Origin: Spirochaetia bacterium
Lineage (GTDB): Bacteria; Spirochaetota; Spirochaetia; CADAEX01
Assembly (NCBI GenBank): GCA_017554185.1
Contig: JAFZIU010000009.1
Span: 1 to 63,578 of the forward strand
Length of the DNA stretch: 63,578 nucleotides
Direction: 5' to 3'
The position numbers and the translations under genes are program-made. The notes under the pieces are model-generated. The model did no database searches and was not told the origin of the DNA. It saw only the letters and a program-made list of their open reading frames with translations. The number at the start of each line of letters is the position of its first letter. Within the stretch, counting starts at the first letter, position 1. This document shows, piece after piece, positions 1 through 63,578 of this stretch.

Positions 1-594
1 ATCGCAAACCCGGGCTGCTACCCAACCTGCACCCTGCTGCCGCTCATCCCGCTGGCAAGGGTGGGGCTCTTAAAAGGCAAGATAGTGGCCAACGCCCTCT
101 CCGGCATCTCCGGCTCTGGCCGGAAGGCTAAAGTGCAGAGCCTTTTCTGCGAGCGGACCGAAAACACCTGTGCATACCTGCCGGGCCAGACTCACCGCCA
201 CTTTACCGAAATCGTAAGCCAGATAGCCGCCTTTGACAGCGGTCTGGATCTCTACTTCACCCCACACCTGGTGCCGCTTAAACGGGGCATGGAGGTGACT
301 ACTGTGGTTGATCTGGCAAAGCCGGTGACCAATGATGAAGTACTGCAGATCTACCAGGATTTCTACGGCGACAGACCTTTCGTGAACCTGGTTCCAGGCA
401 CCCTGCCCGAGACCAAGAATGTGTGGGGTTCCAACCGGTGCGACATAAGCTGGCAGGTGCAGGGAAGCACAATACTGCTGTTCTCTGTAATCGACAACTT
501 AGTTAAAGGCGCCTCCGGTCAGGCGGTGCAGAACATGAACATCCGCTTCGGCTTTAAAGAGACTGCAGGGCTTTCCCTGTATGGAGAGCTGTGA
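1..594 (+). CDS. argC: N-acetyl-gamma-glutamyl-phosphate reductase (5' partial)
   Basis: Frame is open from base 1 (IANPGCYPT catalytic motif); also SGISGSGR and DNLVKGASGQAVQNMN; first gene of the arg cluster. Confidence 0.97.
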   Translation: MANPGCYPTCTLLPLIPLARVGLLKGKIVANALSGISGSGRKAKVQSLFCERTENTCAYLPGQTHRHFTEIVSQIAAFDSGLDLYFTPHLVPLKRGMEVTTVVDLAKPVTNDEVLQIYQDFYGDRPFVNLVPGTLPETKNVWGSNRCDISWQVQGSTILLFSVIDNLVKGASGQAVQNMNIRFGFKETAGLSLYGEL

Positions 595-1358
595 TGAAGG
601 ATATAGTTGTAGTAAAGACCGGAGGCAAGGCAGCCTCGGATGCGGCGGCTATGGCCGCCCTGTTCAGGGAGATGCAGGGCCTTTCCGCCCAGTACTCCTT
701 TATACTGGTGCACGGCGGCGGGGCAGAGCTTTCCCGCATAAGCAAGGTGTTCAACCTGGAGCCTGTGTTCAAGGACGGAGTGCGCCTTACCACACCGCCC
801 GAGATGGAGATTGCCGACATGGTGCTTGCCGGGAAGATGAACAAGGAGCTGGTGCGGCTGGGGAACACTGCCGGCTGCAAGGCTGTGGGGCTTTCGGGAT
901 GCGACGGCTGCATCTTCACCGGCAAGGCGCTTAGCGATGCCTCCCACACCGGCAAGGTGACTGGTGTTGACGCCGGGTTACTTGCTCTGCTGCTGGATAA
1001 CGGCTATCTGCCGGTGGTCTCCTCGGTCTCCATGGAGGCATGCGGGAAGGCCCTGAACATAAACGCAGACGAGGCGGCCCTGGCTGTGGCCCAGGCTATG
1101 AAGGCAAGAAAGCTTTTCTTTATTTCCGATATCCCCGGAGTGCTCAAGGAAGGAAAGGTCATCAGCCTCCTAACCAAAGCTCAGTCCCAGGCAGAGATTG
1201 AAGGCGGCATAATCTCCGGCGGCATGATCCCCAAGGTCAATTCATCAATAGCTGCCTTGGAAAAAGGGGTAAAAGAGATTAGTATAGGCGAATACAAGGT
1301 TCTTGGCGACCTTGAGAAGACAATAGAAAGAAAGATCGGGACCAGCATAGTCCTGTGA
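591..1358 (+). CDS. argB: Acetylglutamate kinase
   Basis: VVKTGG, VHGGG, NINADEAA, GGMIPKV motifs; overlaps argC stop. Confidence 0.96.
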   Translation: MMKDIVVVKTGGKAASDAAAMAALFREMQGLSAQYSFILVHGGGAELSRISKVFNLEPVFKDGVRLTTPPEMEIADMVLAGKMNKELVRLGNTAGCKAVGLSGCDGCIFTGKALSDASHTGKVTGVDAGLLALLLDNGYLPVVSSVSMEACGKALNINADEAALAVAQAMKARKLFFISDIPGVLKEGKVISLLTKAQSQAEIEGGIISGGMIPKVNSSIAALEKGVKEISIGEYKVLGDLEKTIERKIGTSIVL

Positions 1359-1374
1359 CATACAAGGAGAAAAA

Positions 1375-2589
1375 ATGATACCTAAAAGCACTGTGTATAA
1401 CGCTCCCTATCCGAAAAGCTACGGCAGCGAGTTCACCCTGTTCGACCACGGAGAGGGCTGCTATATATTTGATGTGGAAGGAAAGAAGTATCTGGACCTG
1501 GGCTCCGGCATTGCGGTGAACACCCTTGGCTACGGCCGGGAAGACCTGGCAAAGGCAGCCTACGACCAGATGAAGAAGATCATCCACACCTCTAACCTCT
1601 ACACCTCGGAGGCAACTCTGCTGGTGGCAGACAAGCTTACATCATTCGGCAACTTTGCAGCAGTCCACTTCGGGAACAGCGGCACCGAGGCCAACGAGGC
1701 AGCCATCAAGTTTGCACGGCTTTATGCAAAGCGGAAGAAGGGGGGCGGACATCACAAGATCATAGCCTTTGAATCTGCATTCCACGGGCGCACCATGGGT
1801 GCCCTTTCCTGTACCTACAACCCGCACTACCGGGAGGACTGCGGGCCGCTGGTGCCTGGAGTCGAGTTCCTTCCATACAATGATGTGGAGACTTTGAAAA
1901 AGACTGTGGACGGCACCTACGCTGCCATCATAGTAGAAGTGATCCAGGGCGAAGGCGGTCTCAAGTGCATGACCAAGGAATTTGCCAAGGCACTTAACGA
2001 AGTGTGTGCACAGCAGGATGTGATCCTGATTGCCGACGAGGTTCAGACCGGCCTTACAAGAACCGGCTACCCATTTGCCTGCGGCCTTGTTGATCTGAAT
2101 CCAGATATCATCACCCTGGCCAAGCCTTTGGCCGGCGGTCTGCCCCTCTCTGCAACCCTCATACCAATGAAGGTGAACGAGATACTGCAGCCTGGTGACC
2201 ATGGTTCCACCTTCGGCGGAAACCCAGTCGCCTGTGCCGTTGCAAACCAGATGCTGGAAACCCTGTTCTTCCCGCCTTTCATCTTCGAAGTGCAGGCTAA
2301 GGGCGAGTATCTCAAGAAGAAAATAGAAGGACTCAAGGCACAGTTCGACTGTATCGGAGAACTGCGGGGTGCCGGCATGCTCCGGGGCTTCGAGGTCAAC
2401 ACACCGTCCGGTTACCAGGGAGAGCTTTCCAAGGACCTCATCGCCGAATGCAAGGCCAACGGCGTCCTTGTACTGCGGTCCGGAACCAATGTCATCCGCC
2501 TGGCCCCTCCGCTTGTCATAAGCGAGAAAGAGCTGGACGAGGGCTTTGATATTATTGCAAAATCTTTGAAAAATTTATTGAATAAATAA
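1375..2589 (+). CDS. argD: Acetylornithine aminotransferase (class III PLP)
   Basis: NSGTEANEAA, FHGRT, DEVQTG, LAKPLAGG, HGSTFGGNP motifs; arg cluster. Confidence 0.95.
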   Translation: MIPKSTVYNAPYPKSYGSEFTLFDHGEGCYIFDVEGKKYLDLGSGIAVNTLGYGREDLAKAAYDQMKKIIHTSNLYTSEATLLVADKLTSFGNFAAVHFGNSGTEANEAAIKFARLYAKRKKGGGHHKIIAFESAFHGRTMGALSCTYNPHYREDCGPLVPGVEFLPYNDVETLKKTVDGTYAAIIVEVIQGEGGLKCMTKEFAKALNEVCAQQDVILIADEVQTGLTRTGYPFACGLVDLNPDIITLAKPLAGGLPLSATLIPMKVNEILQPGDHGSTFGGNPVACAVANQMLETLFFPPFIFEVQAKGEYLKKKIEGLKAQFDCIGELRGAGMLRGFEVNTPSGYQGELSKDLIAECKANGVLVLRSGTNVIRLAPPLVISEKELDEGFDIIAKSLKNLLNK

Positions 2590-2600
2590 GGGAGATCATT

Positions 2601-3863
2601 ATGGCTAAGAAAATAGTACTTGCATATTCTGGTGGACTTGATACAACTGTCATCATCCCATGGCTTAAGGAAAATTACGATTACGATGTCATCGCTGTCT
2701 GCGTGGACGTGGGACAGGGGGACGACTGGGCTGCAATCAAGGCACGGGCCCTCAAGACAGGAGCTTCTGCATGCTACGTTGTCGATGCACGTCAGGAATA
2801 CATTGAAGAGTATGTTTGGCCGGCACTCAAGGCCAACTGTAAATACGAGGATCAGTACCTTCTGGGTACCTCCACTGCACGGCCTTTGATCGGAAAGATT
2901 CTGGTCGAGTATGCACGGCAGGAGGGCGCAGTTGCTATCTGTCACGGAGCTACCGGAAAAGGAAACGACCAGATTCGGTTCGAGCTGGCAATCAAGGCAT
3001 TTGCGCCGGACCTCAAGGTTATTGCCGCATGGCGCGATGACAAGTGGAACATGGACAGCCGCGACGCCGAGATCAAGTTCCTGGAGGACAGGGGTCTTGA
3101 GGTTCCGATGAAGAAGGACCAGTCCTACAGCCGCGACGAGAATATCTGGCACCTTTCCCACGAGGGACTTGAGCTTGAGAAGACCCAGAATGAGCCTAAC
3201 TACAAGCATATGCTGCAGAACACAGTATGCCCCGAGGAGGCTCCTGAGGCTGGCGAGTATGTGAAGATTGAGTTCGAGAAAGGTATTCCGGTAAGCGTGA
3301 ACGACAAGAAAATGAATGGACTCGAGATCATGCTGGAACTTAACAAAATCGGAGGAAGGAACGGCGTTGGCCTTGTGGATATCTGCGAGAACCGCTGTGT
3401 CGGCATGAAGAGCCGCGGTGTGTACGAGACTCCTGGTGGATCTATTCTCTATGCAGCACACGAGATGATGGATCACCTGTGCCTGGACCGGGACACCTAT
3501 CATTTCAAGCAGCAGATATCGCTGCGGATGAGCGAACTTATCTACGATGGCAAGTGGTTCACCCCGCTGATGGATGCATGCAAGGCATTTATCGACATGA
3601 CACAGAAGACCTGCACCGGATGGGTAAAGCTTAAGCTGTATAAGGGCTCTATCCGCGGCGCCGGCTCATGGTCAAAGTACAGCTTGTACAACGAGAGCAT
3701 CGCTTCCTTTACAACTGGCGAGCTTTATAACCATAAGGATGCCCAGGGCTTCATCACTCTGTTCGGACTGCCGCTCAAGGTGCGGGCTCTTATGGAGCAG
3801 CAGGTGGGCGAAGGGCAGGCAATACTGGAGAGCAAAAGCTTCAAGAAGCGGCCTACCGAGTAA
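2601..3863 (+). CDS. argG: Argininosuccinate synthase
   Basis: LAYSGGLDT, HGATGKGNDQ, ENRCVGMKSRGVYETPG motifs. Confidence 0.98.
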   Translation: MAKKIVLAYSGGLDTTVIIPWLKENYDYDVIAVCVDVGQGDDWAAIKARALKTGASACYVVDARQEYIEEYVWPALKANCKYEDQYLLGTSTARPLIGKILVEYARQEGAVAICHGATGKGNDQIRFELAIKAFAPDLKVIAAWRDDKWNMDSRDAEIKFLEDRGLEVPMKKDQSYSRDENIWHLSHEGLELEKTQNEPNYKHMLQNTVCPEEAPEAGEYVKIEFEKGIPVSVNDKKMNGLEIMLELNKIGGRNGVGLVDICENRCVGMKSRGVYETPGGSILYAAHEMMDHLCLDRDTYHFKQQISLRMSELIYDGKWFTPLMDACKAFIDMTQKTCTGWVKLKLYKGSIRGAGSWSKYSLYNESIASFTTGELYNHKDAQGFITLFGLPLKVRALMEQQVGEGQAILESKSFKKRPTE

Positions 3864-3875
3864 GCTTGCTTTTTG

Positions 3876-3905
3876 TTGACAGGTTCAGCAGAATCTGATT
3901 ATAAT
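3876..3905 (+). promoter_or_regulatory. Consensus sigma70 promoter with no downstream sense ORF
   Basis: TTGACA (3876-3881), 18-nt spacer, TATAAT (3900-3905); spacer contains TCAG/CTGA inverted repeat. Confidence 0.8.
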
Positions 3906-3911
3906 TAAATA

Positions 3912-4028
3912 TCACGAGCGGAAAGGCTACCGCCGGGTGCTGATTAATCAGCATGACTGATTGAGGAACGGCCGCCCTCAGATAATTTTTATACGCGGAA
4001 GACCGGGATATACCCGGTCTTTTGTTTT
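3912..4028 (+). ncRNA. Putative ~115-nt structured small RNA antisense to the 3' end of the PBECR-like gene
   Basis: Bounded by a consensus promoter and an intrinsic terminator; GC-rich stems GCGG/CCGC and TGAGG/CCTCA plus perfect palindrome TGCTGATTAATCAGCA (3938-3953); ends are estimated. Confidence 0.55.
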
Positions 4029-4493
4029 ATACAGGGATTTATGCAGAATAATCTGACCATCAATATCAGACAATTCTATTGCTGCTAGTCTATTCTTTTC
4101 GAACCTTTTTACAAATAAAAGAGAATCTCTGTTTTTACCGTTCGGTTTCTTTCTCGTATCCTTAATCACTTCATCTGGATAAGAAAAAACTTTCTGCAAA
4201 TCTGCATACTCGGCAACACCAACATCTTTGTGGCCATGATTTGCAATGTGATCAATAAAATAACCCTTGCTGCTATAAATGCGGTTATCAACTGCAGTAC
4301 CATCAAAGAAAGGAAGATAGCACAAGGGCAGAAACGCAATAGCTTCAAGAATATTACCAAATCTTTCTTCGCATTCAAGAAGACTCTTCCCTTCTGCCCA
4401 TTTTATATCTAAGGTATTGGATGCCCATTCTATAACTCGGTGCAGCATAACTTCAATCTCTTTATCCTTTTCACTTAAAATAAAAGCACTCAT
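3978..4493 (-). CDS. Putative PBECR-type (Barnase/EndoU/ColE5/RelE-like fold) nuclease or toxin
   Basis: 171 aa with RBS (GTAGGAG); pattern DHIANH...Y..LQ.V...PDEV..D...SLLFVKRF...IILHKSLY resembles PBECR families; recognised by eye only. Confidence 0.5.
   Translation of the reverse strand: MSAFILSEKDKEIEVMLHRVIEWASNTLDIKWAEGKSLLECEERFGNILEAIAFLPLCYLPFFDGTAVDNRIYSSKGYFIDHIANHGHKDVGVAEYADLQKVFSYPDEVIKDTRKKPNGKNRDSLLFVKRFEKNRLAAIELSDIDGQIILHKSLYKTKDRVYPGLPRIKII
3999..4028 (+). terminator. Intrinsic terminator embedded in the opposite-strand CDS
   Basis: AAGACCGGG-ATATA-CCCGGTCTT followed by TTGTTTT. Confidence 0.75.
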
Positions 4494-4515
4494 AGTAAAT
4501 CTCCTACCTGTATAG

Positions 4516-4564
4516 ACGCAAAAAAAATCAATTTTGCTTCAATTTTTGAGAAAAAAGTTTGAAA
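4516..4564. repeat. Conserved AT-rich element, copy 1 of 3
   Basis: ACGCAAAAAAAATCAATTTTGCTTCAATTTTTGAGAAAAAAGTTTGAAA; identical to 9169-9217. Confidence 0.95.
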
Positions 4565-4671
4565 TATTTTCATCTGTAGCATTATTTGCGACAGCAGATG
4601 AAATATGATATTATTTACATATGACACAGGTACTGGATTGTCTACAATAAAGGGGCAAGGGGAAAAGAGTT

Positions 4672-5676
4672 ATGGATAAAAAAGTTAAAATAACATTGTT
4701 GTCAACTATAAAAAGAGGAAGAAAGAGTACAAGATACTTAACAAAGTATAATAACAATTATGCCTCTGTTAAGTTGGATAATAATGAAAATTATTCCCGT
4801 GGAATGGAAATAGAAGTTTCAGAAAAGGAAATAAATGATAAGGAATTTAAAGAAGCTTGGGTAAAAGATATAAAATCTTGGGAAGATAAAAAAAGAAAGA
4901 TTCTAGAACATTTAAGCAAATATAAGAAAGAGAAAATAACAGAAACTGAAGGATATTGGAGAAATAAGGATGGGGATATAATTTTTTATCCCCATATCCT
5001 GCCAGATGATGAAGAAAAGAAAAATATTTTAGATTCTGCTTATAAGGCCTCAATTGAAAATCTTTACGATGAGAAAAAAAATAAAGGTAATAATGTTATT
5101 CATATAGGCTTTAAAAATCTGAATTCTTCCCAGGCATTTGCATTTAATTTTTTTAAGCCTATAATTGATGAAAATATATTCGATAAGTTATTATCAGATT
5201 CGCAAATTTCAACTATTGATGAATCAGATTTTGAGAAAAAAAATCCAGATAGAACTCAGTTCGATTTTTTCTTGCAATCTGGCAAGGTTAAATGTTGTTT
5301 TGAAGTAAAATATACAGAAAGTGATTTTGGCGCTGCTTCTCAGAATTCAGATTATTCAAACTACAAAGAAAAACTAAAAGAATTATTAAAAGAAAAAATA
5401 GAAAAAGAAGATTTCTTTGATGAATATCAATTGTGGAGAAATATTATTTTTGCTTTGGACGGTTATCAGGTCTTCTTTGTATTTCCTAAGTTTAGGGATG
5501 ATTTAGCAAAAAAAGTCGAAGACGCTAAAAATAAATGTAAAGATAATTTCAAAGATAATATTAAGATTCTCTATGTTAATGATTTTGTAGAAAAAATGAA
5601 AAATTCTGAAAACAAAAAATTACGAGATCATTATACAGAGTTTTCTAAGAAATACTTGGAAATACCAACAATCTGA
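4672..5676 (+). CDS. PGN_0703-family putative PD-(D/E)XK restriction-like endonuclease
   Basis: NLNSSQAFAFNFF and TQFDFF...FEVKYTESDFG motifs; strongly AT-rich. Confidence 0.65.
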   Translation: MDKKVKITLLSTIKRGRKSTRYLTKYNNNYASVKLDNNENYSRGMEIEVSEKEINDKEFKEAWVKDIKSWEDKKRKILEHLSKYKKEKITETEGYWRNKDGDIIFYPHILPDDEEKKNILDSAYKASIENLYDEKKNKGNNVIHIGFKNLNSSQAFAFNFFKPIIDENIFDKLLSDSQISTIDESDFEKKNPDRTQFDFFLQSGKVKCCFEVKYTESDFGAASQNSDYSNYKEKLKELLKEKIEKEDFFDEYQLWRNIIFALDGYQVFFVFPKFRDDLAKKVEDAKNKCKDNFKDNIKILYVNDFVEKMKNSENKKLRDHYTEFSKKYLEIPTI

Positions 5677-5957
5677 CCATTTGGGTTTTTATTTGCTTAA
5701 TTAATATAATATTCCACATTTCATTAGCGTTCCATCAACTATTTACCCTTGTTTGATACGATAAATAAAGCATTTGATTTTCTGATTTGCAAAAATCGAA
5801 AAAAATGCCGTTTTTGAGAAATTGTATAAAATCTTGTAATTAAATGAATTAGTAAAAAACTTTCGGTTAAAGTTATAGAATCTTTACAATTTTTAGCTGG
5901 TTTGCTATCTTGTCGCTTGCCTAAATGGGCGGAATTTTTTTATAGGAGAATCCGCAG

Positions 5958-7565
5958 TTGTTATTAGATGTAAATGACCTAGTGAGAAAAGAAAAAAAAG
6001 AGGGGATGGAAACCATCGTTTTTGCGTATGACGAACTGGACTATGCAATGAAGTTCTATGCCAAATGCCTTGAGGAAAATATCAAGCCTGTCATCGGGCA
6101 GAAGGTTATCATAGGCGGGCGCGAAGTGGTGCTCCTTTGCAAGGATGAAGAAGGGTATAGGATCCTATGCCGTCATTCTGCTGATGCAGAACGCTCATTT
6201 ACCGAGGAGGAGACTTCCCATTTTGTCTTTACAACCCTGGAAGCCGCCAATAAAGACAGCAAGCAGATTCCATATATTTTCCCTGAAGGCTATTTTACAA
6301 AAGAGAACTTTTTTAAGCGGCAGATTGATAATCTTCCTGATGTTCCCTTCCCGGCCGGCATTGGCAGTGCGGCTGAGTATCTCACCTCTCTTGTGGATAA
6401 GGGAATCAGATACAGGTATGGTGACCCGACTCCAGAGGTACAGCTGCGGATTCAGCAGGAACTTAATGCAATAATCTCAAATCATCTGGAGAAATATTTC
6501 CTTTTAATTTGGGAGATGACAGCCATGTGCCGTAAAAGGGGAATCCTGTATTCCACATCTTGCGATGACTCCAATGCTTCCATGATATGCTATGTGCTCA
6601 GAATCACTGATGTTGATCCCCTTAAGCACAACCTTTATTTTGAGTTCTTTATAGATCCCAGCAGAGATATTTATCCAAAAATAAATCTCTTTGTGTCAAA
6701 AAATATTATCCAGCATTTACGGAATGTTTATGGTGCTGATTGTGTGGCCTATAACATAGATAAAGAGGAATGGGAAAGGGAAGAGAAAGTTTCCGAATAT
6801 CGCCTTGGCCGTAATTTAATAATTGCAAAGAAGCCTATCTGTAACTATATTCCGGTTTATGAGAGCCCAAGAGGACTGGCCGGTTGGAATGACGGATATG
6901 CAGATGTCCCCTGCTTTAATATCCTGACAGAAGATTGCTGGGGAAAATACTCTTCAGTTGCTCATAGGACTTTCCACACAATATCATTCACAGACCGGAA
7001 AACTCTTAGCTATGTCAAAAAGAATAGGGCAAAGATTTATAGGGGTTATTGGTTCACCGACAAGGTGAAAAGACGGCTTAGAGATTTCAAGCTGAATTCC
7101 TTTGCTAATTTAGTTGTGGTGGAGGCTATTCTTAATATTTACGACGATGACCTTGCTTTGGAGCTTTTTGTAGACATTATTAACAGGCAGAAAAAAGGCT
7201 ATGAACCGCTGTTTGATGGATCTGATGAAATTCTTGGGGAGACCTATGGAAAACTCCTGTTCAAGGAGCAATTTATTCAGATTGTTCAACTGGTTACAGG
7301 GTGGAACATGGAGAAATCGGTTCTGTTCCTTCGCAATGCGGCCCGCAGAAAATATGATGAATTAAAGATACTGATGGATGAGTTCATGGAATGTGCTGTG
7401 AAGTTCGGGCTTTCTTGCGATGTCGCTAAAGAACTGTTCGCCACTTTACAGGATTCGGCAGTCTGGCTGGTATCCAAAGCTTGGTGTCTGGGACAGGCTA
7501 AGTATGTTTGGCAGGATTCATATCTGAAGGCACATTATCCCAAGGCGTTAATTTCGAAAAGGTGA
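5958..7565 (+). CDS. Truncated, catalytically degenerate DNA polymerase III alpha (DnaE) homologue
   Basis: DnaE landmarks ITDVDPLKHNLYFEFF, ETYG...EQ..Q and YLKAHYP; PDIDxD replaced by PKINLF and KxDxL by CFNIL; ends right after YLKAHYP. Confidence 0.8.
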   Translation: MLLDVNDLVRKEKKEGMETIVFAYDELDYAMKFYAKCLEENIKPVIGQKVIIGGREVVLLCKDEEGYRILCRHSADAERSFTEEETSHFVFTTLEAANKDSKQIPYIFPEGYFTKENFFKRQIDNLPDVPFPAGIGSAAEYLTSLVDKGIRYRYGDPTPEVQLRIQQELNAIISNHLEKYFLLIWEMTAMCRKRGILYSTSCDDSNASMICYVLRITDVDPLKHNLYFEFFIDPSRDIYPKINLFVSKNIIQHLRNVYGADCVAYNIDKEEWEREEKVSEYRLGRNLIIAKKPICNYIPVYESPRGLAGWNDGYADVPCFNILTEDCWGKYSSVAHRTFHTISFTDRKTLSYVKKNRAKIYRGYWFTDKVKRRLRDFKLNSFANLVVVEAILNIYDDDLALELFVDIINRQKKGYEPLFDGSDEILGETYGKLLFKEQFIQIVQLVTGWNMEKSVLFLRNAARRKYDELKILMDEFMECAVKFGLSCDVAKELFATLQDSAVWLVSKAWCLGQAKYVWQDSYLKAHYPKALISKR

Positions 7566-7580
7566 TAAGGAGAAGGTAAT

Positions 7581-7988
7581 ATGAGGAAAGGTTTTTCATT
7601 TGTTTTAGTTCTATTATTTTTGTTTGTTTCAGTCGGTATCTTTGCGCAAGGATACAACCCAAATGGTGTTTATCCCCCTTATGATATAGGGAAGTGCCAG
7701 AATATGTTGGGGCGGGCTCTGACTGCCAAGTTTGATCTGGCGCAGAATGGTCAGGATTATTCAGATGTTTCTGTTCAGAAAGCAATTCTTCTTACCGGAC
7801 TGACAAAGAAACAGGCTGAAGTGACCGTCAAATATTGTCCTAAGCTTATGAGATTTTGGAATGACGAAAAGCTTTGGTCCGATAAGGAAAGGCTTACCCC
7901 CGATATATTCTATAGATTGATGCTTAATGTGGATACAAACTCCACCATGATTTATGGGGATATGATTAATGATTTGTACAATAATTAG
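7581..7988 (+). CDS. Hypothetical exported protein
   Basis: RBS, N-terminal signal peptide ending GIFA-Q; no family recognised. Confidence 0.7.
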   Translation: MRKGFSFVLVLLFLFVSVGIFAQGYNPNGVYPPYDIGKCQNMLGRALTAKFDLAQNGQDYSDVSVQKAILLTGLTKKQAEVTVKYCPKLMRFWNDEKLWSDKERLTPDIFYRLMLNVDTNSTMIYGDMINDLYNN

Positions 7989-7998
7989 GAGATAATTT

Positions 7999-8481
7999 AT
8001 GGAATCGATAATTCTTTATTGCAAGAAATGTGATGGTGTTTTTGTTGGTGCAGAGGGGCAGGCTTCGATTTGTCCCACATGTAAAACAGAATTGGTTGAA
8101 ACTCATTGTTCAGAGGAAAAGTGGGATTCTTTAAACAAGGAGGAGAAGATTTCTCTAAAGCATCAATGGAAGACTCAGATTGTAGAACAGAAAACAGAGG
8201 TAAAAGCAGAACAAAGTGATGACTCTGGTTTGGATGATGTTGCTTTTTCAAAAAAGGTATTTGTCATAATAGCCTGTGCAGTTCTTCTCATTATTGGACT
8301 TCTCTGGGGTTATGGTTTTTGTCAGGCATATTCTGATATTAAAAATGAAGAGGGCTTAATTGTAATGGCTTATAGGATTAGTCATAAAGGGCTGAATCCG
8401 ATTTCCAAGAGCGGCTACAAAACATATTTGCATAACTACCCTAAACTTGAGCGACAGGTAAAGTCATTTAGCAGGTATTGA
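7999..8481 (+). CDS. Zinc-ribbon single-pass membrane protein
   Basis: CKKC...CPTC at N-terminus; hydrophobic helix VFVIIACAVLLIIGLLWGY. Confidence 0.7.
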   Translation: MESIILYCKKCDGVFVGAEGQASICPTCKTELVETHCSEEKWDSLNKEEKISLKHQWKTQIVEQKTEVKAEQSDDSGLDDVAFSKKVFVIIACAVLLIIGLLWGYGFCQAYSDIKNEEGLIVMAYRISHKGLNPISKSGYKTYLHNYPKLERQVKSFSRY

Positions 8482-8517
8482 GCAACTTACTCTGCAGGCT
8501 CAAAAAGCCTGTTGGTG

Positions 8518-8901
8518 TCAGAGCTTTGCCAGCAGGGCTTCCTGCAGCACTTGGGAGCAATTAATATGCTTGCGGTCTGCCAAGATTGATAGCCATCGGG
8601 GGAGCGATACATTTTTACGCACTGCCCGGGTATCTGTTGCTGCTCGGTATGCTAGGGTATCGGCTTTAATTAGCGAAAGCATATCATCCTTATTATGTTT
8701 TATCATTGCTTGGACTGTAGGAGTTGGAATCGATAGATTTTCATCTTCGGCAGTGCAGAGCCAGGCTGCCATTGCATCCGCCATCTGATCCATTGCATCT
8801 ATAAGATCTTTACCGGTAGTAATACAGCCATCAAGATCTGGAATTCTTGCGTATATTTTATTGCCTTTCTTTGTAAAAACTGCGGTGTATGTATATTTCA
8901 T
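8518..8901 (-). CDS. hicB: HicB antitoxin with C-terminal RHH
   Basis: IPDLDGCITTGKDL..A N-terminal domain and RKNVSLPRWL tail; coupled to hicA. Confidence 0.92.
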   Translation of the reverse strand: MKYTYTAVFTKKGNKIYARIPDLDGCITTGKDLIDAMDQMADAMAAWLCTAEDENLSIPTPTVQAMIKHNKDDMLSLIKADTLAYRAATDTRAVRKNVSLPRWLSILADRKHINCSQVLQEALLAKL

Positions 8902-9086
8902 CTTCTTTCTCCTAATTCTATTTCTTTCTCAATATAACGCAGATCATTCTTGTCAAAGCCATGTCGTTTAAGTGGTATTGCACGCCGTAGTTCTGCATTG
9001 AAGTAGATATCGTGGTTGCCGCCATGGCGTTTTAAAAAATATCCAGCCTTCTCCAGAAGCTTAATCGCTTTCCTATGAGCAATCAT
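8898..9086 (-). CDS. hicA: HicA mRNA interferase toxin
   Basis: 62 aa, GYFLKRHGGNHDIY..IPLKRH. Confidence 0.9.
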   Translation of the reverse strand: MIAHRKAIKLLEKAGYFLKRHGGNHDIYFNAELRRAIPLKRHGFDKNDLRYIEKEIELGERR

Positions 9087-9100
9087 AAGCAGCCTCCCTA

Positions 9101-9129
9101 AATTTACACAAAATTACACAACAAGTCAA
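9101..9129 (-). promoter_or_regulatory. hicAB promoter with tandem TGTGTAA operator-like repeats
   Basis: Minus strand TTGACT-17 nt-TAAATT; 10-bp tandem repeat AATTTACACA AAATTACACA. Confidence 0.6.
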
Positions 9130-9168
9130 CGACTTTTTAATTCTCTTTTCAAAGCTCCTACTTCTATT

Positions 9169-9217
9169 ACGCAAAAAAAATCAATTTTGCTTCAATTTTT
9201 GAGAAAAAAGTTTGAAA
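9169..9217. repeat. Conserved AT-rich element, copy 2 of 3
   Basis: 49 bp identical to 4516-4564, same orientation. Confidence 0.95.
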
Positions 9218-9280
9218 AAGTTTATCCTCTTGTTCCAAGGTGCTTTCATATAGTAAGGTAATATCAGGAGAGTTGTAGAT

Positions 9281-10327
9281 ATGAGCAAGAACCTGATTGC
9301 ACTGTGCCTTATGTTTGTGTGTGGCCTTTCAATGGCTCCCTGCGCCGAGCAGACGCTTATAGCTGAAGGGGCGGACACAAGATGCCATGTGCGTTATTCG
9401 CCTTATAAGGGTGAGCATGGAGATATGTTCCTGAAGGCGGGGGACAAGATAGCGGTGATCTCCCCATCGGCTTTCCCCAGCAAGAAGCAGGCGGATGCAA
9501 CTGTAAAAGGGCTTAAGGGATGGGGATATGTTCCTGTGATGGGAAAGCATGTATATGGTGCAGTGCGCTCTCTTGCCGATTGTATTGCAGATCTTAAGTG
9601 GGCTCTTTCGGATCCCGAGATAAAGGGTATTTTCTGTGTGCGCGGCGGGTATGGCGCCTCTGAGGTGATGGACCAGATACCTTTGGAATTGATTGCATCA
9701 GCCCGTAAACCTATCATCGGATACAGTGACATCTCCGTATTTCACGCAGGATGGACAAGGGCCGGCCTTCTGTCGGTACAGGCCTGCATGAGTGCTACCT
9801 TTGATGATCTTGCTCCAGAGTGCGTTGAGGCAGAGAAGAACATAATTCAGGGGAAGATTCCTTCATACACATGCGAAGGGAAATTCAAGGGTAAAACCGG
9901 GGAGGCTGAGGGAATCCTGATAGGCGGGAACCTGTCCACCTTCCTATCGGTGCTCGGAACTGCATACGACAGCACAAAGTTGGACCATAAATACATTCTT
10001 TTCCTTGAGGATGTGGAAGAAGATGTCCAGCATATCCACAGATATCTTACAGTTCTAAAGCATTTGGGAGTACTTGATAGAGCGGCTGGGATTGTGTTCG
10101 GAGAATGGACCGGTATACCTGCTGATCTGGGGGATTATACCGGCTCAAGCCGGGGTGGCAAGTACACTTCTGTGACTGATATGATATGCCGGCAGTTTCT
10201 GGATGACCTTGATATCCCGGTGGCCTTCGGTTTCCCGGCAGGACATAGCAATGTGAATTATCCGCTCCTTATGGGAGAGAAAGTTCACCTGAAAGTGACA
10301 GATAAAAACTTTACTCTATTCTATTGA
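9281..10327 (+). CDS. S66-family LD-carboxypeptidase (LdcA/MccF-like) with N-terminal signal-like segment
   Basis: IAVISPS, RGGYGA, GYSDIS (Ser), GGNLS, FLEDV (Glu), GH (His). Confidence 0.9.
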   Translation: MSKNLIALCLMFVCGLSMAPCAEQTLIAEGADTRCHVRYSPYKGEHGDMFLKAGDKIAVISPSAFPSKKQADATVKGLKGWGYVPVMGKHVYGAVRSLADCIADLKWALSDPEIKGIFCVRGGYGASEVMDQIPLELIASARKPIIGYSDISVFHAGWTRAGLLSVQACMSATFDDLAPECVEAEKNIIQGKIPSYTCEGKFKGKTGEAEGILIGGNLSTFLSVLGTAYDSTKLDHKYILFLEDVEEDVQHIHRYLTVLKHLGVLDRAAGIVFGEWTGIPADLGDYTGSSRGGKYTSVTDMICRQFLDDLDIPVAFGFPAGHSNVNYPLLMGEKVHLKVTDKNFTLFY

Positions 10328-10597
10328 GCCGAGGAAGAGCTCGTACAGGTCGTCGGCGTTCTGGATGCGGGGGTGGTTCTCGCCACCTCCGTTGGTGCTG
10401 CGGGCCATCTCGGCATAAGCTTCTTCCCCAGCCATAACCAGGTCCATGGCCGAGATTGGGTAGCCGTATTCGGTACTTATCCTGCAGAACTCTGCCGCCG
10501 GGTTCCTGCTCTTTCTGGTGGCCAGCAGTTTGCGCCGCAGCACCGCATCCTCTTTGCACAGCTGGTATAAAATGTCGAGTGTTTCCTGAACTGTCAT
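10316..10597 (-). CDS. Small conserved-looking hypothetical protein (Nif11-like helical leader?)
   Basis: 93 aa with RBS; STNGGGENHP motif; family assignment uncertain. Confidence 0.6.
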   Translation of the reverse strand: MTVQETLDILYQLCKEDAVLRRKLLATRKSRNPAAEFCRISTEYGYPISAMDLVMAGEEAYAEMARSTNGGGENHPRIQNADDLYELFLGSIE

Positions 10598-10703
10598 TTC
10601 TTCATAAATATATCACAAATAGCTAAGGTGCATAATAGAGCGATTATGAAAAGTTGGCAAAAAAAGCAAAAGTGTGTTATATTATTATTTAGGAGGCAGT
10701 TTA

Positions 10704-10919
10704 ATGGAATACAAAGTAAATTTTACTTGGGATGATGAGGCAAATGTATGGATTGCTCAGAGTGATGATATTCCTGGTCTGGTGCTTGAAGGTGGCTCCC
10801 TTGATGCATTGATTGAACGTGTCCGCTTTGCTGCTCCTGAGCTTATTCAGCTTAATAAGACTCCTGAAGTAAAGGGGTATTGCTTTAATGTGGAGCGTCA
10901 CGAGAAGGTGCTTGCATAA
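10704..10919 (+). CDS. DUF1902 / HicB-like antitoxin without a DNA-binding domain
   Basis: AGGAGG RBS at 10691; WDDEANVWIAQSDDIPGLVLEGGSLDALIERV. Confidence 0.85.
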   Translation: MEYKVNFTWDDEANVWIAQSDDIPGLVLEGGSLDALIERVRFAAPELIQLNKTPEVKGYCFNVERHEKVLA

Positions 10920-11113
10920 TGGCTGAGTACGAGAAAAAAGTCCGTGAAATACTTTTAAAGAATGGGTGTCGCTTTGTACGGCGTGGCAAAGGCGACCACG
11001 ATATTTATTTCAGCCCTATAACAAATCGCAACTTTACCGTTGATTCAAAAATCAAGTCTAGGCATACTGCAAATGCTATCATGAAACAGAGCGGAATAGA
11101 GTTCCACTTCTAG
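10919..11113 (+). CDS. hicA: HicA-family toxin
   Basis: LLKNGCRFVRRGKGDHDIYFSP; 1-nt overlap with the upstream antitoxin. Confidence 0.9.
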   Translation: MAEYEKKVREILLKNGCRFVRRGKGDHDIYFSPITNRNFTVDSKIKSRHTANAIMKQSGIEFHF

Positions 11114-11119
11114 AATTAT

Positions 11120-11641
11120 TCAAATCTTAAAAGAATCATGCCCTTCTAATGTCAGGAGTGCAATCTTGTTGTTGAGGCCGCCGCCGTAGCCGGTGAGTTT
11201 GTCTCGTGCCCCTATCACACGGTGACAGGGAATGATGATGCATATCGGGTTCCAGCCTACTGCTCCGCCCACAGCCTGGGCTGACATCTTGAGAATGCCA
11301 TGCTTTGGTGCAATCTGTTTGGCGATGTCCCCATAGGTCATGGTCTTGCCGAATGGGATTGTGAGCATGATTTCCGAGACTTCCTTTCGGAAAGGAGTGA
11401 GGTCGTAAAGCCAGTAAATGGGGGTAAAATCGGGCTGTCTGCCCGAGAAGTAGATATCAAGCCAGCGGCAGGTCTCTCTGAAGATGGGCAGTTCTTCCTC
11501 TGTGTAGAGTTCATTATGTTTTTTCTGGTCGGGTGAATTCTGGAACCAGAGGCCTGTGAGCACGTTGCCATCTGAGCTCATCATCATATCGTCGAAGCCG
11601 TCAGGTGTGTGGTAGGTATATCGGTACATGATCAGCCTCAC
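11120..11641 (-). CDS. ogt: Methylated-DNA--protein-cysteine methyltransferase
   Basis: IPFGKTMTYG, AVGGAVGWNP, IIPCHRV active site; start may be ATG at 11629. Confidence 0.96.
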   Translation of the reverse strand: MRLIMYRYTYHTPDGFDDMMMSSDGNVLTGLWFQNSPDQKKHNELYTEEELPIFRETCRWLDIYFSGRQPDFTPIYWLYDLTPFRKEVSEIMLTIPFGKTMTYGDIAKQIAPKHGILKMSAQAVGGAVGWNPICIIIPCHRVIGARDKLTGYGGGLNNKIALLTLEGHDSFKI

Positions 11642-13419
11642 CGTATCAGAGCCTTGGGACTGTTGCCAATAAGGTCTTTGCGGCCCGCCATCAGGAGGGC
11701 TTTGCGCACTTTCTCCCGGTTCTCAGGCTTGTGGAAATGGAGCAGTGCCCGCTGCAGACCCTTCTCTTCCTCGGTCTTTGGAACGTAGACCTTCTCCATG
11801 GTCAGCGGGTTGTATCCCGTATAGTACATGCAGGTGGAGACTGTGCCTGGTGTTGGATAGAAGTCCTGCACCTGGTCGGGGATAAAGCCCTCCTGATGGA
11901 GGAACTCGGCCAGCTCAATAGCGGCCTTCAGGTCGCTGCCCGGGTGCGAGGAGATGAGGTATGGTATCAAGTACTGCTTCTTGCCGATTTTCTGGTTCTC
12001 CTCTTTGAACATGGTTTCGAACTTCTTGTAGACCTCGGGTCGCGGTTTCCCCATCAGATCCAGCACGCGGGCACAGATGTGCTCCGGCGCAATCTTGAGC
12101 TGGCCGCTTATGTGGTGCTGGCACAGCTCCTGAAAGAAGGTGGGATTCGAGTCTGCCACAAGGTAGTCGAACCTGATGCCCGATTTGATAAACACTTTTT
12201 TAACTCCCGGCAGCGCCCTGAGTTTGCGCAGAAGCGCAAGGTAGTCGGCGTGGGAGACCTCCAGATTCGGGCATGGTTTAGGGAACAGGCACCGCCTGTC
12301 AGGGCAGGCCCCGGAGATCAGCTGTTTTTTGCAGGCAGGCTGGCGGAAGTTGGCGGTGGGGCCGCCTACATCATTTATGTAGCCCTTGAAACCCGGCTTC
12401 TTGGTCAGCCGTACGGCCTCGTCTATGATGGACTGATGGCTCCGCGCCTGGATGATACGCCCCTGATGGAAGGTGAGGGCGCAGAAGTTGCAGCTTCCGA
12501 AGCAGCCCCGGGCGCTGATGAGGCTGAACTCCACCTCTTTGATGGCCGGCACACCGCCCTGTGCCTCGTAGATCGGATGGTAGGCTCCCATGTACGGCAG
12601 GGCGTAGACCTTGTCCATCTCTTCCATAGTAAGAATTTTGGCCGGCGGATTCTGTATCACATACTGGGTTCCTGTCTTCTCCACCATCATGCGGCCGGAG
12701 AACGGGTCTGTATTCTTATATTGGATTGCAAAGCTTTCGGCAAACTTCTTCTTGTCGGCCTGCATCTCTTCGTAGGATGGCAGGGTGATGAACTCTCCCT
12801 CCGGCAGTTGTGAGCTTTTGACCACAGTTCCCTTGATATTTTTCATTTCTTTTATTTCTACAGCGCTTTTAAGGGCAGCAGAGATGTCCCACAGAGGGCG
12901 TTCCCCCATGCCATAGATCAGAAGATCGGCCTTGGAGTCCAGCAGAATTGAGCGGCGGAGGGTGTCGCTCCAGTAGTCGTAGTGAGCCATGCGGCGGAGT
13001 GATGCCTCGATGCCTCCGATGACCACGGGAATTCCCTTGTATGCTGCTTTTGCCAGTGATGTATAGACTATGATTGCCCTATCAGGCCTCTTTCCCGCCA
13101 CTCCCCCGGGGGTGAACTGGTCACGACTGCGGCGCTTGGTTTTGGATGAGAAATTGGCTACCATGGAGTCCATGTTCCCGGCGTTGATCAGGAATGCGAT
13201 GTTGGGTTTTCCCAGCACTTTGACAGAATCAGGATTCTTCCAGTCGGGCTGCGGAATTATGCCCACCTTCCAGCCCTCGGCCTCAAGAATGCGAGAGACA
13301 ATTGCGGTGCAGAAGGAAGGGTGATCCACATAGGCATCCCCTGTGATAATGATGAAATCCACACTGTCCCAGCCCCGTTTTCTCATGTCGTCCCGGCTGA
13401 TTGGAAGAAAGTCCCTCAT
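11638..13419 (-). CDS. ygiQ: YgiQ-family radical SAM protein
   Basis: GDAYVDHPSF, RGCFGSCNFC (CxxxCxxC), QVQDFYPTP; true start MRDFLP at 13419. Confidence 0.93.
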   Translation of the reverse strand: MRDFLPISRDDMRKRGWDSVDFIIITGDAYVDHPSFCTAIVSRILEAEGWKVGIIPQPDWKNPDSVKVLGKPNIAFLINAGNMDSMVANFSSKTKRRSRDQFTPGGVAGKRPDRAIIVYTSLAKAAYKGIPVVIGGIEASLRRMAHYDYWSDTLRRSILLDSKADLLIYGMGERPLWDISAALKSAVEIKEMKNIKGTVVKSSQLPEGEFITLPSYEEMQADKKKFAESFAIQYKNTDPFSGRMMVEKTGTQYVIQNPPAKILTMEEMDKVYALPYMGAYHPIYEAQGGVPAIKEVEFSLISARGCFGSCNFCALTFHQGRIIQARSHQSIIDEAVRLTKKPGFKGYINDVGGPTANFRQPACKKQLISGACPDRRCLFPKPCPNLEVSHADYLALLRKLRALPGVKKVFIKSGIRFDYLVADSNPTFFQELCQHHISGQLKIAPEHICARVLDLMGKPRPEVYKKFETMFKEENQKIGKKQYLIPYLISSHPGSDLKAAIELAEFLHQEGFIPDQVQDFYPTPGTVSTCMYYTGYNPLTMEKVYVPKTEEEKGLQRALLHFHKPENREKVRKALLMAGRKDLIGNSPKALIR

Positions 13420-13467
13420 GCTTCTATTATATTTGACAAAACCGATTTTAGCAAATATGCTATAAAT

Positions 13468-13941
13468 ATGGCAGAAGAAATTTCTGGAATCCAGATAGAG
13501 ATTCACAGCAAAGGCGAAGAGGACAAATACCTCCTGGTTTCTCTGACCGGGGAGATCAATACCTTCAACGGTGAGGCTGTGCTTGAAAAACTCAAAAGCC
13601 TTGTGACCACAGGCTACGACCACATAATGCTGGACTGTGAGAAACTGACTTCCATAGATAATATGGGGGCCGGTGTTTTCATCTGCCTCGATTCACTCCT
13701 GAAGGTGGAGGGTAGCAATCTGGCGCTGCTGAAGATTCAGGGACAGCCGAAAGAACTCCTTGGGGATCTGGGCTATCTAGAACTCTTTAGCCAGACTCTG
13801 GATATCAATATTCCACCTGCAAAACCTGCCGCCTCCGAATTCCCCAAAGTTTTTGAATGCCCCAACTGCGGGCGCAAGGTGAAGGCTCCTGCTCCAGGAC
13901 GCTACCGCTGCCCGAAGTGCAAAGAACCCATCAGGGTGTGA
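13468..13941 (+). CDS. STAS-domain anti-sigma-factor antagonist fused to a C-terminal zinc ribbon
   Basis: LVSLTGEINT...LDCEKLTSIDNMGAG STAS core; CPNC...CPKC tail. Confidence 0.8.
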   Translation: MAEEISGIQIEIHSKGEEDKYLLVSLTGEINTFNGEAVLEKLKSLVTTGYDHIMLDCEKLTSIDNMGAGVFICLDSLLKVEGSNLALLKIQGQPKELLGDLGYLELFSQTLDINIPPAKPAASEFPKVFECPNCGRKVKAPAPGRYRCPKCKEPIRV

Positions 13942-13984
13942 CAACTCACTGTGCTGAACCGAAGGTCACCGCAGGCTAGCAGGT

Positions 13985-14917
13985 TCAGCGTGACGCGTAC
14001 TCAAGTTCCTTAATTTTCTCAATCAGCTCAAAGGGGGTCATGCCGTAGCTGCATTTTACCCGCCTCGAGGCCAGGGCGTGGGCCAAGGAGCCGCTGACGG
14101 CGGCGTCGCAGGTAGCATACCCCTGCGCAAGAAGCGCAGCCACAAGGCCGGCAAGGACGTCGCCGCTGCCCCCCTTGGCCAGGCAGGGACTGCCCAAGGT
14201 GTTGACACACACCTTCACGCCCTGGGCGATGAGTGAGTTTGCCCCCTTGAGGAGCAGCACCGCCTGGGGAAAAGCAGCGCAGAACTGGCGCACCAGCTCA
14301 AAGCGGTGTTCGGCAATATAAGGGACATCGTACTCCCCCAGGCCGCAGCGTGACAGCAGGGTGGCAAACTCCTTGGGATGGGGCGTAAGCACCACCTTTT
14401 TCCGCCCTTGGATCAGGCCTTTTATTCCTTTATATTTCAAAATGTCAGCGTCGAAGACGCAGGGTACATCGGGGTGCTCCTCCAGCCAAGCTAAAACCTC
14501 GGCTGCTGGTGACCCCGGGGCTGGCACACCCGATGGCGGCACACCAAGCCCCATCCCAAGGGCGAGGGCGTTTGTCGCGGCGGGCGGGGCAGGGCTGTCC
14601 ATAAGCTCATAAGAGCAGCACACCGGCCGTGCCGGGCACACTACTGTCACCAGCCCTGCCCCGAAGGCAAATGCGGCGGAGGCAGCGATTATACCGGCAC
14701 CCGGCTTCTCCCCCATCACCACTGCCACATGGCCGAAGCTTCCTTTGTTCACATTTTGAACAACTCTTGCCGGAAGCCTAAGATCGCTCTCCTGCAGCAG
14801 CTTCAGATCACCATTAACATAGTATTCAGGCTTGGAGCAGGCTATCTCTCCCAGCTTATCTTTCATATCATCTGCCAGATATTTTTCTTCGATCGGATGG
14901 TCAATTACAGTTTTCAT
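13985..14917 (-). CDS. nnrD: ADP-dependent NAD(P)H-hydrate dehydratase (YjeF C-terminal domain only)
   Basis: KGSFGH, LGMGLG, FDAD, LTPHPKEF, LAKGGSGDVLAG. Confidence 0.9.
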   Translation of the reverse strand: MKTVIDHPIEEKYLADDMKDKLGEIACSKPEYYVNGDLKLLQESDLRLPARVVQNVNKGSFGHVAVVMGEKPGAGIIAASAAFAFGAGLVTVVCPARPVCCSYELMDSPAPPAATNALALGMGLGVPPSGVPAPGSPAAEVLAWLEEHPDVPCVFDADILKYKGIKGLIQGRKKVVLTPHPKEFATLLSRCGLGEYDVPYIAEHRFELVRQFCAAFPQAVLLLKGANSLIAQGVKVCVNTLGSPCLAKGGSGDVLAGLVAALLAQGYATCDAAVSGSLAHALASRRVKCSYGMTPFELIEKIKELEYASR

Positions 14918-15013
14918 ACTTTAATTATAACATAATATAACAAATCAAATGTTATTGTATAAAATTTTATTTAAGGATAATATCAGAAGAACAGTTTTTG
15001 AGGAGGCAAAATT

Positions 15014-15223
15014 TTGACTGGAAAACCTGTAATATCCATTCAGCGCTGCAAAGGCTGCGGATTGTGTATAGGTGCATGCCCCAAGAAGATCCTGGAAATG
15101 TCCAAAGAGACAAACAAGCAGGGTGTTCATTATCCGGTATGCAAAGACGAATCACAGTGTATAGCTTGTACATTCTGTGCCACTATGTGTCCTGATATCG
15201 CTATCGAGATTATTAAATATTAA
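15014..15223 (+). CDS. 2x[4Fe-4S] ferredoxin-like delta subunit of 2-oxoacid oxidoreductase
   Basis: CKGCGLCIGACP and CIACTFCATMCP. Confidence 0.93.
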   Translation: MTGKPVISIQRCKGCGLCIGACPKKILEMSKETNKQGVHYPVCKDESQCIACTFCATMCPDIAIEIIKY

Positions 15224-15237
15224 AAGAGTGTTCAGAT

Positions 15238-16287
15238 ATGAGTGAAAAGATTTTAATGAAAGGTAACGAGGCAATAGGAGAGGCCGCAATCCTGGCCGGA
15301 TGCCGCTTCTACTTCGCATATCCTATTACCCCTCAGAATGAGATACCTGCCTATATGGCCAAGCGTCTGCCACAGATCGGAGGAACTTTCCTCCAGGCCG
15401 AGAGCGAGCTGGCTGCAGTAAGCATGGTTATGGGTGCATCTGCCGGCGGAGCACGGGTAATGACATCTTCATCATCCCCTGGAATCTCCCTTAAGCAGGA
15501 AGGAATTTCCTATATGTCGGGTGCACAGCTTCCGGCTGTGATCGTAAACATGATGAGAGGAGGCCCAGGCCTCGGAAACATCGCAGGAGCCCAGGGAGAC
15601 TACTTCCAGGCAACCCGCGGCGGTGGAAACGGCGACTACCATGTACTGGTCATTGCACCGGGCAATGTGCAGGAGCTGGCTGACTACACTGTAAAGGCTT
15701 TCGAGCTGGCCGACAAATATAGAATTGTGTGCATGATCCTGGGCGACGGATACCTGGGACAGATGTCAGAGCCATTGGTTCTTCCGAAGGCTGTCGATAA
15801 GCTTCCTCCGAAGGACTGGGCACTCACCGGCGCAAAAGACCGGGATACACATATCATCGCATCGCTGCGCCTGAATCCGGACAACTATCTGGAGCAGCAT
15901 GTATATGACCTCTACGAGAACTACAAGAAGATCGAGGAGAACGAGGTTATCTACGACACCCAGAATATGGAAGATGCCGACTACATGATCGTTGCCTACG
16001 GCACAGCATCAAGAATCTGCAAGAAGGCAATAAGAATGCTGAGAGCAGAAGGAATCAAGGTTGGCCTGTTCCGTCCTGTCACACTGTGGCCGTTCCCGAA
16101 GAAGGAGATTGCAGAGGCTGCAAAGAAGGTTAAGCATATCCTCACTGTAGAGATGAGCATGGGACAGATGGTCCAGGATGTTCAGATCAACGCCGGAAAG
16201 TACTGCGATGTAGACTTCCTGGGTCGTCCTGGCGGAATGCTGCCTGAGGTTGAAAAGATTGTTCAGAGGGTTAAGAGCTATGTCTGA
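15238..16287 (+). CDS. vorB: 2-oxoacid:ferredoxin oxidoreductase alpha subunit (VorB-like)
   Basis: MKGNEAIGEAA, YPITPQNE, QAESE, SSSSPG, MMRGGPGLG. Confidence 0.88.
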   Translation: MSEKILMKGNEAIGEAAILAGCRFYFAYPITPQNEIPAYMAKRLPQIGGTFLQAESELAAVSMVMGASAGGARVMTSSSSPGISLKQEGISYMSGAQLPAVIVNMMRGGPGLGNIAGAQGDYFQATRGGGNGDYHVLVIAPGNVQELADYTVKAFELADKYRIVCMILGDGYLGQMSEPLVLPKAVDKLPPKDWALTGAKDRDTHIIASLRLNPDNYLEQHVYDLYENYKKIEENEVIYDTQNMEDADYMIVAYGTASRICKKAIRMLRAEGIKVGLFRPVTLWPFPKKEIAEAAKKVKHILTVEMSMGQMVQDVQINAGKYCDVDFLGRPGGMLPEVEKIVQRVKSYV

Positions 16288-17032
16288 AGAAAAAATTTAT
16301 TCATTTCCAAAATCCATGAAGAATGTGACCACCCACTACTGTGCGGGCTGCGGTCATGGAATTGTACATAAACTGATTGCACAGATCATGGACGAGCTGG
16401 GAATCCAGGAGAAGACTCTTGTTATCGCTCCTGTAGGTTGCTCGGTTCTTGCATACAACTACCTTAAGGCCGACGGCCTTGAGGCTGCCCACGGAAGAGC
16501 ACCTGCTGTATCCACCGGACTCAAGAGAGTTCAGAAGGATAAAGTAGTCATCTGCTACCAGGGCGACGGCGACCTTCTGGCTATCGGAACAGCCGAGACT
16601 GTACATGCGGCAAACAGAGGCGAGCACATCACCGTAATCTTCATCAACAACGCTATCTACGGCATGACAGGCGGCCAGATGGCTCCTACCACAATGGAAG
16701 GACAGGTCACCAAGACCACTCCTTATGGAAGAAATCCACAGGATGTGGGCTGGCCTATCAGAGCATGCGAGCTCCTCAACACCCTTGAGGCTCCATACTA
16801 CATCGAGCGCTGCGCTGTATATGATGTAAAGCACATCAACCAGACCAAGAAAGCCATCAAGAAGGCTATACAGAACCAGATTGACGGAAAGGGCTACTCT
16901 TTCGTAGAAATCCTTTCCATGTGTCCTACAAACTGGGGCGTGGATCCGGTGAAGGCAGCTGAATGGGTACGGGACGTAATGGAGCCGTACTATCCGGTCA
17001 AGTGCTTCAGAGACGGAGGTGAGAAGAAATGA
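16280..17032 (+). CDS. 2-oxoacid:ferredoxin oxidoreductase beta (TPP-binding) subunit
   Basis: HYCAGCGHG, PVGCS, QGDGD...NNAIYGMTGGQ, CPTNW. Confidence 0.92.
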   Translation: MSEEKIYSFPKSMKNVTTHYCAGCGHGIVHKLIAQIMDELGIQEKTLVIAPVGCSVLAYNYLKADGLEAAHGRAPAVSTGLKRVQKDKVVICYQGDGDLLAIGTAETVHAANRGEHITVIFINNAIYGMTGGQMAPTTMEGQVTKTTPYGRNPQDVGWPIRACELLNTLEAPYYIERCAVYDVKHINQTKKAIKKAIQNQIDGKGYSFVEILSMCPTNWGVDPVKAAEWVRDVMEPYYPVKCFRDGGEKK

Positions 17033-17574
17033 CAAAAGAGCTTATTTTTGCCGGATTCGGCGGACAGGGCGTCATCCTCGCCGGAAAAATCCTGTGCATT
17101 GCAGCCATGAAAGAGGATAAGTGCGTATCCCACATCCCATCCTACGGTGCCGAGATGAGGGGCGGTACAGCAAACTGCAGCGTGGTGGTGGCAGACGAAG
17201 AGATTGCATCTCCTGTTGTAGAGCATCCGGACATCTGCATTGTCCTCAACAAGCCCTCCCTGGACAAGTTCGAGCCGCGGATGAAAGAGGGCGGTATACT
17301 TATATATAATACATCTTTAATTGAGAATAAGCCGAAACGCACCGATATTAAAGTATACGGCATTGACTGCAACCGGATTGCAGCAGAGAACGGCAGCGAG
17401 CGGGCAGGCAACATGGTTGCACTGGGCGCTCTGGTCAAGATTGTGCCATGGCTGTGCAGCGTGGACTCCTTTGAATTTGCCTTGGACCAGGCTATTTCTG
17501 CCCGGAACAAGAAGTTCAACGAGGTCAACCTTAAGGTCATTAAGGCAGGATACGACCTACCGCTGAACGCGTAG
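17029..17574 (+). CDS. 2-oxoacid:ferredoxin oxidoreductase gamma subunit
   Basis: AGFGGQGV, PSYGAEMRGG, NMVALGA. Confidence 0.93.
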   Translation: MTKELIFAGFGGQGVILAGKILCIAAMKEDKCVSHIPSYGAEMRGGTANCSVVVADEEIASPVVEHPDICIVLNKPSLDKFEPRMKEGGILIYNTSLIENKPKRTDIKVYGIDCNRIAAENGSERAGNMVALGALVKIVPWLCSVDSFEFALDQAISARNKKFNEVNLKVIKAGYDLPLNA

Positions 17575-17609
17575 AAGTTGTGTAATACTTTGGAATAAAG
17601 CGAAAGCAG

Positions 17610-17638
17610 AAGCCGGGGTCTTACATCCCGGCTTTTTT
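17610..17638 (+). terminator. Intrinsic terminator after the oxidoreductase operon
   Basis: AAGCCGGG-loop-CCCGGCTT followed by TTTT. Confidence 0.8.
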
Positions 17639-17664
17639 AGTATATCAGGTAAAGGAGAAACCAA

Positions 17665-18240
17665 ATGGACGAGAAAAACAAGATTGGACACAAGGTGGCA
17701 TTCATAAGAGAAAGCCGTGACCTTACAGTGGAAGATGTGTCCGAAAGAGCAAATCTGGCAGTGCAGACAATTACAGACATCGAGAACGGAAACCTTATTC
17801 CGGGACTTACACCGCTGATCAAGATTGCCAGAGTCCTAGGTGTCCGTTTGGGAACTTTCCTGGATGATGAGGAGAACATAGGCCCGGCCCTGACCCGGAA
17901 GAACGAGAAGACCGAGGTTACCCGGTTCTCGGACCGGAGCAATGCAAAGGCATCGGACCTGGACTTCTATTCACTGGCCCACAACAAGGCAGGGCGCCAC
18001 ATGGATCCGTTCATGATCGACGTGTTCCCCGATTCCCACAAGGATGTCCACCTTTCAACCCACGAGGGTGAAGAGTTCATCTATGTAATGAAAGGACAGA
18101 TTGAGGTTATCTACGGCAGGGAGAAGTATGAGCTTTCCGAAGGGGACAGCATCTACTACGACTCCATAGTTGCCCATCACCTCCACTCTGTAGGTACTGA
18201 GCCTGCCAAAATCCTGGCTGTTGTCTACACACCGTTCTAA
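17665..18240 (+). CDS. XRE-HTH + cupin transcriptional regulator (1)
   Basis: N-terminal HTH; HEGEEFIYV...GDSIYYDS..AH cupin. Confidence 0.93.
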   Translation: MDEKNKIGHKVAFIRESRDLTVEDVSERANLAVQTITDIENGNLIPGLTPLIKIARVLGVRLGTFLDDEENIGPALTRKNEKTEVTRFSDRSNAKASDLDFYSLAHNKAGRHMDPFMIDVFPDSHKDVHLSTHEGEEFIYVMKGQIEVIYGREKYELSEGDSIYYDSIVAHHLHSVGTEPAKILAVVYTPF

Positions 18241-18249
18241 GGAGAGACC

Positions 18250-19896
18250 ATGTTTGATATGACTTTGGGCGAAATGCTCAGATACCAGACTAAGAAAGAC
18301 CCGGAGCACGAATTCCTGGTCTACCCCGACCGGGACCTGCGGCTTACCTATGCCCAGTTCGACCACCGTGTGGACCTGCTGGCCAAGGGGCTTTTAGCCA
18401 TCGGAATAAAGAGGGGCGACCATATAGGCATGTGGGCAACTAATGTGCCCGACTGGCTTACCTTCCTCTTCTCCTGCGCCCGTATCGGTGCAGTCTTTGT
18501 AACAGTTAACACCATGTACAAGCTCCACGAGCTTGAATACCTTATGAAGCAGTCGGACATCACAACCCTGTGTCTTTCCAACGGCTACCGGGACAACGAC
18601 TACGTGGCAATGACCAAGACTCTGGTGCCCGAGATGGACTACTACGAGCGGGGACATCTTAAATCCAAGAACTTCCCCTTCCTCAAGAACGTGATCTACA
18701 TCGGACAGGAGAAGCACCGTGGCATGTTCTCCACCCAGGAGATAATGCTCTTAGGTCAGCATGTGTCGGACGAGGAGCTATTCGAGGCAGAGAAAGCTGT
18801 ACAGAAGGATGATGTGGCCAACATGCAGTACACATCGGGAACAACCGGCTTCCCCAAGGGAGTAATGCTTTCCCACTACAACATCCTTAACAACGGCTAC
18901 TACATCGGCGAGAGCATGAAATACACCTCCAAGGACCGTGTATGCCTGCCGGTGCCCCTCTACCACTGCTTCGGAATCGTACTGGGCGTAATGGCCATCT
19001 ACTCACATGGAGCAACCCATGTAATGCTTGAGCATTTCGATGCAAAGCAGGCCCTTATAGCAATAGACCACGAGAAGTGTACCTCCATCTACGGAGTGCC
19101 CACTATGTTCATAGCCGAGCTGAACCACCCGGACTTCAAGAAGTACGATATGTCCAGCCTCCGCACCGGAATCATGGCCGGCTCACAGTGCCCTGTGGAG
19201 CTTATGAAGCGGGTTGTGAACGAGATGAACATGAAGGATATAACCAGCGTCTACGGCCTTACCGAGTCCTCTCCCGGAATGACACAGAGCACCACCGAGG
19301 ATCCGCTGGAAAAGCGTGTGACCACAGTAGGGAAGGAACTTCCTTTCATCGATGTGAAAGTGCTTGACCCCGACACACTGGAGGAGTGTCCGCCTGAGGT
19401 TGTGGGTGAGCTCTGCTGCAAGGGCTACAACATCATGAAGGGCTACTACAAGATGCCGGAAGAGACAGCCAAGATCATCGACAAGAACGGCTATCTCCAC
19501 TCCGGAGACCTGGGCCTGAAGACCAAGGACGGCTACTTCAAGGTCACCGGCCGAATCAAGGATATGATCATCCGGGGCGGCGAGAACATCTACCCTATGG
19601 AGATAGAGGAGTTCCTCCGCACCATGCCCGAGATCAAGGATGTGCAGGTGGCTGGAATTGCAAGCAAGAAGTATGGCGAGGTTGTGGGTGCCTTCGTCAT
19701 CCTGTACCCCGGCAAGGTGCTTACCGAAGAGGATGTACGCAACTACTGCATCGGAAAGATATCCAGGTACAAGGTGCCTAAATATGTATTCTTCCTGGAT
19801 GACGAATTCCCGATGACAGGCAGCGGAAAGATACAGAAGTTCAAGCTTACACAGCTTGGAGCAGAACTCTTGAAGGAAAGGGGGATTGAACCATGA
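18250..19896 (+). CDS. AMP-binding acyl-CoA synthetase (1)
   Basis: [40 protein letters not shown]. Confidence 0.94.
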
Positions 19897-20453
19897 GCGC
19901 ATTAAGCGAAGAGATGAAGCAGGTGGCAGACCGTCTTAAGGGACTGCGTGAAATAATGGATGTATCTGTAGAGGAGGCAGCCGAAGTATGCCACATGACA
20001 CCGGAGGCTTATCAGAGGCTTGAGACCGGAACTGTAGATATCCCTGTAGGGGTTCTGCAGAGCATGGCAAAAAAGTATGGCTTTGAGCTCACCACACTTA
20101 TCTCCGGCGAAGAGCCGCACAGGCACAACTACTTTGTGACAAAGAAAGATCAGGGACTCTCCATAGAGAGGCGGCGGGACTACAAGTACCAGTCACTGGC
20201 CTATGGCTTTGCAAACCGGAAGGCAGACCCCTTCATGGTGGTGGCCCCGGCAGATGACGGAAGCGAAATTCATTTCAATTCCCATCCGGGGCAGGAGTTC
20301 AACTATATTCTCGAAGGCGACCTTAGACTGATTATTGACAAGAAGGAAGTCATTCTAGGGCCGGGGGATTCAATTTATTTTGATTCTACTCGGCCTCATG
20401 GAATGAGAGCTTTGCACGGAAAGCCTGCAAGGTTCCTTGCAATAATCTTCTAA
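19893..20453 (+). CDS. XRE-HTH + cupin regulator (2)
   Basis: HTH plus HPGQEFNY...[11 protein letters not shown]. Confidence 0.93.
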
Positions 20454-20465
20454 GGAGTTTTTTTA

Positions 20466-22124
20466 ATGCTATTGATAGAGAAATTTGTAAATAAAACTGA
20501 GTTTTCATCCTATGATGATTTCTTCAACAACTTCAGGCTGAATGTTCCTGCGAACTTCAACTTCACCTACGATGTCATGGATGTGCTTGCTGCCGAGACA
20601 CCCGATGCCCTGGCCATGCTTTGGATCGACGACCGGGGAAACCGGAGGGACTTCACCTTTGCCCAGATGAAGGAGAATGTGGACAAGACCGCCTCCTTCT
20701 TCAAGTCCCTTGGAATCGGCAAGGGGGACATGGTCATGCTTATCCTCCAGCGGCGCTACGAGTGGTGGTTCTCCATGCTGGCCCTGCACAAGATCGGTGC
20801 AGTCTGCATACCTGCAACCCACATGCTCACTGCCGAGGACATCATATTCAGGAACAATGCGGCCAAGATCAAGATGATTGTTGCTGTGGATGAGAACGAT
20901 ATTCCAAAGCATGTGGAAGAGGCTATGGCCCAGTCTCCTACTGTAAAGAATCTGGTTATTGTCAACACAGAGCGTGAGGGCTGGATCAGCTTTGACAAAG
21001 GGGTTGCAGAGGCTGCCCCATTTGACGGACCTAGAGTGACCGAGAACAGCGATGTCTCCCTTATCTACTTCACATCCGGAACCACAAGCCATCCTAAGAT
21101 GGTGGCCCACGACTACCTCTACCCGCTGGGACATATCACCACTGCCTACTTCTGGCAGAAGGTGCGCAAGGGAGGTCTCCATCTTACTGTGGCAGACACA
21201 GGCTGGGGCAAGGCAGTGTGGGGCAAGATGTATGGCCAGTGGATAAGCCAGGCCACAGTCTTTGTCTACGACTATCATGCCAAGTTCAAGGCTATCGACC
21301 TTATCGGCCTGATCGAGAAGTACCACATAACCACATTCTGCGCACCTCCTACCATCTACCGCTTCCTTATCCAGGAGGACCTTTCAGGCTACGACCTCTC
21401 TTCTCTGGTGCACTGCTCCACTGCAGGAGAGCCTCTGTCTGAAAACGTATTCAATAAGTGGAAGGCTATCACAGGACTGGGCATAACCGAGGGCTTCGGC
21501 CAGACCGAGACCACCCTCTCCTTCCTGAACTTCGACTCAAATTCCATCAAGCCGGGCTCCATCGGAAAGCCTTCGCCATACTACAACGCAGTAGTGCTGA
21601 ACAGCGAGAACCAGGAATGCGACGACGGCGAGGTGGGCGAGATTGCCTTCCCACTCAAGAACGGAAGATTCCCTGGACTTTTCAAGGAATATCTGTATGA
21701 TAAAGCTAAGACCGACAGTGTTGTCCGGGACGGCTACTACTTTACCGGCGACACCGCATGGCGGGACGAGGACGGCTTCTTCTGGTTCATGGGACGGAAC
21801 GACGACGTTATAAAGTGCTCCGGCTACCGGATCGGCACCTTCGAGGTGGAGAGCGTCCTTATGCAGCATCCTGCAGTAGTGGAGTGCGCAGTGACCGGTG
21901 CTCCGGACCCCATAAGAGGCCAGATCGTAAAGGCCACCATCGTGCTTGCAGCGGCATACCGCCCTGGCAGCGAAGAGCTGGTGAAAGAGATCCAGGCCTT
22001 TGTCAAGAAGACAACAGCGCCCTACAAGTACCCGAGGATCGTGGAGTTTGTGGATGAGCTGCCCAAGACCATAAGCGGCAAGATCATGCGCAAGAATATA
22101 AGGGAAAAGGATAACAAGAAATAA
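20466..22124 (+). CDS. Short/medium-chain acyl-CoA synthetase (2)
   Basis: FTSGTTSHPK, GFGQTE, TGD, PKTISGK. Confidence 0.93.
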   Translation: MLLIEKFVNKTEFSSYDDFFNNFRLNVPANFNFTYDVMDVLAAETPDALAMLWIDDRGNRRDFTFAQMKENVDKTASFFKSLGIGKGDMVMLILQRRYEWWFSMLALHKIGAVCIPATHMLTAEDIIFRNNAAKIKMIVAVDENDIPKHVEEAMAQSPTVKNLVIVNTEREGWISFDKGVAEAAPFDGPRVTENSDVSLIYFTSGTTSHPKMVAHDYLYPLGHITTAYFWQKVRKGGLHLTVADTGWGKAVWGKMYGQWISQATVFVYDYHAKFKAIDLIGLIEKYHITTFCAPPTIYRFLIQEDLSGYDLSSLVHCSTAGEPLSENVFNKWKAITGLGITEGFGQTETTLSFLNFDSNSIKPGSIGKPSPYYNAVVLNSENQECDDGEVGEIAFPLKNGRFPGLFKEYLYDKAKTDSVVRDGYYFTGDTAWRDEDGFFWFMGRNDDVIKCSGYRIGTFEVESVLMQHPAVVECAVTGAPDPIRGQIVKATIVLAAAYRPGSEELVKEIQAFVKKTTAPYKYPRIVEFVDELPKTISGKIMRKNIREKDNKK

Positions 22125-22133
22125 GGAGAATCT

Positions 22134-22691
22134 ATGGTAAGTGAACAGAACAAAGCTGTAGCGGCCCGTATACGGGAACTGCGCGACATTATGGAACTCT
22201 CTGAAGAAGAGGTGGCAGAGGTGTGCGGTGTGACTGTGGAGCGCTACCGGGAACTGGAATCAGGCAATACCGAAATTCCTATCAGCGTCATGTTCTGCCT
22301 GGGAAAGAAATACAACATCGACTTGAACACTTTCCTTTCCGGCGAAGATTCCCACAAAGTCTCCTACTTTGTAACCCGCAAGGATAAGGGAATTGTTGTA
22401 GACCGGCTTGCAGACTATCACTTTGAGTCCTTGGCCTATGGCTTTGCCAACCGGCTTGCAGACCCGTTCCTTGTCACTGTAAACCCTGGAGAGATTCCGG
22501 TGATTCATCCGACGACACACCCTGGACAGGAGTTCAACTATGTACTGGAAGGCTCGGTCCGTGTAATGGTGGGGGACAACTATGTGATCTTGAACGAAGG
22601 GGACTCCATCTACTTCGATTCATCACTGCCCCACGGACAGCAGAATGCAGATGACAGACGCATCCGTTTTTTGACATTTATACTACTTTGA
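22134..22691 (+). CDS. XRE-HTH + cupin regulator (3)
   Basis: Paralogue of 19893-20453. Confidence 0.93.
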   Translation: MVSEQNKAVAARIRELRDIMELSEEEVAEVCGVTVERYRELESGNTEIPISVMFCLGKKYNIDLNTFLSGEDSHKVSYFVTRKDKGIVVDRLADYHFESLAYGFANRLADPFLVTVNPGEIPVIHPTTHPGQEFNYVLEGSVRVMVGDNYVILNEGDSIYFDSSLPHGQQNADDRRIRFLTFILL

Positions 22692-22709
22692 TACAAGGAT
22701 TTTACAACA

Positions 22710-24425
22710 ATGGAAGAGGTTTTCTTACCGCGTACAGAATTTTCCTCGTATGAGGATTTTATCGAAAACTACACACTTGATATACCCGAGAACTTCAACT
22801 TTGCCTATGATGTCATGGATGCAATAGCTGCAAGAACTCCCGATGCCAGAGCCATGGTATGGACCAACGACGAGGGCGATGAATGCACCATCTCCTTCGG
22901 TGACATGAAAAAACGTTCAGACCGTGCGGCATCTTTCTTCATGGAGTGCGGCATAAAGCGTGGGGATATGGTTATGCTTATCCTCCAGCGGCGCTACGAG
23001 TTCTGGGTAAGCGTGATGGCCCTGCACAAGATCGGAGCTATCGCCATTCCGGCCACACACATGCTTACAGTGGAGGATCTGGTCTACCGGAACAACTTTG
23101 CAAAGATAAAGATGGTGATTGCGGTGAATGCACCCAGTGTAATAAAGAATATCACTGCATGTCTGCCAGAGTCGCCGACCCTCAAGAAGCTGGTCATGGT
23201 GAACGAATACGGCGTGGACAAGCCGGTTGCAGACCTTCCCGAGGGATGGATTGACTATGTGACAGGATGCAACAATGCAGCACCTTTCCCTGTGCTCAAA
23301 CGGGAAGATGTCTCCACCAACAGCGACTATATGCTGGGCTACTTCACATCCGGCACCACCAGCCATCCTAAGCTGGCAATACACGACTTCCTCTACCCGC
23401 TGGGCCACATAGTCACAGCCAAGTACTGGCAGCATGTCCAGAAAGGAGGTCTGCATCTGACTGTGGCAGACACCGGCTGGGCCAAGACCAGCTGGGGCCG
23501 GCTCTACGGCCAGTGGATCTGCGAGACAGCCCTCTTTGTATACGACTACCATTCCCGGTTCAAGCCGGTGGACCTGCTGGAGCAGGTGCAGAAGTACAGG
23601 ATAACCACATTCTGCGCACCTCCCACCATCTACCGCTTTCTTATCCACGAGGATATATCCGGGTACGACCTTTCATCCATAAAGCACTGCTCCACTGCAG
23701 GCGAGCCTCTCTCCGACGAGGTGTTCAACCGCTGGAAGGAGCTTACAGGCTTTGAGATCACCGAAGGTTTCGGCCAGACCGAGTCCACCGTATTCCTCTT
23801 CAACTTCGAGGGACAGAAGATCAAACCGGGCTCTGCAGGAAAGCCGGCCCCATACTACAACATCTGCCTCCTGAACGACGATCTTGAGGAGATGGGCACC
23901 GCAGTCAGCGGCCAGATATGCTTCAAGCTGGACAAGGAGAAATTCCCTGCAACCGGAGGGCGTTTCCCCGGTTTAGTATGTGAGTACTATGGAGAGCCTG
24001 ACAAGACCAGGGAAGTGTTCCACGACGGCTACTACTTTACCGGCGACACCGCATGGCGGGACGAGGACGGCTACTACTGGTTCATGGGGCGCTGCGACGA
24101 CGTAATCAAGTGTTCCGGCTACCGCATAGGCACCTTCGAGGTGGAGAGCGTGCTGGAGGGACATCCCGCAGTGCTGGAATGCGCTGTCACCGGCGCGCCG
24201 GATCCTATCCGGGGCCAGGTAGTAAAGGCCACCATAGTGCTTACAAAAGAGTACCGCCCCGGAACTCCGGAGCTGGTGAAGGAGATACAGAATTATGTGA
24301 AGCACACCACAGCTCCTTATAAGTATCCACGTATCGTGGAGTTTGTGGACGAGCTTCCCAAGACCATAAGCGGCAAGATCCGGCGCAACGTGATCAAGAG
24401 CCGCGACAAGGAGAAAGCACAGTAA
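22710..24425 (+). CDS. Short/medium-chain acyl-CoA synthetase (3)
   Basis: Close paralogue of 20466-22124 with the same motifs. Confidence 0.93.
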   Translation: MEEVFLPRTEFSSYEDFIENYTLDIPENFNFAYDVMDAIAARTPDARAMVWTNDEGDECTISFGDMKKRSDRAASFFMECGIKRGDMVMLILQRRYEFWVSVMALHKIGAIAIPATHMLTVEDLVYRNNFAKIKMVIAVNAPSVIKNITACLPESPTLKKLVMVNEYGVDKPVADLPEGWIDYVTGCNNAAPFPVLKREDVSTNSDYMLGYFTSGTTSHPKLAIHDFLYPLGHIVTAKYWQHVQKGGLHLTVADTGWAKTSWGRLYGQWICETALFVYDYHSRFKPVDLLEQVQKYRITTFCAPPTIYRFLIHEDISGYDLSSIKHCSTAGEPLSDEVFNRWKELTGFEITEGFGQTESTVFLFNFEGQKIKPGSAGKPAPYYNICLLNDDLEEMGTAVSGQICFKLDKEKFPATGGRFPGLVCEYYGEPDKTREVFHDGYYFTGDTAWRDEDGYYWFMGRCDDVIKCSGYRIGTFEVESVLEGHPAVLECAVTGAPDPIRGQVVKATIVLTKEYRPGTPELVKEIQNYVKHTTAPYKYPRIVEFVDELPKTISGKIRRNVIKSRDKEKAQ

Positions 24426-24491
24426 TAAAAATATTTCTATATTTTATGCAAAATTTATGATATAATTTGTATAATAATATAGAGATAGCTT

Positions 24492-26975
24492 ATGAGTGAC
24501 ATTCTTGAAAAGTATCAAATGTCTGAAGAAGACATAAAATTGCAATACATCACACCGGCAATTCTGGCGAAGTGGGATATTAAAAAAATAACCATGGAGA
24601 CAAAAGCATCACCCCATGTTAACCAGTTTACTGATGGAAAAGTGAATATTCAGGGGAATGTTGCTACACGCGGAACGCCGAAATTCTGTGACTATGTTCT
24701 TTGGTACAATAAAACCACTCCTCTTGCGATTGTAGAAGCAAAGGATAACAATCACACATCTTCTTATGGAATGCAGCAGGCCATTGATTATGGCGTTATG
24801 ATGAATGTCCCATTCGTATATACCTCGAACGGTGACAGCTTTTTTGAGCATGATTTTACTACAGGCTTGGAAAAAGAGCTGGCTATGACGGATTTCCCGA
24901 CGCAAGATGAGCTTATGGCCCGGTGGAAAGGGGTTGCCACTTCTGTGATTAATGAGGCAGTAGGAAATAAATATGCACTGCCAGAAAATAAAGACAGTTA
25001 TAATGTACCGCTCTATTATGATGAAAAACTGCTGAGCGAGCCGTTCTATTCTGGCGTTGATACCTTCCCTCCTCGTTATTATCAACGGAATGCGGTAAAT
25101 AGGACCTTGGCCGCTATAGCAAGAAACCAGAACCGTGTTCTTCTGGCAATGGCTACAGGTACCGGAAAGACCTACACAGCATTCCAGATTGTCTGGAGAC
25201 TGCTAAAGGCTGGTGTCAAGAAAAAGGTTCTGTACCTTGCAGATCGGAACAACTTGGTTGATCAGTCAATCCAGCAGGATTTCAAGCCCCTTTCCAACGT
25301 CATTCACAAAATAAACTTCCAGAAAGAGGATAAATCAAAAATTTCTGCTTATCAGGTATATTTTGCCTTGTATCAGCAACTTGATTCAAAAAAATCAGAT
25401 GACGAGGAAGAAACAGAAGAGGAAATAACCGAGGAGGTAGGAAAATATCAAGAGTTCTTTGATTCAGATTTCTTCGACCTTATAATTGTTGATGAGTGCC
25501 ATCGGGGCTCAGCCAAGGCAGAAAGCCGATGGAGACGGATTCTTGAGTATTTCTCCAGTGCAACGCAGATTGGTATGACTGCAACTCCAAAAGAGACAAA
25601 ATATATTTCGAATATTGATTATTTTGGAGAGCCGGTATATTCATACAGCCTTAAACAAGGAATAGAGGATGGATTCCTTGCCCCGTTCAAAGTGATCAAT
25701 GTGCATACCAGTGTAGATGACGGCTGGAGGCCTTACAAAGGGCAGACAGATTATTATGGGAATGAGATAGAAGACAGAGAATATGCCCTTTCTGATTTTG
25801 ATTATACTATTGTCCTCCAAGACCGAATTGACCATGTGGCAGCCGAAATAACTAAATATCTAAAAGAAACAGACCGCATGGCCAAAACCATTGTGTTCTG
25901 CCCTACCGAGGCAGCTGCCGAGCGTATGCGGGTGGCATTGAACAATCTGAATACCGATATGGTGCTGAAGGATAAGCACGGAAATGTCAAAGAACAGTAT
26001 GTGGTGCGTATAACCGGCAGCGATAAATATGGAAAGGCAAAACTGGACTACTTTATCTCAGTTACAGAGAAATACCCTGTTATTGCTACAACCTCCAAAC
26101 TGCTCTCAACTGGGACAGACTGCAAGATGGTCAAACTTATTGTCATAGATGAAATGATTAATTCTATGACCGAATTCAAGCAGATAATTGGCCGTGGTAC
26201 ACGGTTGCGGTTTGAAGATGGCAAAACTCATTTTGCAATTATGGATTTCCGGCGTGTTTCCAGGCTCTTTGCAGACCCTGAGTGGGATGGAGAAGTGGAA
26301 CAGGATGATGAGTTTGATCCAACTTTGATAGATCCTACGAAAGACGAGAAGAAAAAACCAACAGGAACAGTAGAACTGATTGATCCACCCAGAACAAGAC
26401 CGCCTGTATATGTAGTTAAAAAAGATGGGTGCAGAGTCGAAGTAACCCAGCGCCTTGTGGCAATTTATGATGCTGATGGAAAGCTTCTTAAGCAGGAAAG
26501 CATAGAAGATTACACCAAAGAGAGTATTCTTGGTACATATGTTTCTCTTGAGAACTTCATTTCTACCTGGACTGCTGAACAGAAAAAAGAGGAGATAAGA
26601 AAGCTTTTCTTGGAAAAAGGTATAGATCTGGAAATGGTCAAAAAGCAGCAGAATATGGAAGATGTGGACGATTTCGACTTTATATGCCATATCGCTTTCG
26701 ACCAGAAGCCTCTTACCCGGAGGGAACGGGTTAACAATGTTAAAAAACGTAATGTCTTTGGTAAATATGGAGAACAGGCAAGGGAAATAATAGATTTCCT
26801 TTTGGACAAATATGCCGAGCTGGGAGTATATCAGATAGAATCGCCGGAGATTTTAAAACAGGAGCCTTTCACAAAATATGGAAAACCTTCCCGTATCGCA
26901 CTTCTTTTTGGTGGCAACGCCCAGTACTGGCAGGCTTTGAAAGAGATTGAAGCAGAATTATATAGGTTGGCATAA
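24492..26975 (+). CDS. hsdR: Type I restriction subunit R (EcoAI/EcoEI-like)
   Basis: DYVL..AIVEAK nuclease, ATGTGKT, DECHR, QIIGRGTR, EcoEI-type C-terminus. Confidence 0.95.
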   Translation: MSDILEKYQMSEEDIKLQYITPAILAKWDIKKITMETKASPHVNQFTDGKVNIQGNVATRGTPKFCDYVLWYNKTTPLAIVEAKDNNHTSSYGMQQAIDYGVMMNVPFVYTSNGDSFFEHDFTTGLEKELAMTDFPTQDELMARWKGVATSVINEAVGNKYALPENKDSYNVPLYYDEKLLSEPFYSGVDTFPPRYYQRNAVNRTLAAIARNQNRVLLAMATGTGKTYTAFQIVWRLLKAGVKKKVLYLADRNNLVDQSIQQDFKPLSNVIHKINFQKEDKSKISAYQVYFALYQQLDSKKSDDEEETEEEITEEVGKYQEFFDSDFFDLIIVDECHRGSAKAESRWRRILEYFSSATQIGMTATPKETKYISNIDYFGEPVYSYSLKQGIEDGFLAPFKVINVHTSVDDGWRPYKGQTDYYGNEIEDREYALSDFDYTIVLQDRIDHVAAEITKYLKETDRMAKTIVFCPTEAAAERMRVALNNLNTDMVLKDKHGNVKEQYVVRITGSDKYGKAKLDYFISVTEKYPVIATTSKLLSTGTDCKMVKLIVIDEMINSMTEFKQIIGRGTRLRFEDGKTHFAIMDFRRVSRLFADPEWDGEVEQDDEFDPTLIDPTKDEKKKPTGTVELIDPPRTRPPVYVVKKDGCRVEVTQRLVAIYDADGKLLKQESIEDYTKESILGTYVSLENFISTWTAEQKKEEIRKLFLEKGIDLEMVKKQQNMEDVDDFDFICHIAFDQKPLTRRERVNNVKKRNVFGKYGEQAREIIDFLLDKYAELGVYQIESPEILKQEPFTKYGKPSRIALLFGGNAQYWQALKEIEAELYRLA

Positions 26976-28475
26976 ATGAGCAATTTAAGTAGTTTTGTTA
27001 AACGTATCCGTGATATTATGCGTAACGACGCAGGTATAAACGGAGATGCACAGCGTATAGAGCAGATAGCGTGGCTCCTGTTTCTAAAAGTTTATGATGC
27101 TCGGGAAGAAGACTGGGAATTCGAAGATGACCACTATGTTTCAATAATCCCGGAAAAACTGCGTTGGCGCAACTGGGCTCATACCGAAAAACAGAATGAA
27201 GGTCTTACAGGAGAACAACTCCTTGATTTCATCAATAATTCGCTTTTTCCGCAACTTAAGACACTAGAGGTCACTCCTCAGACTCCTCTAAAGCAGGCAA
27301 TTGTCCGCACAACATTCGAGGATGCAAATAACTATATGAAGGATGGAGTACTGCTCCGTCAGATAGTAAATGTAATAGATGAGCTGGATTTTGGAAGCAA
27401 CGAAGAAATACATGCTTTCGGCGAGATATATGAAACAATTCTTAAGGAACTTCAGAGTGCAGGAAGTGCCGGAGAGTTCTATACCCCGCGGGCTGTAACC
27501 GACTTCATGGCTAAGATGATAAAGCCGCAGATCGGCGAGAATATGGCAGACTTTGCCTGTGGCACCGGAGGATTCCTTTCCAGCTGGCTGAAGGAGCTTG
27601 AAATTAAAAAAGCCGAGCGCAGCATAACCAAAGAGGAATCGGCCCAGCTTTATAACTCAATTTATGGAATTGAGAAGAAGCAGTTCCCATATATGCTGTG
27701 CGTGACAAACATGCTTCTGCATGGAATAGATAACCCAAAAGTATATCATGACAACTCTCTGGCAAAAGATATTCTCAACTATACAGATAAAGATTGCTTT
27801 GATGTTGTTCTTATGAATCCCCCATATGGCGGGAGCGAGAAAGATGATATAAAGCAGCATTTCCCGCAGGATTTCAAGTCCAGCGAGACTGCCGACCTGT
27901 TTGTGGCCGTAATAATGTACCGCCTTAAGAAAGATGGCAGGGCTGCGGTGATTCTTCCCGATGGGTTCCTGTTTGGAAATGATAACGCAAAAATAAACCT
28001 TAAGAAGAAGTTGCTGACAGATTTCAATCTGCATACTGTAGTGCGGATGCCTCAGAGTGTATTTGCTCCTTATACCAGCATCACAACCAATATCCTGTTC
28101 TTTAACAACGAAGAAAGCGAAGGAAAAACCTGGTTCTACCGCATAGATATGCCAGAGGGCATAAAGCATTTCTCAAAAACCAAGCCTATGAAGTTAAGCG
28201 ATTTTGACGACTGCATAAACTGGTGGAACAACCGTACAGAAATTACCGATAAAGATGGAAATCCTAAAGCAAAATGCTATACTTCACAAGAACTGGCAGA
28301 GAACGGCTATAATTTTGATGTATGCGGTTATCCTCATGAGGAAGAGGTAATTCTAAGCCTTTCCGAAACAATCCAGAACTACGAGGAAAAACGCACAAAA
28401 TTAAATGCAGATATTGATGTTATACTGAAACAGATTACAGAACTGCATGAAAAGGCTCAAAGGGGAGAGTTATAG
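26976..28475 (+). CDS. hsdM: Type I methyltransferase subunit M (m6A)
   Basis: GEFYTPR, DFACGTGGF, NPPY. Confidence 0.96.
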   Translation: MSNLSSFVKRIRDIMRNDAGINGDAQRIEQIAWLLFLKVYDAREEDWEFEDDHYVSIIPEKLRWRNWAHTEKQNEGLTGEQLLDFINNSLFPQLKTLEVTPQTPLKQAIVRTTFEDANNYMKDGVLLRQIVNVIDELDFGSNEEIHAFGEIYETILKELQSAGSAGEFYTPRAVTDFMAKMIKPQIGENMADFACGTGGFLSSWLKELEIKKAERSITKEESAQLYNSIYGIEKKQFPYMLCVTNMLLHGIDNPKVYHDNSLAKDILNYTDKDCFDVVLMNPPYGGSEKDDIKQHFPQDFKSSETADLFVAVIMYRLKKDGRAAVILPDGFLFGNDNAKINLKKKLLTDFNLHTVVRMPQSVFAPYTSITTNILFFNNEESEGKTWFYRIDMPEGIKHFSKTKPMKLSDFDDCINWWNNRTEITDKDGNPKAKCYTSQELAENGYNFDVCGYPHEEEVILSLSETIQNYEEKRTKLNADIDVILKQITELHEKAQRGEL

Positions 28476-28477
28476 GA

Positions 28478-29905
28478 ATGACCTTAAAAGAAGAGATCCA
28501 GAATGGTGAAAGCCGCACCCTTGAATACAAATTAGAGCTGCCTCAGGATAACCAGAAGTGGATAAAGACAATAATAGCCTTTGCAAATGGAGCTGGTGGG
28601 AAGTTCGTAATTGGAGTTAATAATAAGCGGCAGATAAAAGGTGTTCCTGCTGCAACCGATGTTTTTGAACTTAAGGATGGCATTGCTGATAAAATAGGGC
28701 AGCTTTGTGACCCCCAGATTATGTTTGATGTGTATCAGGAATCGGTTGGAGATAAAACACTTATCATAATCCAGGTTTTTCCAGGAAACAGCACTCCTTA
28801 CTATTTAAAGGCACTGGGAAAAGAAAATGGAACCTTTGTCCGGCTTGGGGCTACAACAAGAAATGCAGACCTTACCACACTTGATGAACTGGAACTGCGG
28901 AAAAAACGAAAATCCTATGATGAACTCCCCAATTTAGACTTGGAAGTGACTGATACTGATATAAAATATCTTTGCAACGATTTTTCTAAGCGTACAGGCA
29001 AGAAGATTACAAAAGAAACCCTGCTGAATCTCCATCTCTTTGGAAAGAAGGATGGGAAACTTGTCGCAACAAATGCCTATGCCATATTTCTTGGCAAGCA
29101 CGATTATCTTTCCCGAATCCAGTGTGCCCGCTTCAAAGGGACAGATAGGGTTAAATTCATAGACAAGAAAGATTTCTCAGGGCCACTGCTTGAGCAGGTC
29201 GAAAATGCTTACAACTTTGTGCTGGGTCATATCAATATGGGAATAACAATTGATGGCTTGTACAGGAAGGAACAGTATGAACTGCCGGAAAAGGCAATTC
29301 GAGAACTTATACTGAATGCTGTAATTCACCGGAATTATATGATGAATTCAAGTGTGCAGATGGCTGTTTATGATGACCGGCTTGAAGTATCTTCTCCTGG
29401 CAGCCTGTATGGCACACTTACCCTTGCCGAAGCATTAGCGGGTCGTTCATCAATCCGTAATAAAGTTATAGCCGAGGTGTGCGATAAACTGGATGTTATC
29501 GAAGGCTGGGGAACTGGCCTTAAAAGAATAATAGCTTCCTGCAATGAGATGGGAATTGCTCCACCTGAGTTTTTGGAGATAGGCGACCTTTTCAGAATCA
29601 ATTTTTATCGCCCTTCATATGCTAAAAGCGACGATAAAGCGACGATAAACTCAAAAAACGGCGATAAAGCGACGATAAATATCAAGGGCGACGATAAAGC
29701 GACGATAAATATGTCTTATCAGGAAAAGATAATGACTTATGTAGCAGAACATCCTCATGTAAAAACCCAAGATATTGCCCTACATATAGGATTAAAACTT
29801 ACCAGGACAAAAGAGTATATCTACCAGCTTGTGGAAGAAGAAAAGCTTGTTCCTTTTGGATCAAATAGGAATCGGACATATTCTGTAAAGGGTCAGGACA
29901 AATGA
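28478..29905 (+). CDS. AlbA_2/Schlafen-like + HATPase_c_4 + wHTH protein
   Basis: GESRTLEYK..IAFAN..GG, RELILNAVIHRNY, EVSSPG, EGWGTG; C-terminal HTH. Confidence 0.88.
   Translation: MTLKEEIQNGESRTLEYKLELPQDNQKWIKTIIAFANGAGGKFVIGVNNKRQIKGVPAATDVFELKDGIADKIGQLCDPQIMFDVYQESVGDKTLIIIQVFPGNSTPYYLKALGKENGTFVRLGATTRNADLTTLDELELRKKRKSYDELPNLDLEVTDTDIKYLCNDFSKRTGKKITKETLLNLHLFGKKDGKLVATNAYAIFLGKHDYLSRIQCARFKGTDRVKFIDKKDFSGPLLEQVENAYNFVLGHINMGITIDGLYRKEQYELPEKAIRELILNAVIHRNYMMNSSVQMAVYDDRLEVSSPGSLYGTLTLAEALAGRSSIRNKVIAEVCDKLDVIEGWGTGLKRIIASCNEMGIAPPEFLEIGDLFRINFYRPSYAKSDDKATINSKNGDKATINIKGDDKATINMSYQEKIMTYVAEHPHVKTQDIALHIGLKLTRTKEYIYQLVEEEKLVPFGSNRNRTYSVKGQDK
29628..29712 (+). repeat. In-frame 30-bp tandem repeat x3 (DKATIN linker)
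   Basis: CGATAAAGCGACGATAAA core recurring at a 30-bp period. Confidence 0.9.
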
Positions 29906-31374
29906 CTGCAAAGGAATTAAAGAATGCCCTTATGCAGGAAGCTATTCAAGGCAAACTTGTTCCACAGATTGCCAGTGAAGGCAATGCCAGAGACTTGCTG
30001 GAAGAAATACGCAAAGAAAAGGCAAAGCTCATAAAATTGGGCAAAATAAAAAAAGAAAAGTCCCTTCCTCCACTCACCGAAGATGAAATACCATTTAATA
30101 TTCCAGACAACTGGTGCTGGTGTAGATTGGGAGAAATTGGGGAAATAGCACGCGGAGGATCCCCTCGGCCAATTAAAGATTTTTTAACAACTTCTGAGGA
30201 TGGTTATAATTGGATTAAAATTGGTGATACTGATAAAAATGGTAAATATATTAATCATACTGCTGAGAAAATCATTAAAGAAGGCCTCAGAAAAACTCGT
30301 TTAGTTCATAAAGGTGATTTTTTACTTACTAATTCAATGAGTTTTGGACGCCCATATATTTTAAATATTGATGGATGCATTCATGATGGTTGGCTAGTTA
30401 TAAGCCCATACACAAAGGTTTTTGATAAAGAATTTTTATATTATTTTCTATCTTCATCTTTTTCATTTAATCAATTTTGTGATGCTGTAAGTGGAGCTGT
30501 TGTTAAAAATCTTAATTCAGATAAGGTTAGGAGTGCCTTAATCCCACTTCCACCATATGAAGAACAAAAACGTATAGTTGCTGCAATTGAACAGTTCATG
30601 CCCCTAATGGAGGAATACGGTAAAAAAGAGTCTGAGCTTAATGAACTCAATAAGGAAATTGCTGAGAAGCTTAAGAACGCTATTCTTCAAGAAGCCATAC
30701 AAGGAAAGCTGGTGCCACAAGACCCAGATGATGAACCAGCAAGTGTACTACTAGAACGAATCCGTAAAGGGAATAGCAGTAGACAGATTGCCGCTTATAG
30801 GAAGCTGAAACCAATTACAACAGAGGAAATACCTTTTGATATCCCTGAAAACTGGTGCTGGTGTAGATTGGGGGAGATCATTCGGGTCGTAAGTGGTATT
30901 TCATATGATAAAAAGGATGTTACTAAAACTGGTTGTCGTATCTTGCGTGGTGGCAATATTCAACAGATGAAAGTGCTTCTGAATGAGGATGATGTTTTTC
31001 TTCCTAAACAATACAGGGATGAAGATAAACTAATACGCAAAGGTGATATCTTGATTGTGGCATCTACTGGTAGCAAGGCTGTAATTGGAAAAGCTGGGTA
31101 TGTTGACCGAGATGTTTCTGATACTATGATTGGAGCTTTTCTTAGGATTTGTCGCCCACATTCTTTGGATACAGCTGGTTATCTTCGCTGTTTGTTTGAG
31201 AGTGATTTCTATAGAAAGCATATTCGGGATTTAGCCCAAGGAACAAATATAAATAATGTAAAAGAATCTTATGTTACTGAATTTGTAATTTCTCTTCCGC
31301 CTTTTGCCGAACAAAAACGTATAGTCGCAACAATTGGGCAGCTTTTATTACTTTGCGAGAAACTAGGAGAATAA
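29902..31374 (+). CDS. hsdS: Type I specificity subunit S with two TRDs
   Basis: Duplicated QEAIQGKLVPQ, EIPF.IP.NWCWCRLGEI and LPP..EQKRIV conserved regions. Confidence 0.95.
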   Translation: MTAKELKNALMQEAIQGKLVPQIASEGNARDLLEEIRKEKAKLIKLGKIKKEKSLPPLTEDEIPFNIPDNWCWCRLGEIGEIARGGSPRPIKDFLTTSEDGYNWIKIGDTDKNGKYINHTAEKIIKEGLRKTRLVHKGDFLLTNSMSFGRPYILNIDGCIHDGWLVISPYTKVFDKEFLYYFLSSSFSFNQFCDAVSGAVVKNLNSDKVRSALIPLPPYEEQKRIVAAIEQFMPLMEEYGKKESELNELNKEIAEKLKNAILQEAIQGKLVPQDPDDEPASVLLERIRKGNSSRQIAAYRKLKPITTEEIPFDIPENWCWCRLGEIIRVVSGISYDKKDVTKTGCRILRGGNIQQMKVLLNEDDVFLPKQYRDEDKLIRKGDILIVASTGSKAVIGKAGYVDRDVSDTMIGAFLRICRPHSLDTAGYLRCLFESDFYRKHIRDLAQGTNINNVKESYVTEFVISLPPFAEQKRIVATIGQLLLLCEKLGE

Positions 31375-31394
31375 ATATATAATAGGATATATAA

Positions 31395-32807
31395 ATGGCA
31401 GATTTTATTGAATGGCAGCAATTTGAGGATTTAGTTTTATTTGTAAAGGGCAACGATTTTTTTAATAAAGTAACCTTATCGCGTGATAAAAATTATAATA
31501 TACATTTTTGTGCCTCATGCAAAAAATTAGAAGAAAACAAATTTTCTGATGTTTCTAAATTTTATATGGCAAAATTAAATTCTTTAACTGCAATTCCAAA
31601 TCCTTTTCTTGGGAAAGAATATATACTAAATGATTTCATATGCGAAAGATTTACTTATTCACTATCAGAAGAGTTTACAATCACTGGAATTGTACTGAAG
31701 ATTGAATCTCACTATGTAACTGATTCTATCGGAAAACCAGAATTTGAAAATATTTGGTTACTTAATTCCTCTAATCAAGCAAATTATGATCAAAATATAA
31801 TCAAAACTTCTTCTGGAAATGAACATTATCAATGGGGTGATTTTGCAACTGAAGATTTTTATTCGGCAGATAGATATTCAGGAGCTTGGGCTGGAATAAA
31901 ATTAAAATATAAGTCTTATGATTTTTTGTTAATTAAATCTGATTCATTTACAAAGCTTAAGTCGAGTTGTTTACGGTTTGAGAAACAACAATTTCCAACT
32001 GAAGAAGATTTAACTGAAATTATAAATATATTGAATTTTATTTTTGGTTTGACTTTCATTTATATTGGGTATACAAAATATAATTGTAAATCATCACCAG
32101 TTTCTGAGTGTTATATTTCTACATTTAGAAGAGATATAGAACAAATTCTTAATGAAGCTCAATTCCCCGTAATTCCACTACGTTTAAACGATTTCTATAC
32201 TCTAGGAATAAAAACAACAGAATTGATTAATTTGATATTTTCAAATGTCGCAGAGAAAACAAAATATAATTTTATTGAGAATTTTTCATTTATAAACTAT
32301 GCAAGAACACAACCTGCTGAAGTAAAAATCCAACCTCTTGCTGCAACTTTTGATAATATTTGTGATCAATATTTCAAAAATAGAGAAAATACAATTATCA
32401 GATCAGAGATTTTTATTGAATTGAAGAATGTTATTGATAAGGAAATAGATGATCTTAATGTTGATGATGAGCAAAAAAGGATCCTAAAATCAAAAGCTTT
32501 ACAAATTAATAATCAAAGTCAAAACCAAAGAAATAAAAGAATTTTTGAAGAATTAGGTTTAAAATTAAGTAACCTGGAAGAAAAAGCCTTAAATGCTCGA
32601 AACCCTTCTATACATGGAAAGATAGATTCAAAAAACATACAAGAATCTATACTATTGGCAAAATGTTATTATACATTGATAAACCGACTTATATTGAAAA
32701 TATTGAATATTTCCCTATATATTGATTACACATATCCTGAAGGACTTCCTACGAAAATTGAGGATGGACAGTATTTATGGATGGAAAATAAAAAACAAAA
32801 AGACTGA
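31395..32807 (+). CDS. Hypothetical protein with C-terminal HEPN-like Rx4H motif (ApeA-like?)
   Basis: ARNPSIHG near C-terminus; very AT-rich; directly follows hsdS. Confidence 0.55.
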   Translation: MADFIEWQQFEDLVLFVKGNDFFNKVTLSRDKNYNIHFCASCKKLEENKFSDVSKFYMAKLNSLTAIPNPFLGKEYILNDFICERFTYSLSEEFTITGIVLKIESHYVTDSIGKPEFENIWLLNSSNQANYDQNIIKTSSGNEHYQWGDFATEDFYSADRYSGAWAGIKLKYKSYDFLLIKSDSFTKLKSSCLRFEKQQFPTEEDLTEIINILNFIFGLTFIYIGYTKYNCKSSPVSECYISTFRRDIEQILNEAQFPVIPLRLNDFYTLGIKTTELINLIFSNVAEKTKYNFIENFSFINYARTQPAEVKIQPLAATFDNICDQYFKNRENTIIRSEIFIELKNVIDKEIDDLNVDDEQKRILKSKALQINNQSQNQRNKRIFEELGLKLSNLEEKALNARNPSIHGKIDSKNIQESILLAKCYYTLINRLILKILNISLYIDYTYPEGLPTKIEDGQYLWMENKKQKD

Positions 32808-32902
32808 ACTTATGAAAATCTACTCAATGTAAATTTATAATGAAAAGTTAGGCTAATTTATTGCACAAGTTTTTTTATATAAAGATTTATAATAGGTAAG
32901 AA

Positions 32903-33805
32903 ATGGATAAAAAATTCCTAAAACGCATTATCAACGATTGTTCTCTAAATGATTTTATAGAAGATGAAAATGCTTCTAAAAAGCATGAAGTGTTTGATAA
33001 ATACTTGGAAAAATTCACTTCTTTTCTATATTCAAACGAAAATCAGCTCATTGAACATTTCTGGAGCGAATATATTGCTCTATCGGAAGTTGCAACACTC
33101 CAGTCCTCACCGTTACTCCGCAGGTATTTCATTTTCTTGGATTGTGCTACAGCTGTTTACAACTATGTTGCAGAAAAAAGCAAACAAAAAAGTGGTTCGG
33201 AACTGTCAGAGCATATTTCAATTCAACTTCAGAATGATTTAAGGCAGTTTAAAGGTATTCTGCTTCTGGCAATAAATGGATGTCTTAATAGTGTCATTAC
33301 TGAATACCGCACAATGTATGAAAGTTTTGTAATTGGGCAATATCTTGTTTTACATCCAGATTTAGTATCGATATATAAAGAACATTCTCAATTCTTAAGG
33401 TACCATCTTACCAGACTTGTAGGTAATAGCAAGCCCGAATGGGATAAAGTATATGAAGACTATATTGAAAAATATGGGAAAGAATTTACTGAGAACTATG
33501 GATGGACTAAAGATGTGATTCAAAAGAAAAAGGATCGCATTATTGGAACGCTTGTTAAGGAATGCGAGTTGGATACATCTCTTGTGACTCTATATAAATA
33601 TTCATGCAGTTATGTCCATTCTTCAACATTTTCTGTTTCTACAAGACCTGATTTGAATAGTTTAAAGGTTTTTTTCCAGGCTACTATGTATTTTATTCTT
33701 CAGGAAATTTTATCTTATATGCAGGAAATTGGATTGTCTGAAAAAGAGATCATCATTCTGGATAATATATTAATGATTCTTTATGAAGATTTTAAAAATA
33801 TATAG
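32903..33805 (+). CDS. DUF5677-like helical (HEPN-related) protein
   Basis: RTMYES and LYKYSCSYVHSS motifs; AT-rich. Confidence 0.55.
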   Translation: MDKKFLKRIINDCSLNDFIEDENASKKHEVFDKYLEKFTSFLYSNENQLIEHFWSEYIALSEVATLQSSPLLRRYFIFLDCATAVYNYVAEKSKQKSGSELSEHISIQLQNDLRQFKGILLLAINGCLNSVITEYRTMYESFVIGQYLVLHPDLVSIYKEHSQFLRYHLTRLVGNSKPEWDKVYEDYIEKYGKEFTENYGWTKDVIQKKKDRIIGTLVKECELDTSLVTLYKYSCSYVHSSTFSVSTRPDLNSLKVFFQATMYFILQEILSYMQEIGLSEKEIIILDNILMILYEDFKNI

Positions 33806-33870
33806 CCCTGTAACTTTTCCCTTGTAAAAAAGATTTTTAATATATAATATTTAATTAGGGAGAACCTATA

Positions 33871-34395
33871 ATGAAGAAAGTAATTAGTTTATTAATATTG
33901 ATTTCAATGGCACTGATGTGCATTACTCCGCTCTTTGCTGCATCCAACCCTCAGACCACCACACCTCTTGCCCCACAGCCAGATCCAAAGGTGCCCAAGA
34001 ACTTCGAGCCCTACGACCAGCGGGTGAAGGAGTACAATGCCAAAGGACAGCTGGTGAAGATGACTATCCTTTACGATAACAGAGAAACTGTAGGGGAAAC
34101 ATACACCTACGAATATGATGCAACCGGCAAGCTGGTGAAAGAGTGCCTCTATACCGACGGCAAGCTGGATGACTTCTCAACCTATGAATACAACAAAGAT
34201 GGCAAACTGGTCAAAGAGACCGAGTACGGCTCCAAGGGCAAGCTTAAGAACTTCAAGACCTACGAGTATCTGGACAAAGGTCTTACTGTAGTGAAAAAGA
34301 ACATGAAGGCAGACGGCACCTACTACCGCTACACTGTAAAGCGCTATGATGCAGCCGGCAACCTGCTTGAAAGCTCTGAGTACAGAATCAAGTAG
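33871..34395 (+). CDS. Exported protein with YD/RHS-like beta-hairpin repeats
   Basis: Signal peptide ending LFA-A; repeats of (T)YEY(D/N)..GKLVKE. Confidence 0.75.
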   Translation: MKKVISLLILISMALMCITPLFAASNPQTTTPLAPQPDPKVPKNFEPYDQRVKEYNAKGQLVKMTILYDNRETVGETYTYEYDATGKLVKECLYTDGKLDDFSTYEYNKDGKLVKETEYGSKGKLKNFKTYEYLDKGLTVVKKNMKADGTYYRYTVKRYDAAGNLLESSEYRIK

Positions 34396-35200
34396 TCTTT
34401 CTGCTTCTTATCAGAATGAACAAAGCTCCGAATATCATCATGAGCAGGCACAGCACCTGTCCCATGGTGAGGTTCAGGAGTATAAAGCCTAAGTCTTCGT
34501 CCGGCTCGCGGAAGAATTCAATAAAGAACCGGATAACACCGTAGCACAGAAGATACAGTCCAGTCCGCACCCCGTTCTTAAGCTTCATTTTACGGAACAC
34601 AAACCACATCAGAATGCCCAGGATAAATCCTTCGAAGAAAGCCTCGTACAGTTGGCTGGGATGCCGCGGCTGGCTCTGCCCCGGAAACATCATCCCGACA
34701 GGGGCATCGGTGACACGTCCATACAGTTCTGCATTTATAAAATTGCCTATGCGGCCGAAGAAATAGCCGAAAGGAATGGCTGTAACCATCATATCGCTGT
34801 TCGACCAGAAGCTCTGCCTGTGCCTGATGGAGTAGAACAGGACCCCCAGTCCGCCCCCGATTACACCGCCGTGGTAGGACATCCCCTGGAAACCGGTGAA
34901 GTGCATCCTGCTGTCGAAAGGCCAGAATATAAGCCATGGGTGTGTCAGGTACTGTACGGTATCATCATATACAATGGTGGCAAAAATACGGGCTCCCAGA
35001 AGCAGTCCGATTATGCCCCAGGTTATCAGGTTCATTGCCTCGTCATTCGGCGAAGGGATATCGCGCTCTGCCATCTGCTTCCGCAGGAGGAAATAAGCGA
35101 TTACAAAGGCCACCAGATACATAAGGCCATACCAGCGGACAGGGAAGCCGGGGATAATCTCGGGGTGGAGCCACTCTGGATATTGGATGTAGGCTATCAT
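34388..35200 (-). CDS. lgt: Prolipoprotein diacylglyceryl transferase
   Basis: RWYGLMY, GMSYHGG, GRIGNFINAELYGR, HPSQLYE, RFFIEFFREPD. Confidence 0.97.
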   Translation of the reverse strand: MIAYIQYPEWLHPEIIPGFPVRWYGLMYLVAFVIAYFLLRKQMAERDIPSPNDEAMNLITWGIIGLLLGARIFATIVYDDTVQYLTHPWLIFWPFDSRMHFTGFQGMSYHGGVIGGGLGVLFYSIRHRQSFWSNSDMMVTAIPFGYFFGRIGNFINAELYGRVTDAPVGMMFPGQSQPRHPSQLYEAFFEGFILGILMWFVFRKMKLKNGVRTGLYLLCYGVIRFFIEFFREPDEDLGFILLNLTMGQVLCLLMMIFGALFILIRSRKTT

Positions 35201-35565
35201 TCATCATCCTCCAGATGACGGGCAGTTATGAACAGGAAGCCGCCGAAGAAAAGATCCAGCACCAGCGCGAACCCGGGAATCAGAAGCGATGTCATATCTA
35301 GGGACTTGGTGGTTCCACCCAGCTTGTAGATAAAGATGAAGTCTGCAAGGATGCCGAAAAGCTTGGTCACAAACATAAGCCTGGTGTACTGCCTGTATTT
35401 GCCGAAATCGTATGCAAGGAAGAACATGCCGAAGACAGCGGCGATCTGCTGGGCGTTCATCCACATGAACAGGTCGAAGTTCCGTGTGGCCGAGGCAAAT
35501 ACGTACATATAAAGAAACCGGATCACTTCCCAGAGAAATCCGGCAAAAAACAGTTTTCTCATCAC
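35197..35565 (-). CDS. Hypothetical membrane protein
   Basis: Several hydrophobic segments; stop overlaps lgt start. Confidence 0.7.
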   Translation of the reverse strand: MMRKLFFAGFLWEVIRFLYMYVFASATRNFDLFMWMNAQQIAAVFGMFFLAYDFGKYRQYTRLMFVTKLFGILADFIFIYKLGGTTKSLDMTSLLIPGFALVLDLFFGGFLFITARHLEDDE

Positions 35566-35612
35566 CTACAGTATATATTGACAAATCTAATAAGTAAAGC
35601 GATATTGAAAGT

Positions 35613-37016
35613 ATGAAGAAAGACAGAAAAATTTGGATAGGGCTCGCAGGAGCCTTTATGGCATTAGTCCTTTTCCTGACATTTGTTCCGGCCACCTTTG
35701 CTCAGGGTGCGGGAAAAAGCAGTCAGTACGGCCTGATCTTTGACGAGATGATGCGCTTCATCAAGACCTATTATATAGATGAAGTGGACGATAAGGCTCT
35801 GTTCGAGGGGGCTATGAAAGGGATGTTTGACGCCATAGGCGATCCTCATTCTGTCTTCATGACCGAGCAGGAGATGGATTCTGCCTCTGATTCTGCCATG
35901 GGCCAGTTCGGCGGAGTAGGCCTTTATATAAGTAAGTATTCTGCTGATGTGGGATATGACGAGGACCGGCTGCCCTATGTGCGTGTTGTTTCTCCTATCG
36001 AGGACACCCCTGCATACCGCCTTGGAATAAAGGCAGGCGACTATATTGTGAAGGTTGACGGCAAATCCACCGAGACCATGACACTGGACGAGGTTGCCAA
36101 GATAATGCGCGGAAAGCCGGGAACAACTGTAAGCATCACATTCCTGCGCGACAAAAACATTGTGTTCACATATGATATAGAGCGGGCAAACATCGAGGTT
36201 CCATCTGTAAAATCAGATCTGATTGAGAAAAATATTGGATACCTCAGGATAACCAATTTTGCGGCCAACACCCCAGATAAAGTCAAGGAAGCGCTGGATA
36301 ACTTCTCCAAGAAACGGATCAAGTATCTGGTCATTGACCTCCGCAGCAACCCGGGCGGTGTGCTTGAATCTGCTATTGAGATTGCAGATTTCTTCCTTGA
36401 TGACGGCGTGATAGTCAGTGTAAAGAGCAAGATTCCTTCCTGGAACCAGGTTTACAATGCAAGCAAGAAGGTCAAGATCTCAAAATCTGTTCCAATTGCA
36501 GTGCTCATAGACCGGGGTTCTGCATCGGCTGCCGAGATTCTTTCTGCCGCACTCAGCGACAACGGCCGTGCTGTGCTGATAGGCGAGACCACCTACGGAA
36601 AGGGCTCTGTACAGCAGCTCCGATCTCTGGGCAAGGACGGCTTCAAGCTGACCATGGGCAAGTACTACACCCCTAAGGATATAAACATCGACAAAGTGGG
36701 AATTCCACCGGAGAAAGAGGTGAAGGACCGTGATCTTACCGACGAGGAGAAGGCCTCTTACAAGAAACTTATCGAGGAGTACCGCATCCAGAAGTTTGTA
36801 AAGGATAATCCAAAGCCTTCTGACCTGCAGATCGATACCTTTATCCAGCAGCTCAAGAGCGAGGGAATCGTGATGGAGGACAGGATTCTCAGAAAGCTTG
36901 TGCGGAACGAGGTCAACTTCAACAACAACGATTCTCCTGTCTACGATCTTGAGTTTGATGTCGTGCTTCAGGAAGCAGTGCGTATGCTCAAGTCTGGAGA
37001 GATAAAAGCCAAGTGA
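35613..37016 (+). CDS. ctpA: C-terminal processing peptidase S41A (PDZ)
   Basis: GDPHS, FGGVGL, DLRSNPGG, SASAAEI, TYGKGSVQ. Confidence 0.93.
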   Translation: MKKDRKIWIGLAGAFMALVLFLTFVPATFAQGAGKSSQYGLIFDEMMRFIKTYYIDEVDDKALFEGAMKGMFDAIGDPHSVFMTEQEMDSASDSAMGQFGGVGLYISKYSADVGYDEDRLPYVRVVSPIEDTPAYRLGIKAGDYIVKVDGKSTETMTLDEVAKIMRGKPGTTVSITFLRDKNIVFTYDIERANIEVPSVKSDLIEKNIGYLRITNFAANTPDKVKEALDNFSKKRIKYLVIDLRSNPGGVLESAIEIADFFLDDGVIVSVKSKIPSWNQVYNASKKVKISKSVPIAVLIDRGSASAAEILSAALSDNGRAVLIGETTYGKGSVQQLRSLGKDGFKLTMGKYYTPKDINIDKVGIPPEKEVKDRDLTDEEKASYKKLIEEYRIQKFVKDNPKPSDLQIDTFIQQLKSEGIVMEDRILRKLVRNEVNFNNNDSPVYDLEFDVVLQEAVRMLKSGEIKAK

Positions 37017-37777
37017 AGCAGTTCATACTTCCAGCCTCTTTTGACGGCTCTTCCAGCGTGCTTCTGGACGAGAAAGACACCCATTACCTCAAGAATGTGC
37101 TCCGGGTGAAAGTGGGGACCGAACTCAAATGTACTGCACCGGACGGTTCGGTGTGGCGCGGCATAGTTTCCCGCTTTGATGATGATGGCTGCACCCTGGA
37201 GCTTTTCCCGGCCGGAACCGCTGCGGAAAAGGATGCCTGCGGGGGAAGCCAAAATACACAGATAATTCTTTACCAGAGCCTTATCAAGGGCAAGAACATG
37301 GACCTGATAATCCGGCAGGCGGTGGAGGCTGGGGTGACTGCCGTTGTGCCTGTGGAGACTGAGTATTCACAGATCCGTCTCAAGGACTTCAAGAACGAAA
37401 AACCTGAGCGCTGGCAGCGCATAATAAAAGAGGCTATGCAGCAGAGCGGAACCTCGATTCATACCGCAGTCGAGACCATGATCAAGGTCGAAGATATGCC
37501 CACTGTGTCACCCGATGAGACAGGTCTCTTTTTCCACCAGTGTCCCATGGAAAAAAAGAGCATTCACCAGCACCTGGACGGACACTTTAAAAAGGTATTT
37601 TTGTTCGTGGGACCCGAGGGCGGTCTTTCTAAAAAAGATATAGAAATTTTGGAGACAAAAGGCTTTAAGCCGGTGTACCTTGGAGAGAATATCTTAAGGG
37701 CCGAGACAGCAGCTCTCTATGCCACTGCAATTGTGAAAAATCTTATCTTGGAAAAAGAGACCTGGTGCTCTAAATAA
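37013..37777 (+). CDS. rsmE: 16S rRNA m3U1498 methyltransferase
   Basis: HYLKNVLR, QAVEAGV, EAMQQS, VGPEGG, LGENILRAETA. Confidence 0.96.
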   Translation: MKQFILPASFDGSSSVLLDEKDTHYLKNVLRVKVGTELKCTAPDGSVWRGIVSRFDDDGCTLELFPAGTAAEKDACGGSQNTQIILYQSLIKGKNMDLIIRQAVEAGVTAVVPVETEYSQIRLKDFKNEKPERWQRIIKEAMQQSGTSIHTAVETMIKVEDMPTVSPDETGLFFHQCPMEKKSIHQHLDGHFKKVFLFVGPEGGLSKKDIEILETKGFKPVYLGENILRAETAALYATAIVKNLILEKETWCSK

Positions 37778-38179
37778 TCAGCACTTCCGGGTGATCACCG
37801 GCATGTCCTTGTTGCCGCGGAGCCGCTTGTAGAACAGTGCAATAAGAAAACCGTTGGCAATTCCCAGCACCCCGCAGAGTATATTCTTTCCTTCGCTGTC
37901 TGCGCCGAAAATTCCTTTACCGATGTAATAGAAAACAATGAATAAAAGAAGCGGCAGAATAAGCACCAAAAAGCTCTCGAACACGGTGCGGCCGGAGGGG
38001 AGCAGGAACTCCACCTCATCACCCTCGGCAAGTTCGAAGCCCTGGCTGTTCCGCACCTCGAAGATGCGGTCCTTCTTCCGGCATATGGGGGATTTGCATG
38101 CGGCGCAGGTGCTGTTGGTGCCGCATTTTATAGTCACTATCTTGTCAGAAATCTTCTGCACTACGCCACATTCATACAT
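37778..38179 (-). CDS. rseC: SoxR-reducing system RseC-family membrane protein
   Basis: CAACKSPIC cysteine cluster and two TM helices; RBS before ATG at 38179. Confidence 0.85.
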   Translation of the reverse strand: MYECGVVQKISDKIVTIKCGTNSTCAACKSPICRKKDRIFEVRNSQGFELAEGDEVEFLLPSGRTVFESFLVLILPLLLFIVFYYIGKGIFGADSEGKNILCGVLGIANGFLIALFYKRLRGNKDMPVITRKC

Positions 38180-38990
38180 CGGTGTTCTCTCCTTGCTCAA
38201 AGGGGCAGCTTCTGCGGACAGGCTCTATGGACAGGGCCTTTCCGGAGTCTGGGTCTATGTCCAGAACCACACCCTGCAGCTCCAGGTTTTCCCAGCACTC
38301 CTTTGAGCGCTCCGGCAGCTGGGTCATATATTTTTTAATCTCTATCTCTGGTTCCAGACCGCCCACCGAGTTAAGGCTGCCGGTTCGGCCTGAGTCGCAT
38401 ATCACAGCGGTTCCGCCTGGAAGCACCTTGCTGTCGGAGGTGAGGCTTCTGGTGTGGGTGCCTATCACTGCGCTCACCTTGCCGTCCATCATGTAGAACA
38501 TGGTTTTCTTTTCGGCAGTGGTGGAGGCGTGGAAGTCTACGATCACTATAGGAGTCTCGGCCTTGGCTTTTGCAGCCAGCTCTGGAAGGATAAGGAACGG
38601 GTTGTTCAGATGAGTGCGCTGGAATCCCGAGTTCCCCAGGATGTTGATCACAGCAATCTTCTTGTCGCCCACGGTGTATATTCGCCATCCACGGCCAGGG
38701 CAGTTGTATGGGAAATTTATAGGGCGCAGGTGCCAGGGTGCCTTGGGCAGATGTTCTACGATATCTTTCTTGAAGAAGATCTTCTCGCCGGAGGTCAGTA
38801 CATCGATGCCAAGCTTCCGCAGGTAGATGGAGTGGGTCTTGCCTATGCCGAATCCGCCGGTGGCCCCTTCGCTTGCAGCAATCACAAAGTCCAGAGCATA
38901 CTCTTCCTTGAGCTTGGGAAGGAGCTTCTTGACGCAGAACACGCCCGATTTGCCCACGATTTCGCCTATAAACAGAACCTTAATACCCAT
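38172..38990 (-). CDS. ymdB: YmdB-like metallophosphoesterase (TIGR00282)
   Basis: FIGEIVG, TSGEKIF, DFHA..TAEK, GTHT, DSG.TG; some canonical metal ligands look substituted. Confidence 0.88.
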   Translation of the reverse strand: MGIKVLFIGEIVGKSGVFCVKKLLPKLKEEYALDFVIAASEGATGGFGIGKTHSIYLRKLGIDVLTSGEKIFFKKDIVEHLPKAPWHLRPINFPYNCPGRGWRIYTVGDKKIAVINILGNSGFQRTHLNNPFLILPELAAKAKAETPIVIVDFHASTTAEKKTMFYMMDGKVSAVIGTHTRSLTSDSKVLPGGTAVICDSGRTGSLNSVGGLEPEIEIKKYMTQLPERSKECWENLELQGVVLDIDPDSGKALSIEPVRRSCPFEQGENTDV

Positions 38991-39048
38991 TAATCTTCCT
39001 TTGGGATTAAAATAGCATGATATCTACAAATAAACAAGGTGATTTTTA

Positions 39049-39077
39049 TTGACAAGAATCGATTGCTCCATTATTAT
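39049..39077 (+). promoter_or_regulatory. sigma70 promoter of tRNA-Leu
   Basis: TTGACA-17 nt-TATTAT. Confidence 0.8.
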
Positions 39078-39089
39078 AGGTATGTTCGC

Positions 39090-39173
39090 GCCCGAATGGT
39101 GAAATTGGCAGACACGCTAGATTCAGGTTCTAGTGGCTTCACGGCCATGGAGGTTCAAGTCCTCTTTCGGGCA
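39090..39173 (+). tRNA. tRNA-Leu(CAG)
   Basis: Acceptor GCCCGAA/TTCGGGC, anticodon stem CTAGA-TTCAGGT-TCTAG, long variable arm, GGTTCAAGT T-loop; CCA not encoded. Confidence 0.97.
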
Positions 39174-39181
39174 ACACCGAT

Positions 39182-39207
39182 GCCAGCAGAGATGCTGGCT
39201 TTTTTTT
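39182..39207 (+). terminator. Intrinsic terminator after tRNA
   Basis: GCCAGCA-GAGA-TGCTGGC followed by T8. Confidence 0.9.
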
Positions 39208-39357
39208 GCCCCGAACATTTACCCCCAAAAAGTGCAGTGTACTCAGTTTTGTACTCAATTCGAATATTTTTCTATCTCTTGACGCGTTTTTATATTTTAG
39301 TATATTATATTATGAAATTCTGTTTTTTTATTATTATATTTTATTAATAAGGAAATA

Positions 39358-41655
39358 ATGAAGAAATTATTTGTATTATATATATTAATTTTGACTTTCT
39401 CCCTTATCATGGCTGGATGTGACAATGGATCGGCATCTGATTCTGTATCGTCAAGCAACCTGGTCAAGGTAAGCCTTACTGTAGATGATAACGCTTCTAA
39501 TGTGGCTCAGAAAATTGTGACAGTAGATAGTGGTATTTCAAATAACCTTACTTACGAATACATGGCCGAGGCTCTTTGGACCAGTTCAAATATCCATGGA
39601 GAAACCAACTGGACACGCATAAGCTATTCCAACGCAGACACAAACCTGGGCTACTTTACCTCTGGTCAGTGGAAATTCAGTGTACGGATTTTGGATGGCA
39701 GTAATGTTGTTTACAGAGGAGAGTCCACTACCTATATTGCGCCTGGCAATGCGAATGTAACTGTTCTGGTAAGCAAACAGTTCGAAGATGCTGCAGCTGG
39801 ACAAGTGCATATATCTGTTACTGCTCCTACACTTGCAGGAGAGAATCTTGGTATTTCCTATACCCTTGGCAATGTAACTACAAATCTCGGCAACGCCAGC
39901 GCAACCAGTGAGAATGGTATAACTACATTCGAATATACAGCTACTGATCTGGCTGCAGGTGAATATACATTCTTCTTAAACTATCTCTCTGGCAGCAGCG
40001 GAGCAGCGGTAGCAGTAGATCTTCGCCCAGGAGAAGAGGCTCAGATTACCGGTCATCTTGATAACGGCATCTGGCAGGTGGGTTATTTATATTTAAAACT
40101 GCACACAATAGCTATAAATGCAAGCTGTAATATAAATACAAATGTCTCTTCTGCGGCCATTGGAGATAGGGTGTCTTTCTCTATAGAACCACTTGAGGGA
40201 ACCATTCTGAACGAAGATGGCATTAGGGTGACCTATGGTAATAATCAAACCATAATCCCTGAGGAATCCGTGGGTGGGCTTTATACATTTACAATGCCTG
40301 ATGCTGATGTAACAATTAATGCTATATATGAAGGAATAAGCCAGGATATCAATATCGCATATTTTAAAGCCGCAGTTAAGATGTTATATAATTATAATCC
40401 TAGCGCTAAAAAGTTTGGCCGGGTTGCCAATCCCCTTACCGATTATCATCTGAAGCACTATGGTGTAAAAAACGTGACCCTGTGGTATGACACAAGTGAA
40501 AAGAAAATCTGCTGGTATTCTGGTAGTGATATAGTAAAATTCCAGCCTGGCTCTATGGCCAATTTCTTTAAAGATTTTACTACTTTAGAAAATATAAACC
40601 TGACAGGTTTTGATACTTCAGATGTAACCAGCATGGCAGGTATGTTCCAGAACTGTACTGCTTTGACTTCTGTGACATTTGATACAGAAACAGATGCTGA
40701 GGGTAAGTATGTTAATTTTGATACTTCTTCCGTAGAAGATATGGCTGGAATGTTCAAAAACTGTAAAGAACTATATCCTACTAATGGGGTATTGAACTTA
40801 GCCGGCTTTGATACCTCTGCTGTCGAAGATATGTCCTATATGTTCTTCGCTTGTTATAAGTTGAAAGAAATTGTTTTTGGCAACAAGTGGGATACTTCAA
40901 AAGTAGAAAATATGGCTTGCATGTTTGCTGGATATGATAGCGAAGTACTGCATCCTATGAGTCTTACAACTCTTAACGTAGCAAACTTTGATACATCAAA
41001 TGTCAAGTATATGCAGTATATGTTCTATCAGTGTAAGGAAATTGAGAGGCTTAATGTAAGCAGCTGGAATACCCAAAATGTAGAGAATATGTCTTATATG
41101 TTTGCGGGACTTAATGAAGGTTATGGAACTAAGCTTGATAAGTTGCATCTCACAAACTGGGATTTCTCTAGTGTTAAGACAACAAACCGTATGTTCGACC
41201 GCTGCCAGAGTTTGGCTGACCTGACTTTCCCAGAGACAACCAATTTTAAGAGCTTGGAAACAATGACATACATGTTCAGCCATTGTACAGAATTAACTCC
41301 AAAAGTTTTCCGGGCTATTGTTGGAACTTGGACATTTGATGGGCATCCCAAATATAATAAAAATGATCCATCAAATTGTGGAATTTATGGTAATGCTTCT
41401 TCTTCCTTCTTCGGAAACCATAATGGTAATACTAATAATAATTATATGTTCACTGATGCAAGAAATTATATTTTCCGAAATACCATGACTAATACAAATA
41501 ACAACCATCCTGAATACGGAAAGTTTGTTGTGCGCAAGCCTAAAGATGAACAAGATCAACCTATAAATTATATAACAAAAGATAATAAGCAACTGTGGAT
41601 TGGTGGTGGAAACGATAGTAAATATGGAAAACTGACAACGGCGGAAACTCCATGA
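39358..41655 (+). CDS. Surface lipoprotein: N-terminal beta domains + InlB-B/Flg_new-like domain + DUF285/BspA-like LRR (1)
   Basis: Lipobox IMAG-C; repeats FDTS.V..M..MF..C; YTFTMPDADVTINA. Confidence 0.85.
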   Translation: MKKLFVLYILILTFSLIMAGCDNGSASDSVSSSNLVKVSLTVDDNASNVAQKIVTVDSGISNNLTYEYMAEALWTSSNIHGETNWTRISYSNADTNLGYFTSGQWKFSVRILDGSNVVYRGESTTYIAPGNANVTVLVSKQFEDAAAGQVHISVTAPTLAGENLGISYTLGNVTTNLGNASATSENGITTFEYTATDLAAGEYTFFLNYLSGSSGAAVAVDLRPGEEAQITGHLDNGIWQVGYLYLKLHTIAINASCNINTNVSSAAIGDRVSFSIEPLEGTILNEDGIRVTYGNNQTIIPEESVGGLYTFTMPDADVTINAIYEGISQDINIAYFKAAVKMLYNYNPSAKKFGRVANPLTDYHLKHYGVKNVTLWYDTSEKKICWYSGSDIVKFQPGSMANFFKDFTTLENINLTGFDTSDVTSMAGMFQNCTALTSVTFDTETDAEGKYVNFDTSSVEDMAGMFKNCKELYPTNGVLNLAGFDTSAVEDMSYMFFACYKLKEIVFGNKWDTSKVENMACMFAGYDSEVLHPMSLTTLNVANFDTSNVKYMQYMFYQCKEIERLNVSSWNTQNVENMSYMFAGLNEGYGTKLDKLHLTNWDFSSVKTTNRMFDRCQSLADLTFPETTNFKSLETMTYMFSHCTELTPKVFRAIVGTWTFDGHPKYNKNDPSNCGIYGNASSSFFGNHNGNTNNNYMFTDARNYIFRNTMTNTNNNHPEYGKFVVRKPKDEQDQPINYITKDNKQLWIGGGNDSKYGKLTTAETP

Positions 41656-43619
41656 TAATTAGGGCAGGTATGATTAAGAGGATATCGATATTTACATTAC
41701 TTTTAACTCTTCTCATTATCTTATCTGGTTGTGACAATGGATCATCTCCCGACAACTCAAGCAGTCTTGTTAAAGTATCCCTTACTGTCGGCAGTGAATC
41801 TTCTGATATTCAGAAGGCAGTGGCAATAGACAGTGCGAACTGGGCATCCTACACATACCAATACAAGGCCCTTCATCAGTGGTCAACAGCAGGCATAGCG
41901 GGGGCCACAGGCACTATACAGGGAGAAAAAACCGCTTGGACAAACATAAACTATTTCAACAACAACAGCCTTGGTTACTTCACCCCAGGGCCATGGAAAT
42001 TCCTTGTACAGATATTGGATGGCAATACTCTGATTTACAATGGAGAGTCCGATGTGATTGACATAAGCACATCGCATGCAGATGTAACAGTATTTGTTGC
42101 CAAGGTGGCTCAGAGTGGAACTACTTATGCTATAGATATTAATTATGATAATTATGGAATTGTTGAAGCAGACATCAATCCTGCACTTCCTGGCGAACTG
42201 GTGTCGCTCTATGTGAAACCAAGTAGAGGCTCTCAGTTGAATAATTTATCGGTGACATGGAATGAAGGCACAGCAATCACAACCGCTCCGAATGGAAACC
42301 TTTATACATTTATTATGCCTGCCGGAGACGTAACTGTATCAGCTACATTTGAAGCAATAGATACAACAGTTGATGTCTCTGAATTCACAACTTTCGTCCA
42401 GGCAATACATGATAATCATCCTGATATCGAAGCCTTTGGCCTGGCTGACAGAGGTCCTTCCGGGGTGGAGTACTGCGGAATTGGTGACGTGTTGATGTGG
42501 TATGATACTAGTCTTAAGAAACTCTGCTGGTATTCCACCAACCAAACATTGAAGCTCAACACCACTACTTTGAAAGATTTCTTCAAAGGCAATGATTATA
42601 AGAGAATAAGCCTGAAAGGTTTTGATACTTCAAGTATCACCAATATGTCTGGATTGTTTGAAGATTGCATCTACCTGCAGGAAGTGGATCTGGATGGAGT
42701 AGATACCTCTAAAGTAACCACCATGAAAAATATGTTCTATAAAGCTGGTTACAGCTATATTCCTAGGCTTGGTGGTGAAGGAGACACGGCTACTGCCTCG
42801 ACAAACAACACCAGCAATCTGTTGATAAAGAACATGAGGTTTGATACTGCTAAAGTTACAGATATGTCCTATATGTTCTGCCTGTGCAGTGCTGTCAACC
42901 TCTGTACTGCTGATCAAGACCATGGCAATATAAAGCCTTCCAACATTGACGAATGGAATACAAGTCTTGTAACAGACATGAGCCATATGTTCTCAGGCTG
43001 GTATGGGAAGGTGGGTAATAAAAACTGTACTTGGTACAGTAAGTTTGCATCACTCGATTTAACAGGAAAGACTGTTTCAGTAGAAGGTGGTAGCAGTTAC
43101 CAGAGCTGGAATACCAGCAGCTGTAGAAATTTCAGTTATATGTTTGACTATTGTAACAGACTGCAGACTATAGATATATCTAATTGGAGCTTCTCAACAA
43201 CAGGTAGTAATGATATTGATATGCAGCGTATGTTCGACCGGTGCGAAGCTGTTACTTCTATTGTATTCCCAGCCCGGACAAGACTTGACAAGGTGAAGGA
43301 CCTGACATACATATTTGCTAACTGTGATAATCTGCCTGTGGCTGCATATACTGATATTCTGTCAAAATGGGATATTGATCAATGTAGTATTGAATTTGTT
43401 GATTACCTTAACGATACTAATAAGAAGAAAGCTGACACACCAAACAGAATTACAAAGGGTAGTGGCCAGATTCTTAAAGGTGATCCTAAGACATTCAGGA
43501 CATGGGGGCATCAGAATGATGAAAATCCTAATATCCTGTTTGGTGGAACCAACTCTAATATCTCGGACTATGCATATGCTGCGCAGCGTCTGGTATTGAT
43601 TAATCAGCAAACCGAATGA
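41652..43619 (+). CDS. DUF285 LRR lipoprotein (2), lacking the second beta domain
   Basis: Lipobox ILSG-C; start may be ATG at 41670; FDT/WNT..VTDMS.MF repeats. Confidence 0.85.
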   Translation: MIIRAGMIKRISIFTLLLTLLIILSGCDNGSSPDNSSSLVKVSLTVGSESSDIQKAVAIDSANWASYTYQYKALHQWSTAGIAGATGTIQGEKTAWTNINYFNNNSLGYFTPGPWKFLVQILDGNTLIYNGESDVIDISTSHADVTVFVAKVAQSGTTYAIDINYDNYGIVEADINPALPGELVSLYVKPSRGSQLNNLSVTWNEGTAITTAPNGNLYTFIMPAGDVTVSATFEAIDTTVDVSEFTTFVQAIHDNHPDIEAFGLADRGPSGVEYCGIGDVLMWYDTSLKKLCWYSTNQTLKLNTTTLKDFFKGNDYKRISLKGFDTSSITNMSGLFEDCIYLQEVDLDGVDTSKVTTMKNMFYKAGYSYIPRLGGEGDTATASTNNTSNLLIKNMRFDTAKVTDMSYMFCLCSAVNLCTADQDHGNIKPSNIDEWNTSLVTDMSHMFSGWYGKVGNKNCTWYSKFASLDLTGKTVSVEGGSSYQSWNTSSCRNFSYMFDYCNRLQTIDISNWSFSTTGSNDIDMQRMFDRCEAVTSIVFPARTRLDKVKDLTYIFANCDNLPVAAYTDILSKWDIDQCSIEFVDYLNDTNKKKADTPNRITKGSGQILKGDPKTFRTWGHQNDENPNILFGGTNSNISDYAYAAQRLVLINQQTE

Positions 43620-46513
43620 AAAATATATTTATTATATTTACATTGCTTCTGACTCTCTCCCTTATCATGGTTGGATGCGACAACGGATCAGCACCTGATT
43701 CCAGTCCATCAAACAACCTGGTAATGGTAAACCTTACCGTAGGCGGTGATGCTGTCGAAGTATCGCAGAACAGCATATCTGTAACTCAGACTGATTTGTC
43801 AACCCTTACATATAAATACAACGCTATCCCTCAGTGGGAAGGTACAAATATCCACGGCAGAACTGACTGGACAACTATAAACTATAGCGACAATATGAGT
43901 ATTGGATACTTCTCCCCTGGACAGTGGGTGTTCGGTGTCCAGATTCTGAGAGGAAACAGTGTTGTCTACCAGGGATTCTCAAATATCGTAGATGTAGCAA
44001 ACAGCAGCGTATATGTAACCGTGGCTGTAAACAAACTGGTCTCACAGGCTACAGTCGGGTCGGTGCGCATTTCTATAACTGCTCCGACTGTACAGAATGA
44101 TTACCTGGAGATTTCCTATTCCGGTACCTTGTCCGGTGGCCCATTCACAGTAAATGGAGAGAGTGAGACAGGCTACAGCACAGATGACGGCAGAACCACA
44201 TTTGAATATACCGTGAGCGGACTGACTGCAGGCAACTATACATTCACATTAGGGCATCCTAATGGCGGCGGTGGTACAGCTATATCATTCAGCCTTGCCC
44301 AGGGCAAAGGGGCAGTAATTAGTGGTCACCTTGATAACGGGATCTGGCAGGTGGACTACATAACTGTATCAGTCCATTCTATAACTGTCTTGCGATACAA
44401 CGAAGGGGCATCACAGGATCCATTATATGGAATTGTAACTACAAATGTCTCCTCTGCAGCTGTCGATGACAGGGTATCATTCTATGTAAAACCAGTTTCT
44501 GGTTCCAGGTTAACAGCCCTTACAGTTACCTGCGGCGGCAATAATGTTGCAACAGACAGAAATGGAGACCTGTATACATTTACTATGCCTGATGGTGATG
44601 TAACAATCAGTGCTACATTTGCAGATGCGACTGTGGATGAAGTAGTAGCATCGCATTTCAAGGCCGTAGTAAACACATTATACGGTGATAATCCTGATGT
44701 AACATCCTTCGGCCGGGCAGAATATGGTCCCGATCCTTTGATAGAAAGCTTCGAGCTTAAGAATGTGAAGATATGGTATGACGAGGGCAGCCATAAGATC
44801 TGCTGGTATTCCGATATCGACAGAGTCAAGTTTAAAGCCGGTTCTATGACAGGCTTCTTCAAGGACTGCACTAAATATACATCAATTGATCTGAACGGTT
44901 TTGTCACTACAAATATAACTGATATGTCCAGCATGTTCGAGGGCTGCAGCGGTCTTACAACACTGAATCTGGCTAATTTAAAAGCAGGCAGTGTAACAAA
45001 TATGTCCAATATGCTCAAGGACTGCACCAGCTTGACATCGCTGACACTAACCGGATTCGAGACCAATACCACAACCAGCGTGAATATGGCTGGATTGTTC
45101 GAGAACTGCTCAAGCCTTACTGCCTTGAATCTTTCTGCCTTTAATACCAGCAAGGCCACAAGCATGGCACGTATGTTCAAAGGCTGCGCCAGCCTGACAA
45201 CTGCTAATTTTAACCTTGCCAACGTAAGCACCGCCAGTGCTGCAGACCTGTCCAGCATGTTCCAGGGCTGCACCAGCCTTACACAAACATTCAATGTCTC
45301 TGCCTTTAATATAACCAGTGCTACCAATATGTCCAGCATGTTCGAAGGATGTACCGGTCTTAAGACAATTAATCTGCCGACACTCACAAGCCCTGCTAAT
45401 AATGTAAATATGTCAGGATTGTTCAAAGGCTGCACAAAATTGACCACATTGAATAATATTGCCAATTTTAAAACCAGCAAAGCCACAAGCCTGGCCTATA
45501 TGTTCCAGGGCTGCACCAGCTTGTCAACGCTGAATCTTAATAATTTTGATGCCAGCAATGCTACCGATATCTCTTACATGCTCAAGGGCTGCACCAATCT
45601 GTCAACGGCAAACCTTACATTTAATACATTTGCCATAAATACTAACGCCGACGTAAATATGGCTGGATTCTTCCAGGGCTGTACAAAACTGGCCACATTG
45701 AACGTTTCTACCTTAAATACCTCTAGGGTTACAAACATGTCCTATCTGTTCTGCGGATGCAAGGGCTTGACAAGCATTACATTCGGCGGCAGCTTTAACA
45801 CCTCCAGTGTAACCGATATGTCTTATATGTTCTCGGGTGTTGATTCAGGTACAGGTGGTACGGGCAATAAGATGGGGCTGACCAGCCTGGATGTCAGCAG
45901 TTTTAATACTGCAAATGTTACAAATATGAGCCATATGTTCTATCTGTGCTCCAACGCCTCTCTGACATCACTCCCCGGTGTATCAGGATTCGACACTTCA
46001 AATGTAACCGATATGTCCTGTATGTTCGCCGGCCTTTCCGGTGCCGCTAGCTATGTAACAGAGCTTGATGTTAGTGGATGGAACTTCTCGAAGGTTGAAA
46101 AAGCAACCAGAATGTTTGAATGGTGCGAGAATGCAGTTATAACCTTCCCAAGCTGGACCAAGTTCTACAGAATCGAAGATATACTGTATATGTTCGGCTC
46201 CTGCTACAAGCTGCGCCAGTCAAGCCTTAAGACTATAGTTGAATCATGGGACTTCTCGGAACATAATAATCCAACAGCTTTGGCCACACTATTTGGTAAT
46301 AGCAGTAAAACTGATACATATCCAGAGACAAGTCCAAGTAACCGACTTTTCAAAAACTCTATGTATAATAAAACTGATTTTGATGTTCGTGCTAAATACC
46401 TAACCCATGGTAATAATACTCTTATTACCACTCTATATCTTGGGGGTAATATTAATAGCGAAATCAAGTACCAGCGTCTGACAACAGATCCATTGGGGTA
46501 TACAGAGCAATGA
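43616..46513 (+). CDS. DUF285 LRR lipoprotein (3), long LRR run
   Basis: Lipobox IMVG-C; many MS.MF.GC..L..L.L repeats. Confidence 0.87.
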   Translation: MKNIFIIFTLLLTLSLIMVGCDNGSAPDSSPSNNLVMVNLTVGGDAVEVSQNSISVTQTDLSTLTYKYNAIPQWEGTNIHGRTDWTTINYSDNMSIGYFSPGQWVFGVQILRGNSVVYQGFSNIVDVANSSVYVTVAVNKLVSQATVGSVRISITAPTVQNDYLEISYSGTLSGGPFTVNGESETGYSTDDGRTTFEYTVSGLTAGNYTFTLGHPNGGGGTAISFSLAQGKGAVISGHLDNGIWQVDYITVSVHSITVLRYNEGASQDPLYGIVTTNVSSAAVDDRVSFYVKPVSGSRLTALTVTCGGNNVATDRNGDLYTFTMPDGDVTISATFADATVDEVVASHFKAVVNTLYGDNPDVTSFGRAEYGPDPLIESFELKNVKIWYDEGSHKICWYSDIDRVKFKAGSMTGFFKDCTKYTSIDLNGFVTTNITDMSSMFEGCSGLTTLNLANLKAGSVTNMSNMLKDCTSLTSLTLTGFETNTTTSVNMAGLFENCSSLTALNLSAFNTSKATSMARMFKGCASLTTANFNLANVSTASAADLSSMFQGCTSLTQTFNVSAFNITSATNMSSMFEGCTGLKTINLPTLTSPANNVNMSGLFKGCTKLTTLNNIANFKTSKATSLAYMFQGCTSLSTLNLNNFDASNATDISYMLKGCTNLSTANLTFNTFAINTNADVNMAGFFQGCTKLATLNVSTLNTSRVTNMSYLFCGCKGLTSITFGGSFNTSSVTDMSYMFSGVDSGTGGTGNKMGLTSLDVSSFNTANVTNMSHMFYLCSNASLTSLPGVSGFDTSNVTDMSCMFAGLSGAASYVTELDVSGWNFSKVEKATRMFEWCENAVITFPSWTKFYRIEDILYMFGSCYKLRQSSLKTIVESWDFSEHNNPTALATLFGNSSKTDTYPETSPSNRLFKNSMYNKTDFDVRAKYLTHGNNTLITTLYLGGNINSEIKYQRLTTDPLGYTEQ

Positions 46514-49392
46514 AAAGATTATTTAACATATTTACATTGTTATTGACTCTTTTCTTCGTTCTGACAGGGTGTGACAACGGTTCAGCTCCCGACAGCTCAA
46601 ATAACCTGGTAAAGGTAAGCCTTACTGTGGACGGAGATACCTCTGCAGTGTCCCAGAAGAGCATATCTGTAACCGGCAATGATTTGTCAAATATTTCTTA
46701 TAAATACAACGCTGTCCCCCAGTGGAGCAGCAGCTACATCCATGGAGCCACCGACTGGACACCTATAAACTACAGCGGCGAAACAAACCTTGGTTACTTC
46801 TCTCCTGGCCCGTGGGTATTCGGCGTACAGATATTGAAAGGTGATATTCCTGTTTACCAGGGCTTCTCAGAAGTATATGTGTCAAACAGCAGTGTCAGGG
46901 TGAATGTGCTGGTGGATGAACTGTCCACACAGACTGTTTCCGCTTCGGTGCGCATAGCTATCACCGCTCCTACCGTGAATAATGAAGAGCTTACTATTTC
47001 CTACTCGGGTGCCTCTTCTGGCGGTCCTATCAGGGCCACTGCAAGCCCATCGGAAGATTATGCGGGCAGAACCGAATTCGAATATACAGTTTCTGACCTG
47101 CCTGCAGGAAGTTACACATTTACCTTGAGCCATCCATCCGGTGGCAGCGGCGCAGTAGTAGCATTCGACCTGCATCAGGGCGAGGCCATAGAGATAAGCG
47201 GCCATCTGGACAACGGCATCTGGCAGGTTGGTTATATAACTGTAGCGCTCCATACTATCTCTGTAACTAGATATGACTGGGGAAGCGAGCAGTATTATGG
47301 TTTCGTGACACTGAATACAAATTCTGCGGCTATAGGCGAAAGAGTGTCGTTCTATGTCAAACCGGTTGAAAAATCCAGCTTGTCTGAACTGTCAGTGACA
47401 TATGGTGACAATAACAAACAAGTCAGCTTCTCCAGCAGAGGAGATATGTACTCATTTATTATGCCTGACGGTGATGTAACCATTCATGCAAAATTTGCGA
47501 ATGCAACTGTGGATGAGGTGGTTGCACCGCATTTCAAGGCTCTGGTTTATACATTGTATAGCGAAAATCCCGATGTCACATCTTTTGGTAAATCTAATGT
47601 TTCTCCCGATCCTTTAATAGATTGTTTAGAGATCAGGGATGTAAAAATATGGTACGATGATGTCAACCACAAGATCTGCTGGTATGCCGATGATGGCGAT
47701 GTTTTTTTCAAGCCGGGTACCATGGCAGGCTTCTTCAGGGGCTGCACAAAGTATACATCAATTGATATGACCGGCCTTGTAACCACAGCTGTGAATGATA
47801 TGTCTCAAATGTTCCAGGGCTGCACCGGCCTGACAACATTGAACCTTTCCGGCATTGATGCCAGCGTAGTTACTGATATGTCCAACATGTTCGAGGGCTG
47901 CAGTGGCCTGACATCAGTGACTCTCCCGTCGATTGCCAATCCTGTAAACAACGTAAATATGGCAGGGTTGTTCCATGACTGTACTGCTCTGACAACATTG
48001 AATAATCTTGCCAACTTTGATTCCAGCAAAGCTACAAGCATGGCTGGCATGTTCCAGGGCTGCACCAGTCTGGCAACGCTCAGTCTGGCAAGCCTTAAAG
48101 CCAATAGTGCCACCGATATGTCCAGTATGTTCGAGGGCTGTACTAATTTAACAACACTTACCCTTACCGGACTTACATCCAACACCACCAGCGGTATAAA
48201 TATGGAAAGCATGTTCCAGAACTGCAAAAAGATCAGAGGGCTTGATTTCTCTGGCTTCAATGGTTGCAGCGCAACAAGTCTGGCCCATATATTTGAAGGC
48301 TGTGCAAAACTGCAAAATTCGGATGTTGCAAACTTTATTTCTAAAGTTACTACCAACAGTACCACAAGTATGGCCAGCATGTTCCAGGACTGCACCGGTC
48401 TGACATCACTTAACCTGGCAGGCTTTAACGCCGGAGCTTCCAGAGATCTGTCCAACATGTTCCGCGGTTGCACCGGCCTGACATCAATTGACCTTAACAA
48501 CTTTGCAGTCAACACTTCTAGTTCTGTGAATATGGCAGGAATGTTCAGAGGCTGTGAGAAGCTGGATGGAACATTGAACGTTTCCAGCTTCAACACCACT
48601 CAGGCTATCGATATGTCTTATATGTTCTGTGGATGCCTAAAGCTGACAGGAATAACATTCGGCAGCAACTTCAAGACAGCAAATGTAACAGATATGTCCT
48701 ATATGTTCTCAAGTGCCGATTGGGCCGGGGATAATCCTCCTGCAATGAGTTTGACCAGCCTGAGTGTCGGTGGCTTTAATACCGAGAAAGTCACAAACAT
48801 GAGACAGATGTTCTATATGTGTCATTTGCTTACAGAACTTAATGTCACAGGATTCAAGACTCCGTTGGTAACCGATATGTCCTATATGTTCGGTTGCTTT
48901 AATTATGATAAGGTGCACTGTGGCGGTAATTTGGAAGAACTGGATCTGTCCGGCTGGACTTTCACAAATGTCACAAGCACTGCCAATATGTTCGACCGGC
49001 AGGAAAAATTGGCTACCCTGACATTCCCGAGCGAAACCAACTTCAAGAGCCTTACCACAATGACATTTATGTTCAGCCATTGTCTATTGTTGACGCCAGA
49101 AACATTCACTCCTATAGTCAGAAGCTGGAAATTCTCTGGACAGACTGACTGGCAGATGAATATTTATGGTATTGGGCATTCTAAGCCGAATAAGTCGATG
49201 TTTGGAAATACTCAGAGCAGTAGAACTGGAGATAATGCAGGAGCAAACTATGTCTTCCGAACTTCCATGACTGCTGCCGGAAAACCGTTTGCGGACCGTC
49301 CTGGTTTTGTGACTGGCGATGGATACACCCTTTATGTCGGTGGTGGTAATACCGATGCACATTGTCGTCTGACTACAAAGCAAACTCTGTAA
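46510..49392 (+). CDS. DUF285 LRR lipoprotein (4), close paralogue of (3)
   Basis: Lipobox VLTG-C; collinear with 43616-46513. Confidence 0.87.
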   Translation: MKRLFNIFTLLLTLFFVLTGCDNGSAPDSSNNLVKVSLTVDGDTSAVSQKSISVTGNDLSNISYKYNAVPQWSSSYIHGATDWTPINYSGETNLGYFSPGPWVFGVQILKGDIPVYQGFSEVYVSNSSVRVNVLVDELSTQTVSASVRIAITAPTVNNEELTISYSGASSGGPIRATASPSEDYAGRTEFEYTVSDLPAGSYTFTLSHPSGGSGAVVAFDLHQGEAIEISGHLDNGIWQVGYITVALHTISVTRYDWGSEQYYGFVTLNTNSAAIGERVSFYVKPVEKSSLSELSVTYGDNNKQVSFSSRGDMYSFIMPDGDVTIHAKFANATVDEVVAPHFKALVYTLYSENPDVTSFGKSNVSPDPLIDCLEIRDVKIWYDDVNHKICWYADDGDVFFKPGTMAGFFRGCTKYTSIDMTGLVTTAVNDMSQMFQGCTGLTTLNLSGIDASVVTDMSNMFEGCSGLTSVTLPSIANPVNNVNMAGLFHDCTALTTLNNLANFDSSKATSMAGMFQGCTSLATLSLASLKANSATDMSSMFEGCTNLTTLTLTGLTSNTTSGINMESMFQNCKKIRGLDFSGFNGCSATSLAHIFEGCAKLQNSDVANFISKVTTNSTTSMASMFQDCTGLTSLNLAGFNAGASRDLSNMFRGCTGLTSIDLNNFAVNTSSSVNMAGMFRGCEKLDGTLNVSSFNTTQAIDMSYMFCGCLKLTGITFGSNFKTANVTDMSYMFSSADWAGDNPPAMSLTSLSVGGFNTEKVTNMRQMFYMCHLLTELNVTGFKTPLVTDMSYMFGCFNYDKVHCGGNLEELDLSGWTFTNVTSTANMFDRQEKLATLTFPSETNFKSLTTMTFMFSHCLLLTPETFTPIVRSWKFSGQTDWQMNIYGIGHSKPNKSMFGNTQSSRTGDNAGANYVFRTSMTAAGKPFADRPGFVTGDGYTLYVGGGNTDAHCRLTTKQTL

Positions 49393-49542
49393 TAAATTAT
49401 TTTACCTATTTGTTACCAACACTAAAATTTGTTGGTATTTGTACCAATATTTTTGTAATAACTCGCTGTTAATCTTATTATGCAATTCCTTGTATTACAA
49501 TCAATTACAAAAAAGTTTTAAAAAATCTTAAAGTTTCTTATG

Positions 49543-49619
49543 CGTTACTATTGACAAGTTAGTAACGGCATAGTAATGTTGGTATTGTAAACGGAAACGT
49601 TGGTGAAACGTTACTAACT
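49543..49619 (+). promoter_or_regulatory. Promoter with repeated operator-like boxes
   Basis: TTGACA at 49551-49556; CGTTACTA at 49543 (+), 49560 (-) and 49609 (+); perfect 11-bp inverted repeat 49557-49567 / 49609-49619. Confidence 0.65.
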
Positions 49620-49625
49620 AAGGAG

Positions 49626-50078
49626 ATGAAAATGAGAAACTTTAAGCTGGCAGTCAAGATGATGATTATGGCAATCGCAATGGGAACACTCTTCTGCTCA
49701 TGCAACATGGCTGGCGGTTCAGATTCATACGAATCATCCTCCTCCAAGTCAAGCGGCAACGGCACCTACGAAGCCGGTTCAGAAAGGGCAGGTCAGGCTG
49801 TAGCTTTCTCCATCATTATTCCTGAAATCAATGTATCAGTTACTGGAGCCGACAAGGTGACACAGAACATAGCAGGAACAACAGCCATCACCGCAGAAGC
49901 AACCGATGGTGCGACATTTATGTGGTATGTGAACGGAATGCTGCAGTCTGGCGAAAAAGAGTCAACATACGAGCTTAGCTGCGCACGCCCGGGCGTATAC
50001 GAAGTTACCTGCATCGCAATCAGCGCAGATGGCACTCTGGCTAAATCAGCATCCAAGCTGGTGACAGTGACCCCATAA
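49626..50078 (+). CDS. Small lipoprotein with Ser-rich tether and a single Ig/PKD-like domain
   Basis: Lipobox LFCS-C; WYVNG...Y.L...PG.YEVTC Ig-like pattern. Confidence 0.8.
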   Translation: MKMRNFKLAVKMMIMAIAMGTLFCSCNMAGGSDSYESSSSKSSGNGTYEAGSERAGQAVAFSIIIPEINVSVTGADKVTQNIAGTTAITAEATDGATFMWYVNGMLQSGEKESTYELSCARPGVYEVTCIAISADGTLAKSASKLVTVTP

Positions 50079-50184
50079 ATAAGCTAAATATCAATATATA
50101 TTATTAATAACAATTTATTATTAAATTTCTCCAAAAAGTAATAATTATAATTTTTATGCCGATAAATAGTACCAGGATACTATT

Positions 50185-51387
50185 TTGAAGAAGACATTGG
50201 TAATAACAGCTGCGATTATTCTTGCTCTGTTGGCCACGGCTGGTATTATTTCTTTAACACAAACAAAAGACTCACATCCAAAAGAAGAGGCACAGCAGCC
50301 TAATGTCCGCATAATGGAAGAAAACACTCAGATATCTAACCCTGTCGAAGAGGCAATGCAATTACAGATTGCTGAACTGAGGGCACAGGTGGAAAAGCTT
50401 GAGAAGGAGAAGGGCCAGGCTGAGTTCGACCGTTCTGCACTTAAGTCCGAGCAGGATAAGCTCAGAAAGCGGATAGCAACACTTGAGGATCAGAATCAGT
50501 ATCTCCGCGGCAGGAACAAGGCTTTGAGCGACGAAGGCCTGCGTCTCCAAGGGGATGTTTCCTCAAAGGAAAAAGATATTGCTTCTAAAGCAACCGAGAT
50601 AGAAGCCCACGAGGCAGAGATTGCGACACATGAAGCCGAGATTGCTGATCTTAAGGAACAGCTTGATCAGCTTGAACAGCTTGTAAAAGAACGTGAAACC
50701 GAGATTGCTGCATTGAATGAACAGCTTGACCATGCAGCCAAAGAGCGTGAAGCCAGTGAGGCTGCATATCAGGCAGCTTTAGCCAAGATCGATGAATATA
50801 ATGCTCATCAGACAGTTTCGGATGCAACTCTGACCGAGGCCAATACAACAGGCACCAGGGTTACAGAAAAGGGAGATACTGTTTCAACATTTGGCACACT
50901 TAATGCCGGGCAGACCCGGAATATACTTGGAATTAAAATAGGCGGTTCTGACATAGATATAGAAGGCACATTTGCCCTCATGCCGCACTGGTTCCTGATT
51001 GGCGATTTAGGGGCAGTGGAGGTTCCCAAAGACTTTGTGAAAGATGAATTCCCAGGCCTTACCGCAGACCATGCCTTTGTTTATACCGCACTCTTTGGAA
51101 CAGGACTCAACTGGCGGTTCAACTCTATCCAGAGTCAGCCTAACATCTATTTAGCAACCATGGCTGGTCCAGCCTGGTATTTATATAAGGAAGATAACAG
51201 GAACGAAATCAACACATATCTGCTGTGGAGATCTTCTATCGGATTTGATATGACATTGTATAAGAATCTGCAGTTCACTACAGATTTGAGTGTAGATTGG
51301 ATGAAGAATTATGGATTCACCCCGCATCTTACTGTGGGACTCCAGTGGAGTTTCAGCAACAGCTGGGCGTTGTTCGGTGGCAGATGA
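50185..51387 (+). CDS. Signal/anchor + long coiled coil + predicted 8-strand outer-membrane beta-barrel (A)
   Basis: TTG start; hydrophobic N-terminus; heptad-rich middle; eight amphipathic strands ending TVGLQWSF. Confidence 0.7.
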   Translation: MKKTLVITAAIILALLATAGIISLTQTKDSHPKEEAQQPNVRIMEENTQISNPVEEAMQLQIAELRAQVEKLEKEKGQAEFDRSALKSEQDKLRKRIATLEDQNQYLRGRNKALSDEGLRLQGDVSSKEKDIASKATEIEAHEAEIATHEAEIADLKEQLDQLEQLVKERETEIAALNEQLDHAAKEREASEAAYQAALAKIDEYNAHQTVSDATLTEANTTGTRVTEKGDTVSTFGTLNAGQTRNILGIKIGGSDIDIEGTFALMPHWFLIGDLGAVEVPKDFVKDEFPGLTADHAFVYTALFGTGLNWRFNSIQSQPNIYLATMAGPAWYLYKEDNRNEINTYLLWRSSIGFDMTLYKNLQFTTDLSVDWMKNYGFTPHLTVGLQWSFSNSWALFGGR

Positions 51388-51405
51388 CAGGAGGTACTTG
51401 CTGAT

Positions 51406-54400
51406 ATGTTCAGAAAAACACTATATATATTTTTAGCTTTATGTATCTCGCTCTGTATTTTCATCGCCTGCGACAACGGTGTTGCCTTTGTCAACGAGAT
51501 GAAGGAGGACACATCTTCCGGCGGTGGCGGCGGCGGTGGTGGCGGTTCCACCCTGATACCTATTACTGTTACTGCTGATTTCAAGGAGAAGTACTATGAT
51601 CCAGATGCGGCTTCTCCTATGCCTGATCCCGAACTGACTTATACATTTAGCCCTGATCCTTTACCGAGCGGTGTAGAAATAGTTGGATCTTTAACACGTG
51701 AAGCTGGTGAGAATGTAAATTATGAGCCTGGATATGCTATAACCCAGGGAACCTTAGCTCTATCGGGAAAACATGCAAATAAGTATTCTCTTTCATATGT
51801 AGGCAATTATCTTGCAGTTTATGAGAAAGGTGTAATTTATGTCAAAGCTGATGCAAAAACAATATATGTAGGAGAGGCTGCCCCAGAGCTTACCTTCACT
51901 TCTCAGCCGAGAGCAGCAGCCATGGCAGCATGGGCTGAGCCAGTATACTTTAGCGGCCAGCTCACATGTCCAACACTGAACACATCTGTTGCTGGTGAAT
52001 ATCCGATTGCTTACGAACTTACATTGGAAGGGGAAGGGGCTTATTCTCATAGGATTGTTCCCGATGAGACTCCTGTCTATGTTACAGTACTGAATCCTAA
52101 TGATATTCGTATCACTGCTGATGATAAAGAGATGATTTATGGAAGTTCTCTTCCTGCTATAACCTGGTCACCCAATACTCGGCCTGATGGAATATCATTT
52201 AGTGCAACTGGTAGCGATGCACCATATTATACTGTCAGTTCAAGCACAGAAGCTGGTGAATATGATAATGCTATAAGAGTAGACCGTATTAAAATAATAG
52301 ATGATGCCACCGGGAATGTATCAGCAGTTTATTCCCCAGATTACCATAATGGTAAAATGACTATCACCAAGAGAACATTGACTGTCAGGGCCATTGCCCA
52401 AGGAATAAAGGTTGGTGGAGCTCCTGCTGCTCTGGATTATACATATGAGGGAATGCTCGACGGTGATGATCCACACGATAAAGCCGCCATATTTGATGGC
52501 AGTCTTTCTTGTCCGACTTTGAATGTAAATGCCATAGGCAGTTACCCTATAGAAAGCAGTCTTACGCTTAAACCTGCGTTTTTAAATAAGTATGTTATCA
52601 ATTATGTCCCTGCGAATGTAGTGGTTTCTTCAAAAACAGCAGTTACTATAACTATTGATTCAAAGCAAAAATACTACAATGACAACAACCCAACGCTCAC
52701 TTACTCTTCAAGTCCAGTGTTGCCAGGTGGAGCTTTTGATGGAAGCCTTGCTACAACGGCTACAAAGACATCTCCTGTGATTAACGGAGCGTATGAGATT
52801 AATATTGGAGACCTCCATCTGACTGATGGATATTACAGTACATATGAAATAATCAATCCAGATGTCACCAGTACCCTTACTATACAGAAAAAGCCTCTTA
52901 ATATAACTGTGGTCAACCAGACCAGAACCTACGGCGACAATCCGAATATGCATCCTTTCAGTTTCATCAGCAATCCAGTTCTTCCTAATGGAGCATTCCA
53001 GAACCTACAGGGCTTCTCCTGTGCAGTCAATGCTGCCACCCCAGTTTCTGCATCGGAAAACGACAGGAAAATAACCCGGTCAACATTTGGTCTGGCACAT
53101 ACAAAGGATGAAAATAATAACTATTATGATGACAACTACAGTATTGAAAACGGAACCTGGACAAATGGCCTTGTCACTATAAATCCAAGGCCTGTTCATG
53201 TGACAGCAGATGCAAAGGCTGTATATAAGGGCGCGGGTAGTTATCCGGAATTCACTTTCACCACAGACTGTGGTCTTACAAAAGATGATTTTAACGGAGC
53301 TTTGGAATGTTCTGGTGATCTTAATACATCAGGTAAATACGATATTACCATGAACAGCAGTTTTGCTCTTAAGTCGGGTCATGATAATTATTCTTTTGAA
53401 AGGACAAATGAATATTATACCGGTGCTAAGCTTACTGTTACAGAACAGACTCTGGTAACAATTCACATCAATGATGCAGAAAGATATTATGGTGATGCCA
53501 ATCCGTCATTTATTTACTATACAGAACCGGGATTACCTCCTGGAGCACTGACTGTAACGCTTGCTTGTACTGCTACTTCAACAACCCCAGTTGGAAGCTC
53601 AGGTGATGCATATAAGATAACTATAGCAAGCTATCAGCTGAATGGCGATTACGCTACAACTCATGCCATTGAGAATCCAAGTACGTATGGTATATTGACT
53701 ATTAATAAGAAACCGGTTGATATTGTTGTCCTCAACCAGACCAGAACTTATAGGGATAGTCCCGCATCTTATCCCGTTGACTTTGTTAATAGTCTGGGAC
53801 TTCCAAAGGCTACTGCCTTCACAAATTTGACTGGTTTTATCTGTAATGTCAGTGCAAATACTCCGGTGAATGCTTCAGCTGAGGCCAGAAAGATTGCACA
53901 GGACACAAGCAATACAGGATTGAAACTTGCTCATGCAAAGATTGGAGCAACTGATAATTATTATGATGAGAATTATACTATCGGCACTTTCACCGATGGT
54001 CTTGTGACAATAAATCCTAAGCCTGTTACTATTTCAGCAGATAACAAGACAGTCCTTGTGGGTGTTGCAACGCCAGGATTGACGTTCACTTCCGACTGTG
54101 ATAGTTATGGAGTTGGATTTGCAGGCACCCTTGGACTGGATCCTGCTAGAACAGACTTCGATTTAGCAACTGATTACGAAATTACCCAGGGGGGTGTTGT
54201 CTTAAGTTCTGCAAACGATAATTATGGGAATCCGTCTAATGTAAATTATTCAATCGATAAATATAATAGTGCAGTTCTTACCGTTACACCAAAGATTCCT
54301 ATTAACGTAGTTGCTGTAGATAAAACCAAAACCTTTAATAATGGCGGTTCTGATCCGGCTTTGACATATCTGTATACTCCTCCAAAGGCAGGAATAACAG

Positions 54401-56112
54401 TTGTCGGTGACTTGAATCGTGTGGCAGGTGAAAAAGTTGGAACATATGGTATCCTTGGTGAGAATCTTGGTATAGATGGTGATTCAGAGGGGCTTTATGA
54501 AATTAATTTTACGCCTGGTATATTTACTATAACTAAGCAGGAAGTTACTGTAACAGCAGAGAATAAAGAAAAGTATTATGGGGACGATAATCCAGCACTT
54601 ACATTTAATACTAGTCCAGCACTGACATCAGAAGCATTTACAGGTGCAATTTCTTGGGCCGACAATGAAAGGAATTATCATGATTATATTGATCAGAATG
54701 GTACCAAGGATTTTAACATTATCCAAGGAACTCTGAAATTAAAAGATGACACTTATGGTGATAATACTAAATATGTCAATGCAGAACATCATGAATATGG
54801 AACATACAAAGACAACTATATAATTGATTTTAATCAGGGAACCATGACTGTCGATAAACCTGCTGTAAAGCAGATTGCCGGTACAACCCTCAAAGCCAAA
54901 ATCAAGAGCTATCATGATGATAATGATATCACCTCTTTCAGCCGTTCCTTTGATAATCCTCCTGGAGGCGCAGAAATTATTGATGACAGTGGGTCACACC
55001 ATTTATATATGTGGGTAGATGGAACTGCATTAAAATATGCTTATACTCGTACAGAGATGGGCAGGATTGAAATAACTGACAGCGCCGAAGGACTGTTCCA
55101 GGATTGTGGCAAGTTCACCACTATTGATGTCTCGGGCCTGAGGCTGGCTGATAGCCCTATGAGCGCGGCTCATATGTTCGACAGCTGTGTACTGCTTAAG
55201 GAAGTCAATCTTGCAGGACTTAATACCAGCAAAGTCACAGATATGTCATATATGTTCTATAAGGCAGGATTTAATTACTTCCCAAGCTATGCTACAGGTG
55301 TGTCTGCTGGAAGTACTGAAAATAATAGCTATAATTTGGTGATTTCCAACGCTGTGTTTGACACATCCAGTGTTACAAATATGTCCTATATGTTCAGTAT
55401 ATGTGCTGCTATAGACTTAAGTGGAATAAACATGAACAGTTGGGATGTAAGTGATGTAGAAGATATGTCATTTATGTTTGCTGGTTATAGTTATATGGAT
55501 GGAAAAAAGAAATGGTATTACTGGTATACAAAAATTACTGGTTTCGATATCAGTGGCTGGGATACAGCAAGCTGTGGAACATTCGAGAATATGTTTGCTC
55601 TCTCTAATAGGTTTACTGAACTGAATATAAGTGGATGGGACTTTAGTAATGTTACCAACCTCAGCCGTATGTTTGAGCGGTGCGAGAGCCTTGGCACAGG
55701 TACCAACGGAAAAGCGGAAGACGATATTAAACTGGTATTCCCTTCACATACTATGATGACAAAGGCCGATAATTTCCTTTATATGTTTGGTAAATGCCTA
55801 AAATTACGGCGTGAGAATTTTGCAGCTATAGTTTCAACTTGGGATTTCACTGGAAATGCAACTGCAGCCACTCGGTTTGCAAATTATAGTTATGATGATA
55901 CATCAATAGAGACTATTCCGAGTAACAGAATGATAGCTAATATGTTTAGTTCTACAAATGCTCATTATGCTGCAAACTTTAAAAGCCGTTTATCATATAC
56001 TACATATCCTAATGAGGCCCAGATGACTCTTTATATCGGTGGCAGTACTGGTGGCATAGAGCAACAGCGCCTTACATTTGAGGAAAGTCCACCTCCAAAA
56101 CCAGCTTCATAA
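51406..56112 (+). CDS. Giant lipoprotein: Gly9 linker, ~12 MBG-like repeats, C-terminal DUF285 LRR
   Basis: Lipobox FIA-C; repeats of V.A..K...YG...P.LTY...G.L.R..GE..G.Y.I. Confidence 0.85.
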   Translation: MFRKTLYIFLALCISLCIFIACDNGVAFVNEMKEDTSSGGGGGGGGGSTLIPITVTADFKEKYYDPDAASPMPDPELTYTFSPDPLPSGVEIVGSLTREAGENVNYEPGYAITQGTLALSGKHANKYSLSYVGNYLAVYEKGVIYVKADAKTIYVGEAAPELTFTSQPRAAAMAAWAEPVYFSGQLTCPTLNTSVAGEYPIAYELTLEGEGAYSHRIVPDETPVYVTVLNPNDIRITADDKEMIYGSSLPAITWSPNTRPDGISFSATGSDAPYYTVSSSTEAGEYDNAIRVDRIKIIDDATGNVSAVYSPDYHNGKMTITKRTLTVRAIAQGIKVGGAPAALDYTYEGMLDGDDPHDKAAIFDGSLSCPTLNVNAIGSYPIESSLTLKPAFLNKYVINYVPANVVVSSKTAVTITIDSKQKYYNDNNPTLTYSSSPVLPGGAFDGSLATTATKTSPVINGAYEINIGDLHLTDGYYSTYEIINPDVTSTLTIQKKPLNITVVNQTRTYGDNPNMHPFSFISNPVLPNGAFQNLQGFSCAVNAATPVSASENDRKITRSTFGLAHTKDENNNYYDDNYSIENGTWTNGLVTINPRPVHVTADAKAVYKGAGSYPEFTFTTDCGLTKDDFNGALECSGDLNTSGKYDITMNSSFALKSGHDNYSFERTNEYYTGAKLTVTEQTLVTIHINDAERYYGDANPSFIYYTEPGLPPGALTVTLACTATSTTPVGSSGDAYKITIASYQLNGDYATTHAIENPSTYGILTINKKPVDIVVLNQTRTYRDSPASYPVDFVNSLGLPKATAFTNLTGFICNVSANTPVNASAEARKIAQDTSNTGLKLAHAKIGATDNYYDENYTIGTFTDGLVTINPKPVTISADNKTVLVGVATPGLTFTSDCDSYGVGFAGTLGLDPARTDFDLATDYEITQGGVVLSSANDNYGNPSNVNYSIDKYNSAVLTVTPKIPINVVAVDKTKTFNNGGSDPALTYLYTPPKAGITVVGDLNRVAGEKVGTYGILGENLGIDGDSEGLYEINFTPGIFTITKQEVTVTAENKEKYYGDDNPALTFNTSPALTSEAFTGAISWADNERNYHDYIDQNGTKDFNIIQGTLKLKDDTYGDNTKYVNAEHHEYGTYKDNYIIDFNQGTMTVDKPAVKQIAGTTLKAKIKSYHDDNDITSFSRSFDNPPGGAEIIDDSGSHHLYMWVDGTALKYAYTRTEMGRIEITDSAEGLFQDCGKFTTIDVSGLRLADSPMSAAHMFDSCVLLKEVNLAGLNTSKVTDMSYMFYKAGFNYFPSYATGVSAGSTENNSYNLVISNAVFDTSSVTNMSYMFSICAAIDLSGINMNSWDVSDVEDMSFMFAGYSYMDGKKKWYYWYTKITGFDISGWDTASCGTFENMFALSNRFTELNISGWDFSNVTNLSRMFERCESLGTGTNGKAEDDIKLVFPSHTMMTKADNFLYMFGKCLKLRRENFAAIVSTWDFTGNATAATRFANYSYDDTSIETIPSNRMIANMFSSTNAHYAANFKSRLSYTTYPNEAQMTLYIGGSTGGIEQQRLTFEESPPPKPAS

Positions 56113-56120
56113 AAACGACT

Positions 56121-56146
56121 AAACCCAGCCTTTTGGCTGGGTTTTT
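56121..56146. terminator. Bidirectional intrinsic terminator
   Basis: AAACCCAGCC-TTTT-GGCTGGGTTT between convergent genes. Confidence 0.9.
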
Positions 56147-56170
56147 CTTTGTACTTGTGGGGTAGAAAAG

Positions 56171-56395
56171 TTACAGCGCTGCCACCTGCTCGGCAGTCAG
56201 GCCAGTGATTTCAGAGATTACATCAAGCGGAATATTCTTTTTTTTCATGCCCCGGGCGTCTTCTATCTTTGCTATCTCTATACCTTCTTCTACCCCCTTT
56301 TCATGGGAGGCAAGCAGTCCAGATTCATAGTCAACCCGCCCTTTATAGCGGCTCTCCTGTATGGCCCATTCGCGTTCGTCATCGCTTATTGTCAT
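56171..56395 (-). CDS. Putative intragenic small Rpn antitoxin (74 aa, in frame)
   Basis: AGGAGA RBS followed by ATG of MTISDDERE at 56395, in frame with the host gene. Confidence 0.5.
   Translation of the reverse strand: MTISDDEREWAIQESRYKGRVDYESGLLASHEKGVEEGIEIAKIEDARGMKKKNIPLDVISEITGLTAEQVAAL

Positions 56396-63578: not shown

What the first reader, a model, noticed from the sequence alone, without database searches (positions are those of the whole stretch)
3876..4493. Promoter-to-terminator small RNA antisense to the 3' end of a PBECR-like nuclease gene: candidate RNA-antitoxin system
Seen: a perfect TTGACA/TATAAT promoter 13 nt after the argG stop drives no ORF. It reads through a ~65-nt GC-rich structured segment with a 16-bp palindrome (3938-3953), a UGAGG/CCUCA stem and a loop (AACGGCCGC) that could pair with the 5' GCGG or GCCG to form a pseudoknot. 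It ends at a 9-bp hairpin plus U-tract encoded inside the last codons (DRVYPGL) of the opposite-strand gene, giving ~50 nt of overlap. Established: 3'-overlapping convergent antitoxin RNAs exist (TxpA/RatA, BsrG/SR4), but those toxins are small membrane peptides, while type III antitoxins are pseudoknot RNAs that bind RNases. Inference: a 171-aa BECR-fold RNase controlled by its own antisense or structured RNA would be an unusual TA or defence module.
Basis: partly seen in the sequence, partly recalled or inferred. Interest (0 to 1): 0.8.

Follow-up and report, generated by a model that had tools for sequence, protein, structure and literature searches.

The report
Conserved antisense RNA partnered with PBECR3 RNase
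A gut Treponema carries a two-gene cassette, a predicted RNase toxin (PBECR3) and a strongly conserved, structured small RNA transcribed antisense across its 3' end; the same RNA lies inside related phage or mobile-element genes in other phyla, so it looks like an undescribed RNA partner (probably an antitoxin) of this RNase family.

Summary
A 12/12 sigma-70 promoter (3876-3905), a three-hairpin RNA body (3912-3983) and a 9-bp terminator hairpin with U-tract (3999-4028) lie antisense to the last ~50 nt of a 171-aa ORF (3978-4493, minus strand) that passes the Pfam PBECR3 cut-off.

The RNA is not an arg-operon feature: 80 Treponema argG loci lack it. It travels with the PBECR3 gene as a ~700-bp cassette found in six or more unrelated flanks.

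- **Selection:** synonymous sites in the CDS are saturated (pS 0.71), yet the RNA body is 93% identical, the promoter hexamers are invariant, and the 18 codons under the terminator have pS 0.14.
- **Origin:** the RNA body is homologous to the in-frame C-terminal tail of PBECR3 domains in phage or mobile-element polyvalent proteins, where the nucleotide element persists.
- **Structure:** across 15 sequences, 10 of 16 base pairs covary. G·U pairs (18 versus 1) assign the fold to the antisense strand.
- **Promoter:** an antisense promoter recurs, sigma-70-type in most hosts and Bacteroidetes-type in Bacteroidia.

No Rfam family or paper describes this RNA. An antitoxin role is inferred, not shown. 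The mechanism (3'-overlap antisense versus direct binding of the RNase) is open.

The parts
2601..3863 (+). argG, the last gene of the argR-argCBDG operon. This is context only. Its read-through would run into the RNA gene.
   Evidence: Pfam Arginosuc_synth. The 80 relatives' loci show that argG is not normally followed by the RNA.
3876..3905 (+). Promoter of the antisense RNA: -35 TTGACA (3876-3881), 18-nt spacer, -10 TATAAT (3900-3905).
   Evidence: 12/12 match. The hexamers are invariant in all cassette variants, while the spacer is 52% identical and the flank upstream of -35 is unrelated. Analogous antisense promoters occur in distant homologues.
3912..3983 (+). Structured body of the RNA. 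P1 is 3918-3921 paired with 3930-3933 (loop AAAGGCUA). P2 is 3937-3943 paired with 3948-3954 (the variable hairpin, i.e. the 16-bp palindrome). The single-stranded linker CAUGACUGAUUG lies between P2 and P3, sharing its first and last bases with their closing pairs. P3 is 3962-3966 paired with 3976-3980 (loop AACGGCCGC). The 3' arm of P3 covers the complement of the toxin stop codon (3978-3980).
   Evidence: The covariance model R1 gives its single window hit here, at 99.3 bits. Covariation is, and strand assignment by G·U pairs is. Mean pairwise identity is 93% against a saturated background.
3999..4028 (+). Intrinsic terminator of the RNA: a 9-bp stem (3999-4007 with 4013-4021), loop AUAUA, then UUUUGUUUU. 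It is encoded inside the toxin codons KTKDRVYPGL.
   Evidence: Read from the sequence and paired in the MFE fold. Synonymous divergence in the last 18 codons is pS 0.14 against 0.71 in the rest of the CDS. In L094 and L107 the stem keeps pairing through G·U pairs that work only on this strand (sequences).
3978..4493 (-). Stand-alone PBECR3 protein of 171 aa, a predicted metal-independent endoRNase and the putative toxin. The conserved candidate catalytic residues are H82 (helix 76-86, in DHxxNH) and H151-K152-S153 (last strand).
   Evidence: Pfam PF18812, E = 1.4e-9. dN/dS is about 0.05. The AlphaFold model has pLDDT 89.6. BFVD matches are phage 'Nuclease' and PolyVal proteins.
4494..4580 (-). 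Toxin 5' region: Shine-Dalgarno AGGAGA (complement of 4500-4505) and a conserved upstream block (TTTCAAAC...GAAATTGAAGCAAAA). This marks the far edge of the conserved cassette. No consensus promoter is evident.
   Evidence: The alignment of cassette variants shows homology ending near 4580. Identity is 58% in this block and 25% beyond it.

Best explanation
The locus is a mobile two-gene cassette of about 700 bp (3876 to about 4580).

**The components**
- The minus strand encodes a solo PBECR3 endoRNase. This domain is otherwise delivered by phages and conjugative elements inside giant polyvalent proteins.
- The plus strand encodes an RNA of about 118 nt, driven by a consensus promoter. It has three hairpins and ends at an intrinsic terminator that lies inside the last codons of the RNase gene.

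**Proposed mechanism**
- I propose that the RNA is the RNase's antitoxin, or negative regulator.
- It is made in excess from its strong promoter, and in this genome also by read-through from argG.
- It is fully complementary to the 3' end and 3' UTR of the RNase mRNA. The duplex would lead to mRNA cleavage and decay, so the RNase is not made while the RNA is present. This is the logic of the 3'-overlapping type I systems txpA/RatA, bsrG/SR4 and yonT/SR6.

**Shown here**
- The genes, their signals and the RNA fold.
- The strand on which the fold forms.
- Co-inheritance of the two genes.
- Purifying selection on both genes.
- Persistence of the RNA and its antisense promoter in distant PBECR3 genes.

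**Inferred**
- Transcription of the RNA.
- Toxicity of the protein.
- That the RNA represses the RNase, and that it does so by base pairing.
For: **The gene signals**
- The promoter is a 12/12 match. The fold has z = -4.4.
- The RNA ends at a hairpin plus U-tract that forms a terminator only on the plus strand.

**Linked to the RNase gene, not to argG**
- blastn and model R1 find no copy in the 80 Treponema argG loci fetched; 20 of their argG downstream flanks were also read directly.
- Every PBECR3 homologue of about 80% identity with enough flank has it: L088, L089-91, L092, L099, L100, L104.
- Homology stops exactly at the -35 hexamer on one side and about 85 nt upstream of the ATG on the other.

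**Selection**
- CDS pS is 0.71 and pN 0.11. The RNA body is 93% identical, the hexamers are 100% identical and the spacer 52%. The codons under the terminator have pS 0.14.

**Structure**
- 97.5% of cells are paired and 10 of 16 pairs show double changes. No shuffle out of 500 reached any of the five measures, and slid controls scored 0.10 or less (MAFFT-based version).
- There are 18 G·U cells on the plus strand against 1 A·C cell.

**Antisense promoter in distant homologues**
- TTGACN, a 16-18 nt spacer and a -10 element occur at the homologous place in 11-12 of 14 sequences. Background is 0.7% per 60-nt window.
- It falls in different reading frames or in non-coding DNA. In Bacteroidia it is replaced by TTTG-N19-TACCTTTG.

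**Other support**
- No conserved protein neighbour exists.
- L095 keeps the RNA after losing the RNase gene, as orphan antitoxins do.
- The candidate catalytic residues H82, H151, K152 and S153 are conserved.
Against: - There are no expression or toxicity data.
- A cis-encoded antisense RNA needs no sequence conservation, because any mutation stays complementary. Yet the loops and the 12-nt linker are invariant even where they are non-coding. This points to recognition by some trans factor and so favours the rival below.
- The RNA has no complementarity to the toxin RBS or 5' UTR beyond chance (z of 0 or higher). Repression would have to work from the 3' end only.
- The toxin is a 171-aa soluble enzyme, unlike typical type I toxins.
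- In polyvalent genes the need for an antitoxin is less obvious.
- Foldseek against the PDB did not confirm the BECR fold.
Confidence: 0.5

Rival explanations
1. The RNA neutralises or serves the RNase by direct RNA-protein contact, as an inhibitor, pseudo-substrate or decoy. This is type III-like logic. Antisense overlap would then be a by-product of where the gene sits.
For: - P1 with its loop, the linker CAUGACUGAUUG and most of the P3 loop are invariant or nearly so across sequences whose synonymous sites are saturated. This includes the window family, where the segment is not translated. Cis-antisense pairing does not require that.
- Only P2 is free to vary, provided it still pairs. This is typical of an RNA with specific recognition surfaces plus a spacer helix.
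- The RNA co-occurs strictly with one PBECR3 subfamily across phyla.
Against: - There is no tandem-repeat array, and the RNA is convergent with the toxin gene and not upstream of it on the same strand (and the anatomy). It is therefore not a canonical type III locus.
- In polyvalent genes, part of the invariance can be explained by double constraint from protein and RNA.
- No binding data exist.
Confidence: 0.25
2. The RNA is a real antisense or small RNA but not an antitoxin. It could tune the timing or processing of polyvalent effector mRNAs. It could insulate the RNase gene from convergent read-through of the upstream housekeeping gene. Or it could act in trans on host targets.
For: - In the window, L104, L099, L100 and L111, where the upstream gene is known, the RNA is co-directional with it (argG, glmS, an HTH gene, argD), and its terminator would stop their read-through.
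- It sits mid-gene in polyvalent ORFs.
Against: - Insulation would need only a terminator. It would not need a conserved promoter and a three-helix body.
- No candidate trans target was identified.
- Strict linkage to PBECR3 argues for a function tied to that domain.
Confidence: 0.12
3. The conserved nucleotides are a DNA-level site, for example a recombination hotspot used to shuffle PBECR3 modules. Transcription would be incidental.
For: - Polyvalent proteins show extreme domain shuffling (PMC5512222).
- In L095 the RNase gene is replaced up to a breakpoint just upstream of the element.
- In L102 an isolated copy lies about 300 nt downstream of a tyrosine-recombinase-like ORF.
Against: - The G·U asymmetry of 18 to 1 indicates a single-stranded fold on one specific strand.
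- The variable hairpin keeps pairing while its sequence changes completely.
- A promoter is conserved at the right distance and switches type with the host phylum.
Confidence: 0.05
4. The element has no function. It is a decaying relic of a polyvalent-protein tail that happens to lie next to the arg-operon terminator and a chance promoter.
For: - The segment is homologous to coding sequence elsewhere.
- In the window family it is disrupted by a stop codon or a frameshift.
Against: - A relic would evolve at least as fast as synonymous sites (pS 0.71). Instead it is 93% identical, with compensatory changes, invariant promoter hexamers and a suppressed synonymous rate under the terminator.
- It is absent downstream of argG in relatives.
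Confidence: 0.02

Closest known systems
Type I toxin-antitoxin systems with convergent, 3'-overlapping RNAs: Bacillus subtilis txpA/RatA, bsrG/SR4, yonT/SR6 (PMC5848175, PMC6562991, PMC4147584)
   Same: - A cis-encoded RNA of about 100 nt is transcribed convergently and overlaps the 3' end of the toxin mRNA.
- The RNA has a strong promoter.
- The unit is a compact two-gene module found in mobile or island DNA.
   Different: - Those toxins are membrane peptides of fewer than 60 aa. This one is a 171-aa soluble BECR-type RNase.
- Those antitoxin RNAs are not sequence-invariant structured RNAs shared across phyla.
- They do not overlap translated sequence of multidomain proteins.
Type I systems with nuclease toxins: SymE/SymR and RalR/RalA in E. 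coli (PMC4041452, PMC4147584)
   Same: They set a precedent for an enzyme, a nuclease, being kept in check by a small RNA and not by a protein.
   Different: - SymR overlaps the 5' end and RBS of its toxin mRNA.
- RalA is trans-encoded, with 16 nt of complementarity, and depends on Hfq.
- Their toxin folds (AbrB-like for SymE; a DNase for RalR) are unrelated to BECR.
- Neither RNA shows the conserved three-helix architecture seen here.
Type III toxin-antitoxin systems (ToxIN, CptIN, TenpIN)
   Same: An endoRNase is paired with a structured RNA and has no protein antitoxin.
   Different: - Type III antitoxins are tandem repeats upstream of the toxin on the same strand, and the toxin processes them.
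- Here there are no repeats, and the RNA is a single unit in the convergent orientation.
- ToxN has a Kid/MazF-like fold and not a BECR fold (from my own knowledge).
PBECR3 domains of phage and conjugative-element polyvalent proteins (Iyer et al. 2017, PMC5512222; Pfam PF18812)
   Same: - The protein is a solo member of this family. Residues 10-169 match domains embedded in proteins of up to 7297 aa.
- The predicted catalytic His and Ser/Thr configuration is retained.
   Different: - No RNA partner, antisense promoter or nucleotide-level element has been described for these domains.
- BECR toxins with a known neutraliser use protein immunity or antitoxin proteins (bioRxiv 10.64898/2026.08.28.747851).

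Membership tests
Pfam PBECR3 (PF18812), BECR-fold RNases | Profile match above the curated gathering score | tested here: met
   38.3 bits against a cut-off of 30, E = 1.4e-9, covering residues 70-159. phmmer finds 163 relatives, most of them inside polyvalent proteins.
Pfam PBECR3 (PF18812), BECR-fold RNases | Active-site His in the N-terminal helix, plus a His/Ser/Thr on the last strand | tested here: met
   H82 (in DHxxNH, helix 76-86) and H151-K152-S153 (strand 148-156) are invariant or at least 90% conserved. The residue roles are taken from PMC5512222 and bioRxiv 10.64898/2026.08.28.747851.
Pfam PBECR3 (PF18812), BECR-fold RNases | [quoted passage not shown] | tested here: inconclusive
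   The AlphaFold model (pLDDT 89.6) has helix 76-86 followed by four strands, 108-112, 124-130, 134-141 and 148-156. Foldseek against the PDB gave no significant hit (best RelE, E = 0.18, with HigB2 lower down). BFVD hits are phage 'Nuclease' and PolyVal proteins at E of about 1e-3.
Type I toxin-antitoxin | An RNA gene encoded antisense to, and overlapping, the toxin mRNA | tested here: met
   A promoter, body and terminator lie on the opposite strand and overlap about 51 nt of the CDS and all of the 3' UTR. All three are under selection. The transcript itself has not been observed.
Type I toxin-antitoxin | The toxin is a small hydrophobic peptide (the usual case) | tested here: not met
   The protein is a 171-aa soluble predicted RNase. 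Only the SymE and RalR exceptions resemble it.
Type I toxin-antitoxin | The RNA blocks toxin synthesis by base pairing, and the toxin is harmful when the RNA is absent | not testable with these tools
   This needs expression and toxicity assays. There is no extra complementarity to the RBS.
Type III toxin-antitoxin | A tandem array of antitoxin RNA repeats upstream of the toxin on the same strand | tested here: not met
   TRF finds no repeats in 3700-4800. The RNA is a single unit, convergent and downstream of the toxin gene.
Type III toxin-antitoxin | The RNA binds and inhibits the toxin protein | not testable with these tools
   Invariant loops and linker are compatible with it, but no binding data exist.
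Any Rfam 15 RNA family | A covariance-model match | tested here: not met
   cmscan at E of 10 or less on 3500-5000 gave only sub-threshold chance hits. Five homologous loci searched at E of 1 or less gave only tRNAs.
Known anti-phage defence systems (PADLOC) | An HMM match of the protein or its neighbours | tested here: not met
   No hits for the PBECR3 protein or for four neighbouring island proteins.

The most novel reading that the evidence does not exclude
The RNA is an ancient, cross-phylum 'RNA immunity' partner of one PBECR3 RNase lineage, recognised directly by the enzyme as an inhibitor or pseudo-substrate.

On this reading the conserved peptide tail of these domains in polyvalent proteins (GGxSPIS...PGGSLSARD) exists mainly because the opposite strand must fold into this RNA and carry its promoter. 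RNA structure would be dictating protein sequence.

The cassette sits immediately downstream of arginine-biosynthesis operons in two phyla (the window, and L111/L112). The PBECR active-site type resembles that of colicin D, which cleaves tRNA-Arg. Together these leave open a link between RNase control and arginine supply.
Probability: 0.2. Interest if true: 0.9.

Novelty: new variant of a known kind. Interest (0 to 1): 0.8.

Why it matters
- **A new kind of neutraliser for BECR RNases.** BECR-fold RNases are among the commonest toxins in bacterial conflict systems. Every neutraliser described for them so far is a protein. A conserved structured antisense RNA tied to one BECR lineage would add an RNA-based control mode.
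- **A testable handle on PBECR domains.** It would give the first experimentally approachable clue to how PBECR domains, known so far only from prediction, are kept harmless in the cell that encodes them.
- **Dual coding.** The same ~75 nt act as a translated tail on one strand and as a folded RNA, followed by ~40 nt carrying its promoter, on the other. Promoter type tracks the host phylum.
- **Ready-made tools.** The 72-position covariance model can be run on genome and metatranscriptome collections straight away. The ~700-bp cassette is small enough for direct tests of toxicity, rescue and phage defence.

Tried and rejected
- **Arg-operon leader, terminator or riboswitch.** Rejected. No copy was found in the 80 Treponema argG loci: blastn and model R1 found none, and 20 downstream flanks read directly are unrelated. 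The cassette occurs after other genes. No plus-strand ORF lies downstream.
- **Known RNA family.** None found. The only tRNA in the window is at 39090.
- **The 16-bp palindrome as a repeated operator.** Two half-matches at 43594 and 61594 are within chance, since 3 of 100 shuffles give at least 3 matches. The palindrome is simply helix P2, and its sequence is free to vary.
- **Relic pseudogene.** Rejected on the conservation statistics.
- **Programmed +1 frameshift or read-through into the tail.** The +1 frame is open in L092, L099 and L100. It carries a TAA in the window and a 1-nt deletion in L088 and L089, so it is not conserved.
- **Trans pairing of the RNA with the toxin RBS.** Not better than shuffles.
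- **Pseudoknot.** No support.
- **tblastn of the protein against the phage and plasmid collections.** No hit.
- **Viral-contig scan with a 20-mer from P1.** No hit.
- **PADLOC.** No hit.
- **Chance hits set aside.** Two of the 12 metagenome 20-mer hits (L098, L105) are chance matches.
Full report
**What is at the locus.** The window comes from a gut or rumen Treponema. argG relatives at 78-91% amino-acid identity are nearly all Treponema or Spirochaetia MAGs.
- An argR-argC-argB-argD-argG operon ends at 3863.
- Twelve nucleotides later comes TTGACA-N18-TATAAT (3876-3905), the only 12/12 promoter match in 3000-6000.
- No plus-strand ORF follows.
- The downstream RNA folds well: -43.7 kcal/mol for 3912-4032, z = -4.4.
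- It ends in a 9-bp G+C-rich hairpin with a U-tract (3999-4028). That hairpin lies inside the last codons of a convergent 171-aa ORF (3978-4493, minus strand).
- The ORF passes the Pfam PBECR3 threshold.
- From about 4030 the G+C content drops from about 52% to 27-38%. This low-G+C island carries a REase-ARP nuclease, a truncated DnaE-like ORF, two unknown ORFs and hicAB.

**Not an arg-operon feature.** Neither blastn nor the covariance model built later finds any copy in the 80 argG loci from other Treponema species. In the 20 loci whose downstream flank I read, argG is followed by argH, by ordinary terminators or by unrelated sequence.

**The RNA travels with the RNase gene.**
- Protein homologues at about 80% identity were traced to their contigs. 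A 20-mer scan of metagenomes added further copies.
- The same block recurs in at least six distinct variants: window/L104, L088, L089-91, L092, L099 and L100/L106/L093.
- Homology begins exactly at the -35 hexamer and ends about 85 nt upstream of the RNase start codon. The flanks beyond are unrelated: argG, glmS, an HTH gene and others.
- No protein-coding neighbour is shared.
- In L095 the RNase gene has been replaced up to its last ~22 codons, while the RNA remains.

**Strength of selection.**
- Between variants, synonymous sites of the RNase CDS are saturated (pS 0.71) and pN is 0.11. The protein is therefore under strong purifying selection (dN/dS about 0.05) and the lineages are old.
- Against that background the non-coding RNA body (3906-3977) is 93% identical.
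- The 55 nt of CDS under the terminator are 95% identical, with pS 0.14 for the last 18 codons.
- The two promoter hexamers are invariant. The 18-nt spacer between them is only 52% identical, and the sequence upstream of -35 is 51% identical.
- This is the footprint of a functional promoter, RNA and terminator.

**The twist.**
- The RNA body, read on the RNase strand, is homologous to sequence that is translated in other PBECR3 proteins. The domain continues as ...DRVYPGLPR(V/I)-x-SGGG(R/V)SPIS(H/R)-variable-PGGSLSARD. This is seen in polyvalent or phage-like proteins (P0008-P0016, P0087) and in short stand-alone proteins.
- In the window family a 7-nt indel and a TGA stop put this tail out of frame.
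- The nucleotide element is nevertheless kept in the in-frame versions.
- Window versus L094 illustrates this. The domain has pS 0.78, yet all 18 third-codon positions flanking the variable hairpin are identical (sequences).
- It is also kept in L107 (Kiritimatiellae, PBECR3 followed by ART-PolyVal), L108 (Termitinemataceae, stand-alone) and L109 (a DarA-N/PBECR3/SNF2 phage-like cluster), at 42-63% protein identity.
- Model R1 finds it at 34% protein identity in L110 (phage-like) and in L111/L112 (Bacteroidia). These hits are at 45-56 bits, E = 5e-10 to 1.5e-12, on the antisense strand.
- Isolated or decayed copies occur in L096, L097, L102 and L103.

**RNA structure and strand.**
- The 13 distinct sequences align into P1 (GCGG/CCGC with loop AAAGGCUA), a variable hairpin P2, an invariant linker CAUGACUGAUUG, and P3 (UGNGG/CCNCA).
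- On the MAFFT alignment, 93.2% of cells pair against 82.3% in shuffles. The covariation score is 0.388 against 0.137, with 0 of 500 shuffles reaching it and slid controls at 0.093 or less.
- With L110 and L111 added on a model-fitted alignment, 97.5% of cells pair and 10 of 16 pairs carry double changes. All five measures are 0 of 500. That alignment leans toward the model structure.
- P2 changes its whole sequence while staying paired. P3 shows G-C, A-U and U-A at one position. P1 gains a G-C to A-U change.
- Of the non-Watson-Crick cells, 18 are G·U on the window's plus strand and only 1 is A·C. The fold therefore belongs to the strand antisense to the RNase.

**Antisense promoter across phyla.**
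- At the homologous position, TTGACN, a 16-18 nt spacer and a -10-like hexamer are present in 11-12 of 14 sequences. The background rate is 0.7% per 60-nt window.
- TTGAC falls in different reading frames (GTC-AAG in L107 and L109, AG-TCA-A in L094) or in non-coding DNA (L096, L097, L108).
- In the Bacteroidia locus the promoter is TTTG-N19-TACCTTTG, and L110 has TACTTTTG. From my own knowledge of Bacteroidetes sigma-A promoters (-33 TTTG, -7 TAnnTTTG), this matches the type used by that phylum.
- Conservation of promoter function with a switch of promoter type is strong evidence that transcription of this strand is what is selected.

**The protein.**
- AlphaFold on a 24-sequence alignment gives pLDDT 89.6. 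The model has an N-terminal helical part, helix 76-86 carrying D81-H82-x-x-N85, and four strands ending with H151-K152-S153.
- These residues correspond to the helix His and the last-strand His, Ser or Thr described for PBECR and colicin-like BECR RNases (PMC5512222; bioRxiv 10.64898/2026.08.28.747851).
- Foldseek against the PDB is not significant (best RelE, E = 0.18). BFVD returns a phage 'Nuclease' and PolyVal proteins at about 1e-3.
- Family membership therefore rests on the profile match and the conserved residues. The fold-level check is inconclusive.

**Mechanism.**
- The anatomy matches 3'-overlapping type I toxin-antitoxin modules. There is a strong RNA promoter, convergent transcription and full complementarity to the toxin mRNA's 3' end. 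The unit is a compact mobile two-gene cassette with no protein partner, and an orphan RNA occurs where the toxin is lost.
- I take an RNA antitoxin acting by 3' antisense pairing as the best single explanation (0.5).
- The main rival (0.25) is direct RNA-protein neutralisation. A cis-antisense RNA does not need invariant loops and linker, yet these are invariant even where untranslated. There is also no extra pairing to the RBS.
- The locus is not a canonical type III system. It has no repeats and the wrong orientation.
- Lesser rivals are a non-antitoxin regulatory or insulating RNA (0.12), a DNA-level recombination site (0.05, disfavoured by the G·U asymmetry) and a functionless relic (0.02, excluded by the conservation).

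**Novelty.** No Rfam family matches. No paper in the searchable library links PBECR or polyvalent proteins to an antisense or antitoxin RNA. Known nuclease toxins under RNA control (SymE/SymR, RalR/RalA; PMC4041452, PMC4147584) differ in fold, in geometry and in lacking a conserved structured RNA. I rate this as a new variant of a known kind: a type I-like RNA-controlled toxin module. Its unusual extra property is that the RNA gene is embedded, dual-coding, in the tails of PBECR3 domains across phyla.

**Limits.**
- Everything functional is inferred from sequence.
- The sample is about 15 distinct RNAs. Many came from a scan that required one exact 20-mer in P1, which biases P1 toward invariance. 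The protein-led loci (L088-L094, L107-L112) are free of that bias and agree with the rest.
- E-values from the quickly calibrated model are rough.

Noticed in passing
L111/L112 1225-1830 (Bacteroidia MAG) compared with window 2601-4493: A distant stand-alone PBECR3 (34% identity) with the same antisense RNA also sits convergent to the last gene of an arginine-biosynthesis operon (argG-argC-argD facing PBECR3). This mirrors the window (argCBDG facing PBECR3). The operon gene orders differ, so this is not one transferred block. There are two arg-operon contexts among about nine distinct ones. The link is unexplained. Colicin D, the BECR toxin cited as sharing the active-site type, cleaves tRNA-Arg, but that connection is speculation only.
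   Followed up: partly
L111 about 1700 (stop codon in the P2 loop); window 3944-3947: In both the window (+1 frame) and L111 (in frame), a TAA stop lies in the loop of hairpin P2. The rest of the ancestral tail (…PGGSLSARD / …ASALSALN) is still readable after the stop. These look like independent truncations of the translated tail that leave the RNA intact.
   Followed up: partly
L089-L091 (flank upstream of the RNA promoter) compared with window 7999-8481 and 3840-3875: In these contigs the cassette is preceded by a homologue of the window's 160-aa island ORF (7999-8481). About 35 nt follow that resemble the argG 3' end (…RPTE*) plus the spacer before -35. This looks like a rearrangement, or a junction joining the far end of the island to its argG-proximal end.
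   Followed up: no
L095 1977-2211: An orphan copy. The RNA and the last ~22 RNase codons are kept, and the rest of the RNase gene is replaced by unrelated AT-rich sequence.
   Followed up: partly
window 4494-9200: A low-G+C (27-40%) variable island lies next to the cassette. It holds a REase-ARP / PD-(D/E)XK nuclease (4672-5676), a 535-aa truncated DnaE-like ORF with PHP, pol III alpha and finger fragments (5958-7565), two unknown ORFs, and hicB/hicA (8518-9086). Strain variants swap its content: L104 has an MBL-fold protein and another ORF, and L088 has an N6-MTase/specificity fusion, an HTH gene, hicAB and flavodoxin. PADLOC gives no hits.
   Followed up: partly
L102 1922-4070: An isolated copy of the RNA element lies about 300 nt downstream of a 594-aa tyrosine-recombinase-like ORF, next to a weak tRNA-like hit (1715-1783). 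It has no PBECR3 domain upstream and no recognisable antisense promoter.
   Followed up: no
L010, L012, L014, L025, L030 (downstream of argG in other Treponema): Several relatives carry G+C-rich, hairpin-forming intergenic sequences after argG. They look like repeat elements and are unrelated to the RNA studied here.
   Followed up: no
window 17029-24425: The ORF list shows three consecutive pairs of a ~185-aa ORF followed by a ~550-570-aa ORF on the plus strand, preceded by an extra ~181-aa ORF (17029-17574). This looks like a tandemly duplicated gene pair. I did not examine it.
   Followed up: no
P0015 (3802 aa): One representative protein matches residues 92-135 of the query in 16 separate stretches. 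It appears to be a giant protein with a repeated PBECR3 sub-segment.
   Followed up: no

Follow-up and report, generated by a model that had tools for sequence, protein, structure and literature searches.

Polymerase paralogues that are catalytically dead and are kept in a scaffold role were previously known from the Y and the X families. ImuB, a dead Y-family polymerase, is kept as a non-catalytic partner in the ImuA-ImuB-DnaE2 mutasome (PMC12926913), and non-canonical PolX and PolX-like proteins of prokaryotes have been retained despite the loss of their polymerase active site (PMC9226535, PMC12926913). Among the C-family polymerases, short or split DnaE ORFs, far below 1100 aa, have been described in phages P1201 (Corynebacterium) and PA5 (Pseudomonas) and in cyanobacteria, where DnaE is split by an intein (PMC3919608). 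The bacterial C-family polymerases have been surveyed systematically in two studies, both of which discarded, ahead of the analysis, any sequence whose active site was not intact (PMC3919608, PMC12926913), and a conserved inactive DnaE family has therefore escaped them.

The gene described here would, if the 'pseudo-replisome' reading given below is true, represent the first conserved family of catalytically dead C-family polymerases. It comes from the genome of a rumen Treponema and lies near the beginning of the window, i.e., the whole stretch of 63,578 nucleotides that was analyzed. We put at roughly one half the probability that its product is a dead, maintained C-family pseudo-polymerase, domesticated from a mobile element and kept for binding in phage or mobile-element conflict. 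The gene and its parts are as follows.

5958..7565, + strand: predicted catalytically dead mini-DnaE gene (535 aa, TTG start, stop codon within the span)
5958..6257, + strand: PHP-domain remnant, ~aa 1-100 (Pfam PHP, alignment to full-length Treponema DnaE)
6258..6752, + strand: N-terminal palm, ~aa 101-265 (Pfam DNA_pol3_alpha)
6552..6581, + strand: former GS / nucleotide-binding motif STSCDDSNAS, aa 199-208 (alignments)
6675..6692, + strand: former catalytic DxD site, aa 240-245, PKINLF for PDFDVD (HMMER, MAFFT, family table)
6753..6977, + strand: residual C-terminal palm, ~aa 266-340 (gap against DnaE residues ~440-540)
6912..6926, + strand: former third catalytic Asp site, aa 319-323, CFNIL for KMDFL (the D555 equivalent is N322)
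6978..7562, + strand: fingers domain, ~aa 341-535, with VSKAW at 7470-7496 (DNA_pol3_finger, PDB alignment at query 418-530)

An earlier note on this DNA had described an intact 535-codon DnaE homologue. The reading frame is indeed uninterrupted, with a ribosome binding site (AGGAGA, 5944-5949) separated by 8 nt from the TTG, and both Pfam and PDB searches found the homology. The Pfam matches were DNA_pol3_alpha (2.3e-24, covering only profile positions 1-131 of 260), DNA_pol3_finger (2.3e-9) and PHP (3.2e-7, only at aa 5-80, corresponding to profile positions 17-98 of 164). With phmmer against PDB, the DnaE1 of M. tuberculosis (5lew) was retrieved at 3e-24 and those of E. coli and Taq at 1e-19 to 1e-23. 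By this homology the protein can be assigned to the C-family DNA polymerase superfamily. A structure prediction, one of the checks that the earlier note had proposed, points the same way: the AlphaFold (AF2) model (pLDDT 84, pTM 0.83) matched DnaE structures in Foldseek with TM 0.73-0.77 (TMq 0.75) and E 1e-23, so that the predicted fold is confidently that of DnaE. In NCBIfam the protein stayed below every DnaE cut-off, scoring 151.7 bits against 434 for the superfamily (TIGR00594 or equivalog); the DnaE of locus L017, used as positive control, scored 1398 bits against a cut-off of 1002. Family members carry the label 'DNA polymerase III alpha subunit' in one source of the protein database, which is an annotation problem.

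Motifs were called from HMMER and MAFFT alignments and from a family table. The loss of all three catalytic aspartates, read before from the letters alone, stands in these alignments: the equivalents of E. coli D401, D403 and D555 are K241, N243 and N322, and within PKINLF the positions of D401, D403 and D405 are occupied by K, N and F. Acidic residues aligned at the catalytic positions were named beforehand as evidence against this loss, and no alignment placed an acidic triad there. The change from GRGSAAGS to CDDSNAS was also found, the alignment giving STSCDDSNAS where GPGRGSGAGS is expected, and the fingers motif FNKSH has become VSKAW. The PHP metal ligands, reported as unrecognizable, are substituted or gone (the first HxH is missing, TDH reads AYDE and GCE reads GQK). 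As to the absence of any HhH, OB or clamp region after YLKAHYP, the protein ends 9 residues past this motif and gave no Pfam match to HHH_6, OB or the C-terminal domain, all of which full-length Treponema DnaE has. The alignment revealed in addition two deletions that the earlier note did not mention, ~100 aa of the thumb and ~130 aa in the C-terminal half of the PHP barrel. What remains of the PHP domain evolves with an omega of 0.15-0.44. The N-terminal palm is the most constrained of the four segments (omega 0.10-0.21) and the residual C-terminal palm the least (up to 0.68), the latter containing a disordered loop at the site of the thumb deletion (pLDDT <50 at aa 275-284). The fingers domain was modelled with a pLDDT of ~90. 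Judged by triad, GS and FNKSH motifs, domain complement and NCBIfam score, the protein is predicted not to be a functional DnaE1 replicative polymerase. One of the roles proposed for it, a DNA-binding scaffold, is not supported in the form proposed, since the protein has none of the elements by which DnaE holds DNA (thumb, HhH, OB and clamp-binding).

In the clade to which the protein belongs (~60 proteins), both the triad and the motifs for nucleotide binding are missing from every member. Some retain a single Asp (PKVDFP or CFDII), and nine residues that are invariant in the family alignment (C37, C61, C71, H88, H176, C191, C211, H253 and C262) could form a metal site. Both facts would fit a protein that is still an enzyme, either a polymerase with non-canonical residues or a new activity on the old fold. 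We consider this very improbable, with triad, GS and FNKSH lost and with the segment around the former third Asp being the least constrained; moreover, the substitutions differ between subclades, which speaks against the conservation of a substitute active site where the triad used to be.

The 535-codon gene is not a pseudogene. Each of the 13 DNA copies of the 535-type gene is intact, and no disrupted copy was found among them or the ~60 clade proteins, at identities of 44-97%. The dN/dS was 0.15-0.35 at each divergence level, including pairs with saturated dS and protein identities as low as 44%; the control values were 0.01-0.02 for argG and 0.06-0.10 for dnaE. A dN/dS near 1 with disrupted copies in relatives had been proposed as the sign of decay, and the 13 of 13 intact copies at 0.15-0.35 are not that. 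Decay, or a relic of a dead mobile element that is intact by chance, is thus effectively refuted and has next to no probability left. It could appeal to the loss of all catalytic motifs, to the several internal deletions, to a frameshifted relative of the ~770-aa type described below (L013) and to an omega three- to ten-fold above that of housekeeping genes; besides the uninterrupted copies, it has against it the confident structure prediction and the conservation of start codon, ribosome binding site and promoter among the 535-type cassettes. The role of the protein is almost certainly not DNA synthesis. Purifying selection on intact copies, the lost triad and the recurrent conflict neighbourhood described below are all in line with the retained non-catalytic role that the earlier note had suggested.

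The clade consists of small proteins (400-560 aa) that we have seen only in ruminant-gut metagenomes; the 535-type gene was absent from the GTDB representative genomes scanned. In an NJ tree the 535-aa clade was recovered in 197 of 200 bootstraps, as was, also in 197 of 200, a mini-DnaE group that excludes housekeeping DnaE. A tandem duplication of the adjacent full-length dnaE, considered as origin of the 535-aa gene, was ruled out by this tree. The dead clade is nested inside a Treponema lineage of ~770-aa mini-DnaE proteins, which is its direct parent group (197/200). Both types share the C-terminal end after the fingers and the derived motifs IKPIIGQK, LLCKD..YKILCRHS, SHF and FIFPE.YF, and both associate with a DnaB_C-like protein and with nucleases. 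The 770-aa type (e.g., Treponema porcinum ATCC BAA-908, NZ_FUWG01000006.1) is also truncated at the C terminus but its catalytic motifs are intact: it keeps GPGRGS, PDFDIDYD, KNDLLGL, FNKSH and the thumb, none of which survives as such in the 535-aa type, and its PHP domain, though ligand-poor, is full-length whereas that of the 535-aa type is truncated. A 770-aa protein that is already degenerate (P0075) is a near relative of the dead clade. The known forms can be ordered in an evolutionary series from host DnaE to a truncated active mini-DnaE of putative mobile elements, then to the dead full-length-mini P0075 and finally to the 535-aa and ~400-aa dead forms. The ~770-aa Treponema mini-DnaE is undescribed in the two polymerase surveys (PMC3919608, PMC12926913).

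The 770-aa type is located in mobile-element-like modules devoid of the cassette leader, unlike the 535-aa type, which sits in a hotspot next to argG. Its neighbours code for DnaB_C, Cas4/DUF2779, PcfJ, AAA, WYL, D5 primase-helicase, RNase_T (DnaQ-like exonuclease), GmrSD and IS110 proteins, a gene content by which the module looks like the replication module of a mobile element. The DnaB-like partner has undergone a parallel change. In the dead lineage it has lost the P-loop, its Walker A GKT being RKT, and evolves with an omega of 0.26-0.31, whereas the partner of the 770-aa type keeps Walker A; one protein (P0011) is a DnaB_C::DnaE-like fusion. With the 772-aa type as query, tblastn found in phages and plasmids generic DnaE only (~30%), a viral contig scan with the family alignment gave no match, and a BFVD fold search found generic phage DnaEs only. 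That no sequenced phage, plasmid or viral-contig relative is closer than generic DnaE is a point against a conflict with such elements.

The gene is surrounded in the window by the following features.

2601..3863, + strand: argG (argininosuccinate synthase), left conserved flank (Pfam)
3978..4493, - strand: PBECR3 protein, Barnase/EndoU/colicin-like nuclease domain (Pfam 1.4e-9; common to locus L015)
4672..5676, + strand: REase-ARP / PD-(D/E)XK nuclease, upstream neighbour (Pfam PF22558, 2.8e-32)
5719..5957, + strand: conserved cassette leader/promoter region, ~240 nt (alignment across loci, promoter scan)
7581..7988, + strand: C1, 135 aa, with an N-terminal signal-peptide-like segment, 16 nt past the stop of the DnaE-like gene (ORF list, locus comparison)
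7999..8481, + strand: C2, 160 aa, CxxC...CxxC zinc ribbon plus hydrophobic helix (ORF list, Pfam, locus comparison)
8518..9086, - strand: HicB antitoxin (8518-8901) and HicA toxin (8898-9086) (Pfam)
9281..10327, + strand: LD-carboxypeptidase (Peptidase_S66), right conserved flank (Pfam; syntenic in loci L001 and L005)

This patch had been called toxin-rich, and Pfam identified in it the PBECR3 protein, the PD-(D/E)XK nuclease REase-ARP and the HicB/HicA pair. A search for recurrent defence neighbourhoods, proposed at the same time, found a defence/conflict neighbourhood at every related locus. Each locus has, upstream, a nuclease-like gene of 250-375 aa that varies in family and orientation, REase-ARP being one among several such interchangeable neighbours. 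Profile-profile comparison of the four upstream families gave E values of ~0.02-0.03 with the D...ExK cores aligned, a kinship that is suggestive and not proof because there were only 3 sequences per alignment; our search for literature on 'REase-ARP' found none. Varied as they are, and separated from the gene by the cassette promoter, these nucleases may be independent genes of the island. On the other side, C1 stands immediately behind the final DnaE-type gene in 10 of the 11 loci with downstream sequence and C2 is present in 8 loci (omega 0.14-0.19), and the alleles of both reassort independently of the DnaE-like gene.

All cassettes are located at one hotspot, between argG and the LD-carboxypeptidase gene (ldcA), some of them single and others in tandem, and the TA, MmeI, MBL and nuclease content of this slot differs per strain. 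The backbone is 91-95% identical at the nucleotide level, argG alone showing the same range across loci, with dS of 0.25-0.5. The cassette alleles are 66-97% identical and their dS goes from 1.7 to >3, values by which they are far older than the surrounding chromosome. With its location in a TA/RM/nuclease hotspot and an allelic diversity above that of the backbone, the 535-type gene can be placed operationally in the defence/conflict-island class. In PADLOC-DB v2 there was no match for the DnaE-like protein, C1, C2 or REase-ARP, and two of the variable neighbours gave marginal matches only.

The leader contains a predicted sigma-70-like promoter (TTTACA at 5883-5888, a spacer of 17 and TATCTT at 5906-5911) and could be aligned in every locus, also in clades whose synonymous sites are saturated. 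It is found exactly once ahead of each DnaE-type gene in the slot and, by BLAST, is missing at the 770-aa-type and housekeeping loci. The Rfam scan of the leader matched no family. A hairpin with a T-run (5913-5941) was rejected as a conserved attenuator, not being conserved in other alleles, and reverse-strand ORFs over the leader (C12) were rejected as a gene, being absent from the window. The window allele was in none of the RNA runs searched; the sole hint of a transcript is a 151-nt contig (depth 2) of a different allele in one metatranscriptome.

A private conserved leader, tandem duplication, reassortment between backbones and a family origin in the replication module of a mobile element would also be expected of a selfish cassette that brings no benefit to the host, either maintaining and spreading itself, e.g., by gene conversion or recombination at the hotspot, or still belonging to an element that is mobile. 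It would be the element, in this case, on which purifying selection acts. We regard this as unlikely. No recombinase, integrase or transposase accompanied the cassette in the 15 loci with 535-type cassettes, it always has argG on its left and an unchanging flank on its right, and a dead polymerase with a dead helicase would be unable to replicate an element.

The host has its housekeeping dnaE elsewhere, in the order manA-dnaE-yggT-recG, distinct from the 535-aa gene. A 541-aa ORF after yggT in locus L043 was considered as a mini-DnaE and rejected, since an assembly gap has simply truncated recG there. The slot of the cassettes holds in some strains, and under the same promoter, a dnaE that is full-length, functional-looking and ~90% identical to the housekeeping copies. 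Such a capture of the host gene hints that what the slot supplies is 'DnaE-ness' itself. Full-length dnaE adjoining the 535-type gene could also be expected of a host replication or repair accessory that, like ImuB, bridges or regulates DNA-metabolism proteins under stress. Dead Y-family paralogues with scaffold roles are known (ImuB, PMC12926913), and WYL-type regulators, often linked to DNA damage, are found near the catalytic relatives. However, no imuA, imuB, PolY or RecA neighbours, the test for a DnaE2/ImuABC mutasome, were present at any locus, nor was dnaE2, and the active site is also lost. The missing clamp-binding motif, the absence from the GTDB representative genomes and an extreme allelic divergence within one species-level backbone, atypical of housekeeping accessories, add to the case against such an accessory, which we find distinctly unlikely.

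The same full-length dnaE would make sense as a spare or decoy target if the cassette serves as a decoy or guard of the host replisome. In this case the dead DnaE and its dead DnaB-like companion would mimic parts of the host replisome and soak up phage inhibitors of it or, when bound by them, trigger the nearby toxins. The defence-island context, the ancient diversifying alleles and the retention in dead form of both a polymerase-like and a helicase-like protein fit this idea, which the earlier note had named as one of two plausible roles and which we hold to be doubtful. One would expect a mimic to change along with the protein of the host. The 535-aa protein is 25-32% identical to host DnaE, in local segments only, and its lineage is element-associated and separate from host DnaE (197/200), so that it would be a poor mimic. 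Besides, with half of the PHP domain, the thumb, the clamp motif, HhH, OB and the tau-binding domain gone, most of the known partner-contact sites are missing. To our knowledge no phage inhibitor of DnaE is known from a rumen Treponema system, and a literature search also found none. Replication proteins of mobile elements or phages are at least as likely to be the target of the conflict as an inhibitor of the host replisome.

The reading that we prefer, a pseudo-polymerase kept for conflict, could work as follows. The mini-DnaE of a mobile element would have been domesticated with only its binding function kept, and the dead DnaE, together with the dead DnaB-like partner where present, would bind to an incoming element's proteins or replication intermediates. 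The dead DnaE might thereby block the replication of this element, in the manner of a poison or competitor subunit, or, alternatively, act as a sensor licensing neighbouring effectors, the adjoining nucleases and membrane proteins being candidate partners. The full-length host-type dnaE under the cassette promoter in some strains is not predicted by a poison subunit. The independent evolution of C1 and C2 with respect to the cassette is a point against our explanation. As a more elaborate and tentative possibility, with the odds rather against it, the polymerase and the DnaB-like helicase of the element would both have lost catalysis, then been miniaturized and long been kept as a domesticated 'pseudo-replisome', in hypervariable, tandemly duplicating cassettes at an immunity hotspot. 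By binding replication partners or competing for them, these would block or sense incoming elements. If this is true, the cassette would be a bacterial analogue of the dominant-negative restriction factors that derive from a parasite's own genes. A true conflict role would imply a new immunity principle, the exaptation of disabled replication proteins of the parasite, and would make the 535-aa protein a minimal stable palm-and-fingers scaffold for studies of the non-catalytic surfaces of DnaE.

Compared with DnaE1 / Pol III alpha (2hnh, 2hpi, 5lew), the PHP remnant, palm and fingers appear in matching order. The 535-aa protein differs from it in having no triad, GS, FNKSH or PHP ligands, in having lost half of the PHP domain and nearly all of the thumb, and in missing the parts that follow the fingers (clamp-binding motif, HhH, OB and tau-binding domain). 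In the split DnaEs, an active polymerase is encoded in parts that lie near each other, whereas the 535-type is devoid of catalytic residues; Pfam found no intein/Hint domain, there is no complementary C-terminal half nearby and the downstream genes, of 135 and 160 aa, are not DnaE. The PolX-like proteins still function as PHP exonucleases, while the PHP of the 535-aa protein is truncated and ligand-less. The likeness to ImuB lies in a polymerase paralogue whose active site was lost and that is conserved in non-catalytic form. ImuB, however, belongs to another polymerase family, keeps its motif for clamp binding and works with constant partners encoded in an SOS operon, whereas the 535-type gene, with neither clamp motif nor imu genes, is a hypervariable island cassette.

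We have confirmed that an intact DnaE-like reading frame lies near the start of the window, and that its product (hereafter the window protein) keeps three Pfam domains in the canonical DnaE order, each of them partial.

5944-5949, + strand: AGGAGA ahead of the start codon
5958..7565, + strand: DnaE-like ORF, 535 codons, uninterrupted, TTG start
residues 5-80: PHP, partial (Pfam E 3.2e-7)
residues 140-265: DNA_pol3_alpha, partial (Pfam E 2.3e-24; profile positions 1-131 of 260 only)
residues 240-245: PKINLF for PDFDVD, catalytic DxD gone
residues 319-323: CFNIL for KMDFL, third catalytic Asp now N322
residues 341-482: fingers, partial (Pfam E 2.3e-9)
GS motif gone: STSCDDSNAS for GPGRGSGAGS
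fingers motif gone: VSKAW for FNKSH

Pol III alpha structures were the sole matches (3e-24 to 5e-19) in a phmmer search of all PDB chains. Both the HMMER alignment and one made by MAFFT with full-length Treponema DnaE bear out the replaced motifs. Those at the catalytic sites and the GS site agree with what the earlier note had read from the DNA, as do the missing PHP ligands and the stop soon after YLKAHYP (nine residues past it). The alignment also revealed two deletions that had escaped that reading, ~130 aa from the C-terminal half of PHP and ~100 aa of the thumb. The window protein stays under every NCBI curated DnaE cut-off (152 bits vs 434), and the positive control for these models passes (1398 vs a cut-off of 1002). 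Nine Cys/His residues (C37, C61, C71, H88, H176, C191, C211, H253 and C262) are invariant family-wide in alignments A2 and A4 and are specific to the family; housekeeping DnaE lacks them, and they could conceivably form a metal site.

Relatives of 400-560 aa, with identities from 87% down to 44%, were found in a database of 5.8 billion proteins, all on metagenome contigs from ruminant or other gut samples. The clade is small: when 1.84 billion representatives were searched exhaustively with a profile, it amounted to a handful of 50%-identity clusters, followed in the ranking by ~770-aa proteins and then by ordinary DnaEs. When four motifs were tabulated over all collected sequences, none of the ~60 clade members had the catalytic triad, and in no alignment did acidic residues fill all three sites. 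At most one Asp is left per member, equivalent either to D403 (PKVDFP) or to D555 (CFDII), and subclades carry unlike substitutions (PKINLF, PTVTFP, ALISFC). By these motifs the whole clade is dead, and inactivation happened more than once. Partial or full degeneration is also seen in independent relatives (proteins P0068, P0075, P0077 and P0090, loci L008 and L014), and others are intact despite their small size (P0071, 561 aa; P0081, 670 aa). Since some short relatives are intact and others degenerate, truncation and inactivation are separable events.

A gene that has lost its active site could be a decaying pseudogene rather than one with the retained role that the earlier note proposed. 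However, 13 of the 13 DNA copies of the 535-aa-type gene available from metagenomic contigs are open, and dN/dS (pairwise Nei-Gojobori, NG86, not likelihood models) was 0.15-0.35 at every divergence level, including dS > 1.5. Because argG in the same genomes gave 0.01-0.02 and housekeeping dnaE 0.06-0.10, selection on this gene is relaxed yet clearly purifying. The tightest constraint was found in the N-terminal palm (0.10-0.21) and the loosest at the former third-Asp site and the thumb stub (up to 0.68). The AlphaFold2 model is confident (mean pLDDT 84, pTM 0.83), its single disordered loop marks the site of the lost thumb, and Foldseek matched it to Mtb, Taq and E. coli DnaE with TM 0.73-0.77 normalised to the query. 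Selection, intact copies and a confident fold thus favour a retained role on both counts by which the earlier note could have failed, and we estimate at about 90% the probability that this is a selected, non-catalytic protein. As to expression, a different allele from the one in the window was found in one low-depth metatranscriptome contig.

A one-genome-per-species scan gave matches in Treponema and Spirochaetaceae only, and these were ~770-aa ORFs (e.g., in T. porcinum ATCC BAA-908, L010:7899-10217), not normal dnaE genes. They share with the window protein the end point after the fingers and the derived motifs IKPIIGQK, LLCKD..YKILCRHS, SHF and FIFPE.YF, but unlike it retain GPGRGS, PDFDIDYD, KNDLLGL and FNKSH. 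In a bootstrapped, distance-based NJ tree (409 shared columns) the 535-aa clade was monophyletic (197/200), and it grouped with the 770-aa type apart from every housekeeping DnaE of spirochaetes (197/200). P0075, one of its nearest relatives, has the full 770-aa length and is already catalytically degenerate, which suggests that death came first and shrinkage later. Immediately upstream of the 770-aa genes lies a Cas4/DUF2779 nuclease; their other neighbours are a DnaB_C-like ATPase, a D5-like primase-helicase, an RNase T/DnaQ-like exonuclease, and PcfJ-like, AAA, GmrSD and WYL-regulator genes with an IS110 insertion. This gene content makes it likely that the locus serves as the replication module of an integrated mobile element not described so far. 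Loci of this type, whose DnaE paralogues are truncated at the C terminus yet catalytically intact, are L009-L012, L027, L028, L031 and L033; in a Spirochaetaceae MAG (L013:7926-10095) the gene lies in two frames (320 + 421 aa), the sole disrupted gene seen of the ~770-aa and shorter types, which could reflect either true pseudogenisation or a fault in the assembly.

The 535-aa type resides instead in a hotspot, the slot between argG and an LD-carboxypeptidase gene, as a cassette made of the DnaE-type gene and its own leader.

2601-3863: argG, left flank of the slot
5719-5957: cassette leader, ~240 nt, non-coding, with its own copy ahead of each DnaE-type ORF
5883-5911: sigma-70-like promoter within the leader
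7581-7988: C1, co-oriented with the cassette, 16-nt gap
7999-8481: C2, co-oriented with the cassette, 11-nt gap
9281-10327: LD-carboxypeptidase gene, within the conserved right flank

Slot contents in the window and in the compared loci
Window: PBECR3 nuclease-domain gene, REase-ARP PD-(D/E)XK nuclease, DnaE-like gene, C1, C2, hicBA
L001: HigB-like TA pair, unknown 363-aa gene, 537-aa allele, YoeB/RelB, MmeI-type R-M enzyme
L005: YoeB/RelB, MBL-fold gene, tandem cassettes of 541 + 784 aa
L020: 435 + 423 aa
L021-L024: 258-aa DnaB-like gene and 560 aa, with or without another 400 aa

There is exactly one leader per cassette, with copies in L001, L005 (two) and L015-L026, and none was found in 770-aa-type or housekeeping loci. 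Between distant alleles it is 61-73% conserved against 41-49% at synonymous sites. No Rfam family matched it; it could be an operator for some regulator or mark the recombination boundary of the cassette. C1 and C2 matched no family in Pfam, PHROGs, NCBIfam or PADLOC; one product appears to bear a signal peptide and the other has a zinc ribbon and a transmembrane helix. Immediately upstream of every cassette lies a gene of ~250-375 aa (window 4672-5676; L001:8633-9724; L017:860-1987(-); L005:6586-7614(-); L022:3954-4943), of differing families and, within a family, in either orientation. Each of four aligned families has a D...(D/E)xK-like motif (REase-ARP, weak PDDEXK_13), and the L022 gene a weak NERD match; this may reflect either functional pairing or mere island packing.

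Other parts of the window carry a second defence locus, a type I restriction-modification R subunit (ResIII, EcoEI_R_C, HSDR_N) that opens a run of large co-oriented ORFs at 24492-31374. A cluster of very large proteins of 765-1568 aa (39358-49392, 51406-56112, 58623-61544) carries DUF285, MBG_2 and InlB B-repeat-like domains and probably represents surface or adhesin-like repeat proteins. At 17665-19896 lie genes for an HTH-cupin regulator and an AMP-binding enzyme, followed up to 24425 by two ORF pairs of matching sizes (186 + 552 aa and 185 + 571 aa); if these match the annotated first pair, 17665-24425 is a three-fold tandem repeat.

The alleles at the slot are old. Along the argG backbone nucleotide identity was 91-95% (dS 0.25-0.5); for the DnaE-like gene it fell from 97% to 66% (44% aa), with dS from 1.7 to >3. 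C1 and C2 also form highly divergent types (dS ~1 vs 0.25-0.5 for the backbone), which reassort independently of the cassette: L021 and L023 share 97% in the cassette and ~80% in C1/C2, L017 and L021 69% and 93-99%. This is the pattern of long-lived recombining diversity, a signature of conflict-driven selection, and a housekeeping accessory factor would hardly be expected to show it.

The ATPase partner has followed the same course. The DnaB_C-like protein of 770-aa-type loci has an intact Walker A (VGKT or IGKT); its 258-aa homologue in 535-aa-type loci has PVVRKTDF and a deletion, with omega 0.26-0.31. In one strain both are fused (P0011, L005:10001-12355, 784 aa, dead P-loop DnaB_C-like::DnaE-like), Rosetta-stone evidence that the two work together physically. 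Another protein, P0013 (852 aa), is made of two DnaE-like units in tandem.

Polymerisation is excluded as far as the sequence allows, and the loss of the thumb, HhH and OB domains makes stable duplex-DNA binding in the manner of DnaE doubtful. The protein that is left consists of a compact palm and fingers and a stub of PHP; it is conserved along its full length and associated with a dead DnaB-like partner. Given the mobile-element ancestry, the hotspot site, the tandem amplification and the ancient alleles, a replication-module protein may have been exapted for conflict with phages or related elements, where it would act as a competitor or poison subunit or, alternatively, as a sensor; to such a conflict role we would give about even odds. 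The earlier note had thought of a decoy of the host replisome, an idea now weakened, since the window protein does not derive from host DnaE and bears little resemblance to it. Nevertheless, one finding suits the decoy better than the preferred reading of an exapted replication-module protein. On two independent contigs, L017 and L019, a dead 542-aa cassette is followed in the slot by a DnaE of full length (1162 aa; L017:4145-7633, L019:3385-6897) that has PHP, palm, fingers, HhH and OB domains. Its gene is homologous to housekeeping dnaE exactly from ATG to stop codon and is preceded by the cassette leader, the native dnaE promoter being absent. The lineage's ordinary dnaE, always at manA|dnaE|yggT|recG, is 83-90% identical to it. 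The slot copy clusters with housekeeping DnaEs (200/200 in the NJ tree), has an omega of 0.06-0.10, equal to housekeeping pairs, and is apparently functional.

No PADLOC model matched the window protein, C1, C2 or the REase-ARP nuclease, and two variable neighbours gave marginal hits only. Our literature search found nothing pertinent, whether on phage inhibitors that act on Pol III alpha or on a defence role for DnaE-like proteins. Surveys of polymerases describe inactive homologues for the Y and X families only (PMC3919608, PMC12926913). As far as these sources go, the window protein is the first pseudo-polymerase of the C family, and its cassette biology is unusual.
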